Positions 1-64,000 of a stretch of 64,000 bases of DNA are shown here, one piece after another. The notes beneath the pieces are model-generated. The model ran no database searches. It was not told the origin of the DNA and saw only the letters and a program-made list of their open reading frames with translations. The stretch's first letter is position 1; every line of letters starts with the position of its first letter. Source of the stretch: Raillietiella orientalis (taxonomy: Eukaryota); NCBI GenBank assembly GCA_036172245.1, contig JAYWIR010000012.1:4030001-4094000 (forward strand), read 5' to 3'. The translations under genes were made by a program, and so were the position numbers.

Positions 1-271
1 CGGACGCTCATCTCGCCGGAGCGAATCCCCCTCGGGTCCCCGGAAAGCGAAAGGGCCTCTCCGCCCCGAGCCCCGCGAAGACGGGAGAGGGCTGATGTTG
101 GAGGCGGCGCCGTTGGGCATGCAGCAGAAGGGAGGGGAGCAATGAACATGCTTTGTGTTGGGGGTGGCGTGGAAAGCCGCGGCACGAAAGGGCCGGAGGT
201 TGCCGTCTGCCGGTCTCCAGGCAACAGCAGGGAGTGCGAGAGACCGCGCGCCTCTTTTCTGCATTTTTTTT

Positions 272-1948
272 TTATTTTGCTTCGGTGGGCGGTTGGCCGG
301 GTTGGTTGGCGCCTCGCGTTTTCCTAAGCACGGCGAGCCTCGCCCTGTAGGACCGGATGGTGTCCCTGAGGTAGCGCAGCTCGTCCAGGTCGCCGAACCA
401 CGTACCGGGAACGTACGTTACGCACCCCCGCAGGGGTCCCAGTATTTTCCTGCCGATGTTGACTCCGGTCCTGAGCACGAGGAGGCTCTCCAGCACCTTC
501 ATGAGCTCCTCCTCCCCGAGGTTGACCATCGCCATCACCTTCCGCTGCCTGGACAGGTGGCGCATGTCGACCTTGAGCGTCTTCAGCGCTTCGATGGGGA
601 ATTCGATGCAGACCTTGAGGTCCGCCTCGCACGCGCAGAAGACGTACGGGCACTCGGTGACCACCACGTTGGCGCCGCCCTTCAGCCTGTGGGCGGCGAT
701 CAGATTGGTCAGATGGAACTTCAGCCTACTCCGGTACGCCTTGTTCGCGTCGGTGCACAGCATCAGCAGCTCCTCCTTCCGGACGCTCATGGCCCGCATC
801 CGGTTCAGCTTCTCGTCGATAAAGAAGAACTTGCCCATCTGGAGGCCCTTGGTCTGCCGGACGACGCCCTCCGTGTCCAGGATGCAGATCTCGGTTTTGG
901 GATTGAGGAACCTTCCCCTCTTCACCATCCTCTTCAAGGGCAGGAATTGCGCCACCGTCATCCCCAGAGACTTGGGCAGCCCGACCGAGCCCTTGGTCTC
1001 GTCCTCCTCTACCTTCATCTTCTTGACCGGTGGGTCATCCCCGTTGCCGCCATTCTCCGCTGCATTCTCCTCCTCGAGGATGTCCTCGTCCAGGAGGTCC
1101 TCGCAGTTCGACGTGTCCTCCTCCGACGTCCCTATCTCGGTCAGGGAATTTGGGTGGTTCACCGGGATGCCCTCCCTCTTGATTCGACTCTTCTTGCGCG
1201 GATCCCGGCGGCTGCTCTCTCGATACTCGTCGCAGCCCTCTTCGTCCTCCGACTCTGTCTCCGGGCCCGCCACCATGGGCATCATCGCCATCAGGCTCTC
1301 CGCCTCCTCCGCCTCCTCGTCGACCACGAACCTCTCCAGGAACCTGCAGGCCTCCAGGGCACTCGTGTACTCCGTGAGCTCCAGGACGCAGTTGCTGATC
1401 TTCCGCAGCCCGGGGCTGTTCACCGGCCTGTCGTCGTCCACCGCCTTGGTGACCTCCAGCGCAAACGACGCCCTGGCAAACAGCCGCAGCAGCAGCGGTA
1501 GCTTGGCGTCCTCCACGAAGCTCAGGAACGCCACGCTCAGACCGTTGGAGAGCCGGTCCAGAGTGTCTGGGGTGGGTTCGGGTCCACGCTTGAGACCCAT
1601 CCTCAGCTCGTGCAAACGGACGCACTCGGTCCACCGAGGCGTCCTCCGGTCCTCGTTCGCAGCGGCCTTCAGCTCCACGAAGGGCGCGTAGTACGCCTGG
1701 TGGAAGGAGGGCGTCCCCGTGAACTGCTCCCGCTCCTCCGCCTCCTCCGAATGGGAGGAGGAGGTCGAGGGAAGGGCCAGGCGCCGCTCCACACCGCCAG
1801 CGCCGCTTCCGGAGGTGCCTGCCGTTTTCTCCCTCGGGGTGGCGCTCGCGCTCGAAACCCCTCGCCAGACGCCCACGCCAGCAGCACCACCGTCAGCCGG
1901 AAGCGCCCCGGACCACGTCAGCGAGCTCGCACGATTGAGACGGCGCAT
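272..1948 (-). CDS. Intronless protein of unknown family, paralog A (558 aa from ATG 1948), with acidic low-complexity linker
   Basis: Part of ORF 272..2275. GC3-rich codons. Colinear similarity to ORF 4587..6347 (TPSFHQAYYAPF/TPAFQDAYYAPF; MMPMVAGPETESE/MMPVIAGPETESE; LKFHLTNLIAAHRL/LKFKLTNLIATHRL; identical TWFGDLDELRYLRDTIRSYR). AATAAA overlaps the stop. The start codon is uncertain. Confidence 0.8.
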   Translation of the reverse strand: MRRLNRASSLTWSGALPADGGAAGVGVWRGVSSASATPREKTAGTSGSGAGGVERRLALPSTSSSHSEEAEEREQFTGTPSFHQAYYAPFVELKAAANEDRRTPRWTECVRLHELRMGLKRGPEPTPDTLDRLSNGLSVAFLSFVEDAKLPLLLRLFARASFALEVTKAVDDDRPVNSPGLRKISNCVLELTEYTSALEACRFLERFVVDEEAEEAESLMAMMPMVAGPETESEDEEGCDEYRESSRRDPRKKSRIKREGIPVNHPNSLTEIGTSEEDTSNCEDLLDEDILEEENAAENGGNGDDPPVKKMKVEEDETKGSVGLPKSLGMTVAQFLPLKRMVKRGRFLNPKTEICILDTEGVVRQTKGLQMGKFFFIDEKLNRMRAMSVRKEELLMLCTDANKAYRSRLKFHLTNLIAAHRLKGGANVVVTECPYVFCACEADLKVCIEFPIEALKTLKVDMRHLSRQRKVMAMVNLGEEELMKVLESLLVLRTGVNIGRKILGPLRGCVTYVPGTWFGDLDELRYLRDTIRSYRARLAVLRKTRGANQPGQPPTEAK

Positions 1949-1970
1949 CCTCGCGCGGATCCTTAAATAC
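1934..1970 (-). promoter_or_regulatory. Candidate core promoter of paralog A (TATTTAA followed about 30 nt later by TCAAT)
   Basis: Minus strand reads GTATTTAAGGATCCGCGCGAGGATGCGCCGTCTCAATC. It is a rare AT-rich word in a very GC-rich arm. Confidence 0.45.
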
Positions 1971-2549
1971 GTGCCCCTCCCGCGCTGCGGCGCTCGCGCA
2001 CCCCTCCCGGTGGTGTGCCGCTTCGCTTCCGAATTCGCCCTGCGGGCGGAAGGGCACGGGATGCTCCCTCGCGTGGACCGCCTCGCACACACCCCTCCCT
2101 CTCCTCCCCCCTTCTCTCGGCGGCGTCTCCGGCCTCTTCCCTCCCCGGGGGCTGGCGTTCCCCCGTCGGAAAGCGTGCCGCCTCGGCTGGGCGCCCGCGG
2201 GTTCTTTGCCAGGCGCGTCCTCGCCCGTCCCGGCACGCGCCTTCGCTCCCCCACGTGGTCCATCCGGCGCGGCACGACCTGGCAGCGCTGGTCGCGGGCG
2301 CCACGCGCCTGCCCCTCCTCTCACCCTGCCTCCCTCCCCTCTCTCTCTGCGGCACTAGGGCGGCTCTCCGAGCCATCGGGAGGCGCGGATCCCCCCTCCT
2401 CTTACCATCTAGCGAAAGCGGGGCGAAGGACAGCAGACGGTCGACCGCCGCCGGCAGAGGAGACTTCGGTTCGCCAACGCGCGCCTGGCGAGGCGGGCGG
2501 GCGGGTGCTGCGAGAGACGCGGGTTGTCCGAGAGGAGCGTCCGAGGAGG
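1941..2549. repeat. Left arm of 609-bp inverted repeat
   Basis: Reverse complement of 3952-4560 (paired coordinates sum to 6501). ORF-track translations across both arms are identical in several frames (e.g. 1963..2376- equals 4125..4538+). Confidence 0.95.
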
Positions 2550-2829
2550 GGAGCTGCTGCTGGTCGGGTTTCGTGCGAGGTGCACCCCAACAGCACCACT
2601 CGGCGCAGAGATTCCGATGGTTGTGCAGGAGCTCCGACCCTTCGAGCTGATTTCATCCAGGGAGGACCCAGGCTATCCCTTTGGTCTTTCCAGTGCGCCG
2701 TCGGACAGCCGCTTTCTTCCTCGACTAGCCCGAACAATTCATCTGCGCACACTTCTCTTCGGAACTGCAAATCTCCAGGAGCTTTCAGACGTTTAGCATG
2801 TTGAAAGAAATGGAGGAGCAGAGCGACTT

Positions 2830-3780
2830 TTTTGGGGTGCTCAACATCACCATCCTCCTCCCCTTTTTCCTCCTCCTCATATTCCTCCCTTCTCCTCCTC
2901 CTCCCTTCCTCCACTTCTGACTTCTTTTGCCTAATCCTCCCTTCCCCTTTCCTCCTCCTTTCTCCCTTCTTCCTTTTCTCTTCCTTATCCTCCTCTTCTT
3001 TTCCTCCTCCTTCTTGCTTCCCTCTTCCTCTTCCTCCCACTATGTTTAGGCTTTTCTTCCCCCTCTCCTTCCCGAACAAGCTGCTTCCGGGCCTTCTTTC
3101 CTGCTCTAACCTCATCCTCAATCTCCAGCGGGATGTCTCCGCGCTCCTTCGTTGGATGCTGCCGTACTCCGTTACTCCTCCCGGTCTGTTGCCATCGGGA
3201 GCTCGCCCGGTGGCGTCACGGCTCCAGACTGTCTGCCCCTCGTCCCCCTCACATAGAGTGCCGAATCGCTCCGAGACTGCGCGAATCTGGGGCCAGGTTT
3301 CTCTTTCCCTCCGCCATCCAAGGGAGCGGAAAGTGCAGCGGGGTGCATCAGAGTGCCGATCCCGCCTTCCGTGCATCCCTTCGGTCCACCATTGCATCTT
3401 CTTCCTCCTGGGAACACTCAGAAGGGACGAAAGGTGGATGCCGCAGGCTGCTAAGCACCGCAGGACCTCCACCTCCTCCTTCACCTCTCTCCTTCCCTAT
3501 CCTTTCTTCCCGCTCCCTCCTCCACCCTCCTGTCCCTCCGACCCTCCCACGACTCCTCCTTGCCCTTTTTCTTACCCTATATCCCTGTTGCTCTTCCATC
3601 CCCTCTCCTTTTCTCACCCTTCGATCATCCCTTCCTCCGCCTCGACCTATTTCCTTCCTGGCCGAAGAAGACCTGCAGGTGCGCATCCACTGCCCTCTCT
3701 GGTCGCATCCTTGCCCGCCCATTCCGAGGAGGAAGAGGGAAACACCCTCCTACCTTTCTCCTCCCCCTTCCTTGAGCATT
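2830..3780 (+). repeat. Polypyrimidine (CT-rich) low-complexity tracts in the inverted-repeat spacer
   Basis: Runs of ctt/cct/tcc at about 2830-3110, 3470-3660 and 3740-3775. Confidence 0.85.
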
Positions 3781-3951
3781 GAGGAGGAAATGCGTTCCGG
3801 ATTGCCGTCCCCTGCTTCCGGGAGACCCTTGCGCGGCGCAGCGGAAGCAGCCGGAAACAACGGGTGCCTCGGCTTCGGCCAAACCACTCCAGCGCGGCAC
3901 TCTTGTGAGCTACGAGAGGGACCGACGAGCCACTGCTTCGCCTCTCCCCCT

Positions 3952-4560
3952 CCTCCTCGGACGCTCCTCTCGGACAACCCGCGTCTCTCGCAGCACCCGC
4001 CCGCCCGCCTCGCCAGGCGCGCGTTGGCGAACCGAAGTCTCCTCTGCCGGCGGCGGTCGACCGTCTGCTGTCCTTCGCCCCGCTTTCGCTAGATGGTAAG
4101 AGGAGGGGGGATCCGCGCCTCCCGATGGCTCGGAGAGCCGCCCTAGTGCCGCAGAGAGAGAGGGGAGGGAGGCAGGGTGAGAGGAGGGGCAGGCGCGTGG
4201 CGCCCGCGACCAGCGCTGCCAGGTCGTGCCGCGCCGGATGGACCACGTGGGGGAGCGAAGGCGCGTGCCGGGACGGGCGAGGACGCGCCTGGCAAAGAAC
4301 CCGCGGGCGCCCAGCCGAGGCGGCACGCTTTCCGACGGGGGAACGCCAGCCCCCGGGGAGGGAAGAGGCCGGAGACGCCGCCGAGAGAAGGGGGGAGGAG
4401 AGGGAGGGGTGTGTGCGAGGCGGTCCACGCGAGGGAGCATCCCGTGCCCTTCCGCCCGCAGGGCGAATTCGGAAGCGAAGCGGCACACCACCGGGAGGGG
4501 TGCGCGAGCGCCGCAGCGCGGGAGGGGCACGTATTTAAGGATCCGCGCGAGGATGCGCCG
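3952..4560. repeat. Right arm of 609-bp inverted repeat
   Basis: Reverse complement of 1941-2549; the first mismatches are at 3951 and 4561. Confidence 0.95.
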
Positions 4561-4567
4561 CCTCAGT
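4531..4567 (+). promoter_or_regulatory. Candidate core promoter of paralog B (TATTTAA plus TCAGT initiator)
   Basis: GTATTTAA at 4531-4538 and TCAGT at 4563-4567. The spacing is typical of TATA-Inr promoters. Confidence 0.5.
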
Positions 4568-4586
4568 AGCGCAAATTGGCGGCTGC

Positions 4587-6347
4587 GTGCTGCGTGGCAG
4601 GACGGAGGAAGTGCCAGCGGCGAGTGGGACTTCCGAGGTGTCGATCCGCACCGGTCAGCTGGAGGGGGAACGAGAGCCGCGGGCGTCAACGTCGGCGCTG
4701 GGGGATGACGGTCAGGAGGACGAGGACGACGACGACCTTGAGGACGAGGACGAGGACGACCTTGAGGACGAGGATGAGGATGCGGCGGTCCCGGAGCTCG
4801 TCCTGGATCGTACCATCCCCCCGCCGTTCCCCCGCGAATCCATCCCCATGGATGAGGAGACACGGGAGTGGGAGCAGTACCTGGCCACTCCCGCCTTCCA
4901 GGACGCGTACTATGCCCCCTTCGAGACCCTGAGGAGCGCCGACACGGAGTCTTGCCGGATGCCCAAGTGGATGGACTGCATGGATGTGGACGAGGTGCGG
5001 ATGTGCCAGGAGGTGGCCGGTCCGTCGACCTCCCAATCGACGACGCAGTCGCCCACCAGCGCCGACGCCGAGGGCGCCGATCTCACCACCGCCCTGACCG
5101 ACGCGTTCGCCGCGTACCACCAGAGCAGAGGCGAGGCGCAGCTGTCCGTCCTGAAGAAGCTGTACGCGCGCGCTATGTTCGCGGCAGACATGGTGCGGAT
5201 GCTGAATGATGGCGGGCCGCCACACGCGCAGGCCTTCGAGAGACTCCGTCGGTCCATCTTCAGTCGCAGCGAGTACAGCTCCGAGCTGGAGATGTGCAAG
5301 TACCTGGATCAGTTCGTTCTGGACGAAGAAAAGGACGGCATCGGCACGTTCCTGGCGATGATGCCGGTGATTGCCGGCCCTGAGACGGAGTCGGAGGAGG
5401 AGAGCGTGCCGGGCCCGTTCAGCGGCAGCCTAATCAACGACTACAAGGAGAGCAGCCGCCGCAACCCGCGCAAGAAGAGCAGGATCGTGAGGGACGTGAT
5501 CCCGGTGAACGACCCGACGTACGTGAGCGACTCCCCGTCCGAGGAGGATGAAGAGGAAGGGGATGAGGGGGAGGCCTCGCCGTCCTACGCGTCCCTGGAC
5601 GAAAGCGCCCCTCCCTCGCCCCTGAGGAAGTCGAAGCTTGAGGGCAACCCCCGGGATAACTTCACGGTGCCAAAGATCCTGGGGATGACGGTGACGGAGT
5701 TCCTGCAGGCGAAGAGGAAGATCGAGCGGGGCAAGATGATAGTCCCCCGGGTGGAGGTGTGCGTATTTGACCTGCACGGGGTCATCCGGACCCTAGCGGG
5801 CGTAAAGGCCGTCGGCAGGATGCTGTTCATCGACGACAGGCTGGAGCGGCAAAAGCCGCTGAGCTTCGTCAAGGAGGAGCTGCTGACGCTGTGCTCTGAC
5901 GAGACGAGGATCTACCGCAGCAAGCTTAAGTTCAAGCTGACCAACTTGATCGCCACCCACAGGCTGAGAGGCGGCGTCAACGTGGTCATCACCGAGTACC
6001 CTTACGTCTTTTGCTGCATCGAAGCCAAGGTGAAGCTGTGCATCGACTGCCCCGAAGAGATCTTGGACTCCATGAAGACGGACATGTTCCATCTCTCCAG
6101 CCAGAGGAAGATGCTACTCGTGCGAGACCTCCAAGTGGAAGAGGTGGCCAAGGTGCTCGAGCTGATTCTCACTCAGAGGACCGGGGTCAAGCTGGGCAGG
6201 AAGATCAGGACGTCCGACTCCAGCATGGTGTACCTGCCCAGCACGTGGTTCGGGGACCTGGACGAGCTGCGCTACCTCAGGGACACCATCCGGTCCTACA
6301 GGGGGAGGCTGAAGGTTCTGAAGAAGAAGAGGCAGAAGAAGCAGTGA
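4587..6347 (+). CDS. Intronless protein of unknown family, paralog B (first in-frame ATG at 4848 gives 499 aa)
   Basis: Long open frame with strong GC3 bias, D/E-rich N-terminal repeats and a basic C-terminus (KKKRQKKQ). Colinear homology to 272..1948(-). AAAATAAAAA at about 6501-6516. Confidence 0.85.
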   Translation: MLRGRTEEVPAASGTSEVSIRTGQLEGEREPRASTSALGDDGQEDEDDDDLEDEDEDDLEDEDEDAAVPELVLDRTIPPPFPRESIPMDEETREWEQYLATPAFQDAYYAPFETLRSADTESCRMPKWMDCMDVDEVRMCQEVAGPSTSQSTTQSPTSADAEGADLTTALTDAFAAYHQSRGEAQLSVLKKLYARAMFAADMVRMLNDGGPPHAQAFERLRRSIFSRSEYSSELEMCKYLDQFVLDEEKDGIGTFLAMMPVIAGPETESEEESVPGPFSGSLINDYKESSRRNPRKKSRIVRDVIPVNDPTYVSDSPSEEDEEEGDEGEASPSYASLDESAPPSPLRKSKLEGNPRDNFTVPKILGMTVTEFLQAKRKIERGKMIVPRVEVCVFDLHGVIRTLAGVKAVGRMLFIDDRLERQKPLSFVKEELLTLCSDETRIYRSKLKFKLTNLIATHRLRGGVNVVITEYPYVFCCIEAKVKLCIDCPEEILDSMKTDMFHLSSQRKMLLVRDLQVEEVAKVLELILTQRTGVKLGRKIRTSDSSMVYLPSTWFGDLDELRYLRDTIRSYRGRLKVLKKKRQKKQ

Positions 6348-7056
6348 GAGACGCGCACTGGGATGGCGGGGCCACCCCATCTGCTGCCGAAACGACCAGG
6401 AGAGACGGTACTCGGCGGTATACATGTTATTCGGGAGCACTTGGAAGAAGATCCCATCCCTCCCTTGACACCACAGCGCGGCAGGCCGCGAACCTGGCCC
6501 AAAATAAAAAAAAAAACTCGGCAGAGGAGGAAGGGAGGAGGAGGAAGGGAAGAAGAGGAGGAAGGAAGGAAGTTGGCTCCGCCTGTCCTTTCGTGTCCCG
6601 GCGCTCAAGAAACTCACACGTTTAGGATGACGCTGTTCTCATAAGACGTGCTCGCTGCCTCCCTTCCTTCTGCATGCCCGGTGCGACACCGACCCTTCCG
6701 TCCTCGCAGGCTTTCCTGTGTCCCTTCGGACCGCGGGAGCGACTTCGCGTCCCGTGGAGGGAGGGAATGCCGCCGCCTCTACCCGGAGGTACTGAGTGGA
6801 ATGCCCGCGGGAGCTCGGGGCAGGACGCCCTTTCACGTTCCAGGGTCCAAGGGGTCCGCTTCGGGACTTCAAGATGGGCAGTTTCCCGCGTTGGCAGTAG
6901 CTCCCGGTTCCAACCCGGGAAGGGGGAGGGCGCTTTGTTGGCTCTCATATGCCGCGGATGGCGGAAATGTTCCCTGTCCCATTGTCCTCCTTTCCCCCCC
7001 TTGGAATTCGAAGCGTCCATTCCACGCTGCCACCTCGGGCTATGCAGGCGACGGGG

Positions 7057-7489
7057 TCAGGAGAGGGGGAGACAAGGATGTGCTTTCCCGTGTTCCCGGA
7101 ATGTAGGCAAGCACGCTGGTAGCGAGGTGGAAGCGCCATCGTCATCAACGGGAGGGGGAGATCCGGCATCGGAGAAGCGGCCCTTCCGGAGCAAGGAGAC
7201 GGAGGCTTCAGTGGACAACTCGGTGGACTCCTTCTCCGGGTGGAGAGAGACCACCTGCAGCAAGACGTTTCCCTGACCACCATAGATGAGCGGCCTGCGG
7301 CCTGACGTGGCCCCTGATGGGACTCCCATCTCGGTTCTCTCGCTCATCCGGATCGCGGCGGCGGCCGCCGACGGGCGAGGCCGATGGGGACAGCAGCACG
7401 TCAGCAGTCCACGCACCGAGGACGAACGATCGAAATTGACGAAAATAGAATTCGTTGTTTACTGAGGAAGCGTCATCATTGAGTGCCAT
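7057..7489 (-). pseudogene. Possible frameshifted gene start (MALNDDASSVNNEFYFRQFRSFVLG...)
   Basis: caaATG at the edge of the AT-rich island and a protein-like N-terminus. It continues only in overlapping shifted frames (7057..7416). No family recognised. Confidence 0.25.
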
Positions 7490-7955
7490 TTGAGTGATGA
7501 CGCAGAAAAATGCAAAATCTCGCTTTCACCTTTTTAATTGGCTTGCTTTTTTTTTTTTTTTTTGGCTTTTCCCCGCCATTTTGAATCGTCACAATCTCTT
7601 TCATTGTTGAAAAATTCGATATTTACATATTCATGCAATATACGTTTATTGAACACGTGTATCCATATACATTGAACGTACATATTCATCTTATAATCTT
7701 AACAGCATGTCATCAACAATATATATTCATCTACATATAAATATAAATAAACATTACTAATTCTATTAATATGTATGTACATAAATCTGTGTTAAAAAAA
7801 AGTTTGCATATTGATCTGTATATAAATATATATGTTAATGTACACACAATAGGCACGCATATTTATCTTTTTTTATAACTTTTAGAATATCCATTCATCT
7901 GCATATGAAATCATGTATCAGTTTACAATAACAGGCGTATGTATTTGTTTTTAGG

Positions 7956-10127
7956 ATGGCTCGGGATTTCTGCGTTCCGAAATTCGAACCAAACCCCCGT
8001 TTCATAGACCTTGGGCAGCGTCATCACAGGGAAACCATCCTCGCCTCACTAACGGATCGCGACTAACATCACCAGTCTCACAGCATCCAACATCACCAGT
8101 CTCACAGCATCTGAGCTGGTGCACACAGAAAAGCGTGTGCGGCGATACCCTGGCGAGATCAGACGATGCAGAGTCTTCGCAGCATCCACCCGCAGTCCAG
8201 CCAGAATTCGGCCGGGGAGGACCTAGAAGTCCGGGGGGCACTTCGAGCTAACGAAGAGTTCGGACGCGAAGATCTCTCGTTACCGAAAAATTCCGGGCAT
8301 TCTCCGCTCCTTCGACGAGGGAGACGCCAGCACGTAGCGAAGCAATTGCCGGCAACCATTAGCCCGTTCGGGGACGTGCCATCCCTACAGTAACGAGCGG
8401 CGTTCGTTTCTTCCCTTCTTCGCTTCCTGGAGGCTCCGGCTCTGCCACCGCACCTGCACTGGCTGGTCCATTTTGGTAACGAGAGGAAAGCGGATGAGTT
8501 TCTCGAAAATTGCGAACTGTCGAATCGCTCGCTGTTGAGCCTCGTGACCGTTTCCTTGTCACCCGCATGTCCGGAAAGAGAGAAGCCATAAAAGGCACGA
8601 TGTGAAATTTGCAATCGAGGCTTCCATCATGTAGCCAATCTCCTATGTCACAGAGTTAGGACTCATTCAGTTCTTACTGAAGATTCTGAAAATGCCAAGT
8701 ATGATTCGGGTGTCCAACTCAACAGATGGAGAATTGACTGCATATCAATGCAATCTTTGCAACAAAGCTTTCAGAACTTCTGTCCAATTACATCTTCATA
8801 TTGAAAGCACACATGTTATGAAAGTTGTAATCACAAAGCAGAAATCATTAACCCCAAACAATAAGGTTCCTAGAGAGCTACATGCTTCTGCTAATGCAGG
8901 GAAGATGAGCGTATCGTCTTCAGATAGCACCCTTAGATCCCAAATAGATAGAATTTTGAAATCTATTCATAAGGGAATGCAGCAGAGAAGCTTACCACAA
9001 GCAGTGTGTTCATCTTATCTCAACACCTTTACTAAAAATTCTGTCTCCAAATCTGTGCTTAATACTTCAAAAAGAACAAAATCCAAGGTCCCTGTTCCCA
9101 AACTGACTCGAATATGTAATAGTGAAGGGGAACAAGAGAATGAGAAGACAAAGGTCCAAACTGATGTGCTTGTGCTAGATCCAATCAACACAAAAGCAAT
9201 GGAATGGTCACGACAGAACAATCAGTTGGCGTTTGCTCTTTTCAAACCTATGAAAGGAGTACCTGTTCTAGTCAAGATTCTTGATACTCTAAATAATAAA
9301 CAGGTTCTGTGTCCTGCGACTGCAGAAGATTTGAAAGAATTTGGCAAGATATTTGTACCAGAGGATTCAGATGCTTGCAAGCTGACGCAAAATGTTCAAA
9401 TGAAAGTTCCTGTTGTAGCAAGTATCACACAAACTGTTGCTGAAGATGGTTATTACTGTGGAACCTGTTACTAGTGAAACAGAGGACAGCTACCTAGATC
9501 AAGATTTTCAGATGTCCCCTGTAGAGGATTCATCGCTGGAGCTATTTAATAATCAATATTCTGATGCTATATCGGAAACAGGAAGCAACCTGTTGTTGGA
9601 ATCAAATCATCGTGAACTTCCCATAGAATTGTTAGCTCCGATGACACCCAATTCGGAAAATCTGATTTCGGACACCACTCTGGAAAATTCTCAGCCCATG
9701 CAATATTATCGTGAAGATGAGAGCTCCATGCTTAATGAGATCCCATCAGTGAAGCACATGAATCTGATGGTTGTATCAAATCAGCAAGATGATGATATAA
9801 TTAGCTCAGATGACCCGAGGATGGAGATCGATTCTTTCGATCAGCAGAGCGTGCACCTATTTTGCCAGCGAGCGGATGGGTCTCGGAATAATCGGAACGG
9901 AGAAGCAGCAGCTGAGTCAGATCTCCGACGCACGAACTGTTCATCCGGGAAGCAAGTGGAACGGTTGCTCACAGTTGATATTCAACGATGACCCCGAGCA
10001 GCTTTTCATCAGAGATTCTTCAGAGCCGATGCACATGTTGATGGTGCAGCGGCTTCAGGAGCACGAGAGCAAAGAAGTCGAATACATCGTGCAGGCTGGC
10101 GAGGACGTGTCGTCGTTAGGGAATTGA
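7956..10127 (+). pseudogene. C2H2 zinc-finger gene with multiple frameshifts (pseudogene or assembly errors)
   Basis: CEICNRGFHHVANLLCHRVRTH at 8601-8666 and CNLCNKAFRTSVQLHLHIESTH in ORF 8692..9474 lie in different frames. The gene continues through overlapping ORFs 9437..9991 and 9810..10127. ATG 7956 follows a TTTTTAG acceptor-like site. Confidence 0.7.
8065..8111 (+). repeat. Tandem duplication, 2 x 23 bp (period 24)
   Basis: AACATCACCAGTCTCACAGCATC at 8065-8087 and 8089-8111. Confidence 0.9.
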
Positions 10128-10499
10128 ATCGCACTCATTATATATTGGCTCTTCAGCGCACACTTGTGTTTTATTTAGAATGACTCGTACATGTGTTTCT
10201 TTTCGTAGTTTCTCAAATTGCAAACGTTTTTCTAAAGCTTTTTGAAGCGAGGTTCGGGATCCTCTTTCCACTGCCATCGAAGTGTGATGTGGCTGTTTTT
10301 CTCATTTCCGATGTAGACGACGTTGACTTGGGATGAAAGCAGAGCATTTTTTTGTTGATGTTTTTTTTTTTTTCCTTCACATGCTTCGACTTCAGGAAGG
10401 ATGCGAGTGAGCGTTCTTCGGACGGAACAGTGCGGCTTCGAGGGCACTGTTCCTAGGCAGCACCGAGGGCAGCGGAGTGCGCGCGCTGCCCAAGCCTGT

Positions 10500-10595
10500 T
10501 CCGTGGAAGGCAGTCCGCATTGGGGCCGAGTGGGACACCGGTCTCCGCGCGTGGTACCGAGCGTTGCGGGTTCGAATCCCCTCGCGGAGGATCGA
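10500..10595 (+). mobile_element. tRNA-derived SINE-like sequence
   Basis: A-box-like TGGGGCCGAGTGG (10521) and B-box GGTTCGAATCCC (10569-10580). No clean cloverleaf. A related copy lies at about 41665-41760. Confidence 0.55.
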
Positions 10596-11211
10596 CATCT
10601 CTTCGCGCGCGACTTGACAACCTTGACGACGTCTGCAGCTTCCCTCGCAGCTCCGTGCTGCTGCCTTCGGTGGGATTGGGGTGGCGGCGAGAAACCTCGC
10701 CGAAAGAGTCCAGTCGGGAGGTCGTCTGTCTGATGCTCCCTCATGAGGGAGGCAGCAAGATGTCCACGTCTCTGCTGACAGAAGGGGGAAGTTACCCAAC
10801 ATCCTCCAGAGGATGCTAGGACGCCAGGAAATCCGTGATCTCTCCCTTTCCCCTTCTCAACCCCTCAACGCATTTGTAAAGTGAGCTTTCGTTTTTTTTG
10901 TTTTGTTTTCATTTACTCCTTCCCCCACTTCTCCCGAGCGGACCTTATCGGGGGAGGTGCTCACGAGAAGCTGTGCCTCCGAGGCATTTCCCTTTGTAGT
11001 GGTGATATGAGACCAACACAAAGAAAGATATTTTTATCTTGTATGTGAATGCTTTTGTTTTTTTGTTTTTGTTTCAAATATTTTTGACAATAGACGCCTC
11101 GGCACGACTGGCTGAAAATGAAAGATCGACGCCGAGAAATGGGGGGTGCGTCATGGGTTTCGAGTTCCCTCCGCAAAATGACGCTGGTTGGCCGATTCGG
11201 GTGCTGCACTG

Positions 11212-12870
11212 GTTGACACCCGGTCACGCCGGGGGGTTTATTCATAAAATAAACATCCACGTCTGTGGCAGGACGTTTTATCTTGCCACGTTGCTGATGA
11301 ATACGAAAAGGAACCTGCCGAGAACCGGCAAGCAGGCCGACGAGGTTCTCCTCGGCAGCAGAAGGGAAGAGGGAAAACAAACAAGAAAAATTAAACAAAA
11401 AAAAATATGCCAAAAAATTGGTTCGGGAAGGGATCACCGGTTGCTGGAGGGCGTCCTCTGCATCCTTGTAAGGATGCCAGCAAGTTTCTGTTTCAAGACT
11501 CCCAGGTGGGACCATCTTGACGCTATGTTCATGAAGAGGATGGCAAGATAGATGTCGTCCCTATCCTTTTGGCCTCCTCTTGCGTTGCTGCATGCAGCCA
11601 CGATCCCACGTAGACAGCAAAGTGCTGCTAGGGATGCGGCCGGCGTGAGGGCGGCGCCCAGGAAGATGCGCTTTAGAACCTCTCTGGGGTTGTGCTCGGG
11701 GATCCTCAGGGACGCGGCAAAGCGCTCCCACAGGAGCTGGAGAGCAACACAGTCCACCAAGAGGTGCAGGAGGGATCACACAACAATCATCACACCCTCA
11801 CATTTCACAGTTCGGATCCACCATCCACACACACACCTGTGTCCAGTGATGCCGGCGGGCGTTGCACGGGAGGCCCCAGTGCGCAGCATCAACTCACTAC
11901 CACCACTTTAAGAGAGGACGCGGGTGTTCATGAGAACTGCAGGTCTTCCTCGGGACTACCCAGTAGCACACTCCAGCTCAAAAGTCCGGGCGATTGGGGT
12001 CGCAGCGTCAGTGAGCTGACCCGTCGTTCACTCGCTCAGCCCTCTTCCGGAGATTTTCACAGTAACCTCCTATCTAGCCGTAAGCCTGCTGCTCATGTGT
12101 TCCCTAAGGAAGGGCAGCGCAGTGGCAAGGGAGGTTCTGCTTGTCCATGCACTTTTCCCAGGATCTTCCAGGATCTTCCGGAGCGTGCGTTTGTTGTTGC
12201 GCTCATACAGGAAACGTCGCATCTGTTCTGCTCTCGGTAACTGGATTCTCGCCCACGTGCGAACGGTTCCCTACAACCAGGCACTTGCGTTCGTAGGGCG
12301 GCACGAGATCCATCCTTTTTCACTGGCCAGCATGGCCAACTGCCGAAGGTGCAGCACGCAGTGGATGAGACTGCAAGGACGGCGCACAAGGAAGGACACA
12401 AGTCCCACGTTGCCGGTGGCTTACTGGACGAGAAGACGTGCAGATTGGCAACAGGTGGTGCTTCACAGGGTTGCCACAAGGGCAAGTGTCCGAAACTGGG
12501 GCTGCAGCGCCATTCGCTCCAGCGTCAGGAGAGACCTAGGCCGCCTTCCCGGTGCAGAGCACACGGAGAGGACTTTAGCGGACTTGGGCCTCCCTTTGAC
12601 CCAAAGGACATCCGGAGGAGGCCCTTTGTACACTTTCTAATGTTGCATATCGGTGGACAAACAAGCAGGGGGCGGAGAAGGGGAGCCACCAATTTTCCAC
12701 ACCACGGCCCGTTCTGGCGGGTAAAATCTGCCTCTTTCGAATGTGCCGAGCGCCTGCAGTGCCTTCTGAAGACGCAGAAAGCATTGCACCGAGTCGTAAG
12801 CCGATTCGGTGCTCCCATCCGGAAGGAAATAAAAAAGAAGGGAATCTTTTATTCCAGGCACTGAACTTTT
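11212..12870 (-). mobile_element. 5'-truncated, decayed L1/Tx1-like LINE (late ORF2 plus 3' UTR)
   Basis: C-terminal peptide ...AASLAALCCLRGIVAA...WSHLG... is shared with copies at 55-62 kb. Nucleotide similarity of about 11830-12450 to about 60335-61040. T-rich 3' UTR, AATAAA and terminal hairpin at 11219-11233. Confidence 0.75.
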
Positions 12871-13039
12871 ATTGTTTTGATTTACAATTAGACAACATGT
12901 TACATGGGGGGAGGATCTTGATATTCCTGCAGAATTCCCTTTCTGTTCATCTCACGACCCTCAGCATGTCGCTTCCTCAGCTTCCCGTTGTTCGTCCGCG
13001 AGAACTGACCGCTGGCGTTCTCCGGCTGCATCTGTCTGT

Positions 13040-13560
13040 CGGCTCTTCGTGTGACGTGGGCTGCATAGATGTCTCTGGAGTACCGGATGCACGAAGCCAC
13101 CATCCGGTGCCTCGTCTTCTCGAGTCCTTCTTAGGAATCCCAAGGTCCTGGAGCACTTCCTCGTTACCTGGATCCCAGGCCCCCAGGGAGCCAACGATGA
13201 AAGCGTGCACCCTGAATTGCTTCTCCTGTCTGCCTAGCTGGAGGGCTGCTTCCTTGCATTTTTTTTGTTTTCTGCTCCTAGCTGCGCTGAACGCCTCTCA
13301 TCCACCCTCGTATGGGCAGCACATGTCCAGCACTACTATCCGGTCTACTTTCTTCATCAAGAAGTCCGGTCTTAAGAGGTCACTGGAGCTCTCTGGTTAG
13401 TGGAAACCACTTTGCTTCATCCACCGAGGCCGTGATGATCATCTCTTGAATCGTGTCGTGTCGCGCAATGGACAGATGGAAGTGCCTCCTGCATCTGTTT
13501 AATATGTGGGGCAACGTTTCGTCATCTGTCCGGCAACACCGACACGCGCAGGATGAAACC
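13040..13560 (-). mobile_element. RLE-type non-LTR retrotransposon (R2/NeSL-like), C-terminal relic
   Basis: CCHC-type CRCCRTDDETLPHILNRC..RHD, then LRPDF..IVVLDMCCPYE and FIVGSLGAWDPGNEEVL, all typical of restriction-like endonuclease C-termini. Contains stops and frameshifts. Confidence 0.8.
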
Positions 13561-13709
13561 ACAAGAACGCGCGTCCTTCTGGTTTCATCCTGGGTCCAGC
13601 CCTGACTGGTAGGACGTTCAATCGGGCTGCGTGGATGAATCAGTAGTCCTGGAATCTCAGGATTCCTACTGAAAACAAGGATGGCAAGAGAATGGATGGG
13701 CAACGATAG

Positions 13710-13960
13710 TCATGCAAAGGAAGAGGAGGAGGAGGAACGGAGGAAGAAGGGAAGAAGAGGAGGAGGAAGAAGGAAAAAAGAGAACTGGGGTAAGGAACAG
13801 GGATAAGGAAGAGCTATGGTAGAAGGAGAGGAAAAGAGGGAGAATGTACGAAGCGGAGGATAAAGATGAGAAGAGCCATGGTAATGGTGATGAAGGAGAA
13901 GCTGATGGGGAGAATGGGGATGTGGCCGGGGGAATGAGGAGGAAGGGAGGGAGACTTTCT
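13710..13960 (+). repeat. Purine-rich (GA/GGA) low-complexity tract
   Basis: Direct inspection. Confidence 0.75.
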
Positions 13961-14274
13961 ATGGCTGCAGATCCCAGGGGATGCGCTCGGCACGATCCCG
14001 GTTTTGATCTCAGCAGCAACGAAAGCGATGGCCATCCGGTCCGCCTTGGTGGGATCCCCTACCTACCCTTCCCTCCCTCTTTCCCGAGATCGCGCGTTCC
14101 TCGCAGAGCTCGCGCGTAGGGCTCTTCCGCTGCCTCGGCCGGGGAGCGATTTCCCGCCTCCGCGGTCGGAGCGAAAGCAGAGACAAGGATCGCCTCCAGC
14201 GGGAGGCTCCCTCCAGGGTGCACCGAGGGGAAGAAGGAGAATGGGGGAGAGAAAAAGGCGACTCAACCTTCCCC

Positions 14275-14800
14275 AGAAGTCCGGTCTTAAGAGGAAGTTC
14301 ATCCCTGCTACATTGTACTTCAAACTGCGCCTCCCCTTCCGGAATGCTGTCTGATACCAGTCCATAAGCGCAGAATTCATGAAGCTGTGCACCTAACGAG
14401 TACTCGAAACTGCAGTTCGCGGTGTCCTGACCACCCGGGTGAGTTCTGTGAACCTTTTTCGAAGGCAATCTTGGACTCCTACTCGCGTGGATGACAGTGC
14501 ATCCGCTGCAGCAGCACAGCACAAGCCACGATTAGCAACCACGAAACACCGGTGGTCTCTGCAGTCGATTCTTGCTTTGAAGTCATCCGCAGCCATGTTG
14601 GAAAGAATCTGTACTATGATCCGTCATTGGCTACTAAGTTCACCATCATCTGGCAGTCCCTGGATCCCTGGAGTGCATTTGCTCCTTTTTTTTTTTTTTT
14701 TTGCGGTAAATACAAAGAGAGGTACCATTGGAGCTTCGCATTCCGAGAACTGCGGAGGTCTCCAACTATTCCACGGAAATATTCACACATTGAGGAGCAT
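14275..14800 (-). mobile_element. Probable further RT-region relic of a non-LTR element
   Basis: An AADDF (YADD-like) peptide near 14590. 20 bp (AGAAGTCCGGTCTTAAGAGG) is shared with 13360-13379. Confidence 0.4.
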
Positions 14801-14879
14801 TCCATTAAAACGAAAGAACTCTGTCCACTTATATCCTACAACGGCCATGCAACTCGCGACAATAAGAGACGCTTGCACA

Positions 14880-15900
14880 GGGCTTAATGGAGATCGAATA
14901 GCTCTCAGGTATCGAGACAGAACGCCGAAGCAACGAAGAAATGCTTCCCAGAAAAATGATCAAAAGACGAGTTGTTGTTATAAGAGAAAGGTTCTAGGGC
15001 TATGGAGGCTGTTGAGGCTTCAGGAGTTGAGCAGCAATAAAGCAGCCAGGCATGGGTGGGACGATTCCTCGAAATTGCAAAAGAAGATGGCTGTTCATGC
15101 CCATCAGCGTTGACGGGACTCAATAGGAACCGCCTCTCCGCCGGGGCGTGAACCTCCACGGACGAACACTGCCTGTGTTTCAATCAGTCAAAAAAAAAAA
15201 GAGGGGGGATGGGAAAGCGTGAATCGGTTGCTTGGAAGAATCATTGCAGGGTATTCCAGAAGTTCGCAAGGCCCCCATTAGCGTGTATCACTTTGGAACC
15301 CCAAGATTGACTGAAAGGGCATTCATCGTCGATCCTCTCGTGAGATTTAACAAGAAAACCTGGACAAAGTGCAAGCTCTTCCCGGGTCGGCCACCACGTC
15401 GCTTCATCAAAGAAACAACCTGGGGAAGGTAATCTCGACTTCGAAAAATTGCTCTTTCTGGGCAACTTGGCCGAAACACTGAAGATGGTGGGTCAAGTTG
15501 CCACACGGCCAACACATCAAAGACGTGGCCAGTACTATTACCGTCGCAAATCCAGCGTGAAACGCACGGCAGCCTATAAGGAACGACGTCCTAGTTCGCC
15601 GTGACGAGCGAACTACTAAGGAATCAGGAGTGGCGTGAATGAAAGATTCCTGACACATACCGAGGACGATGTCGTTTCGTGGGACGACGTCGCATTAATT
15701 TTTGCGAGCCATGGTACACGTATGGAGTCTTATGCGACTGGGTCGAGGTCGTCTGGAGCGGATCTCAGAGCGAGTGATCTCAGGAACGGAAAAGGCGGAG
15801 GCGCAAACCTGGGTTGCTGTTTTGCCTTACTCTCAAGTTTCCTACGCGACGTGCTGCTGTTTGAGACCACACCTTGAAACTGTTGAAAACTCGATCTTCC
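14880..15900 (+). mobile_element. Highly decayed Ty3/gypsy-like pol relic
   Basis: Weak motifs only: WRL..FQEL-like RT start near 15000, PLVRFNKKT, and integrase-tail-like SWDDVALIFA..T.MES..TG. Confidence 0.3.
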
Positions 15901-16059
15901 ACCGCAAATGCCACATCCTGTCTTCACACATCACAAATGTTTCCTCACGCTGGGTTAGCTGGACCATGTTCGTTCTGCTAACGAAAATTGGATCCTGGAT
16001 TCTGCGTTTCCTCCCTTCCTGACAAGGATGGGGGTCTCTACGGCTTGCATTTGACAACT

Positions 16060-19000
16060 TAATAGCTACAAAAACACACCACCGAAGACATATCTGTCCT
16101 ACTGCCGTTTCGGCACGAAGCGGAGCAACAGAACCAGCTAACGAGACAGGAAAGCAATACCAGCACTTCTCGTTTTCCAAGTAGGTGGATATGCAAAAAA
16201 ACTAAACAGTGGGAAGATAGGATAGGCACAAATTGTTCATCCATACTTGAACGCCGGGATCTAACGGGAGAAAGGAGACTTTGAAGTGCTGCAGCTGGTA
16301 GTTTCCTCTTTCCTGGTGCCTTCTCAGACTTCAAACTTTGCCGGCTGCCGCCGCAAACTTGGGCTCTTGCTGCACTCATACGGATTTTCTCCTAGTTCAT
16401 CGGCGGAAAAGCGTGACATCACAAGGACAGAAAATTCGCGCACATGAACTGTGTTTGAAACACTTTCTGGAAACAATTCCAGGAAAGCGGCCAGGACGCC
16501 TGTCACACATAACACGTGCCACCAATCCCTGAACGGTGCACTTCTTCCGGCAGCACACATCGTACCTGCACACCCATCCTGAATTTCAATTACGCTTCAA
16601 ACTCTGAGGAAAAGGGAAATGCAGAACAGAACAAAACGCAAACGGACTAAGAAAATTCAAGGGCTAAAAAGAGAACAAACAGCACACCGTGTGCTTTTGC
16701 TAGCACTCCAAGTCCAGCTTTTACAAACAATAACACCAAAACAAACAAACAAAAAATGCAAACAACAAAAGGGGGAAACCTACCGACATCTTCCTCTGAA
16801 TCCCCGAAACGCCGTTTGTCCAGCTCTGAAGGTACAAAAACGAAGAGGGTTATTTACTGCTATACAAATGAATTTCATTCCAATTGGCAGCTATTTTGAT
16901 TTTTGTAAGTCTTTCCCATGAGCAGGCGGTCAAATGGGCAAAACAGTGGTGGCAAAAAAAAAAAAAAAAACCACTAAAATACAACAAACACTGTTTGATA
17001 GATGTTTTATTATAATTGTCTCCATGTTTTCATTTGCACTTTTTGAATCCATATAAGCATAATCATGCAGAAACGATTCACAAATGCAAAAGTTCATAGA
17101 CAAAACACTACATGGAAAACATAGGAACATGCCCATCTATTGGCTTTTCTTTCTTGCTACCAGGCATTATAACAGTACGATCATTAACTTTTACCGGCAC
17201 TGAAACATTCCTAATGAGTCATCAACCTTTTTGAAACAGTTGGTTGTTTTCAACTTGCCTGTGCTAAGATCAGAATATGCTTGTCAAGTTTCCGCTATTT
17301 TTTGGTTCCAAGATAGGGTACTGCGTTAGAACATTCCTTTCCATGTATTTTAATGCAGGCACAAATTTTCACTTGTTCATTCTCATCACATGACATTTTT
17401 TACTACTGTCTACTTTTTTCCAACACTGCTTTTTTCAGAGAATTCTTTTGGCCTCCTTTAGTGCCCCACGCATTACTAGTACGAGGCCAAAAAGACTTTA
17501 GAGTTCCAAAAATCTTAAGCAAATCGGGAGGAGCAACTGGACCAAATAAATCCGAGGCACTAATGGGTAACTGCTTAATGAACTGTTCATAAATCTGCGG
17601 TCTTTTTGCCCACAGAGGGGTTTGTTTCTTCCTTTTTCTATTATCTGAATCACATTCATCGTCATGAAGCAAAGTCATCTCATAAGAGCTGACATCCATA
17701 GAACTGGTGGGAAGTGCCTGAATGCATACAAAAAATTACAAGTTTGCAAATATAAAAACTTCACAGCTAGAAAATCAACATTTTCACTTTCATTTGCATT
17801 CCCGAACCCTTTGAGTCCCAAACATACTTTTGATGTGGATGGCACAATTTCACCCTTGTATTTATCAAGCACACCAACTTCCTTCAAATGATAATCTGCT
17901 TTGTTTTTCTTAGATGCCTGTTTGGCAACAAACATTGCCTTGCATGGTTGCTTAGGCTAAGAGAATTTTGTTATAAATGCTCCCTCTTACAATGCTACCT
18001 GTATCTCTTGTTTTGGTGTTTTTGACACAACACCTTCAGAATGCTCTTGGTTGGTTTTCACCAATTGTTCCTGATGCAGCAGTTTGCTCTGCATTTCGTC
18101 TTTGAGATTATGATTTACTTGTACTTCAGCTATTGGAGTCAGAGGATTTGGTTTTGATTTTATTGCTGTTTTTTTGTTTTCACTGTCTATACAGTAGGTC
18201 CGTCTTTTGTCCATAGAAGAATCTACTGTGTTAGAACATGTTTTGTGTATTTCCTTTGCTGAGCGAACTAATTTGGTTTGAACTTTTGGCTTCTTCTGAT
18301 CAGCTTGCTTGTGCATTTTGCTTGGAATAATCTCCTTGTTCCTAGGTCTATTCCGGGGAGCTTGGTAAGGTCGTGAGTGGTCTGACTGCTGCAAACCAGG
18401 TTTTTGGGCCTAAAGATGGTAACTGACAATGATTCAAAATCTTTGTCGAAAATCATTACCAGTTTGTTAGTTTTGGGATTAGACCTTAGCTGTGCGCTAG
18501 GAATCATTTCATGCAGCTCTAGAAAATTCCAAAGAAGCAGCACAATATTAATTAATACACTCACTGGTAGCTTGGTGCATCAATGTTTTTTTCCGAGTAC
18601 CATATAATCTGGCAGATTTTAAGGAAGGTTTCCTTTTGAAGGCACGAGAAAGCTTTCTGTTGCTTTTACACTTCACTGAATCCCTAGGGAAATTGGGTAG
18701 TGCTTCCTGTTCTTGAGCGGAAGATCTGCCAGAAGAGTTAATCTGTGAAAGTGCCTTGCTGAAATGTACATACAAGAAAAATTTAAAGAGCTCAACGTCC
18801 ACTCTCACTCTTACTCCATATTTTCCACTTGAATTCTTTCTAATAAAACTGAACATTCTCGAGTGCATACTGTGGCTGGGATAACATTATCACTTTTTAA
18901 TTTGGCAATTTCAGCAAGTGATTCATCACTAGTCTTATCTTTTTTGAGTTCAGCATACTTGATTTCTGATCCGGAGGTTTTTAATTCATGTGTGACACGG

Positions 19001-22000
19001 GAGGGTTTAACTGAATTGCTACTAAAAAGAGCAGCTTCCGATTGTCTTTCCATTACATTCTCTGAAATTTTTCGAAGCTCACATCTTCTTAAAGAAACAG
19101 TTACAGTTTTTTTGAAGACCACATCATCTGATTTCTCGCAGGGAAACACACCTAAACTCACGTCACTACTTCCTGGAACATTTGAATGTTCAGGCTGAAA
19201 GTGGAATGAAGGGCAGTGAGTAGACTCCTTGTTCTCTATGCAAGAAACAGCCACTGTATAAGATTCTGCAGATCCAGAAATATGTGATGATAATCGTGTA
19301 TGCATTTTCGGAGCTTCATTTGTCGATGGTAACTTTTCGTCTGTAAGTACTCCACCACTGGAAGAAGTACTTTTGTTGGACTTCAGTTGCTTTGCAGCAT
19401 TTTTCCTCCTGTTGACTGAATAGTTGACTTCTCCTTTACTGTTCCTGCGAAGTTTATTACTTTCCATCATTTCACAATTTTCCGTTATTTTTTTCCTAGC
19501 TTTCTATGTGGAGCAAACATAAAAATCTCAATCTTCTTGATGCACTAAAAATGCAGTTATTACCATGGCTGCTTTACGGAAACAGCGATGATCCATCGTA
19601 GTAGCCTGCCCAGGCTGTGAATCAAGATTATTTTCATAATTTTGTGCCACTGAAGACTCAACAAGTATGGGATCTAAATAACATATCATAATTAACAACA
19701 TTATCCTTTATCAAGGATCCAAGTTGAATTATCAACAAATCCTCACTGTTGACAGATTCATTGGAGGGGGCTTCCAAATCACAAGGTACTATCTTTGATA
19801 TTCTCTTTCTTCTGGCTGGAGTCTTACAATGAAATATGCCTGAACTACAATTACTTCTGATCTTTTCTGCCTTATCTTCAAATAACTCATTTAACTGCTG
19901 CTGATTTTTCTAAAAAAACAAGCATCAAGTTGTGTGCAGCTACAATGAAAAACATACTTCTAAGTCTTCATGTAAAGTTACAAATCTTTTCATTACAGCT
20001 TCTTCTGTAAACTGGGTCAAGTTTTCCATATCTGCAATCAAATACACATTAACAGGTATGTTACACTTTTATTTGCACTATTCACAATAATAACTGGATA
20101 TAATTCGCACAATTAACACTTAATCTGAAATGCAGAAGTCATTTCTGAAATAACATACTACAATAGTCCCTTGTAATTCATGCCTGAATCCCATTTTAAA
20201 AATGTTATAAATACAACTGGATTCAGTTATCTTGAATATGCTCTGAGACATGAAATTCATTTATAGTTTCCATAGTGTTACTACTTGTGATTGGGTAATT
20301 TTCTATAATAAAATTAAGAACTTGACAAACTGAAAAATTGTATCCTTGATTTATCTTACATCAATCTAGAGAACACCACACACTGAGTTGATTTTCCACT
20401 TTCTGAAATTAATTTGATACCATGCTTTTCAATTGGGATTTCTGCATTGAACTTGGTAAACTTAAATCATACAAATGCAGTTCTCAAAATTGTTTTCTAT
20501 CGATTTTTTTATTTAGCTATCTTGTCATTTCCGTTCTTTACTGAACAAAAGCACTTGGATGGATGCAGAACGAGAAACTTCCACAAAAATTTCACAACAA
20601 TGTGGATAATACAATACATGGTATTCAGAACTCCAGCTCCTTTATAGAATGCAGATATTTAATGACTCTGACTAATGGCTTACATTTAAGATACATCTGA
20701 GTTTTCGGCCTCTTTCATATTCTCTAACGCTCCTCCAAGAATTTAGATCCACTTCTACCAAATATGATACATCCGAAGGTTCCAAGGTGCTATTTCAATC
20801 TTAAAATCGGATTTTCGGGGAGAGAAAAAAAAGAATTAGCAAAATCCAATCCTCTTGTTGAAATCACACTGATGATCCCTCATGGCTGTTTAAATGACTG
20901 AATAGGCAAACATCAAATCTGCGATGTCACTGAAAATAATCAGTTTTATATGATGCTGAAATTTTTTCAGGATGCTACATCTGAATCAGGAGTCATTTTT
21001 TTGTAGATTCCCTTTTTATTTTGTTGGTTGCATTATACAGGAATTCTTATCGATTTTCTATAGAGTTACATTCAGAAGTCTCACAATTTGTCTGCAGAAA
21101 TATAGCTGTTAATTGAACTAATTGTAAGTTTTGTGAAAATACTTGTTTATTCCCACAATGCTCATTGAAGGCCTTTTTTGTCAACAGCTGCCTTGATATT
21201 TCACAATCTAATTGTGCCCAATTCAGGGAGCCTGATGCTGATCTATTCATCAAGTTGATGAGATTCTCTTTATGTATTACTGGATCCATAGGACATTTTC
21301 TGCCCTAGCTCAATTCATCAGAAAGAAAATTATTAGTGATTTTGACTATGCTGATTCAACCTAAATATAATCATAAAAATAAGCAGTCCCTCAACAAATT
21401 TGGAATAGTTTCAAATTTTGTTTAATTCTACTTGGATGATTTATCATGTTCATCAAATGAAGTAATGATGGGGAACCAAGTATGGATCCCTCCGGAAAAT
21501 TCTTTTTATGTGATATATTTCACAAAGATGGGTGTAATGTTATTAAAATAGCTGAAAAATTATGAAGCTGTTGCAAAAACTATAAAACACTTTAATTCTT
21601 TTAAAGTTTTTTGATACAGTTTACATGAAAACATTTTAATTGAATGCCACACAAAAATATAAATCAAGGCAGCAGTTCAGGCATCTAAAAAACAGGACAT
21701 TTTCAATTTATTTGATTTTAAAGAATTCGAACTTTTTCTGATGTACATAATAAGCAATCTTTCCAACTTTATTGTGTACACCTGCCTGCAGCATGAACGT
21801 TTGTGCTGATATATTGTAAACATGATTGATCATTACTTTATGAAAATTTAGCGATAGCAAATGCTATACTAGTTCAACATTCATTGAGGTCTACAAGACT
21901 TTATCACATTAAAACACTCCATGCCACTTAATAAATCAGAAAGGAAAGTCCAGTCAGTTTTGGTGCTAACAGTTGCATGTACATCATTAATTCTTATACA

Positions 22001-22601
22001 GCCAGCAATTCATCATTAACTTCAGGATCTGTAAAACACACACACACACACACACGCACAAAGAAAACTATTCCTGAAATTGGTAACATTGGACAAATGT
22101 CAAAACATTTTTAATTTACAAATCTATAAGATAATTTTGAAATTCACATAGAGTTCCCATTTATTGAAAACACATGGCAAGAAAATCACCACCACATATC
22201 ACATGATGAAATAAAAATAATCCAAGTACAACCGGTACAAGAACGTACTTTGACCTTGTGTACAACTTCTGCTGCCCAGAGAATCGAAACAATAATCATT
22301 ACTGCATTACAGTATACGTATTCCATTTATTAGACATATCGATAATTTTCAAACAGTTATCCGGAAAGACAGAGTTACGAGTAAACTTTGTTATCATGCA
22401 CGTGACTGAAAATGCATCTTGCAAGCTGACGGACTACACTGTTTTGTGTATATTTTTCCCCTACACGCTACTTCAAGTTACAAATTTTCAAAAACTTCAA
22501 AGAAAACTGCACAAAGAGTAACCAACTAAACGCTAAAATGACTTGAAAATCTCTAGGATTTACGGCACTACACATCCTTTTCTGTTTAAAACACCCGCCA
22601 T
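16060..22601 (-). pseudogene. Long multi-exon gene of unknown product (S/K-rich large exon), disrupted by frameshifts and stops
   Basis: Chain of overlapping minus ORFs (18811..19470, 18548..18868, 18268..18564, 17987..18394, 17675..17935, 17403..17699). Small exons with canonical sites, e.g. 19958-20031 (DMENLTQFTEEAVMKRFVTLHEDLE) followed by a 48-nt GTATGT..TTTTAG intron (19910-19957). Candidate ATG at 22601. Ends are approximate. Confidence 0.55.
22036..22059. repeat. (CA)n microsatellite
   Basis: acacacacacacacacacacgcac. Confidence 0.9.
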
Positions 22602-23499
22602 GTTCAGCATTCGCAAGAGGCCGCTACACTTTTGATTCCGGAACTCTTGGGCTTCTTACGTGAAAAAGAAAACCAATGGATTGCTAGTTATACAGTTGTG
22701 CTTGGTACATTTGCCAAGTGTACTCGAACCAAACTATCCAAAATGTACGAAAGGCACGCAACCATCTTATAAGCACCGGGTCAAAAGGCAACGCGCTACA
22801 ATGCTGAAAGTCTAAAATACCTGCTGTCGTACTTCTATCGAACTCTATCGAATCATTTTTCCACTATGCCAGCTGGTGAGCCGCGTTTCGCTCGCACGAG
22901 CGAATGACAGTGTACAGTACAATCAGGTGAAATGATGCACCGTGGGAACACGAACGCTCAAAGCACGCACAAGTGATTCACAAGGTCTCATTACCATGCG
23001 CATCAACCCGCTCTTCAGCACCAACATGGTACACAGACATGGTCAACCCTTGGAGTCACATGGTGGTGACACGAGTAGGAAGCCGAACAAAGGACGCGTA
23101 GTGAACTGCTACCGTATTCACGACGAATCCCCCCAACCCCGGCGCGCGTGTTTACTGGAGATGTTCACTTGGCAGCGCTCAGGGCACGGTTACGTGTGGC
23201 GTAACGATGGAAACGATCCTTTCGGGATTCCGTGCACGGAACGGGAGATCCGTCTACAGCAGCATCCTTGCTGCTGCCACTCCTTGCCGGATGCAGACGG
23301 GAGCCCGCGTCTCCAAGGTAGCTCCTCGCGGTAGGTGGTTCGCTTTCAACGGGTTGCCTGCAGACACCGGCGGACTCGTTGCCAAGATGAAGAGGGCACT
23401 CCGAAATGCATTTCATTTCCCATGGCCTCGAGAATTTCTTGCTTACCGATGACCTTTACTCAGATGGAGCACACACATCCCCTCCCTCCCCCATCCCCC

Positions 23500-24350
23500 A
23501 ATTCAATTAACCAAGTAAATGTCTCTTTCGCTTCGGAACCATATGCTTTAGACATTTTTTTTTTGCAACGGTCACCTTCACCAACAGCTATATGTATTCA
23601 CGGAACCATCAGAATCAAAAGTGGACTCAGTGAAGTGGTCGAAGCTTTTATTTTTCAGCCATCAAAACTTATTTGGTGGATCATGTACCGAAAAGGGACC
23701 TGCAGAATGAACAGCACTACAACGGAAGCGGTTCAGAACTGCACCGCAACATCACTCCACGTCGAAATCCTCACCTCTGCCGTTTTAAAAACTCACTACA
23801 AATTGCTATGGTCAAAGGCTACGGGCCATTTACGCAATTCTTATGGTTTCGATTATCCGGGCGAAAATCGCAAGTAGTATTCGGGGATGTGATTAAAGAA
23901 ATCCAGAATTCCAACTCTCAGCACTTCAGATAGGAAAGTTTCATAGTTTCATGGAGCAGACTCAAACACAGTTCCAGTAAACAAAAGCTTAAATACGTCT
24001 CCTTTTACTTTCAAAAAGAGTTTGGTATCCTCTTGAAAAAACGAACAATGACACTGCACATATTTTGAAAGCTTTGCTTTTCAAAAACCGAAAAAATCCT
24101 AATAAAACCCATCTGAGTTCAATTTTTCAAATTGAAGCTGTCATGGATTCCAATACTTTCGATGGCACGCAGGCGACAGGAGTCAAAGAGCTTGAGAAAT
24201 TCCCACTGATCTGAGGATGTCGTTGATGCTTTTGAGCACTTTCGATTCTTTTCGTTCCGTGCACATATATATCACTAGTGGCAAAGGCAGTCGTTGCAGA
24301 AAAGGTCCAAGGCATGTGGTCCCGAAGTAAAAGCAACCAGTGAAAACATG
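23500..24350 (-). mobile_element. Decayed LINE reverse transcriptase fragment
   Basis: SLTPVACVPSKVLESM resembles the RPISLTxVxxKxLE RT motif. A downstream LITSPILLAIF resembles the LSPLLF motif. Confidence 0.4.
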
Positions 24351-25439
24351 TGGAACCTTGGTCTATGATCCTAGGATGCCTTTCATAGTCTCTGGAGCGT
24401 GAAACAAACTAAACATCTCAAAACGAAATTGATAGAATGCAAGACTCTGCAAAAACATCTCTTTACCTTTTATTTTGTCGTTTCCATCACCATTTTCCCG
24501 TGCTAACGATTTCACTGGCCACCATTGGAGTTGTTTCTATAATCTGATATTTCTACAAATTCTGAAATTAGCTAATAACCCTCTATTACACTTCAGTATA
24601 ACGAATTCTAGCGTTCCACTCGTGTATGGGCATTACTATCTTTGTCCATCAGTTGTTAAGCCGGCTTGTTTTCACCACTTCTTCAGATGTAGAGCTCTGT
24701 GGATGAACATCTTCCAGAAACGTTTGGATTCTGAGCCAGAACTCGAAGGCACTGCCAAGACCGCTTGGATCTGTTCGATAGAAAGTCGTTTTCCAGTAGT
24801 GGCTGGCTCTGTAAAAAGAAAAGTTTTGAACGAACCTTATGGAACCTCTCTACCAACAGCAGTGACCTTTTGCCTCTCCAGAGGGCAGGTACTCCATGGA
24901 GGAGCTTGGAAAGAAAACGAAACCTGGGCATCCATGCCTTTGAAAGATTCAATCTACGATCAATTTTTTGTCCTTTTCTATTTCATCCTAGTCTGATGGG
25001 AGATCCGGGAACATTCGGATTGCATGAAGAAGTCCAAGGAAGTGGAGGAGGGATTTTTTCCGCAGTTTCCACCATTTCCTCCACCTGTTCTGTTTCGCCT
25101 TAGTTATTAATGTCGTCACAGAGGGACGTCTATTCCAATTAAATAAAGAAACATTAACAAACCTTGGGACTACCACTCAGGGACCAATAGCACGCAAGTC
25201 GATGGTAGGAGAAAAAACGCATACATAAAAGGAGGTGTTTTTATTTATTTATTTATTTAAAGACCAGTTGCGACCTCACGGGGAGATTTTACTATTGGCC
25301 TAGGATGATTATCGCCCGCTCATGACGAGCATTTGTTATATAAAAAACTAAAAAATAGATTTGTGTTTATACCCGGAGTCCCGCTGTTGGACTTGTGCGG
25401 TCCGTGTTGGGAAGGCGGCCTCGGCCTCCTGACGCTTGA

Positions 25440-26950
25440 GAGGATGGAGATTCAGCTGCGATGGCGAACCATGGCCATTGCAGCGAAGTTATGGAGCATC
25501 CCCTGAGGCGTTCCTACGCTCATCTTTCCATATCCGTGTATTCACAATGGAAGGGCTCGCGTCGTACCTTCTGTGCCCCGGCCGGAAGGTGAGAAGATGC
25601 GGTGTCCTCCTTGGACTCACAGCCACTCTGGTGAAGGAGAACGGCTGGATGGTCTGCTGCCCGCCAACTCTAGCGCATGGCTAGAAAACACACCTGACCC
25701 GCGGGCGAAGATTAATGAGCCGCAATGTGAGACATGGAACTGCCTGCAACTTGGCAACTACGTCCGCTGGTCGCTGTGGAAGATACTGGAGTGTCCCAGC
25801 AGGAGCATGTGAGCGAAGACGACCTCCCTCGCTAAGGTGATACGCTTCCTGAGGAGGGTACTCGGCAGTATTTCCAGACGCAGAGGTGGCAAGTCTCCTG
25901 AGAGATCGCCGGTAGAGAGAAGATGTAGAGTGGATGCACCATGGGACAACTGGCGGACGTTGCGATCTCAGGTGCCCTTCCACGAGGATTACAGCGCTAG
26001 GGAGAGCTGCTCAGCATTTCATCTGAAGACCTGGAGTGGTCAAGGATATCAAGGATATCCTTGACCACTGCTCAAGGATATCAGCACCCTCCCCCTGAAG
26101 TGGCAGGAATCGGCAGGTGCGGGATAGACTCCATCGACCCGCACCTGACACAGCTCGGAGCTGCGACCCCTCCCAACATTCGATGCCGTCGCTCGTTACA
26201 CTGGAATCTTCAGTGGGGGAACAACGAACCGTCCACACAATGGTGCAGGACCACAAGTTCTTCACGGGCAACACTCAAAGTTCTACCCATCGAAGGAGTC
26301 CCTTTGCCAAAGCACGCGGAGTAGCAGCATCCGCCAGCTCGCCCGTCTTCCAGCAGCCGAGTCTAGTTTTTACCGCAATAGTGCAGGAAAACTCACACCT
26401 CGCCGGTAGGCTGTTGTCATCTCTTGCCCTGAGGGAAGACAGAGCTGCGGCGAGGAGTGCGGCGGTCAGGATCCACCAATTCACCTCGTCCTGTATCACC
26501 ACTTTCGGAGGTTGTGGTAACAGATTTCGCAGAGGATGATCTTCAGGGCTCATTCCCTGGAATGCAATCCAGGGCTCAACAGCATCCTGCTGCCAAACAC
26601 TGAAGTTCGTCGGGCGACAGGAGGTCCACGGATGGGCTTCCACTAGTGAGGCGAGTTGCCTCAGGGGGAAGCCGAATCCCCGCATCCTGTAGTGATTGCC
26701 CGGCAGCAGCGAGAGCAGTCCTTCGCTGCGGGCGCATATCCGTAGGATGATGCGTGCAGGCGAACACATCGGGGTAGGCCACAGCTTGGCACAGAGTGCC
26801 AGCATTCGCAACTGCACTTGCAGCCCTATTCACTCCAGCGTCTGGATGCCTAAGCTGGCGTCCTGGCGCCGGTAGCCGTTGAAGTCTCCAGCTATCAGGT
26901 GCGCTCTCCGCACGCCTGCTCTCCGCATCTCCTCCTTCTTGCAGCATCAA
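25440..26950 (-). mobile_element. Decayed APE-type LINE ORF2 fragment
   Basis: LIAGDFN at about 26878-26898 (APE endonuclease motif), then EDH (SDH-like) and a GVDG-like motif near 26135. Confidence 0.5.
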
Positions 26951-27349
26951 TCAACGGGAAATTCCCTTCCCCTGCTCTTAATTTTCGACTGTCGCTGCAT
27001 TCCTAGGAGACTTTCTCGCTCTGAGGTCAAAGGAAGCGACCTGGGTACAGAAGGAGGAATGCAGAAAAGAGAAATCAGAAAAACAAGAACTCCATCTCTG
27101 CAGAAAATGGCAGCAGGTACAACATGTCTACAAGACAAACAGAGGCGAGCCCCTGTCCCAGAAGCAGCCAGCGGGAACTCTCTAGAATGTGCTTAGACGG
27201 ACTCTCACCAGGATAAAGAACGGACTCTATTAACTAGTCAACGTGTTTTTCAATCTGAGCTGAGAGAAGGACAGACTCTGACACATGGAAAGTCCTTGCA
27301 ATCACGTTAGAAAACTATCAACAGAAGAGAAACCACGAAATCCCTGCTT

Positions 27350-28120
27350 TCCTCACGAGGGGATGAGCATGTTCGATGGCCAAGGTGAACATGGATACCT
27401 TTGACGATGTGGGCAATATTCGCGAAAGAGATGCACTCTTCCGAGAGCAAATTCCCGGAAGGAAAGAGAGAGCGTGAAATTGAAAGGATGAGTTGTATTT
27501 GTTTGTTGAAACGCACCATCCCTCTGCTCCTGGAAAAAGTATAGGAAGCAGAGAAGGAAGACCAGGTCCATCAAGGAGTATTCATTCTGTTAATGGAGTG
27601 GCCTTTTGATGCACCAAGCAAACACAGCAGCTGATGAAACACTGCAAGGGAACATAGTCAACGCTGGAAAAGAAGAAGAATTTTTGTTTTGGATCCTAGA
27701 GACAGTTTCTGGGAAACAGAGAAGGATGGCAGTACCTGGTGGAGCCTACCCGGACGCTGAAGCAGAATCCGACGTGGAGTTAGAAACCGGGAATCATCCA
27801 AAGGAGAAAGGAGGTGTGGATACAAGAAGTAGCGCGAGTACGTTTGCATTTGATACAGTTTCCACCATTGACGACTGCCGAATCGTTCCTGAATGGAATG
27901 CAGCGATTCGGGAGACCTGGCACCGGGAATATCCACACACCAGGAGATTCCCTACGGAAGAGCAGAGGAGATCCAGGAAAGATGGTTGGACAAAAATAAA
28001 GAGTCGATGCAGGACAAGTGAGAGCAAGGAATCGGAAAAATACCCTTTCTTCCGTTGCGTCTTCCACTCTCACCCACATTGCCAATTTCTCGTGAATAAG
28101 GTAAACACCTTTTATGGGAA
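27350..28120 (-). mobile_element. Decayed L1-like endonuclease/RT fragment
   Basis: RRNGRKGIF..SHLSCIDSLFLSNHL resembles the L1 endonuclease WR..NP..YT..SRIDYFL region. Confidence 0.35.
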
Positions 28121-29713
28121 ATAAAACAAACCGGATGTGTGTTCCTAGGAAAGGAATAAAGAGGAAAAAAAAGAGCATTTCTGCTTTCAAATCTTTGCGT
28201 GAGATGGAATCCTTTAGACAAAATGCAATGCCTCGTCTGGATGAGTAGCAGTTCCAGTACCATTGTAAGCTGCTGTTGCATGTTATAACCTTTTGAACGA
28301 GTTCAGTATCATTTTGTGGGCTGTAACGCATTCCAGGAACTTTCTGTGAGCATTCAAACAGGGAAACGGAGGCTTTTGTAACCCGCAGTTATTACGGACA
28401 TCAATTCATTATTTGTAGCACTGGAAATCGGTGGGCACTGGAAATCGGCGATTGCGGCGCGCGGCGGCAGCGTACGAACTGCGGGTCCGACTTTCACTTT
28501 TGCAAACCCAAAAAGTGGTATGTAATCAGGAAAAGTTTCCATTTCTTTTTCGCAAAGACGAGAAACATTCCTCGCAATGCCTCGAAAAATGGGGAAAGAA
28601 ACGAATTTACCAAGTAAGAACGAAAGTGAAACGTCTTGCAGAATTCTTCCATTTGAAAAATTGATCATTCCTCAAAAGTTTGTTGAGAATCAACCTTTAG
28701 TTTTGTGGAATTCCGATAGGTTTGACAGTTTTCGGTTTTGCATGGCTGCTTTGAGTAACGTGAATGCTTTGCTTCTTTGATGATCTGAAGCAGCTGTGCA
28801 TGGGATGCTATGTTTGTGTGGCCATGGTGTGTGCAAGTCTTTGACACACTTCTGAATGCAGCCAACGAATCGACGAGTTTGTTGTCAGGACCTTTACAGC
28901 CCAGATTTCGAAATTACTGCGTACATTCGTCACAGACTGTTCTCATTCCTGTTTCCTGTGCTGTCGTTTTATCCGTGTTTCTTATGTATTTTTGAGAATG
29001 TGCTCTATAATGTTAGATAATTATCATTGTAGATGATGTTTAACGAGTAGGTAAGTTGGACAAAGTCCATCGGCATTGGAATAATTTATGAGTAATTGGT
29101 ATGTGTATTACATTTAGTGCTTCAACATAGACAGTAATTGAATTTGCTATCTTTCAACAGTAGTTCCTTCCACATACAGGGGCTGTACTTTTTCCAGCTG
29201 CAGCTTTCAGTGTGTATTATGTATTTAAGTGGATGTACGTATTGTTTTATTTGTGGTGATTTTAGTTAAGCAATGTTTTCTGTGCTTAATTTCATCCATG
29301 GAAATTATGGGTTTCTTCATGTCCTGCATTGTGTTTGTTTCTTAACCCATTCAGAAAGTACCAGCAACATTTCCTTTCACTGCGCATGCCATTCTTGTGT
29401 TACTACTCCAGGAGTACCTTGCATTTCTTTCTTTCTTTTAGTGAAGAGGATCTTCATATTTTATTTCATTGCCCTGGCAAAAAAGACACCAATCAGATTG
29501 ACACGTTTAGTATTGCCAGCTTGTCAGCTTCAGAACATTTAGAAGATTTGAACATGGAAACTGCTAATCAATCACATCATTCTTTCTTTTGCTGCAAACC
29601 AGTAGTTTCAAAGACGAGCTGTTGTCTGTTGTGATTGTTTTGTATTGCAGTCGTTTTGTGTATCCCAGGTTTTCTTTTGCATACTATGTTTTTGGTATCC
29701 TCATATTGGAAGC

Positions 29714-30838
29714 ATGAATAATCCTGGTAAGCAAGTTGTTCCAATTATTCTTACTGCTACTACATGTTGCATTTCAGCCGATTGTCATTCATCGCAAAAT
29801 GCTGATGCAGCTGCAGATAGATGCAAATTACCTCTGGAAATTGTAGAGTTCTGCAAAACGCTTCCCAAGGCAGAATTGCATGCCCATTTGAGTGGTTCCG
29901 TATCTTTGGATACCAGACAAAAATTCGTTCGTCAGCAGGGTGTTTTGTTGGAGTCTCCTGTGTTTTCAACATTTCAGTCTCTGAATGCTTGCTTGCAATC
30001 GTTTCATTCCATCCATGAACTACTTAATTGTTTTGAACGTGTTTTCACTGCTACATTTGATGTGATACAAGAATTTTTTGATGATGGTGTCCGGTATTTG
30101 GAGTTGCGTACAACTCCCCGGGCGTTGTCTCCTACTGTTGACAAGCAGCAGTATTTAGAAGCTGTTGTACAGGGCATACAAGCCCAGAAGGTGCGCCTAC
30201 CGCAAATGGATGTTTTTCTGTTGGTGTCCATTGATCGTAAAGCTGGTACGGAAGATGCTTGGGATACGCTTGCTGTTACTTTGCGCCTGCATAGTCTCTA
30301 TCCTGAGACCATAGTGGGCATGGATTTGAGTGGTGACCCCCGAGCAGGAAAGGGAGCTGACTTTGCTCCTATTTTGCTGAAAGCTCGTGCTGAGGGATTA
30401 AAATTGGCACTTCACATAGCAGAAGTGGAAGACTTTGAGGATAGCCTGCGTTTACTTGAGTTGCAACCGGATCGTATAGGTCATGGGACTTTTTTGCATT
30501 CGATACCAGGTCCCACTGACTGGAGTCACATTCCTGTTGAACTTTGTCTGACTTCTAATGTACTTTGTGGTACAGTTGCTGCATACGAGCATCATCACTT
30601 TAACGCCTTGTGGAAGGAGAATCGTCCAGTAGTATTGTGTACTGATGACAAAGGAGTCTTTGGTACCCAGTTGAGCCGCGAATATGCCTTGGCTGCTCAT
30701 TTCTTTCATTTACTGCCGTCTGATCTCGTCCTACTCGCCGAACACAGTTTCGAGTATGCTTTCGGAAAGACAAAATCATTTGATTCCCGGGGTTTTGAGT
30801 CACGCATACCAAAACGGTGGAATACAATGTCTTCATGA
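29714..30838 (+). CDS. ADAL: Adenosine deaminase-like protein (ADAL/MAPDA, N6-methyl-AMP deaminase family)
   Basis: Motifs LPKAELHAHLSGS, YLELRTTP, GMDLSGDP, LHIAE, RIGHG, PVELCLTSN and LCTDDKGVF. ATG at 29714. Likely 51-nt intron at 29727-29777 (GTAAG...TTTCAG). Confidence 0.93.
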   Translation: MNNPGKQVVPIILTATTCCISADCHSSQNADAAADRCKLPLEIVEFCKTLPKAELHAHLSGSVSLDTRQKFVRQQGVLLESPVFSTFQSLNACLQSFHSIHELLNCFERVFTATFDVIQEFFDDGVRYLELRTTPRALSPTVDKQQYLEAVVQGIQAQKVRLPQMDVFLLVSIDRKAGTEDAWDTLAVTLRLHSLYPETIVGMDLSGDPRAGKGADFAPILLKARAEGLKLALHIAEVEDFEDSLRLLELQPDRIGHGTFLHSIPGPTDWSHIPVELCLTSNVLCGTVAAYEHHHFNALWKENRPVVLCTDDKGVFGTQLSREYALAAHFFHLLPSDLVLLAEHSFEYAFGKTKSFDSRGFESRIPKRWNTMSS

Positions 30839-31149
30839 TGTCGTAGCAGACGGAGGGAAAGTTTCTCCACATTTCTGCCAACCCGCCATCTTTGCGTTCC
30901 ATTCTAATGGGATCCGAAAAATGTGTCCTCGGTGACTCGGCTCCGATTCCCGTGTGCCTTCAATATCGGTTTATTGCTGCCAAGTTGCCTGTCCGAAATA
31001 CAATTAACGACTGCCCGTGGTAATGGTGCAATCAAAAGCCTTCCAGAAATTGGATCGCATCGAGCCTTCATTAGGTCGTCATGATCGAAGGGTGGCTTTA
31101 TGACGGCTCTTTGCTTTGACGGTGGTGGTGGTACAGAATTTCGAATCCG

Positions 31150-32450
31150 TACGTGGATGCAGCGTTTTGCCCTGCAGCTGCTGATCAGCATCTGAAAGAG
31201 TGGACTTGCATCGAATGCATCTGCGAAGGAGGTGAAGCAGGAAGAAATGAATTGCACTGCAAGTATGGTCAAGAAAGTGGAAAGAATCCCATATCTTGGA
31301 CCCGTTTTTTCCGAAAAATTCAAGGATCCTGCATAATAAATCTCAAAATTGAATGGCATCATTGAGATGTGATTTTTGCGGATGGATGCACGTTGGTTTA
31401 TCGTGCTCTTACGACCCGAGGTGTATGGATAAACGATTGATGGGGAGATCACTTTCAAAAAGTGGTACACGGCTCGGAAAAGGGTTGAAAGCAACGGAAT
31501 TTCTACTTGTACTTTCGACAGTTTGGCGAAAAAGCGCTATACATTACAGGACGTGTCGTGGGTACTTCCCCACACGTAGTGGGGGTGGAATCCTCGTGGA
31601 TTTCCTTCCAGACGAAAGATGAAGGTGACGGTAGAGAAGCTGAGAGATCCGGGAATGGGGAGCCTTTATGTGGTATTCTCGGCTATTCGAAGCTGGGGCC
31701 GCGGTGATCGATCAGGTCCCGACGTGCTTTTCTGGGAATAGTGGTCAGGTATCTGTAGGTAGAATGATGGAGGGAGAAAAGAACTGAGTCAAGGTGAGTG
31801 CCGTGTTTGTCAAGCTGCGGGAACAAATTGCATAATTTAAATCGCCAACACCTCGTTGTGTGAATACAATTAATTTGGGGATGTTCTCTTGCATTTTTGT
31901 TCGTACCCGTCCCAGAAAATTGATTTCTGATGTACGATTACCAGCAACACACCAGGTGCTGACATTTGATGACCTTCCACATCAAAAATGTAAGCTTTCC
32001 TTGGACTTCTTGATGCCGAATAGGGATTGAATTGATGCATTTCTTAGTACGTTGGCAGCACGGAGCACTGCAATTTGTGAAAGAATTCTGAGCTTGCAAA
32101 GTCAGCAAACAAAAAGAAAAAACCCCAAGGGGAGGAAATCATCAGCAGAGTGTTGCGTTAATGGGACAGGTGGTTGGTTGGGTTGGTAGAGCCAGAACGG
32201 TTGTACCGACTCTTGCGGAGTGCGATGGCGAATGAACGGCAACGGTGAGGTTTTCTCAAGATAATTTTGAACTGCCGAACACGAGTGATTGGTGTCACTG
32301 TCAACAGGAGGTACGCCAAAAGTGTACAAGCCCCGCGGTACACCTTGTCCCAAAGTTTCCAGTTTCGTTTGAAGCAGTCAAGCAGTAGACTTTGCTTTCG
32401 AGTCGACAATTGCTACCGGCCAACTGGCTTCTGGAGTGGATGGAGGCTTC
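31150..32450. mobile_element. Mixed, heavily decayed retroelement-like fragments
   Basis: Weak integrase-like (WTCIEC, CDFCG) and LINE C-terminal-like peptides; many stops. Confidence 0.2.
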
Positions 32451-33262
32451 CTGACAGGATGCGGAAACTTTCACTTTTCATCTGTTGCAGAAGGTTCAGC
32501 GTTCGATTGCACTGCGCTTCCACTCGCATTCTCTCTCTCTTACGACTTTGAGAAGCGTCGGTCAAGCATGGAGCATCCAACTCGTGCCCACCGCTGGCCA
32601 CCCCACGGAAGCTCCGAGTAGCGCAAGGCGAGCGCGGGAGTTCAGCCGGCTGGGGCTGCCCCAGTGAAAGTAATCGAGGTGCAAGGGTGCTGGGGGAAAG
32701 GGACTCCTCGGAGGCATTCGCCAAACGGCCAGCTCTCTTCCTGTAGTCCTCTATCTTCTTTAGCTTGGGCAGGAGCACCGCGTCAGGCGTCACAAGGAGT
32801 GGGTCGTAGTAGGAGCACCACACCACACGAACGCTTCCTCATGCGAGCTGTTCGGATGGTCTTCGAGGCGAGAAGGACGCTGTGGTATAGGGCAGAAATC
32901 CACTTGCCTTCGTTCATGAAGAGGTCCCCCTCCCCTTTTTCCCCTCGGAACTCGGTCCACGTCTTCTCTACCACTTGCTCCTGCATCTCCCTTCATCTCC
33001 AATCAGATTCCAGGAGCACCTCTTCGAAGCATCACGGGCGAGATGCCCTTGCAAGCGACGGTGGGAGTTTCTCAGATATGGGAGCGGGAGGGGGGGACAC
33101 CGCAGGCACGCGACTCCGCCGTCGCAGGTACAGCCAGCGGGGATGGGCGATGCAGCTGACAGGGAAGCTGCGCGTGTTGGATGGACCGAGTCCCGAAGGA
33201 GCGGGGGCGAAGGTCTCGGCATCATCCATGCGATTTCTCTTCAACTTGGCTTCGCCGGACAT
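32413..33262 (-). pseudogene. Frameshifted GC-rich coding relic of unknown type
   Basis: Consecutive protein-like ORFs 33032..33262, 32783..32986 and 32413..32826 (LFMNEGKW.., CGVVL, PLLVTPDAVL). Confidence 0.3.
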
Positions 33263-36200
33263 CCAGCTCGTCTAGGGAAGAGGGAAGGAAATCCCGTAAA
33301 GGAGGGAAGTGGGGAGGAGACGGGGGAAAGATGCAATCGAGGAGAAATGAGGAAGCTAAGGACGCAGAAGAGATGCGAGGGAGGAGTGGAATCTGCGGAT
33401 CTCGAGAAGGCTCTGCCGGGAGGCGGCGTTGCCTCTGGACGGACGGACGAAGTCCTCGGAAGTCCCAGGGAGGAAGAAGAGGAGAAGGAAGGGTGGACAC
33501 GGGGAAGGACGGTGCTCGCAGACGCGGAGCTGGAGAGCCTTCTTTCTCCTTCCGTTCCCTAGCATGGTGCCGACCACGGGTGGCCGTTGAAGCCGCCCCT
33601 GTTTCCTGACTACAGCTCTTTTTTTGTTGTTGCTGTTTCTTGCGTGAAGGTGTTTGATTTTCTTCCTGTGCCTTGTCGAGAGAAGGGGGAGGGGGGAGAA
33701 GGGGGAAAGTCGGACGCGATCGCAATCTCGGTGGAGGAGATGCTGCTGCTTCTCAAACGCTGCTGCATCCCATCCATAATTTCGAGAGATGACGGCATCT
33801 TTTTTTCAGGAAGATGAGAGTCAGGGAGGCGTCGTTAAGGAAAACAAATGATGGGGGAGCGGCGGCGATTCCATCAAGCGTTCCGCGTGGCACATCCTCT
33901 CTCCGCGCTCTCTCCTCCCTCCCCCCATCATCAGTTCGCGTTGCCGCTGCATAGCCGGGAACGCGCGCCGCCGGTCAGGCGGGCTCGATGCGCGCACAGG
34001 CACGGTCCCCGTCGGCCCCCCGCGCGCGGAGGAGGACGGGGCCGCGAGGAGAACCGTGAGGGCCGCGAAAAGAGCGGCCCCGCTTCCCTGGCGAGCACAC
34101 CCCTTTCTCTCTCCTATTCGGGAATTCCGAGGAGCTCCTGCCAGGATCCCGGCCGCGAGGGTCGTCCAAACAGTTTCCCCGGCAACCCCGTCCGTCTTCC
34201 CGGTCCCTAATGGTCACGAAAAGTCATTTGCGGCGAAGGACGTGCGCGGAACACATTGTGCGGAGGGAAGGAGAGAGTAGGCGGCAGGGCCCGCCGAGGG
34301 CACGGAGATGCGTTGGGGGCGGGGGAGCCTCTAGCTCGGCTTTCCTGGGATTTCCTCCCGTCAGACCGGGAGGAGGCGGGGACTGCCCTCTTCCTGCCTA
34401 GGTACGGGGGCCGCAGGATTCACACCGTGACCCCGGATCGGGCAGCGGACGGCCAGGGACGAAAGGGGAAGGCAAGTGGGAGGGGCCTTAGAAGTCGCGG
34501 AAGAGGAAGAGAGCTGAGCGGGTGGGCTGTGGCTGACGGTGCCCCGGGGGGCAAACAACTTTTCTGGCCGGTCCCTCTGTTAAGTATAAAGCCCTTGGCT
34601 CTGTGAACTCGCGAACAGCATGACCTCCCGACTCTGGGAACCACCTGCGTCATTGCTTCAAGCCCTCAGCGGCTTCCTCGTGTCGAGGAAACCCCGGTAG
34701 CGGCGGGTGCAAAGAGGAAGGAGGAAGCAACTTTCGCATGGTGATGGGAGGGAGGGGGATGCAATGGGGATGAGAGGGGAGTAAAGGTAGGTATTGAAGC
34801 CGTGTGGCGTTCCTTTCCTCACCATGCCTTTCGCTTCCTGCCATCCCTCCTATGGACTAGGGATCTTGCAGAGGAACGATCGAAGGGCGATCCCTCCACC
34901 TCACTGACCTGTCCCCTTGGAGATCCCCCCCTTCCTTCGACAGCTCACCCCACGCACCAGACGACGACGCTTACTGTGTGCCCGTCTCCGCCCCCTCCCC
35001 CACTTCGGAGTCGTCTCCGCGTCTGCCAGGGAGCGGGGACATCGTTCTGTCCACCCACGCGGTTTCAACCCAGGATGGGCGGTGTGTCGGTGGCCAGGCG
35101 GGCCGGAATGGGAACCGTTGCCCTCCACCCCTAAAAGGGTAACTTCCTTCTCCCAGGCACTTCGGGCGGGGGACTCATCCCCCTCTGTGAAATTGCTCCG
35201 GATCCCCGAGATCGTGCTGAAGAAGAAGGGTGAGGGGCAGTGGCGTTGGGAAAAGGTGCATGTGCTCCTGAGGGAACGGGGGGAAACTGAGAAGGGAAGG
35301 CGAGAGGGATGGGGTTTCCTCCGACGTCCTTCAAGAGCGGGATAAGGGGAAGAAAGAAAAGAAGAAAGGATTTTGCTCCCTGGGGACTAAGCAGACGGCT
35401 CCCGAAGGAGTTCCTGGATGGGCCGTTGCGTTCTGACCTGGAGGGTTGCAGCGCCACATTGGGAGCCCCTGCGCGCGCGTCCCTGCTCCCGGTAGGGCGG
35501 AAAGAGGAGGTGTTTCCTACAAGAAGAAGGTCCTCCCTCTTTCCAGGAGCGATAGGAATCAGGAAGCAGTCCCCGAAGTGGCGCGGTGCGGCGAGTGGAA
35601 GGTGATGCGAGCATACCGCTGGGCTGCCCGGGAGGTATTGCGAAAGGGAGAGTGGACTGGGAGGGGGGTATAGGGACGGCCACTTCCTGCACTTCTGTTG
35701 GATGGGAAGAAGGGGGGTAGGTTTCATCCATGCTCTCCCTTCCTGGACTGCTCTGGAGACCGCAGAGTCTCCTCACGGCTCCAGAGCGAGGCTTCTCTTC
35801 TAGGAGCGTGGCCGGAGGCATCGGGAGGGGAGGGGGCGTGAAGCGGGATCTCAGAAGAGAGGAAGAGGCTTTCTCACCGGAGGTGGGTGCCTCGGTGGGA
35901 TGGAGGAGGGCAGGAAACCGGCGACGGCGCGCGCTGCTCCAGGTCCCGGAAGGGGAGGGACGGGGAAGGGCGGTTTCTCCGTCAGTGCGGCTTCCAACCG
36001 AGGGCCGAAGAGATTCCTCCTGCTTGGAATGGGGGTGATCGGGCCGGGGGAGGGAGAGAAGGAATGTTTGGTTTGGGGCGGTTCGATGCTGGCGAGGGGC
36101 GTCCCGGTAGAGCTCCAGGACGCTCCTCCGCGTGCAAGTCTCCTCCCTTCTCCTTCATCCCCAGGCTGAGAAACGACTCCCGGGAGGATTCTCCTCCCTC

Positions 36201-37187
36201 CTGCTCACAAGGGACGCATTCTCCCCTCCGCTTTGCCTCGCCAGGCTTGTGGACGCGCCACTCCTCCCTCTCTCTTTCCCGCCCGCGCGAACTGGTCGCT
36301 CCCAGCAGGCCGCTTTCGCTCAAAGGAGGGAACAGGCAGCCGGGAACGGGCTGCCAGTCTTGCTGGAAAGTTGGCGTGACCCCCTCCCACACACTCCCTG
36401 CTTCCCTGGGAGAGCTGTGGAAGCTGGAGGTTCTCGCCCATCGGGAGGAGCCGGCCTTCCTGCGGTCGGGGGGTCATTCTGGAACCCCCCGCGCCCTGCT
36501 TGCCACCTCACCACCGCACCTCGGTAGAGGTCGCCCTTTGCATGGCGGTGGGTGGTGGTGCGCCCCGGCGACGACGGGTGGCGGCGAGGGGGCGACAGAC
36601 GGCCCCTTCGCCCCAAACCATCTTTATGGAAAGGACCTTGTCGCCGTCTCCTTCGGACCAGGAAGGCAAGGAGGTGGTCCCAGGTCCATGCTCCCGAGGT
36701 CAAGGAGCTCGAGCGGCGCAGCCATCCACCGATCCGACGGTCCTTTTTCTCCCTCTCCTCCTTCCTTCCCTCCCGGAAGCGTTTCTAAAAAAGGTCTCAG
36801 AATGTCCTGGTGTGACGGCAGAGGCGTTCCTGTCCCTTGCTGCTACCCCTACCCCCCTTTTCGTCCCGCGAGAGCGCCACTCATCCCTTGGAGCTGGACC
36901 AAGTTAGTGAAAACCCCTTTCGGCACTTGGAAGGGAGGGATTGGGAACCCTTCTTTCCCTCCACAGTCTGTTTCCCCTTTCCAGGAGCCTCACAGGCAGA
37001 ACATGCCAGAAAGGCTGTGACCGCAGCTTCCTGGAGCAAGAGAATCCATTAAAAAAGGGGGGTGGCAGGGGAAAAAGAAGGAAATTCAGCTGTAGGCGAG
37101 TGCAGGAACGGCTTTACTGGCCCAGGGACTGCAGGGCGGCTGGGTAGGTGGTGACCCCAGGGAGAGGAGTTCCTCCAGAGAGAAGAA

Positions 37188-37661
37188 TCAATCGTAGCAT
37201 CCGGCATTTCTCCTGCGGGATTCCCGGGAGGGTTGCGTGAAGTCCTTCCGGCTGCGAGCGACGCCGCGCCCCCCTCTGCCACTCTTCTTCCCGAACCGCA
37301 TCATCCCGTAGTCGTCAAAGTAGCGCTTCCCGAAGCGCAGCAGTCCGTAGTCGTCGAAATCCATGTGGGGGTTGCCCGACGTTGACGGGTTTCCTGGGGA
37401 CTTGATGCCCTGGCGCCTTTCGATCGTCCCTTGCACGGACTGCGGGGATCCCCCGGTGGATGGAGGGGAGGAAGCGTCCCGCGCCGGCTTGGCTCCCGGG
37501 ATGGCAACCGCCAGCTCCTTGAGGAACGCGGAATAGGGGACGACCACGATCCCGTTCCCGCCTTCCTTCTTCTGGATGATCATTTGGTGGCTGCTTCCGA
37601 CGACGCACAGCAGGGCGAGTAACGTCGGGAGGACGCGCGTCTGTTCGTAGCCGTCAGCCAT
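37188..37661 (-). CDS. Sulfakinin-like (CCK/gastrin family) neuropeptide precursor, 157 aa
   Basis: ATG 37661 directly follows CTTTCAG-GA. Hydrophobic signal-like segment (VLPTLLALLCVVGSS). Two tandem peptides, DFDDYGLLRF-G-KR and YFDDYGMMRF-G-KK, with amidation Gly and dibasic sites, matching the sulfakinin FDDYGHMRFamide pattern. Confidence 0.88.
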   Translation of the reverse strand: MADGYEQTRVLPTLLALLCVVGSSHQMIIQKKEGGNGIVVVPYSAFLKELAVAIPGAKPARDASSPPSTGGSPQSVQGTIERRQGIKSPGNPSTSGNPHMDFDDYGLLRFGKRYFDDYGMMRFGKKSGRGGRGVARSRKDFTQPSRESRRRNAGCYD

Positions 37662-39549
37662 TCCTGAAAGGAAGATGCTCAGGAGAGAGATGGAACTGGT
37701 CGATCCCTTCACCCTTTTCTTCTCTTCTTTCTCCCCGAGAAGAAGAGAAGGAGGGTTCTCCACGGAATCATATGGGCGGCTGCGGAGGGAGGAAGAGGAG
37801 GGAGGTTGCATCCTTGGAGGAAGAGTAAGGAGGAAATCTGCAGTTCACCCCCAGGCTTCCCAGCAAACCGACTCAGCCCTCAACAAGAAAATAACCAGCC
37901 GGCCGAAGAGGACCAACGTGCCGCGGGACTTTCCAGTCGTCTGTAAGGGCTCTCTCTTCGGGTTCTGGGGGAGGGAGGGAGAGGCGTTCCACGAGATTCT
38001 GGTCGTCCAACAAATCAGACAAACCCGTTCCCTGCCTCCTTTTGGATCACATCTCCAGTCTGGGATTCTCGTGAGTCTGCACGTGTCGCAACCTTTGCTG
38101 GAGGATCCTGTCCTCATCCTACCAACACTCAGGAGATTCTTTCTGGCTTTCCAGGAAGACCAGGTGAGAAGGATTCGCACTTTCCAGAAGCAGACGCTTC
38201 CCAGGAATAGGAGCATGCGTGTCGGGATGGAAAAAACAAAAGTCAGGTAGCTATCGGATGGTCGCAGAGTTCCTTGAAGGGAGGGTCGGGAAAAGCATGC
38301 GGCCGCCATGGGGGCAGCACCGGAAAGGGGCAACGTGGATGAATTGCATCCAGACTGTGAGGCACAGGAGCTGGATAACCTCGGTGAAAGCGGTAGGATG
38401 AAAAGAGACTCTTTAAGGTTTTGCATCCTTATTCGGGAATCTGATGGATCTTATTCGGCATCCTCTCTCCCATCTTGGGCAGGGCCATATTTCCATCTTT
38501 AGGAAGGCAGTGGAAGAGGAATGAAGAAGATAGAAGAAGCAAGGATGCCGCAAACCAGGATGCTTCTGTGCATTTCCAGGTCCGTCCTCTCACTCCCTGC
38601 TGGAAGGCAAGCTGAACACATTCGGGATGATGACCAAGGATTCTCAGTAAAGGACTCACATCCTCCAGGAGCTACTGTAACACAGCATGCATGAGATCCG
38701 GAACGGAAGGGGAAAAACATGAACAAGCTTTGGAAGCATCGTGGAGTATTGGAAGTGAGCAACTCTTTGACCAATTGAAGGACAATCACGAGGGATCTGG
38801 AGGCTCAAGCAGACGAAAACCAGGAGGGAAGTAGGGAGTCGCGAGGAAGGGAAGGATCTATGCATTGGAATCTTCCCTTTCTCCTGCTGGTATGAGGATA
38901 AGAAATAAGGAGAATCTCGACTCCACCTCTGAATTCGGGGTTTGTTCTGGGGATCGCCTCAAGTTGGCAGAGAGAGAGTACGCACGGAGGCGGGAAGACT
39001 ATTTTTGTCCCCCCCCCCACACAAAACGAGTGATTCCACTGCTCCGATCTTTCCTGTTTCGTGCGTTTCCTTCGCACATCTGAAACTGCGAGCACAGGCT
39101 CTCACCCGAGAAGGGGGTGTGGGATTCCGAGAATGGCCCTATAAAAACGCGCAGACGAGGTGCGCGGTCGCAAAAAGCCCAGTTTCCAGAATTCACTTGC
39201 CTCCCCCGAAGGAAACAAAGCGCAAAGCTCTATTACTTGACCCACCCAGATGCCACTTTTGAGCATTTGGCTCTCGTTTTTTGTGCACTCTCAACAGGAA
39301 TTCGTGCACGATCGATGAACATGCCAAGAGGGAAAATGTGGGACTCGGCTCTCTGATTCATGGCGGATTCTCGTTTGAACTCGGCAGACGAGTGGACTCA
39401 TAGGGCATGACTCGATCGTTTAACTCTGGTGGCCTCGGCTTACGAGTGCATGTAAATCCTTGTCATCAACCTGGTACATGTAACAAAGCATCATCCGCTC
39501 GTAGCGACCAGGAAGTCACCCATAGCTTTGGAAATCAGCAGTCTGGATG

Positions 39550-40800
39550 AATCGCATCGGAAGCTCCATCGATGTGGCTGCTGACGGAATTGCCCGCTTC
39601 CTGCTACTCTGCCTCCTTCAAGCAGGTGGAATCCGGATCCAAGCTGATTCAGCCGTTATGTCACTAAAGACATGCGTGGCAGATTCAAGACTTCCACCCG
39701 GAGGAAGGCTATCTTTCTTCCAAGCTCCATTAATTCTCGCCATCTGCCTTTCCTTGGAGTCCAAGAAAGTAGAGACAACAGACGATGGATCCTTGGCGCG
39801 CTCGATTAAGCACCCTTCCAAGCACTTCCAAGGAACCGAAACTCGTTCGTTACTAAGGACGCTTCCGTCTGCGAATCCTCCCGGAGCAAGCGCCGGACAC
39901 TGGTGGCTTGCTACGTCACAAGGCTGGGCGAGCGCCATCCTATTCCGATCTCAAATCACAAGCCGTCTGCGGAACCTGGTTGCCGCGGCAACAATCCCAA
40001 CGCTCGCTCGTCTCGACCGTGCTTAGCAGCGCCTCCGTGCCTCATCCTGTATTAAAATCATTCCTCTTGCTTTTGTGTAGGAGGTCGCTCCCATAAGCCC
40101 TGCTTCTAAGAAGGCATTTTTTACGTGCTTCATGATAAAAAGGGCACGTCAAAAAACTTCATCTGACGTTGGGCGTATCTTGAAGCGGGTGGATGCGGCT
40201 GTTTCAGTTTTAGTGTCCATTGGGTTGAGTAGTAATTGTAATTAGATCAGTAGTTGGATGAGGGCATTTTTTTGGAACTCTTTCAAGAGAAAAGAAAAAA
40301 ACAACAACAAGATAGGATATATGTATGCAAACATACTTCTAAGGAATGGGCAAGGAGCAATCAGAATGAAAACACAGGAAAAAAAGTCTACAGTTTGTTT
40401 GCTCGAAACGCGAGAAAGCTGTTGCGCAGCTTCAATTTAAGAGAAGTCACTGTGGTTCGAGCAAATGTCGATTCCTCATGGAATCCCTCTCGACGAAGAA
40501 TATCGCTGTTTGCATCGGGGCTAGGAATCATGTCAAGAGTTTCCACAGAAGTTTTTCTTTTCTTGACTCCTGTGCTTTTGGATGCGAAACCGAACAGTAG
40601 GTGGACTTCTCTATCCATACCCATGCAGAACTCTCGCAAACAAAAAGGAAACGCCAAAGTTCTGGACAGCACGATTGGACTCCGAGGGACTGTAACCACC
40701 GCTCAGTCCGAATTCGGTTGCACCGGCAACAGAGAGTGGATAGCGGCACCCGGATGTGGATCACGGCAATCTTGTGAGTAGCGGTCTTCGAGTGCATCGC
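39550..40800 (+). mobile_element. Decayed L1-like ORF2 relic (endonuclease plus linker)
   Basis: LLCLLQ (ICLQE-like), TLARLDRA (SRLDR-like) and ARS..E.TGKK (RSR..E.GEK-like linker). Confidence 0.3.
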
Positions 40801-41664
40801 AGCCGAAGCATCCTGCCCATCCCTCCACTACAGCAACAAGTGCACGACCATCACCAGCCGGAAGGAAGTGCAGACCACGCCTCGAGGCTTGAAAGAGGAG
40901 CTCGCGGAATTTGCGACCAAGCGGCGCGAGCTTGAAGTAACGTGCCGCGTGCGCCAGCCCGAGCAGCCAAGCCGACAGACCCCCCCCCCCTCCTGCTCTT
41001 ACGCTTCATCCCTTCTATCGCTTCCTGATTCGCTTTTCTTGTGCAGGGTCTAAGCCGAGCGGACTCCTGGGGGACCTCTCTGCCGTCTTCGGCGATCTTA
41101 CAGAATCCCTCAGACTGCCTTCCCATTTCAAGAAACTCCGTTGCACATTCGCGTGATCCCCCTCCCCCCCTCCCGTTGAAGATTCCCGATCAGCCTTGTC
41201 GTGTTGCTTCGACGGTGTGTTCCCTGGAGGAGGATACTGCATTCGGGCTCCTGGATACGTGATCGTGAATGCATCCACGTTTCCAAGGTGCAGGGAACCG
41301 AGAAGAGTCGGCAATCATCGCACCCCGCCGCCCTGTTCTGTGTATCATGACAGGTCCCCATTCTCATCAGGAACAGTCATGACAGTCATGACTGCCACAC
41401 CATGCGTTCGTGCAGCGGCGCGACGAAGCTGAGAGTCGGGGCTGCCTGACTGGGACTCCGCTGCCCGCGAGGAGCCGCGGAAAGCGCCAATTCGGTCGTT
41501 TCCTCACTTCGAATGAACTCCCGAGGGTGAATGAATGCGTTTGAGGGGCGACTGTTGGGAATCACATGCTGCCCCCCCCCCTTTTGCTGTTCTCTTGGCT
41601 GTTCTCTCGGTGGCTCGGCGACTTCGAACCGGACTCGTCAGCGAAGGAACGCTCCCCTGAGGGC

Positions 41665-41760
41665 GCCATGGAGGCAAGGTCGCTGGTCTGCCCGCTGTGG
41701 CTGCGGGCTGCAGCGCGTGAGCACCAGGCGTCGCGGGTTCGGATCCCACCCGGGGAAGAA
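41665..41760 (+). mobile_element. tRNA-derived SINE-like sequence, second copy
   Basis: GCGCGTG..ACC..GCGT(C/T)GCGGGTTCG(G/A)ATCCC is shared with 10547-10580. B-box at 41736-41747. Confidence 0.5.
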
Positions 41761-44700
41761 TCAAAGAGGATCCACGCTGAGAATGGGTCTCGAGTCTCCA
41801 CTTTTCTTCAGGATGATGCTGGTCGACCCATGGACTTCCAGTGAAGCACTGTTGGGCAAACTAGATGTCTCAGTCGATTGGCCGGGGTTGGAAGTTGGCT
41901 CAACAGGGTTCTTTCAGGAACCACGGAGCCGGTCCCCTTCGGGGCTCCCCTCCGGTTGTGCAAATGAGCCGACCCCCTACTTCGGGGGACATTCCTTCGT
42001 GTACCATGGAAATGGTTGATACCCTCCTTGGGGGGTTGACTTTACGAGTGTTGAGAAGTGCGCTGCTCTCTTAGGGGAGCGGCCCTTTAGAGAAAACGGG
42101 AAGTGTCCCTTCCGGGTTCTCTTCAGAGGAGGGAACAGGCAGCGGATCCTTTACAGGGAGTCCCTCCTGAGAAGAAGCGAAGGGCGACCTCCTCTCCATG
42201 ATGCCTCTCCGAAGAGAACAAGGAAGAGGTTCCCTTAGGGGTCCCCCACCGAGCGAAAGAGGAACGGACGCCTCCATCCGGAGCCTTCCTGGATCCATAG
42301 GGTGATCCCTCCTGGATTACCAACTAACTTGGGATGAACGACACGCATCCTCTGAGGTGGAAGCGCTGAAGAGCTTCGTGAGCAAGCGAGAGGGTCGCCC
42401 TCCTTGAGGGGGCGGATGGTTCTTCAGCACCAGGTGGACCAAAAAAGAAAAAAGGTAAGAAAAGTTGGAAGAAAAGCATCCCCAAACCGAGGAACCCGGA
42501 AAGATTTCCATCGTCAGGATAACGGGAGCAACGATTTCCTCCCCTTGAGATCGCTGCTGGTCTTAAGGAAAGAAAAAAAAACTTGGCAGCTTCCCCTTCC
42601 TAGCTGGGCGACTGAGCGTCTTCCTCTGCTGCTCATTCAGCACCGGGAAAAGGAAGAGCCAGCGAGTGGATTCTCTGGAGCTGAAGGCATCCGTAAGTCA
42701 CTTTGAGCTAGGCGGAAGGCGATGGAATGGAAGGGGAGGAGGAAGGGAAGGTGGGAGAGAGTCCTCATCTTGGCCGAGTGCCGGTGGTGGAACGCCTTTT
42801 CCACCCTTTTTCCCTCTTCCCTGTTACTTCTTACTTATTTCCCTGAGTCGGGGCTACAGAAGCGGAACGGAAGGGGAATGAAATAGGGAAGGGGGGATGA
42901 GAATGGGGAAGGGAGAACGTCGACTGGTCGTCGTCCATCGTGCGCTTGCGTTCGCAGCCGAGGCGCGGCGCGGGGAAATCCGAGCCTGGAACTCATCCCG
43001 AAATTCTTCCTGCACGCGGATGGTGAGGTAGGATGGACCCTTCACGAAGAGACGAGGGGAGACGTAGCCACCGCGTTTCCGCCAGCGCCCACGCCGTCCT
43101 TGGTCCTTGGCCCTCGCGCCAGCTTTCCGCAAAGTGGCTCTGGAAAGGCAAAGGAGGAAAGGACGGAAAAAGGGGAGAGACCCGAGAAAAGCGCAAACTT
43201 CGGGAAGACTGCGAACAATCCGCTCTTCGGACCCCGCGCTCTACCCGCACTGCCTATCTCTTGAGAACCTTCCTCCTCCTCGTGCTTCCGTCTTCCACTG
43301 TTCTCCTCCCATCAGGAGCGTCTTCGCTTCTCATAGCACAAATTTTGGCCAGTCTCATCCTATCCCCCTTATTCCTGCCTCCGGAACCAAACTTTCTCCC
43401 TTTGTCCTCTCTTTGGAGAAGATTCCTCCTTGCGTTCTATGGTTTGCTGTTCTGAGAAGGATGAGGGGTGCAGCGGAGGGGAGGGGGAGGCAACTCTGCT
43501 CCACCAACGCCATCTGCGTCGAGGAGCTCAAGGGAGCGGGGTCATTTTCCCGCCCTCCCCTCTTAAGATCTGCAAGGACTCTAGATTCCGGAGGAAGAGT
43601 ACCTTCGCCGTCAGCACAGGCAGGACAGAATCTTGCGCGTGGGAGTTGGTGGACCGAAGGGAGAAGGAAAGGGAAAGTCAGGGTGGGGAAGGAATGTCTT
43701 GGGAAGATGGAGGGGCGTGTGGGAGTCTCCCGCCTCCCGGTGCTGTCCGAACGGAGAAACAAGGATGGGAGGAGGAGGTGGAGACCTCTCAGGAGTGGTT
43801 TGCTCCATAGTACTCGAGAGCTTTGGGGAGAGAGAGGCTACCGAATGCAGGAACTCCTCTTTCTCTCGTCAGCTCGTTTAGTCCTCCTTCCTCCCTCCCC
43901 CCTTCTCCCCGCATCGGGGGAGCCTTCGGGGATCGCCAAGACAGGTGGTTCTTTCCCGGAAGAGACCTGTGTATGTGGGACCACACTGCCGCCTTCCTGT
44001 TTCGCCACCTTCTTCTGAAATGTCCCCGTTGCTCCCGACGCAGGCGCGGAAGCCATGCGAGAGCGGATGGGGACATTACCCCCCTCCCCCTTTTCCTTGC
44101 GTTCTCTCTTGGGCACGCGCGCGCACTGTCGCCGAGAAAGGAAGTGCGTCGCCCGCGGTGGTCCTGGCGGTTTCTACTGACCTCCCACGAGTGGATCCGT
44201 CCCTCTTCCGCCTCTCGGTCCCGTCCTCCCGGCTCTGCCGACCTTCGTACTGGCTGGTACGCAGGAATCGGACTTGTCGGATGAGGGGACAGGGGAGTAG
44301 GAATCCGGGAAGAGAAAAGAGAAGTGAACTGTGGCGGAAGGCGTCGGGGGGTCATTGCACCCTCTTGGTCCTTTGCATACTCCTCCAATGGCTTGGAGAC
44401 CTCTGCTGCCATGCGGTGCCGCTCTCTCCCGTCCGGACAGGAGGCAAAGCTCAGGAGAGGAGGAGTGGGGTGGGGCATCGAAATAACATATCGTCCGGAG
44501 CAATGCGGCTCCTCCGAAAGTTCTTTCCCTCCCTATTCCCCAAACTCCTAGCCTCCTCTCTCAGTGCCTCCTGTCTCCAGGGCCATCCTTCTCCGCACCC
44601 CGCCTCGAGGAGGAGGATGGGAGAAGGAGGAGGAGGAGGAAAAAAGGAGGAAAAGAGGAGGATAATTGGAATTGTCCTATCCGCACTACCCCACTCGCCT

Positions 44701-47700
44701 TCCCTCGAGGACCACGAAGGCAGAGAACCTCAGGGGTGCTCCCGACAGCAGAAGAGGATCGAGAAGAAGAAGAAAAAAAATTCCCACCTTCCAGGAACGA
44801 AACCGTCTGTCTGGATCGAGAAGGCTTCAAGAGCGCTGGGACACTTCCACGGTCACAACCTGGTCTGCCGGGCACCCAGCCAGAGCGGGACTTTATAGGG
44901 GGAGAGAATCAGGACTTGAGCAGTCCGGACTTCCTTCGCGCGCCTCCCGCCCACTCGGGCGAGAGGCGCATCGCGCGAGGCGAGGAGGCGTCTCCGGGAA
45001 GGAGAAAGAAGAAGTTGACGTAGGAGGAGGGGAAGGGAGGGGTTGCGATCCTGTCTCCTCCCTCTTTCTCTCTCCCACATCTTCCTGGGCCCTCCCCCTC
45101 CCTCCCAGTTTACGCGACGGCGTCGTTTCCTTTCTGGCTGTCGGGATCTCTGAACTCCGGCTCAGGACCGGGAGAGTAGGGAGCCACTCGCTGCCCTCCT
45201 TTGCCTATCCGTGGCTGCCCATCCTCCCTGCGCCACGTCCAGGGGAAAACGAAAAAAGGGGCGGGAGGAGATAGAATCTACCCGAAAAATGGATCAGGCA
45301 CCCCTTTCCTCTCCCCAAGTCTTTATCTGGGGAAGGGGGAGAGACCCCATGAAGGACGGGAGAACGATTCCGCGTTTCCTCATTCCCTGGCCGCTCCCAG
45401 GGTGCACGCGCGTTGCGGAAACCCTGGACAGCGCCTTCGAAGTGGGCAAAAGACTTTTCCCTTTTCTCTTCCCGGGAGACGTCCTGGGAACCAACTTCTC
45501 GAGCCGAAGTGGGAAGTGCGACCTGCATCGGAGGGGGGAAAAGAGGAGGGGGAGGATTGAGGAGAATCTTCCCTCTAGAGAATGCACGCCGATCCGGTAG
45601 CCCGGGATTTTCCCTCCCTCTAGGAGCGGTCGACTCGCGACAGACCCTCAGGCGAGGGACCCCAGGGAGGAGAATGAAGGGAAGAGGGGAAGTCGGGAGT
45701 TTGTGCCCCCATCGGGTATCGACTGAAGGGATCTTGAAGAAGACCAAGGAAGCGTCCCCGGACCTTAGGGAGAACCGAGAAGGGGCTGGAGGTCTCTTCT
45801 GTAGCATGTCGGGGGACCTCGTTACTTCGAGGGCGGGTCACTCCGTTCCCGTGGTGATGCTCTCTCAGGTTGCATCCGTGTGTAAGAGCAGCAGCAGCAC
45901 GGCGTGCGCCCTTCTCCCTCCTCCTCTTCCTTTTTCAGCAATCGTCTCTTCGACGCTGCTGCACCCATGGAGCGCGCCGCCCTTACCGCCCACCCTCGCA
46001 TTTCCTCCCCTTCCCCGGAAAGGGGGTGCCAACGTGCCGGAGAGGGGGAGGTCGCGGAAGTCTCCTCCAGCCGTGTCCATCTTGGAGGGGTCACGGGACG
46101 AAAGCAAAGCAGAGAGGGAACCTTTTCTAGGCAGCTTCGGGTACCGGAGTGACCTTCTAGGATCAGGGTCGGGTTAAAGTGGGTGGACCTGGCTGACGGA
46201 GGGGCTCGTGACTGCGGCGTAGAGCCCCCTTGACCTCTACCCTCACTCATTCCCTTCCTCGACTGTTGAGTGGACCCCTGTTCGAAAGCACCCGCGAGGA
46301 GGAGAGGAAGGGGGCGGGGGGGAGAGATGTAACGTCCGTCCTCGCTCGCGAGCACGCTGATTCCTTGCACCGTCCGGGTTGCCGAGAGACGATGGGAGCC
46401 TCCTCCTCCTCCTCCCGCCAGCCAGGCGCAATTCCGTTCACGCCGCCTTTGGGCTCGTTATCGTAACAGCGCAGGTGACGCCCCCCACGCAATACCTACG
46501 GAGCCACGTGAACGCCGACTGCTGGTGGTGGCCCCTGACTCCGTGGCAGAACTATGCTGTCGCCTGGAGCAACGGAGCGTGGCAGCGTCCTTCTTCCCGG
46601 GGAGCAGGTCCAGGGACGCTCGCACCGGATCCTCCCATCTCCTGGACGTCGGCAGGTGGGATCGGCTGCCCCATGGACGCCCAGGAAGATGCGGTGGGCG
46701 GAAAGCGGGAAAGGAGGAACAGGGAGGGAAGAAAGGCTCATTTTGGAACGGTCGCCCCTCCGAAGGATGAGGTCTCCGAGTTACACCAGGGAGGACTCCC
46801 CTCAGGTCCTCCCAGGGTTCTTCCACAGACCCCACAGGCAAAGGGAAACTGCAGAAGGCGCTCATTCCTCCTCTTCCCGCTCGGCTTCTATCCCAGACTA
46901 CAGGCGGGGCAGGAAGCGGACTCCCTCCGTATTCTCCTCCAGTCAAGGAAGCATGGGGGGTCTCGCGCGCGAGAGGTGGAGATGAGGGAGGAGAGACGGG
47001 AGCAAGGATGGTGGATGAGGATCCGAGGAAAATCCGGAACTCGATCGACGGGGGGACCTGGCGCAGGATGACCCCCACATCCTCGAACAGTTCCGGAGCG
47101 AAGCCAGCACTGCGACGGCCGGGGAGACCGCCGTCCCATTGCCCTCTTCTTCCGCGGGATTCGCAAGGCAGAAAGGAGGCCGGAGAGGGGGAGGGAGAAT
47201 CGGGACTCCCTTCTCTCTCCTCTTCCGGGTTCCAAGAACCAAGCATCCTCTCCCCTTCTCCCTTTCCGCCCAGGTTCTTCCGAAACGGGAGCCTTCCTTG
47301 GGGGGAAAGTCCCGTGCGCCTGCTCTCCCTCCTTTCTCGGAGAAAGACGACGCTTAAGGAGTCGTGTGGGAGATATGGGAAAAGCGAGTGGACGTTCCCT
47401 CGGCAACCCCGCTCGCTCCGCTCCTCCACGGCATACTCTCTCCCATCTGTCCTCCCTCCCTGGGAAGAGGATGTCCGGAGGGGGGCTCGACGAAGGGGAT
47501 CCTCTTCCCACTCTCAGAACTCAAGGGACCGATTCCTGCTCCGTCTCGTCCCGGATGAGCGCGCGGTGATCCCCGAGGGAACGTCTTCGTGCCGACATGG
47601 CAACTCTCCTCCCCGCCTCGTCTGCCGCTCCCGGAACCGGGGGAAGCCGGGCGGCAACCGGAGCTCAAATATCCTCCCACCACCGCTTCCGTCCTCACTT

Positions 47701-50700
47701 TAGGGGGAGGAGGAGGGGGGAAGATGGGGAGGGAACGCCCCTTGGAAGCCGAGAAACGACGAGCGAAGGGGTCCGAAGAGGGCAAGAGGGCAACCGCCCG
47801 GGGGTGCAAGCGGGAGGGCGTCGCCACCGAGCTACGGGAGCCGCGGGAGGCGCGCTCTGCTCCCGAGGGAGAAGGAAGGGCGAGGATAGGAAAGGTCAGC
47901 TAGGCAGTCCCGGACGGGCGCCCGCGCGATCTGGGGAAGGAGGGAAAAAGGAGGCCACAGCCCTTCCTCCCGGCGGCGCGCGGCCGTCTTCCCGGGAGAG
48001 ACCCGGCACGCTCCGATCCTCCGGGAACAGCGCTCAATAAAGGGACGCCGCCGGTTTATTTTTATCCGTGCGGCTTCCCGAAATTCCTCCGGCGGCGAGT
48101 GAGTTCCCAGCTCGGGGAGGGAACGACGAGGGACGAGGAGGGCTGGCGTGGCAGCGTCCCGGGAAGAGGATGGCGCGCGCCGGAAGCGCTGCTGGGAGAG
48201 AGGGAACGAGAAGGAAGGAGGAAGGGAAAGGAGGGGGGAGAGAAATAGAGAGACGGGGACGTCACGGGAGTGCCCGTCTGGCGGCGCCGGACCGTGAGTG
48301 GAGGGGGCGGATCGCGCGTTTTATGGCTCCCGGCGGCCGCCCGTTCCCCATTCCGGGAAAAACTCATTCATGCCGTCCGGGGAATCGGGAAGGACACGCA
48401 CGCGCCAGGAAGGAGAAAGAAGGTAGCGCCCCATCCCTCTTCTCTCCGTGTTTCCTGGATCGCCTCCTTTCCTTCTCTCCCCCGGTTCCTTAGCGGAGGT
48501 CGGACCGAGAGCCAAGAGGGAGCAGCGCCCATCCTGTACGCATCCTTCCCACTCTGGAGGTGGAAGAGAAAGAAGAGGAGGAGGGAACGTTTTCCTCGTC
48601 TCCGGAGGCGGCAGCTCCTTCGGGGAGCTCCGGGAAGAGCAGCTGATCTTTTGGGTCCCGCGTGTCCTCCCTCCCTCCAGGCTGGAGGCCACCTACGGCG
48701 GTCTCTCGAAACCAGGAAGGGGGGAAGGATAGCCGCAGTCACTTCCCGAGTCGCCTAGGAGGCGGTTGGTCTTCCCGCTCCCGAGAGGAGGTGGGGTGAT
48801 CGACCTTCCAGGGCTCAGGGTTGCCAACCCCCTCCAACGGAGGACGCCACGAAGGGGGAGTGGGAACGACACTCGAAGAGACTCCTTTTCGACTCCTCCT
48901 CCTCTCCATAGCCGAAAACCTCCCCGGACTCATCTCCCAGAAGCGGAGAGGAGCAGTCTCTCTGACCTCTCCGGGCTGCTGGGGAGAGAAAAGAAGAAGG
49001 GGAATGAAACATCCTCATCCTCTGTGAGGGTATGAGAAGGAATGGGGACCCCTACCGGAAGCCGGAAGGAAGTTCAAGGAGTGTGGCACGGGTGCCTTGG
49101 TCAGAGTGCGAGGGAGACGGGAGCAGGAGGTGGTGGACGGGAGGGACAGGAGGAGGGGAGCGGCACCCGATAGTCTTCGCCCCTCCCGCAAGGGCGCTTT
49201 TCTGGTGGGTGGGTTGGGTCTCACTGATCTGCCGTGCCCGCACCGTACCGTACGGGCACGACAGGGGGGCAGTTCCAGGAAAGGAACGACTACCCATAGC
49301 GTGCCCTCTCGCAGAAGGTCGCACCAGCTAGATGGGCGCACACGAGGCACCGCGCGCGGGCACCCCAGGTTCAGGCCCTGGAATAAGGGTGGGGGAAGCG
49401 AAGATCCTCGCTTTCCTCCCGGTGGCGCCTGGAACCCTCCCGGGTCGCTGGAGGAGGCCGGCGTCAGGTAACGTTCAGTTCGAATGACCCCGGGGCGTGC
49501 GGCGACGGACATGGCACTTCGCTTCCCCGAGGCAGAGCGGGCAGAGGCCAGTTGATCCCCCCTTCCGGAGGAAGGGGAGGGGAAGAGAGCACACGCCTGA
49601 CCCCGGCCTGCGTCCATGATCCCTGCTAGGGGAGCAGCGCTGTCATGGAGAGCATTCGCTCTCGGTACGCCCGAAGTCCGCTGGAGAGGTGGCTGTCGCG
49701 ACCGGGAGGCGAAGACCCACAGGAGCTCCAGGCTCCAAGAGAAGAAAGACATCCGGAGATCTACGAGGCAGACCCGGGATCATCCTGCAATCGTCCCTTT
49801 CTTTGCAGGAGAATGAAGTTCACGTCATATGGCAGCCCCGCGGTAGTGTGGTCGCTCTCGCTTCCAGGGAGTGCCGACCCTCGGAAGCGAGGGAGGGATC
49901 GGCGGTTGAGTCGCGCGATGTCCCCGTGACCTACTCCCCAGGGGACGGAACAGCGGAGGGAGAGGGTCTGTACGGAGAAAAAAATGCCCAATGGCGCGGG
50001 AGGAGCGCGATAGACGGGCCCTAAGGGAGAGGCGACGCATGGGGGATCCGCTTCTGGAGGTCGAGAAAGAGGGTGTCAATCTCCACCCATCCCACAGGCG
50101 AGGAGGCGAGCTTTCGGTGACCTCGCCACGGGGATCGTGCAAGAACCCGTCCAAGCCCTCCTGTGCGCTCCCTTCCACAGCGAAGGCGCGTCGCTATTGG
50201 TCCGCTCGAAGTGACCGGAGCGGCCCCACCGCGTCCGGAAAAGCCCACGAGCTCTGGGTCTCCGCTCCCGGTGCCGCTCCGGCGCGCGGCTTCTCCTCCC
50301 CCGTTCCTTGCTCCTTGCTGTCCGCTCACAACGGGGCAACCGAGTCGCATCCCCGCCTCACTCAAGCGCTCTCGCGTCCTTCTGGGGACGGGGAGCCGCA
50401 CTTTCGCTTTCCTCCTGCGCCTCGCCTTCCCATTGGTCCCTCCCGCAGCAAAAGTACGGTGCGATTGGTCCGCTTGAAGCCTCCGGGGCGAAAGGCCCTC
50501 TACTGCGCACGGGGTGGATGAGGGAGGGAAGATGAGCGCATACCCGGATGGAAACCCTCCACCCATTTCCCCGCCGCCTTGGGTTTCGGGGAAAAGGAAG
50601 GAGGGAGGGGAGGGCGAAAGAGTTCCCAGTCAAACTCTGCCCACAGAAGAAGGAAAAGGGGGAGGGGAACCGGGCGCTCCCATCTGGTACATCTCTGGGG

Positions 50701-53700
50701 GCGTGGCGGGGTGCACCTCGGGGTTTTGACTTCAGAGAGCTCGGATCCCTTCTCTCCCCTCCCCCCTCTCCTTCACCCCCTCTGCCGGGGACCGCAAGAC
50801 TTTTCCAAGTGCGGGGCACGGAGGAGCGGCCGGGGGTTCCCGGTCCAGCGTCTCGGAGCGGGAAGGGAGAGGGGTGCTTCCCCCGAGGGGCATAGTGCTC
50901 AGCAGGATCGGCCCCGTCCCTCACGTGCCGGTGCAAGGTGGGCGGTTGGACGGGGGGTTTCCGTCGTCTCAGGGTCAGGCGGGAAGCTCCTTGCTGTTTC
51001 CGTGGTTTTCACGAAGTGCTCGTGGACACAGAGGTGGGAGGGAGAGAGGGCAGGGGAAGGGGACCTGTGGCCGGGAGCTGCTGAGGACCGGCACGTCGTG
51101 CTGGGCGCTGCTGCGAGCTGAGATCCGATAGCGAGCCCCAGGCATCCCCCGCCCTTGCCGGCAGCAAGGTCTCACGCAGACGCTGGGAGTGCAAGAGCTC
51201 CGGACGACTCATGGTCGCAGGCATTCATAGTCCGCCGCTACGACCCCCTCACTCCTCTCTTGAAGGGGAGCCATCTTGTGTCGGGGCGGCGGCTTGTGCT
51301 CCAGGGGACGAGCAGGGCAGGGTGGGTGTGAGAGCGAAAGAGGGAACACCACCTCTTCCTGGTGCCCTACAAGAAAGCCCCCCTCCCCTTCCTGACGCGG
51401 TGATCGCTTGGAGCGCCGACGGCCGGAGATAAGATCGCGCGCCCTTTGCTGCGGGAATCAGTCTTTCCTGTGGTCTAGGACGGATCCGATCTCCGGGTCA
51501 CCGGCTGCGAGGTCGTCGAGACACCGGAACCCCCACAGAGGGGTCTACAGGCGCTGCAATGGCGCCCGCTCGACGTAACAGCAAGCCGAACGGTCTTTTC
51601 CGCTGCCAAGCGGGCTCACTCCCCCCTCCCCCTGTCCGAACGGGCTGCAGGTTTGCCGCCGCCACTCCGCCGCTGTCGACCTGCGGGAACGAGGGAAAAC
51701 GCTCGCGCTGTCCGTGCGATGCTACCGGAGGAGCGAGGCCGGGAAAGGAAGGGGGAAGAGGAGGAGGAACCGCACGCGGCAGGAAAAGCACAGGCCCTCG
51801 TCTAGCAAAGGCGGAAGCGTCCGCGACTGCAGCGAGTCTTCTCACCACGGGAAGGGCGGAAGCGATCGCGTCGACAGGAAGGGACGCTCGCGGAACTCCG
51901 GGACGCTTCCGGGAAACGCCCGGGCGAGAAGGGAAGGACCGTGAACGGTTTGCTGTCTCAAGGGCAAAGGCCGGGACGGCGCTAAAGGAACGGCGAAATT
52001 TCCTTCGGCCCGAGTGACCGGATCGTCCGAGGCGGAGGCCGCGGCGCCAGCTGTCCCGCGCTGGAGGTGGCGCGGTCGCGAGCTCCGTCGATTCGAATCG
52101 CCCCTGCAGGTCCCGTTTTCTCGACAGTGCGATGGCGCCCTGACAGCTCAGGCCTCGGGTGACCGGTCCCCGATTCCCGGGTGCCTGTCCGGAAATCGGG
52201 ATACCGGACCCTTTCCAACCCTTTCCGGAAATGAGGGAATGATTTCTCCTTCCTCCCAGGAGGTCCCAGCGACCCTCTTTGAGAGCGCGTTGGATGGGTG
52301 TGGAACCATGAAAGACCCCCGGGAGCGACTCCATGCAGTACTGTTCTGGAGAACCGCCCCCGCGCTCCTGTGGGGTGAAGCAGTGGCTTCGAAGAACCTG
52401 GGTAATCCGAGCTGGCTAGCGATGCTGCCAGCAGGGAGCGCTCCCTTCAGGTGGTTTCCCAGACAGCAGGGATGAAGCGTCCTGTCCTCGACGTCGCGTG
52501 AAGTCCAGAAGACACGAGGCGGGGGGACGGAGTTTCCGCCCGATGGCGTAGGGGCGTTCACTGCAGGGAAAGAACTGGAAAAGTCGTCCCCCCTCGCAGT
52601 AGGGCTCGAGTGCCCCCTGCGCGCGATCCTCCCAATTCCAGGAAACGTTTCGGCTCTCCAGCAGCTCGAGCAGCAGGGTCTGCACAGGGAGAATAGGGGT
52701 GTAGAGTGCACGAGGAGCAGAACGAACCTCAGGAAAAAATGGTCTCCCGAAAAGACTGGGGGGGGGAGGGGTGGCAAAGAGGGAATCACAGGCGACCTCA
52801 GCATCCGGTCCGGGATGTGGCCATCTCGTCTCCGTCCCCAGGCAGGAGAATAGGGTAGGGACAGTCGTTGGGCTGACCCTTCCTGGCGAAGTCCTTCGCC
52901 GCCGCGGCCACGCCGCGGCAGCATCTACCTGCTGCAGTCGCCGCTGCAGGCGACATCGCGCTGCGCGGGAAGAGGCGCGTCTCCCCAAAGGCTTCCGCAC
53001 CTGCGTTGTCCCTCTGTGATTGCAGGTCCGCGGCTTCGAAAGCCGCCACGCACGAGGGAGGGAAGGACGCCCCAAATCAACAGGTGCGGGAAGTTCCCAT
53101 TTCACTTCTCCTGGAAGAGTTTGGGACCGCAGCTTCCCGGTCCAGACGCTGTCTCACTGCATAACGGCGAGGAGGCGGAAGTCCCTCCGTGGCAAGGATT
53201 TGCCTGCGACAGGCTTCTTGCAAGGACTTCCGATGAATGGGATCGGAGAATGCGGAAACTTCAGGCATCCAGACGAGTGCAAGGCGCCCCCCTCCTGTCG
53301 CCCCTCCCTGGGTGAGGTGATCGAGCAGGGAACCAGACTGCGCCCCTTTGCGTGGACTTTCGGGAGAGACTGTGAGCGTGTACCGTTCATGAAATTCTTC
53401 AGATTTCTCGACCCCCTTTCTCTCCTCCCCTTTCCCCATTAATATGAAGGAGGCTGCTCTGCCAGCAGCACGGGCAGTACGGAGAAGCCCCACCCGGTCG
53501 CGTAGGGGCGGTCGCTCACCAGAGAGGAACATCCAGAAGTCCCATCCGCAGTCCGACAATCCTGAAGAGACTGCCGACGGAGGCGAACGGAAGAAGAGAA
53601 GAAGAAAAAACGAAAACAAATAGGGCCACTCGCAGTTATAAAAGGGTGGGAGGAGTAGGGAAGGGATCGCCCGCTGCCCGTTCCATCGGATCCCCTGCAC

Positions 53701-55344
53701 CCTTCGCAGGATGGACTCTTCCCAACGGAGTCCCAGATAGATTCGTCTCGTCGTGATCCGCGGGAAGGGGGTCTCTGCGTGTGGGAGACTCCCCTGTCCC
53801 TGAGGCCGCTCCTGACCATGAAGCGGCGGCAGCGTCTCTTCAGGGCGGCAGCAGAAGCGCGCGCGAAGGGACTCTCCTCGGAGGCAACTGGGGCTGTCCT
53901 CCGGGATAAGGAGGACCTTGGAGGGAGTCCCCACAATGCCCGTCGGTAGGAAACGGCAGTGGGGTACGGAAGGGATCCCCTCCGCCCCGCACCTGGCGCA
54001 ATTCGGAGCAACACTCTCCCCCTCCTTCCCCCTCCTCTCACCCGTTGGGGTGCAAGACCGATGTTTTGTCGTCCAGGAGGGCGGAACTGCTGCTCAATTT
54101 GAGGACAACGGCTGATGCAGCTGGATGCGGCTCTGATGAGAGCCTGCCCGCGAAATTCCGAGACGCACCGGTCGGTTGCGGGGCAGCGGCGTCGTGGCTA
54201 CCTCGCAACCGTGGCCGCATGAAGGTGCTTGGTTTCCCACGTACTGGAGCAGATCTCTCCTTCACGGAAGGACAGCAGGGTCTCTCCTGTCACACCGCGA
54301 ACCGTAGCGCTCGGCGGCGGGAGGCAGCAGGCGTGGATGGATGCTCATTACGGGCACACACTCCACTCTCTGATACGTCCCGTCCACAGCCTGGGACCAA
54401 TCCTCCTGGAAGAAGTGGAAAGGAACGGGAAGAAGTAGACCCGAACCACTTCCACACCCTATCCTCCCTACGGGAGAGAAACAGCTGCCAACCGCTGAGG
54501 AAGGTGGCCTCGTTCCGGAGGAGGAGTCACGAAATTGGTGGGGCTGTGGAAGGGAGGGGGGGTAGTTGACTGACGTGGCGACACCCGGTGGCCTCGCTGA
54601 AGGCAGAGTATCCTAGACACTGCGTTGTAGGAGACTGCAACCCCTCCCTTCTATTTGGTGGGTATCTCTGCGCTTCCCCTCAGATGGCACGAGGAGGCTT
54701 TGCCGTTCGTGCGCTGGCGCTTTCTGCGCAATCGGCAGCTCCATCTCCGGACGAAAGGGAATGTCGCTTGCGAACTGCTCCAGCTGAGAAGAAACAGAAA
54801 CTTTCCTGCACCTGCCGCCGGGACGCGCTGACTTAGGGGTGAGGAAGCGACCCGTGGCTGTTCCACTTCGAGCCGCGGGCGCCCTGTAGGAGCCGCCGCG
54901 GCGACGCTTCACACGGAACGGGCTTTCGCCTCTTTCCCCGATCGCCCCATCCGTGTCTCTCCCGGAACGCCGATGACGCGCGCCAGCAGGGAGGAAGGAT
55001 CCACCCCGGAAGAGATGAGGAATGCTACAAAACGGCCTGCGAAGGATGCCAGGATGGTGGAGGAATTCGTTTTAGAAGATGCAGGTGACTGGTGGCCCCT
55101 GTCCCTCAGTTAGCGTTGGGGACCCTGGTGCATTCTCGTGCAGGGTTGCCTTCACTCTGAAGCCGGTCGTGGAGAGCGCGGTCCGAGACGTCCACTACGA
55201 CGACCAGGAAGGTCGCGTAGGGCAGCTGCGCCCGACGGATCCGATGAGCGATCGACCACGTCATCACGCACGCGTGCTCTTCCAGGAGCGTGGAGAATCT
55301 CCCGCAGTCGGGTTGACTCGCCCCGTACGCCCATCAAGGGTTCT

Positions 55345-56330
55345 TCATCCGGTTGCTCCGGGGCGTTTGTTGTAAACACACACACAGCCAACCAACAGTC
55401 AAATGGCGCTGATAGGAGTCTCGGTGCTGCCACGTCTCGAAGGACGCGGAAACTTGCCGGTACGACGGCGGTAGCGAACCTCGCCGACAAAGGGCAGTGG
55501 GCAGGCAAAAGGGGGAAAAAAAACTAAGAGGAGTCGTTGTTTGGTGTCCTTTGCATCTTTTCAAGGATAATGGCAAGTTTCATCCCTTGATCGTCCAAGC
55601 GTAGCCATCTCGCGGAGAACCCCATATAGATTCTCGCCCGCTGGATGGAGTCTCTATTGAGCTCCCCTCTTCTCGAAGCTCTGCAAGCCGCCACTAGGCA
55701 GCAGCAAACTGCCGCTAAGCACGCGGAGGGTGGCGGCGCATCACACGCGGAGAATCGTTTGGTCACGCCTCTTTGGTTGCTCACCAGGATCTGGAGGGCC
55801 GTCGAAAAGCATTCCCACAAAGGGCGGATGATATGTCGGTCCAATTGCCTGTGTGATGACTCTGCACCTTTCACAGTTCGGATCCACATTCCCCTGGGCC
55901 CAGTGATGGGGGCATGCTTTGCACGGAACACCCCAGTGCAAGATCAGGCAACCCAAACTCTATCCACTTCAAGGAGAGGTAGGGACTCTCCGCAAGTATC
56001 GTAGGGCAACACCAAATCTTCTGGGCGAACCTGCGAAAGCCGGACCCAGAGGGGCACTCGGGATCGCAGCGTCTGTCAGCTCGGGTGTCGAATACCGACC
56101 GGAAGTCATTGTCACTTTTTTCCTGAAATGCTGCAGATCACCTTCTGCCTTGCCGGTGTTCCAGTGTCACTTGCCTCCCGGACAGAAGGCGGCACTGAGA
56201 CAAGTAAACGAAGCCCACAGGGCCTTTTGTGGGTTGTTGAGGACCTCCCGCTGCAACCAACGAGAGAGAGCACCTACCACATTGCAGGAAGGAAGAGATC
56301 TTGTCCCTCCGCGTGTGAACCGACTAACTA
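55345..56330 (-). mobile_element. L1/Tx1-like LINE 3' fragment (copy A)
   Basis: ORF 55524..55931 C-terminus (ACLAAVCCCLVAAC..KLAIILEKMQRTP) matches the family. 3' UTR hairpin at 55349-55361. Confidence 0.7.
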
Positions 56331-56799
56331 GACCCAGGCAGCGCAGTCGCGGGTAAACAGGAGATACAGAGTTCTACGGTAAGTCAGCCATCCTCCGAAG
56401 TTTATATCCGGAATATGTCGGACTCCGGTGGCCGCCGGCAAGGACCAGTGTTGGTCCGTCGCGTCCGACCTCTCGCTCGGCGAGGAGGCGTTCAGGAGCG
56501 CAACCACGGAGTCATTCACAGCATCGCTGGAAAGGCAAGTCTTCCCAATCGGAGCTGATGCTACGTCCTACGGGCATCTATTATGAAAATAATAAAAATA
56601 GATTTTAGTGATAGAACACTTGGTTTTACCACGTTCGAGTGCTGTCTTCCACTTGCCGCTAGGGTTCTATGCAAAGACACGGGGGATGGGGAAAAACAAA
56701 ACAAAAATACACAAAAAAAGGGTAGACAGTTTGGGGATGAGAGGATGGGAAGGGATCCCTGCGTGTCCCGCGAAGTCCCGTACATCCGTCTGGATTACC

Positions 56800-57364
56800 A
56801 CCTGGGTGCGCCGGGGCGTCGATTTCACATAAAAATAAACATTTACAAAGATTGTGGTTGGAGCGGTGTTCCAACCACGTCCTTTCCAGAGCAAACCGGT
56901 GCGCAGACCAGCGAGGGCCGTCAAGGTAGCAGAGGAAACAAAAGGAAAAAAGGAACAAAAATAAAAACAAATAAACAAATTTCGGTAGAGGAGGAGATGC
57001 GGAGATGGAATGCTGTCTGCTGGGAGCGGTGCTCTGTATCCTCTGTAGGATGACGGCAAGCTCTTTTTGTATACAGTCCTTCACGTGGGACCATCTTGTT
57101 GCCATCCTCATGAATCGAACGGCATAGTGGATGTGGCACCCCTGTCGCTCGGATCCCGTGTAGTTAGCAGCGATCTGCTAGCGAGGCTGCTGACCGAAGG
57201 GCGTAGAGTAGGAGGAGGGGTCTCAAAGCGTTCTTGGAGTTGCCGGATTCCAGGGTCGAGGCGAAACGTTCCTAGAGACGCCGAGGCAACACAATCCACG
57301 AGCAGGTGAGTGAGGGATTCGCGCTCCCTGAACGTGCCACAGTTCGGATACACACATACACACG
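56800..57364 (-). mobile_element. L1/Tx1-like LINE copy B, 3' part (continues at 60333-61210)
   Basis: PNCGTFRERESLTHLLVDC (CCHC of the ORF2 C-terminus), T-rich UTR and terminal motif at 56801-56815. Confidence 0.7.
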
Positions 57365-60332
57365 TTTTTTGTGAAGCCAGCAGTCGACGCCGCAGTCAAA
57401 GGCGTACGCTTCGACAAGGACTGACGGGTTGGCCAGCTGATCCTTAGGTGGTCCGACTCGATCGACCTTGTCGTGACAAACGTGTACGCTCCTAGAGGCG
57501 GATGAGGGTACGGGGAACATTCCCGGTTCCTTGAAACCCTGAAGCGCGACTGGCTGGCTGATACAAACGTACGCAAGACACACCTGATCGGTGGGGATTT
57601 CAACATCCGCCTGCTGTCACGTGTGCCTTGCAGGCAAAAAGATGCTGCCAACGAGTTGTGCGCAGCGATGCGGGCGCGCAACTTGTTGGGGGACCTCCCG
57701 GAAATGGTCCAAAGCGTCGACCACGCTTTCCTTAACTCCGACCTGTGCCCACGGGTCGGCAGACGAGGGAAACTTCCATCGACGCTGTCCGACCATTTCT
57801 GGTTGATTTTCGAGGTTATGCCTCGCGACAAAGGCCCATCATCCAGGGCTGGCGTCTGCCCGGGGACTGGACGCGCATCTCAGTTGCGGCGGAACATCTC
57901 TGTCGATTCCTGAGAGGCGTCACCCTCCGGAATCTCGCCGACTGGGACCGCATAAAGGTCTCAGTTCTGCGAGGAGTTCGCCTTGCACCGCCTGCCCCGG
58001 GGATTTGGTGTTGCCACCCGGGTAAGCCCGGGGCGTTTATTGAAACTCTACAAAAACGTGGTACGAGGCCCCACTAACGGCCGCACAACACCGGACCTGC
58101 TGGGACGCCGGGACGCAGCCCGGCGTGACGCTCCTCGGCAGTGGAGGGGAGTTTGGGAGAAAACAAAAAAAAATAAAATAAGGAAAAACAAAAGGAGTTT
58201 GGAGGGAGGGGAAGGGATCACTATCCACTAGGAGGAGGGCCCATTCTTCGCAGGATGCCCTCTAGGTCCTTCTGCGTTTGTCCCAGATGGGGCCATCTCG
58301 CAGCTCTTCGCATGAAGCTCACAGCATACGGGATGACTTCCCTCTCGTTGGCATCCACTCCTTCGTCGCAAATGTCGCTCCAGGCCGCCACGATGCCCCG
58401 GATGCAGCAGAGGGCTGCGAGGGCTGCGGCGGGCTGCAGGGCGTCCCGCACGAAGAGGGGCCGAAGAACGTCTCTGGGCGCGCTGCCCATTGGGAGCCCG
58501 AGGGTCGTCCCGAACCGTTCCCACAGGGGTCGGATGGCAGCACAGTCAACTAGAAGGTGGGGGAGCGATTCCCGCTCCCCACACCTGGCACACTAAGGGC
58601 TTACACTTCCTCGCGTCCCCGAAGGGGAGAACTCCTTCCGAAGGGAGGAGACCTCCATAAATGAAGCAACTAGCGTCCGATCACAATTGTGAACACGGAC
58701 GCCAAGTTGCTGGCTGGACTGTGAGCTGCGCGGCTGGGACAGGTAGCGGACAGCTTCATCAGCCCGGAACAGACTTACGCTGTTCTCGGGCGAATCATGG
58801 AAGCGAACCTGTTCTTCTCCAGCACATGGTTTCATGTACAAAGGGAAGAGAATAAGGGGAAACGAATTGTCGGCAACCCTGATTTGGGGGCGCCAGCGGG
58901 GCAGGTAAAAAACGATCGGGTAGGGAAGGGGGCTCGATCGCACTCGATCTGCATAAGGCATTCGATTGCGTGGACCAGGAAATCCTTCTGGAGCTCCTGG
59001 ATCGCATGGGCTTCCCGGCTGCCTTAACAGCCTACCTGCTCTCCTGCTGGCGCAATGGGATAATCACCGTTTCTTTCAGAGGACAAAACGTGTTCGGCGT
59101 GCCGGTAAGGCGCGGCATCCGGCAGGAAGACAGCCTGAGTCCCCTACTCTTCAGTACCTATTTCGAACTGGTGCTGAGAGCATACAGGGTGACTTTGGCT
59201 GCCTTGCCGAGCTCGTGCCCCAGCACTCTGGCCGTGTCGGCGTATGCTGACGATCTTCTGCTCCTGCTGCCCATGTCCGCCCCGGCTTCGACAGTCGAGA
59301 ATTTCTTCGACTTGCTGAGCCGCGGGACAGGACTACGGGTGAACAGGTCGATGTCGTCGGTGGTAGCGGTTGGTGCAACGTGGGCGGAGACGACCCCACC
59401 GACCACGGCGCTGCCCTTCCTGAGGAGGGCGCTCGGCAGCAGCCGAACGCCGAGGTGGCAATTCTCCTGCCGGATAGCGGTCAGGGAGCAGATGATGAGC
59501 GGCTGGATCACGAGGGAACTACCAAACCCAGTTCCCCCGAGTTCCCCCTACAGTTCCCCCGAGTGTCCTCCCGCGAGGAATTCGGAGATGGGGCGAACTG
59601 CTGGGTATCTTGCTGGATGACCTAAAGTGACCCCCGGTATTTACAGATACGTCCACCCTCCCCCTCAAATGGTAGGAAACGGCGCTGCTGCTGTTGCACG
59701 GGGGTCTTCCCTGCAACGCGCGCAGCCACCACTGGACGTTGGGGAAGGTGGGGCAGAAGTGTGCAGTGTGCGGAGAAAAGGAATCCCTCCCCCACCTGCT
59801 AGTGGACTGCGCTGCCCTCCGGCCTTTGTGAGAACGTCTTGCTACGACCCTCCGGATGCCGGTCGGCAGTCCCCACAGAGACGTTGTGCGACTCTTCGTG
59901 CGAGACGCCCTGCCACCAGCCTCAACCCTGGCAGCGCTCTGCTGCCTCCAAGGGATTGTGGCTGCGTGGAGCGCAGCCAACAGAGGAAGCAGAGATAGGG
60001 ACCCCATCGTACACGCGGGTCGCTACCTTCGAATCGCTATCGGACGGTCCCATCTGGGAGCTATGCAGAGGGACCTCGAGGACATCCTGGAAAGGATGGT
60101 CTCTTCCTCCAGAGAACAGTGATCCCTTCCCGGCCCACTCAAGTGTTTCCTTTTTTGTTTTTCTTTTTATTTTAATTTTTGTTTTCTCTTCCATCCCCTC
60201 CGCTGCCGAGAAGAGTCAAGCCAGTCTGCGCACCGGCTTCTAAGCAGGCCCCACGATCTATTGGCCGTAGCGGAGTCTCGTACCGCAAATGTACAGAGTT
60301 TGGAAATAAATGCCCTGGCGTGACCGGGTGGG
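57365..60332 (+). mobile_element. L1/Tx1-like LINE copy C: APE endonuclease, RT, CCHC and 3' UTR (decayed, internally deleted, interrupted by copy D)
   Basis: VTNVYAP, LIGGDFN and SDH (57470-57800). RGIRQEDSLSPLLF and AYADD (ORF 58970..59620). LLHGGLPCNAR..CAVCGEKESLPHLLVDC (about 59690-59810). AATAAA plus hairpin at 60305-60328. Confidence 0.9.
58012..58592 (-). mobile_element. L1/Tx1-like LINE 3' fragment (copy D) inserted in copy C
   Basis: ORF 58221..58490 (AALAALCCIRGIVAAW..WPHLG..LEGILRRM), 3' UTR and hairpin at 58017-58032. Confidence 0.8.
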
Positions 60333-61210
60333 AACACACACACGTGTCCAGTGATGCCGGCGGGCGTTGCACGGGAGGTCCCAGTGCAGCAGCATCAACG
60401 CTGACTGCTGCCACTCTAAGGGGAGGGTACAGGTGTTCATGAGCATCGGGGCCACTGCAGGTCTTCTTCCGGAATATCCAGCAGCACGTCCCAGCGCAAA
60501 AGTCCACGAGATCGAGCACTCGGGTTCGCAGCGTCGTTGAGTTGGTCCGTCGTCCACTCGCCCAGTCCTTTCTTCCTTCCGCAGATTTCCACAGTAACCT
60601 CCCATCTCCCATCTAGCCGCAAGGCTGCTGCCCATGTGTTCCCTCAAAGAAGGCAGCTCTGCATTGTGGGAGGTCGTTCCTGCCCACGTACTTTTCCATG
60701 GATCTTCAAGGATCTCGCGGAGCGGGCAGTTGTTGTAATACAGCCCCTATGGGAAACGTTGCGCATGTTCCGAGCATCGTTCCTGGTTGACCTCCCACGG
60801 GTGAGAGGAAACCTCTCACCCGTGGGACCGGGAATTACCTCTCGCGTGGTGGCCTAGATCCAGCCGGTGTTCTTCTTGGTGAGCGTGGCCACCCGCGGAA
60901 GCTGTAGTCCGCAATGGAAGATGTTGCCGCGACGATGCGCAAGGAAAGACGCGAGTCCCACGCTGCCGGTGGCTTGCTGGACTAGAAGGCGCGCAGGAGG
61001 TGTAATAGGTGGTACTCCACAACTTCGACACAAGGGCTGGACATCCGGAACTGGAACTGACGCTCCATTCGCTCCAGCATCAAGAGACCGAGACCGCCGT
61101 CGCGACGTGGAGCACAAAAGTCCTTCAGTCAGACTCGGGACCTCTTCGTGCCCCAAAGGGCAATCCTGATAAAGTCCTTCGTCCGCTTTCCGATCCTCTC
61201 CAGAGGGGGC
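60333..61210 (-). mobile_element. L1/Tx1-like LINE copy B, upstream part
   Basis: FCAPRRDGGLGL (post-RT motif) and LLHWDLPCNARRHHWT. Colinear with 11830-12600. Confidence 0.8.
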
Positions 61211-61214
61211 CAAA

Positions 61215-61900
61215 CAAAAAGCAGGGGGCGGAGGAAGGGAGCCACGAAAATGTTCCACACCGCTTTCATCCTCTGGAGGATGCTGGCAAGTTGGCGTTTG
61301 TCGATTCCCACATGGGACCATTTCGCGGCGATCCTCGAGAAGATTTTCGTCCTGTGGGTGGCGCCCCTGTCTCGCTCTCCTCTTCTCTCGGCGTTCCATG
61401 CCGCCACTCTTTCTCGCATGCAGCATGCGGTTGCTACGCACGCGGCAGTGTTCCACTCACGAAGAGGAGCTTGAATACGTCTCTGAGGTTGCCTCCGGGG
61501 ATCCGGAGGGCCTCTGCAAAACGTTCCCAAAGCGGCTGGAAGGTAACACAGTCAAGGAGCAGGTATGGGAAAATTTCCCGTTCTCTGTACCTGTCTCACT
61601 AGGTACCTGCACTTCCCAGGGTCCAATGGTGGAGGCGCGCTTTGCATGAGAATCTCCAACGCAGTAGTAGCAACGCTGATTCCCACCACTTTAGAGGGAT
61701 TTCTACAACACAGGATAATTCAGGATTCACCGCGATAAGCGTGCGGAGGTTCCTCTTTGCTCGCGGCGGCATGTCCCCTTCCCTGTGCTGGATACGCGGT
61801 ATCAGCCGGGAATGTGGGTTCGCTGCCTGCTGTTGGATTTTCGCGCTCGCGACGGCGAAAAAGCTGCAATCGTGGTGGAGGTCAGATGAACAGAGACGCC
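61215..61900 (-). mobile_element. L1/Tx1-like LINE fragment (copy E)
   Basis: PLKWWESALLLLRW..CKARLHHWT and ACVATACCMRERVAAW..KWSHVG..LASILQRM. Confidence 0.7.
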
Positions 61901-62479
61901 TTTCCATGGGAAACAACCCATGTTTCCCTTGTGATTTCGAAGATGAGGAGACGGCAGCACCTCTTTCGGCAGAAAGAGGAACTTTGCTGGCATCCTGCAA
62001 AACGCCCAGAGGACCCCAAGGGGTTCACAATGATCCCTTCCTTCGTCCATTCTCATCTTTTTGCAATCTTTTTCTTCTTCTTTAATGGCCTTTGAACAGA
62101 TGCACTTCCATTCCCACCCTTCGCTTTCCCTGTGCGTCACTCGCGAGCGGCAGAGCCTCCAGATCCGTAAGGGTGAAGAGGAAGATCAATTCCATCAAGA
62201 AAGATGATCGACTCTGCATGGCTGGTTGACTATAAACAAGTGAAATTTTTACTTAATTTTTTTTTTTTTTTTTACAACAAACGTCCCGGCGTGACTGGGT
62301 GGAAATACACGTGCCAGTCAGCCCTGCAGCAAGACATTGACGAAATCCGGCCGGCAGGCCCACCCTCTCCTGGCTTTTTCTTGAGCTTCCCGATGGAGAG
62401 GAGATGGTCACTCCCACCGTGCACGGCTTGCCGAGGAGCCCTTGCTCCTCCTCCCTAGCGCTGGCGCGCCTTCAATCAG

Positions 62480-63070
62480 CGAACGCTGCGAGGAGTCCGC
62501 GCCGGAATCTCTGCGAGCTCGTTGGCGGTGTTAGGGAGAAATACCGCCAGTGGGAAGCTGAGGGGGTGGAAAGCGCCAGGGGAGCAACCTGCTTGCAGAG
62601 CTTTCCCAGTGCTTAGCACCATAGCGCTGACCACGCTGGAGCACTTTCCGTGCACTCTGATTCGCGAAAGAGGCAAGGTGACCACCTCCTTCCAATCAGT
62701 AAGAGTAGGTCTCTCATCCAAAGGGGGGAAAGGGGGGATTATTACTGTCCTTCCAACGCCCATCTCGGCGGCATGGTTCCGTGCCCCTGTCGGAGAGCGG
62801 TTATGGCGCCTCAACAATCTTGGCGGTTCAGGCAGTCCTGCGGTCAGGGGGATGCCAGTGACTTGGCCTCACGTTGGGGGACTTCAGTCCAGCAGAAGTC
62901 TGATCCAGCAGTCTCCGGAGGTTCTCAATCTGATCCTGGACGGCAAGCTGCTCTCTAGCCGGAACGGACCGCAGGTGACCTTCGCCACCCTCCTCCTCCG
63001 ACCCCTGGTCATTGTCTGTCCCACATCCCCGAGTGCTGCAATACAGTCCACGGTGACCGCTGCTCACGAG
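62480..63070 (-). mobile_element. Possible LTR-retrotransposon gag relic
   Basis: IPPF...TDW......LSTGKAL resembles a retrotransposon gag core. Frameshifted. Confidence 0.3.
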
Positions 63071-64000
63071 CAGCGGTCACCGTCCTGCTGTTCTACCCCT
63101 CCCCCTCCTTCCCGCAAGCTGGAGATCGCACAGACACCCACCGTCTCGCTCCTCTTCTGCGACTAGTAGCGCCGAAGAGCATTTCCGGATACGGCAATCC
63201 GCTTTCTCACGCTGCCTACCTACGCGAAGAGAGATGAAGAGAAAAAGGACATCACCCGAAGAATTCATTCCCGCTTTTTTTCTCGCCATCGGGAGTGCCC
63301 ACAAAAAGTACCATCTTTGTGTGGTGGACTGAGCTAGGCGCGGCGGTTGCAGCCTGGCCCTACGGGAAGGAGGCGAACCACGCGCATCTGCCGCCGCTAT
63401 GCCTTGCGCTGCGGTCTCCCCTCCCCTGTCCTCTCCCTACAGCCGCATAAACCTGCGGGTCTCCAGGCGTCCCCCCACCTCCCTTCGCTCCTGCCAAACT
63501 GGCTCCAGGTTTCCGCAGCGGTGAGGAACGCTTCGACGCGACGGACAGCGAAGAGGAAGAGGACGTCGAGGGAGAGGGACTGTCGAACACGGCGATACTC
63601 GCGTCCTGCGGATGAGGGGAGGCAATCCAGCAGCACACTGTAGCCGCGAATTTCTTGCAGTAGATCGAAAGACCACAAGGTGGCGGCTACGTCCCATCTC
63701 TCGCCGTCATCTCTCAGTCCGTTGACGTTTCAACAGGCGATTCCCTGCAGTAAGGCTGGGAAGGTGGAGTGCTAGCATCCGTTGCTTAAGAGGGCGGGAT
63801 GCTGCCGGGAAGGATGAGGCACCTGAGGCATCTGTGAGGCCTCCATCCCTTCCACCCTCTCCTCTTCCGCGTGTGAGCGTGGGACTTTCTCGGGGGGCGA
63901 GTCCTGCGTTCCTACTCTCATCGCACTATCGCTTCCAGAGACAGGCTCTTCCCCTTCGACGGGGTAGATTCTCCTCTTCGGAGTCGTGGATTTGTGTCCA

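Follow-up and report, generated by a model that had tools for sequence, protein, structure and literature searches.

Two outward-facing paralogs and their inverted upstream regions

Within the window (the whole 64-kb stretch of DNA that was analysed), two homologous open reading frames (ORFs) face outward from a central region in which two inverted arms enclose a spacer. The features of the locus are as follows.

272..1948, minus strand: left paralog ORF, 558 codons from an ATG inside the arm, GC3 0.87
343..391, minus strand: left copy of an exact 49-bp tract comprising 16 whole codons, silent sites included
1941..2549, minus strand: left arm, 609 bp, 73% GC, with a TATA-like word, two splice-donor-like words and the first 8 coding bases
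1963-1969, minus strand: TATA-like word of the left copy, within the left arm
2405 and 2324, minus strand: the splice-donor-like words (sequence words) of the left arm
2550..3951, no strand assigned: spacer, unique, 1402 bp, 58% GC, pyrimidine-rich on the plus strand
3952..4560, plus strand: right arm, the left arm in reverse complement without a mismatch
4532..4538, plus strand: TATA-like word TATTTAA of the right copy, the sole such word in the arm, 21 nt upstream of the shared ATG
4539..6347, plus strand: long frame of the right paralog, open from 4539, with its first ATG at 4848 (499 codons)
4553..4708, plus strand: 51-codon frame from the shared ATG, differing from the long frame
6255..6303, plus strand: right copy of the exact 49-bp tract
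6503-6508, plus strand: AATAAA beyond the right ORF

The preliminary description of this locus had judged by eye that the two proteins differ at about half of their positions, with indels, and the alignment bears this out (215/502 residues identical, 43%, E=1e-136). The coding regions share 62% DNA identity and differ at 36 of 98 four-fold sites (pS 0.51, pN 0.33), so that the paralogs are close to saturation at silent sites. Both ORFs, as read from the DNA, appear to be intronless. The stop of the left ORF overlaps an AATAAA at 271-276, and its frame stays open further upstream to another ATG at 2263, corresponding to 663 codons. The right long frame has no ATG before 4848, and its segment 4716-4847 is coding-like (GC3 0.84) and encodes an acidic tandem repeat. 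The open 5' extensions are not clearly above chance (p 0.07 and 0.085).

The shared ATG opens the whole left ORF of 558 codons, but the long ORF on the right lies in another frame. Comparison of the left N-terminus with the two candidate right-hand frames gave marginal results for both (48/1000 and 31/1000 shuffles), and the score of a read-through test of the homologous right frame derived from the conserved core. Downstream of the stop of the 51-codon frame no stable RNA structure was found (z +1.33), and programmed frameshifting is therefore unsupported.

The paralogs represent a small unnamed protein family of wider interest, with only two distant database matches and with family and fold unassignable. 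A homolog search with the right ORF yielded none among 8000 scored candidates, and a five-row profile search yielded one of 7876, which had already been found before. No match at usable E-values was obtained in Pfam, PHROGs or PDB sequences; in the Atlas the right ORF had no usable match and the matches of P0003 were all below 0.9. No confirmed relative emerged from any of seven locus scans, which covered collections of viral, metagenomic and prokaryotic sequences, and viral contigs, PHROGs and BFVD (the last queried with a poor model) held no match for the paralogs. Two structure models were unreliable (mean pLDDT 39.4 and 36.2), and no fold comparison based on either yielded a meaningful match (best E 0.14, best Z 4.2 and 6.9). 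From their acidic stretches and a cluster of basic residues, the proteins are probably nuclear. An adenosine deaminase-like gene, 39-46% identical to the best 120 of its 641 matches, neighbours the locus, and decayed retroelements are numerous in the 64-kb window.

Identity of the arms and its boundaries

Exact alignment of the two arms gave no mismatch in 609 bp, confirming the earlier claim that the upstream regions are exact reverse complements; this match is far beyond chance and limits arm divergence to at most 0.5% at 95% confidence. A repeat finder widened the match to 621 nt at 99%, with 4 mismatches, all within the outer 12 nt. Exact inverted matches of at least 22 nt in the 64-kb window comprise the arms and the 49-bp tract only. 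The inner boundary is sharp, with identity beyond it of 25-40%, in agreement with the abrupt stop at the 1402-bp spacer that had been described. The outer boundary, which had been placed at the TATA-like word, lies elsewhere: identity ends 29 nt from the first base of this word and 8 nt into the shared ATG frame, and past this edge it declines gradually, to 60% in the next 20 nt and then to 30-50%. An initiator-like TCA directly follows the outer edge of both arms. A codon-usage scan of the arms found no consistent coding signal. The arm presumably serves as a promoter; the TATTTAA at 4532..4538 may just as well belong to a 3' splice acceptor.

Perfect identity of this kind might be produced by the assembly or its polishing, if two similar arms with real differences had been merged into a single consensus or if the assembler had written one arm twice, and the frame anomaly of the right copy could then be a base error. 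We regard this as improbable. An arm of 609 bp is short compared with long reads, a point that would count against an artefact if such reads were used. Moreover, both arms join diverged paralogs in register, and polishing merges only arms that are already very similar, so that the main finding would stand.

Two insertions of a young transposon, or a single foldback-type element made up of arm, spacer and arm with long terminal repeats, we consider scarcely credible as the origin of the arms. The decayed retroelements of the window would be in keeping with such an origin, but the arm occurs only twice in the 64 kb, lacks terminal repeats and shows no target-site duplication beyond chance 4-mers, and the inverted similarity extends outside the unit into both genes.

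Probable arm-to-arm gene conversion

The locus presents an anatomy and an identity mosaic in which a sharply bounded, near-identical tract lies within an older, more diverged duplication, the pattern by which mosaic gene conversion is recognised. The arms are in register with this older duplication, since ungapped similarity runs on past their outer ends, and the contrast between 0/609 differences in the arms and 36/98 at four-fold sites of the coding regions supports conversion. We consider it probable that an old head-to-head duplication has had its 5' non-coding DNA homogenised by arm-to-arm gene conversion, and we propose the following sequence of events, in which (i) an orphan gene would have been duplicated long ago in inverted, head-to-head orientation; (ii) the copies, 1.4 kb apart, could pair; (iii) a break in one arm would be repaired from the other, which would leave both copies with one and the same 5' non-coding sequence and start codon; (iv) the coding regions would now be too diverged for conversion, or their differences would be held by selection, which would be why identity halts within the first codons of the frame; and (v) elsewhere, copying would have reached no more than a short conserved stretch close to the 3' end. 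The likely outcome would be the same proximal regulation for both genes; a crossover between the arms might, as a side effect of little consequence, turn the spacer round. Conversion as the cause, its repetition and the co-expression of both genes are what we infer from this pattern.

The stretch in question is the 49-bp tract, which sits near the 3' ends of both genes; the next longest exact tract is 16 bp. It retains three different Arg codons and two Leu codons. Given the amino-acid matches, its chance probability is 0.0013 at that site and 0.044 and 0.069 gene-wide, which makes it a candidate second conversion tract, borderline once protein conservation is allowed for. The GC content of the arms (73%, versus 58% in the spacer) fits GC-biased conversion, but high GC is not particular to the arms, as 60-65% is attained in long stretches of the window that are not duplicated. 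The out-of-frame shared ATG of the right copy is unexplained by the conversion model.

The earlier proposal of an old duplication with recently homogenised arms stands, on the four-fold differences, the low arm divergence and the suggestive second tract; its two variants, ongoing conversion and one recent copy, cannot be told apart on the basis of a single sequence. Under the latter, a single recent event (a long conversion or a template switch) copied the upstream region and gene start onto the other copy, with no long-term concerted evolution; a copy in the left-to-right direction could have upset how the right gene begins. We rate this as unlikely, albeit the most serious of the alternatives. 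Perfect identity, the sharp inner edge and an ATG that suits the left gene only speak for it, as does the arm length, since 609 bp lies inside the 12-2958 bp of the conversion tracts listed in a review (PMC3966223), which also cautions that recent duplication can mimic conversion. Against it, where sequences have diverged as far as the coding parts, copying would need homology as a starting point; the 49-bp tract points to more than one event; and the frame offset does not coincide with the edge of the arm, beyond which ungapped similarity persists.

The spacer and a possible inversion

The strand asymmetry previously attributed to the spacer was recovered (purine fraction 0.35 on the plus strand). 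Apart from low-complexity matches of up to 19 nt, the spacer has no residual symmetry, and it holds one TATA-like word, at 3578, on the plus strand only. Pfam scans of seven spacer and arm frames gave no match and detected no recombinase-like or other recognisable gene in the spacer; an Rfam scan of the spacer gave no match, and tRNA and Rfam searches found none. CT-rich tracts resembling those of the spacer also occur elsewhere in the 64-kb window.

The preliminary description had further suggested that the spacer, flipped by recombination, could act as a switch. In such a switch a one-sided enhancer or upstream start within the spacer would, on flipping, bias expression to one paralog. Perfect inverted arms allow inversion, the spacer is strand-asymmetric and has its one TATA-like word on a single strand, and the donor-like words of the arm would permit an upstream first exon. 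Regulated systems such as Salmonella Hin and the mating-type inversion of methylotrophic yeasts likewise flip a segment between inverted repeats, and thereby bring a promoter or gene into new surroundings. In contrast, a flip here swaps identical arms, and no trigger or recombinase was seen at the locus. Because the arms are identical, a flip should be nearly silent: the 609 bp next to each gene, TATA-like word and ATG among them, would read as before, although a start inside the spacer would escape this test. CT-rich tracts outside the spacer also weigh against the switch, as does the rarity of inversions relative to conversions in human Y palindrome P6 (3 versus 56 in 83 phased chromosomes; PMC3723533). 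The switch is thus unsupported and, in our estimation, very unlikely. A functioning switch by inversion would, in an animal, be a much weightier finding than the reading preferred here, but nothing at this locus supports one. We attach equally little credence to its fullest form, in which a one-sided element or upstream start in the spacer would invert via conversion-maintained arms and bias expression between two diverged regulatory proteins from a family not yet described and possibly of viral origin; the left gene would read the common leader in frame, and the right gene would rely on splicing, recoding or a non-AUG start.

Comparison with known systems

The statement that no described system matches the locus was too strong, as head-to-head paralogs with converted upstream regions are known, although their coding regions are far less diverged than here (PMC5701461, PMC3071340). 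Among mostly non-subscription papers, our search found analogues and no pair of this contrast.

Palindrome P6 matches the present locus in its GC-rich arms and in the arm-to-arm conversion proposed here, with inversion as an occasional by-product, and GC-biased conversion has been described for palindromes; its arms, however, exceed 100 kb, contain genes and lie on a non-recombining chromosome (PMC3723533). In Caenorhabditis, where conversion takes place between adjacent inverted paralogs, the hsp16 modules and fog-2/ftr-1 resemble the present pair in that a perfect inverted repeat encloses a short piece of unique DNA, and in short conversion tracts, candidate ones here, between diverged neighbours, but the hsp16 repeat covers whole genes (PMC3966223). 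Three mammalian pairs show the reverse of the present pattern, with gene parts converted and upstream regions diverged, which counts against the conversion model (PMC2720389).

The dipteran hsp70 genes, also from arthropods, are similar in inverted spacing and concerted 5' flanks, with an inverted pair 1.2 kb apart in one species and concerted evolution of 5'-flanking blocks as long as 650 bp in another; in contrast to the near-saturated pair described here, the hsp70 coding regions are homogenised too (PMC3071340). In primate SIGLEC11/SIGLEC16, the human contrast is 99.3% versus 93.1%, with a tract over five exons, compared with 100% versus 62% DNA identity and a tract ending 8 nt into the frame at the present locus (PMC5701461). 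If conversion is the cause, the locus is a clean and unusually extreme case in which upstream DNA is kept identical while coding regions approach saturation, and it could serve to test directly whether old duplicates stay co-expressed because their promoters are homogenised.

Anatomy of the inverted arms

The locus comprises two outward-facing genes around a pair of inverted arms and a spacer:

272-1948 (-): left paralog, ORF
1941-2549 (-): left arm
2550-3951: spacer
3952-4560 (+): right arm
4539-6347 (+): right paralog, long frame

The repeat finder placed the arms at 1929-2549 and 3952-4572 (621 nt, 99% complementary, 1402 nt between them), and base-by-base alignment located all four mismatches within the outer 12 nt, leaving the exact reverse-complementary core of 609 nt (1941-2549 versus 3952-4560) that the preliminary description had claimed. 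The abrupt limits of identity also claimed there hold at the inner edge, where identity drops to 25-40% in 20-nt bins, but not at the outer edge, where it fades to 60% and then to 30-50%. The GC content is 73% in the arm versus 58% in the spacer. The feature is real. An assembly artefact is improbable and would be unlikely to yield arms that line up with an older duplication. The arms lack terminal repeats and target-site duplications and have no further copies within the 64-kb window, which argues against a transposon, a reading that we find scarcely credible.

Age of arms and coding regions

The two ORF products are identical at 215 of 502 residues (E=1e-136), confirming the outward-facing paralogs described earlier. 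Their coding DNA is 62% identical over 468 aligned codons (pS 0.51, pN 0.33), with differences at 36 of 98 four-fold sites. Of 214 identical degenerate residues, 145 share a codon (0.68; complete saturation at this codon bias would predict 0.57). Both long frames are still open despite indels since the duplication. Arm divergence, by comparison, is at most 0.5% (95% confidence). Judged from these sequences, the duplication is evidently old and the arms have evidently been made identical recently.

We propose that in an old duplication of adjacent inverted paralogs the arms would be homogenised by arm-to-arm gene conversion, which would halt at the onset of coding divergence; this is the simplest account and probably the correct one. 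A single recent copy of the upstream DNA is possible, though unlikely. A further exact inverted match of 49 nt (343-391 versus 6255-6303), spanning 16 whole codons, is suggestive, not decisive, evidence for a second conversion event. Apart from the arms it is the sole exact inverted match of at least 22 nt within the window, and the next-longest exact run in the paralog coding alignment is 16 nt. Given matching residues, the agreement of all 16 codons has p=0.0013 at that site, and p=0.044 or 0.069, under two nulls, anywhere in the gene; a column shuffle (0/20000) ignores protein conservation and overstates the case.

The preliminary description had also raised the possibility of a switch, in which recombination between the arms flips the spacer. 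This idea is logically weak and very improbable: a crossover within identical arms would flip the spacer, yet the 609 bp before each gene would stay unchanged, so that only direction-dependent elements carried by the spacer could matter. For human palindrome P6, 3 inversions versus 56 conversions are reported among 83 chromosomes (PMC3723533).

Comparable conversions are described in several papers: head-to-head SIGLEC11/16, with converted upstream region and first exons (PMC5701461); inverted dipteran hsp70 pairs, whose 5' flanking DNA evolves in concert over as much as 650 bp (PMC3071340); and adjacent inverted paralogs of Caenorhabditis, with tracts of 12-2958 bp (PMC3966223). In contrast, mosaic conversion alongside diverged upstream regions (PMC2720389) is the reverse of the pattern found here. 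A search of a literature collection with few subscription papers returned no pair combining identical upstream DNA with near-saturated coding DNA. The locus would probably work like known conversion-homogenised inverted paralog pairs, an assignment made from this one sequence.

Signals within the arms

The only TATA-like word in the arm, TATTTAA, lies 21 nt upstream of an ATG also within the arm, and an initiator-like TCA lies just beyond both arms. Two donor-like words lie deeper inside the arm. Because 21 nt is too short for the normal order of TATA, start and ATG, TATTTAA may be either a TATA box, with the ATG preceding the transcript start, or part of a splice acceptor. The common ATG opens the entire left frame (558 codons; the next ATG, at 1600, is downstream of a conserved block), whereas in the right copy it opens 51 codons only and not the long frame, which is open from 4539, coding-like from about 4670 and without an ATG before 4848. 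Identical arms thus cannot supply the two frames in the same manner. This discrepancy could be due to a base error, a recent lesion, splicing or initiation at a non-AUG codon.

The protein family

The paralog products matched no family in Pfam, PHROGs or PDB sequences, and neither of two structure models was usable. A profile searched against 1.84 billion representatives gave two matches at E<=0.001, the distant relatives P0003 (4e-9) and P0004 (4e-6), which both align to the C-terminal domain; their source contigs are 2.3 kb (JGI) and 8.3 kb (Logan) long. Pairwise identities of 23-31% between relatives and window proteins, together with the match of P0003 to P0005, a longer cluster mate (E=5e-29), indicate that a small real family exists. 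P0005 starts with a short motif that aligns to a mid-protein motif of both window proteins (window 5304-5340), followed by acidic and basic stretches, a hint that homology may reach past the C-terminal domain. With acidic tracts and a basic cluster, the paralog products may be nuclear regulators. The GC3 of the paralogs is 0.87-0.89 versus 0.29-0.37 in AT-rich neighbours, but a host neuropeptide-like gene is also high (0.75), so composition is no proof of foreign origin.

Other features of the window

A single open frame at 37188-37811 (-) resembles a neuropeptide precursor: it encodes a pair of FDDYG-x-x-RFG peptides followed by dibasic sites; we take these to be sulfakinin-like, but with Leu or Met in the usual His position. 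Such a precursor suggests that the host is an ecdysozoan. The frame had no Pfam match, and the two peptide words were absent from the literature searched by text. An intronless adenosine deaminase-like (N6-methyl-AMP deaminase) ORF of 374 codons at 29714-30838 (+) shows 39-46% identity to its best relatives among the matches listed, as for an animal to which nothing in the protein collection is closely related. The C2H2 zinc-finger-like gene at 8635-10127 (+) runs across three overlapping frames, the breaks being short introns, frameshifts or base errors. An AT-rich gene at about 17400-19500 (-) is spread over several successive frames, and at least one junction, near 18760-18815, resembles a short intron with ends GTAAGA and TTTCAG. 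Several related, decayed non-LTR retroelement copies, forming repeat families, occupy 11.2-13.7 kb, 25.3-27.0 kb and 55.8-62.3 kb, with a weak RVT_1 match at 59006-59617. The window is divided into sharp GC compartments (1-7000 and 33000-56000 at 60-70% versus 17000-30000 at 31-45%), which codon GC3 tracks.
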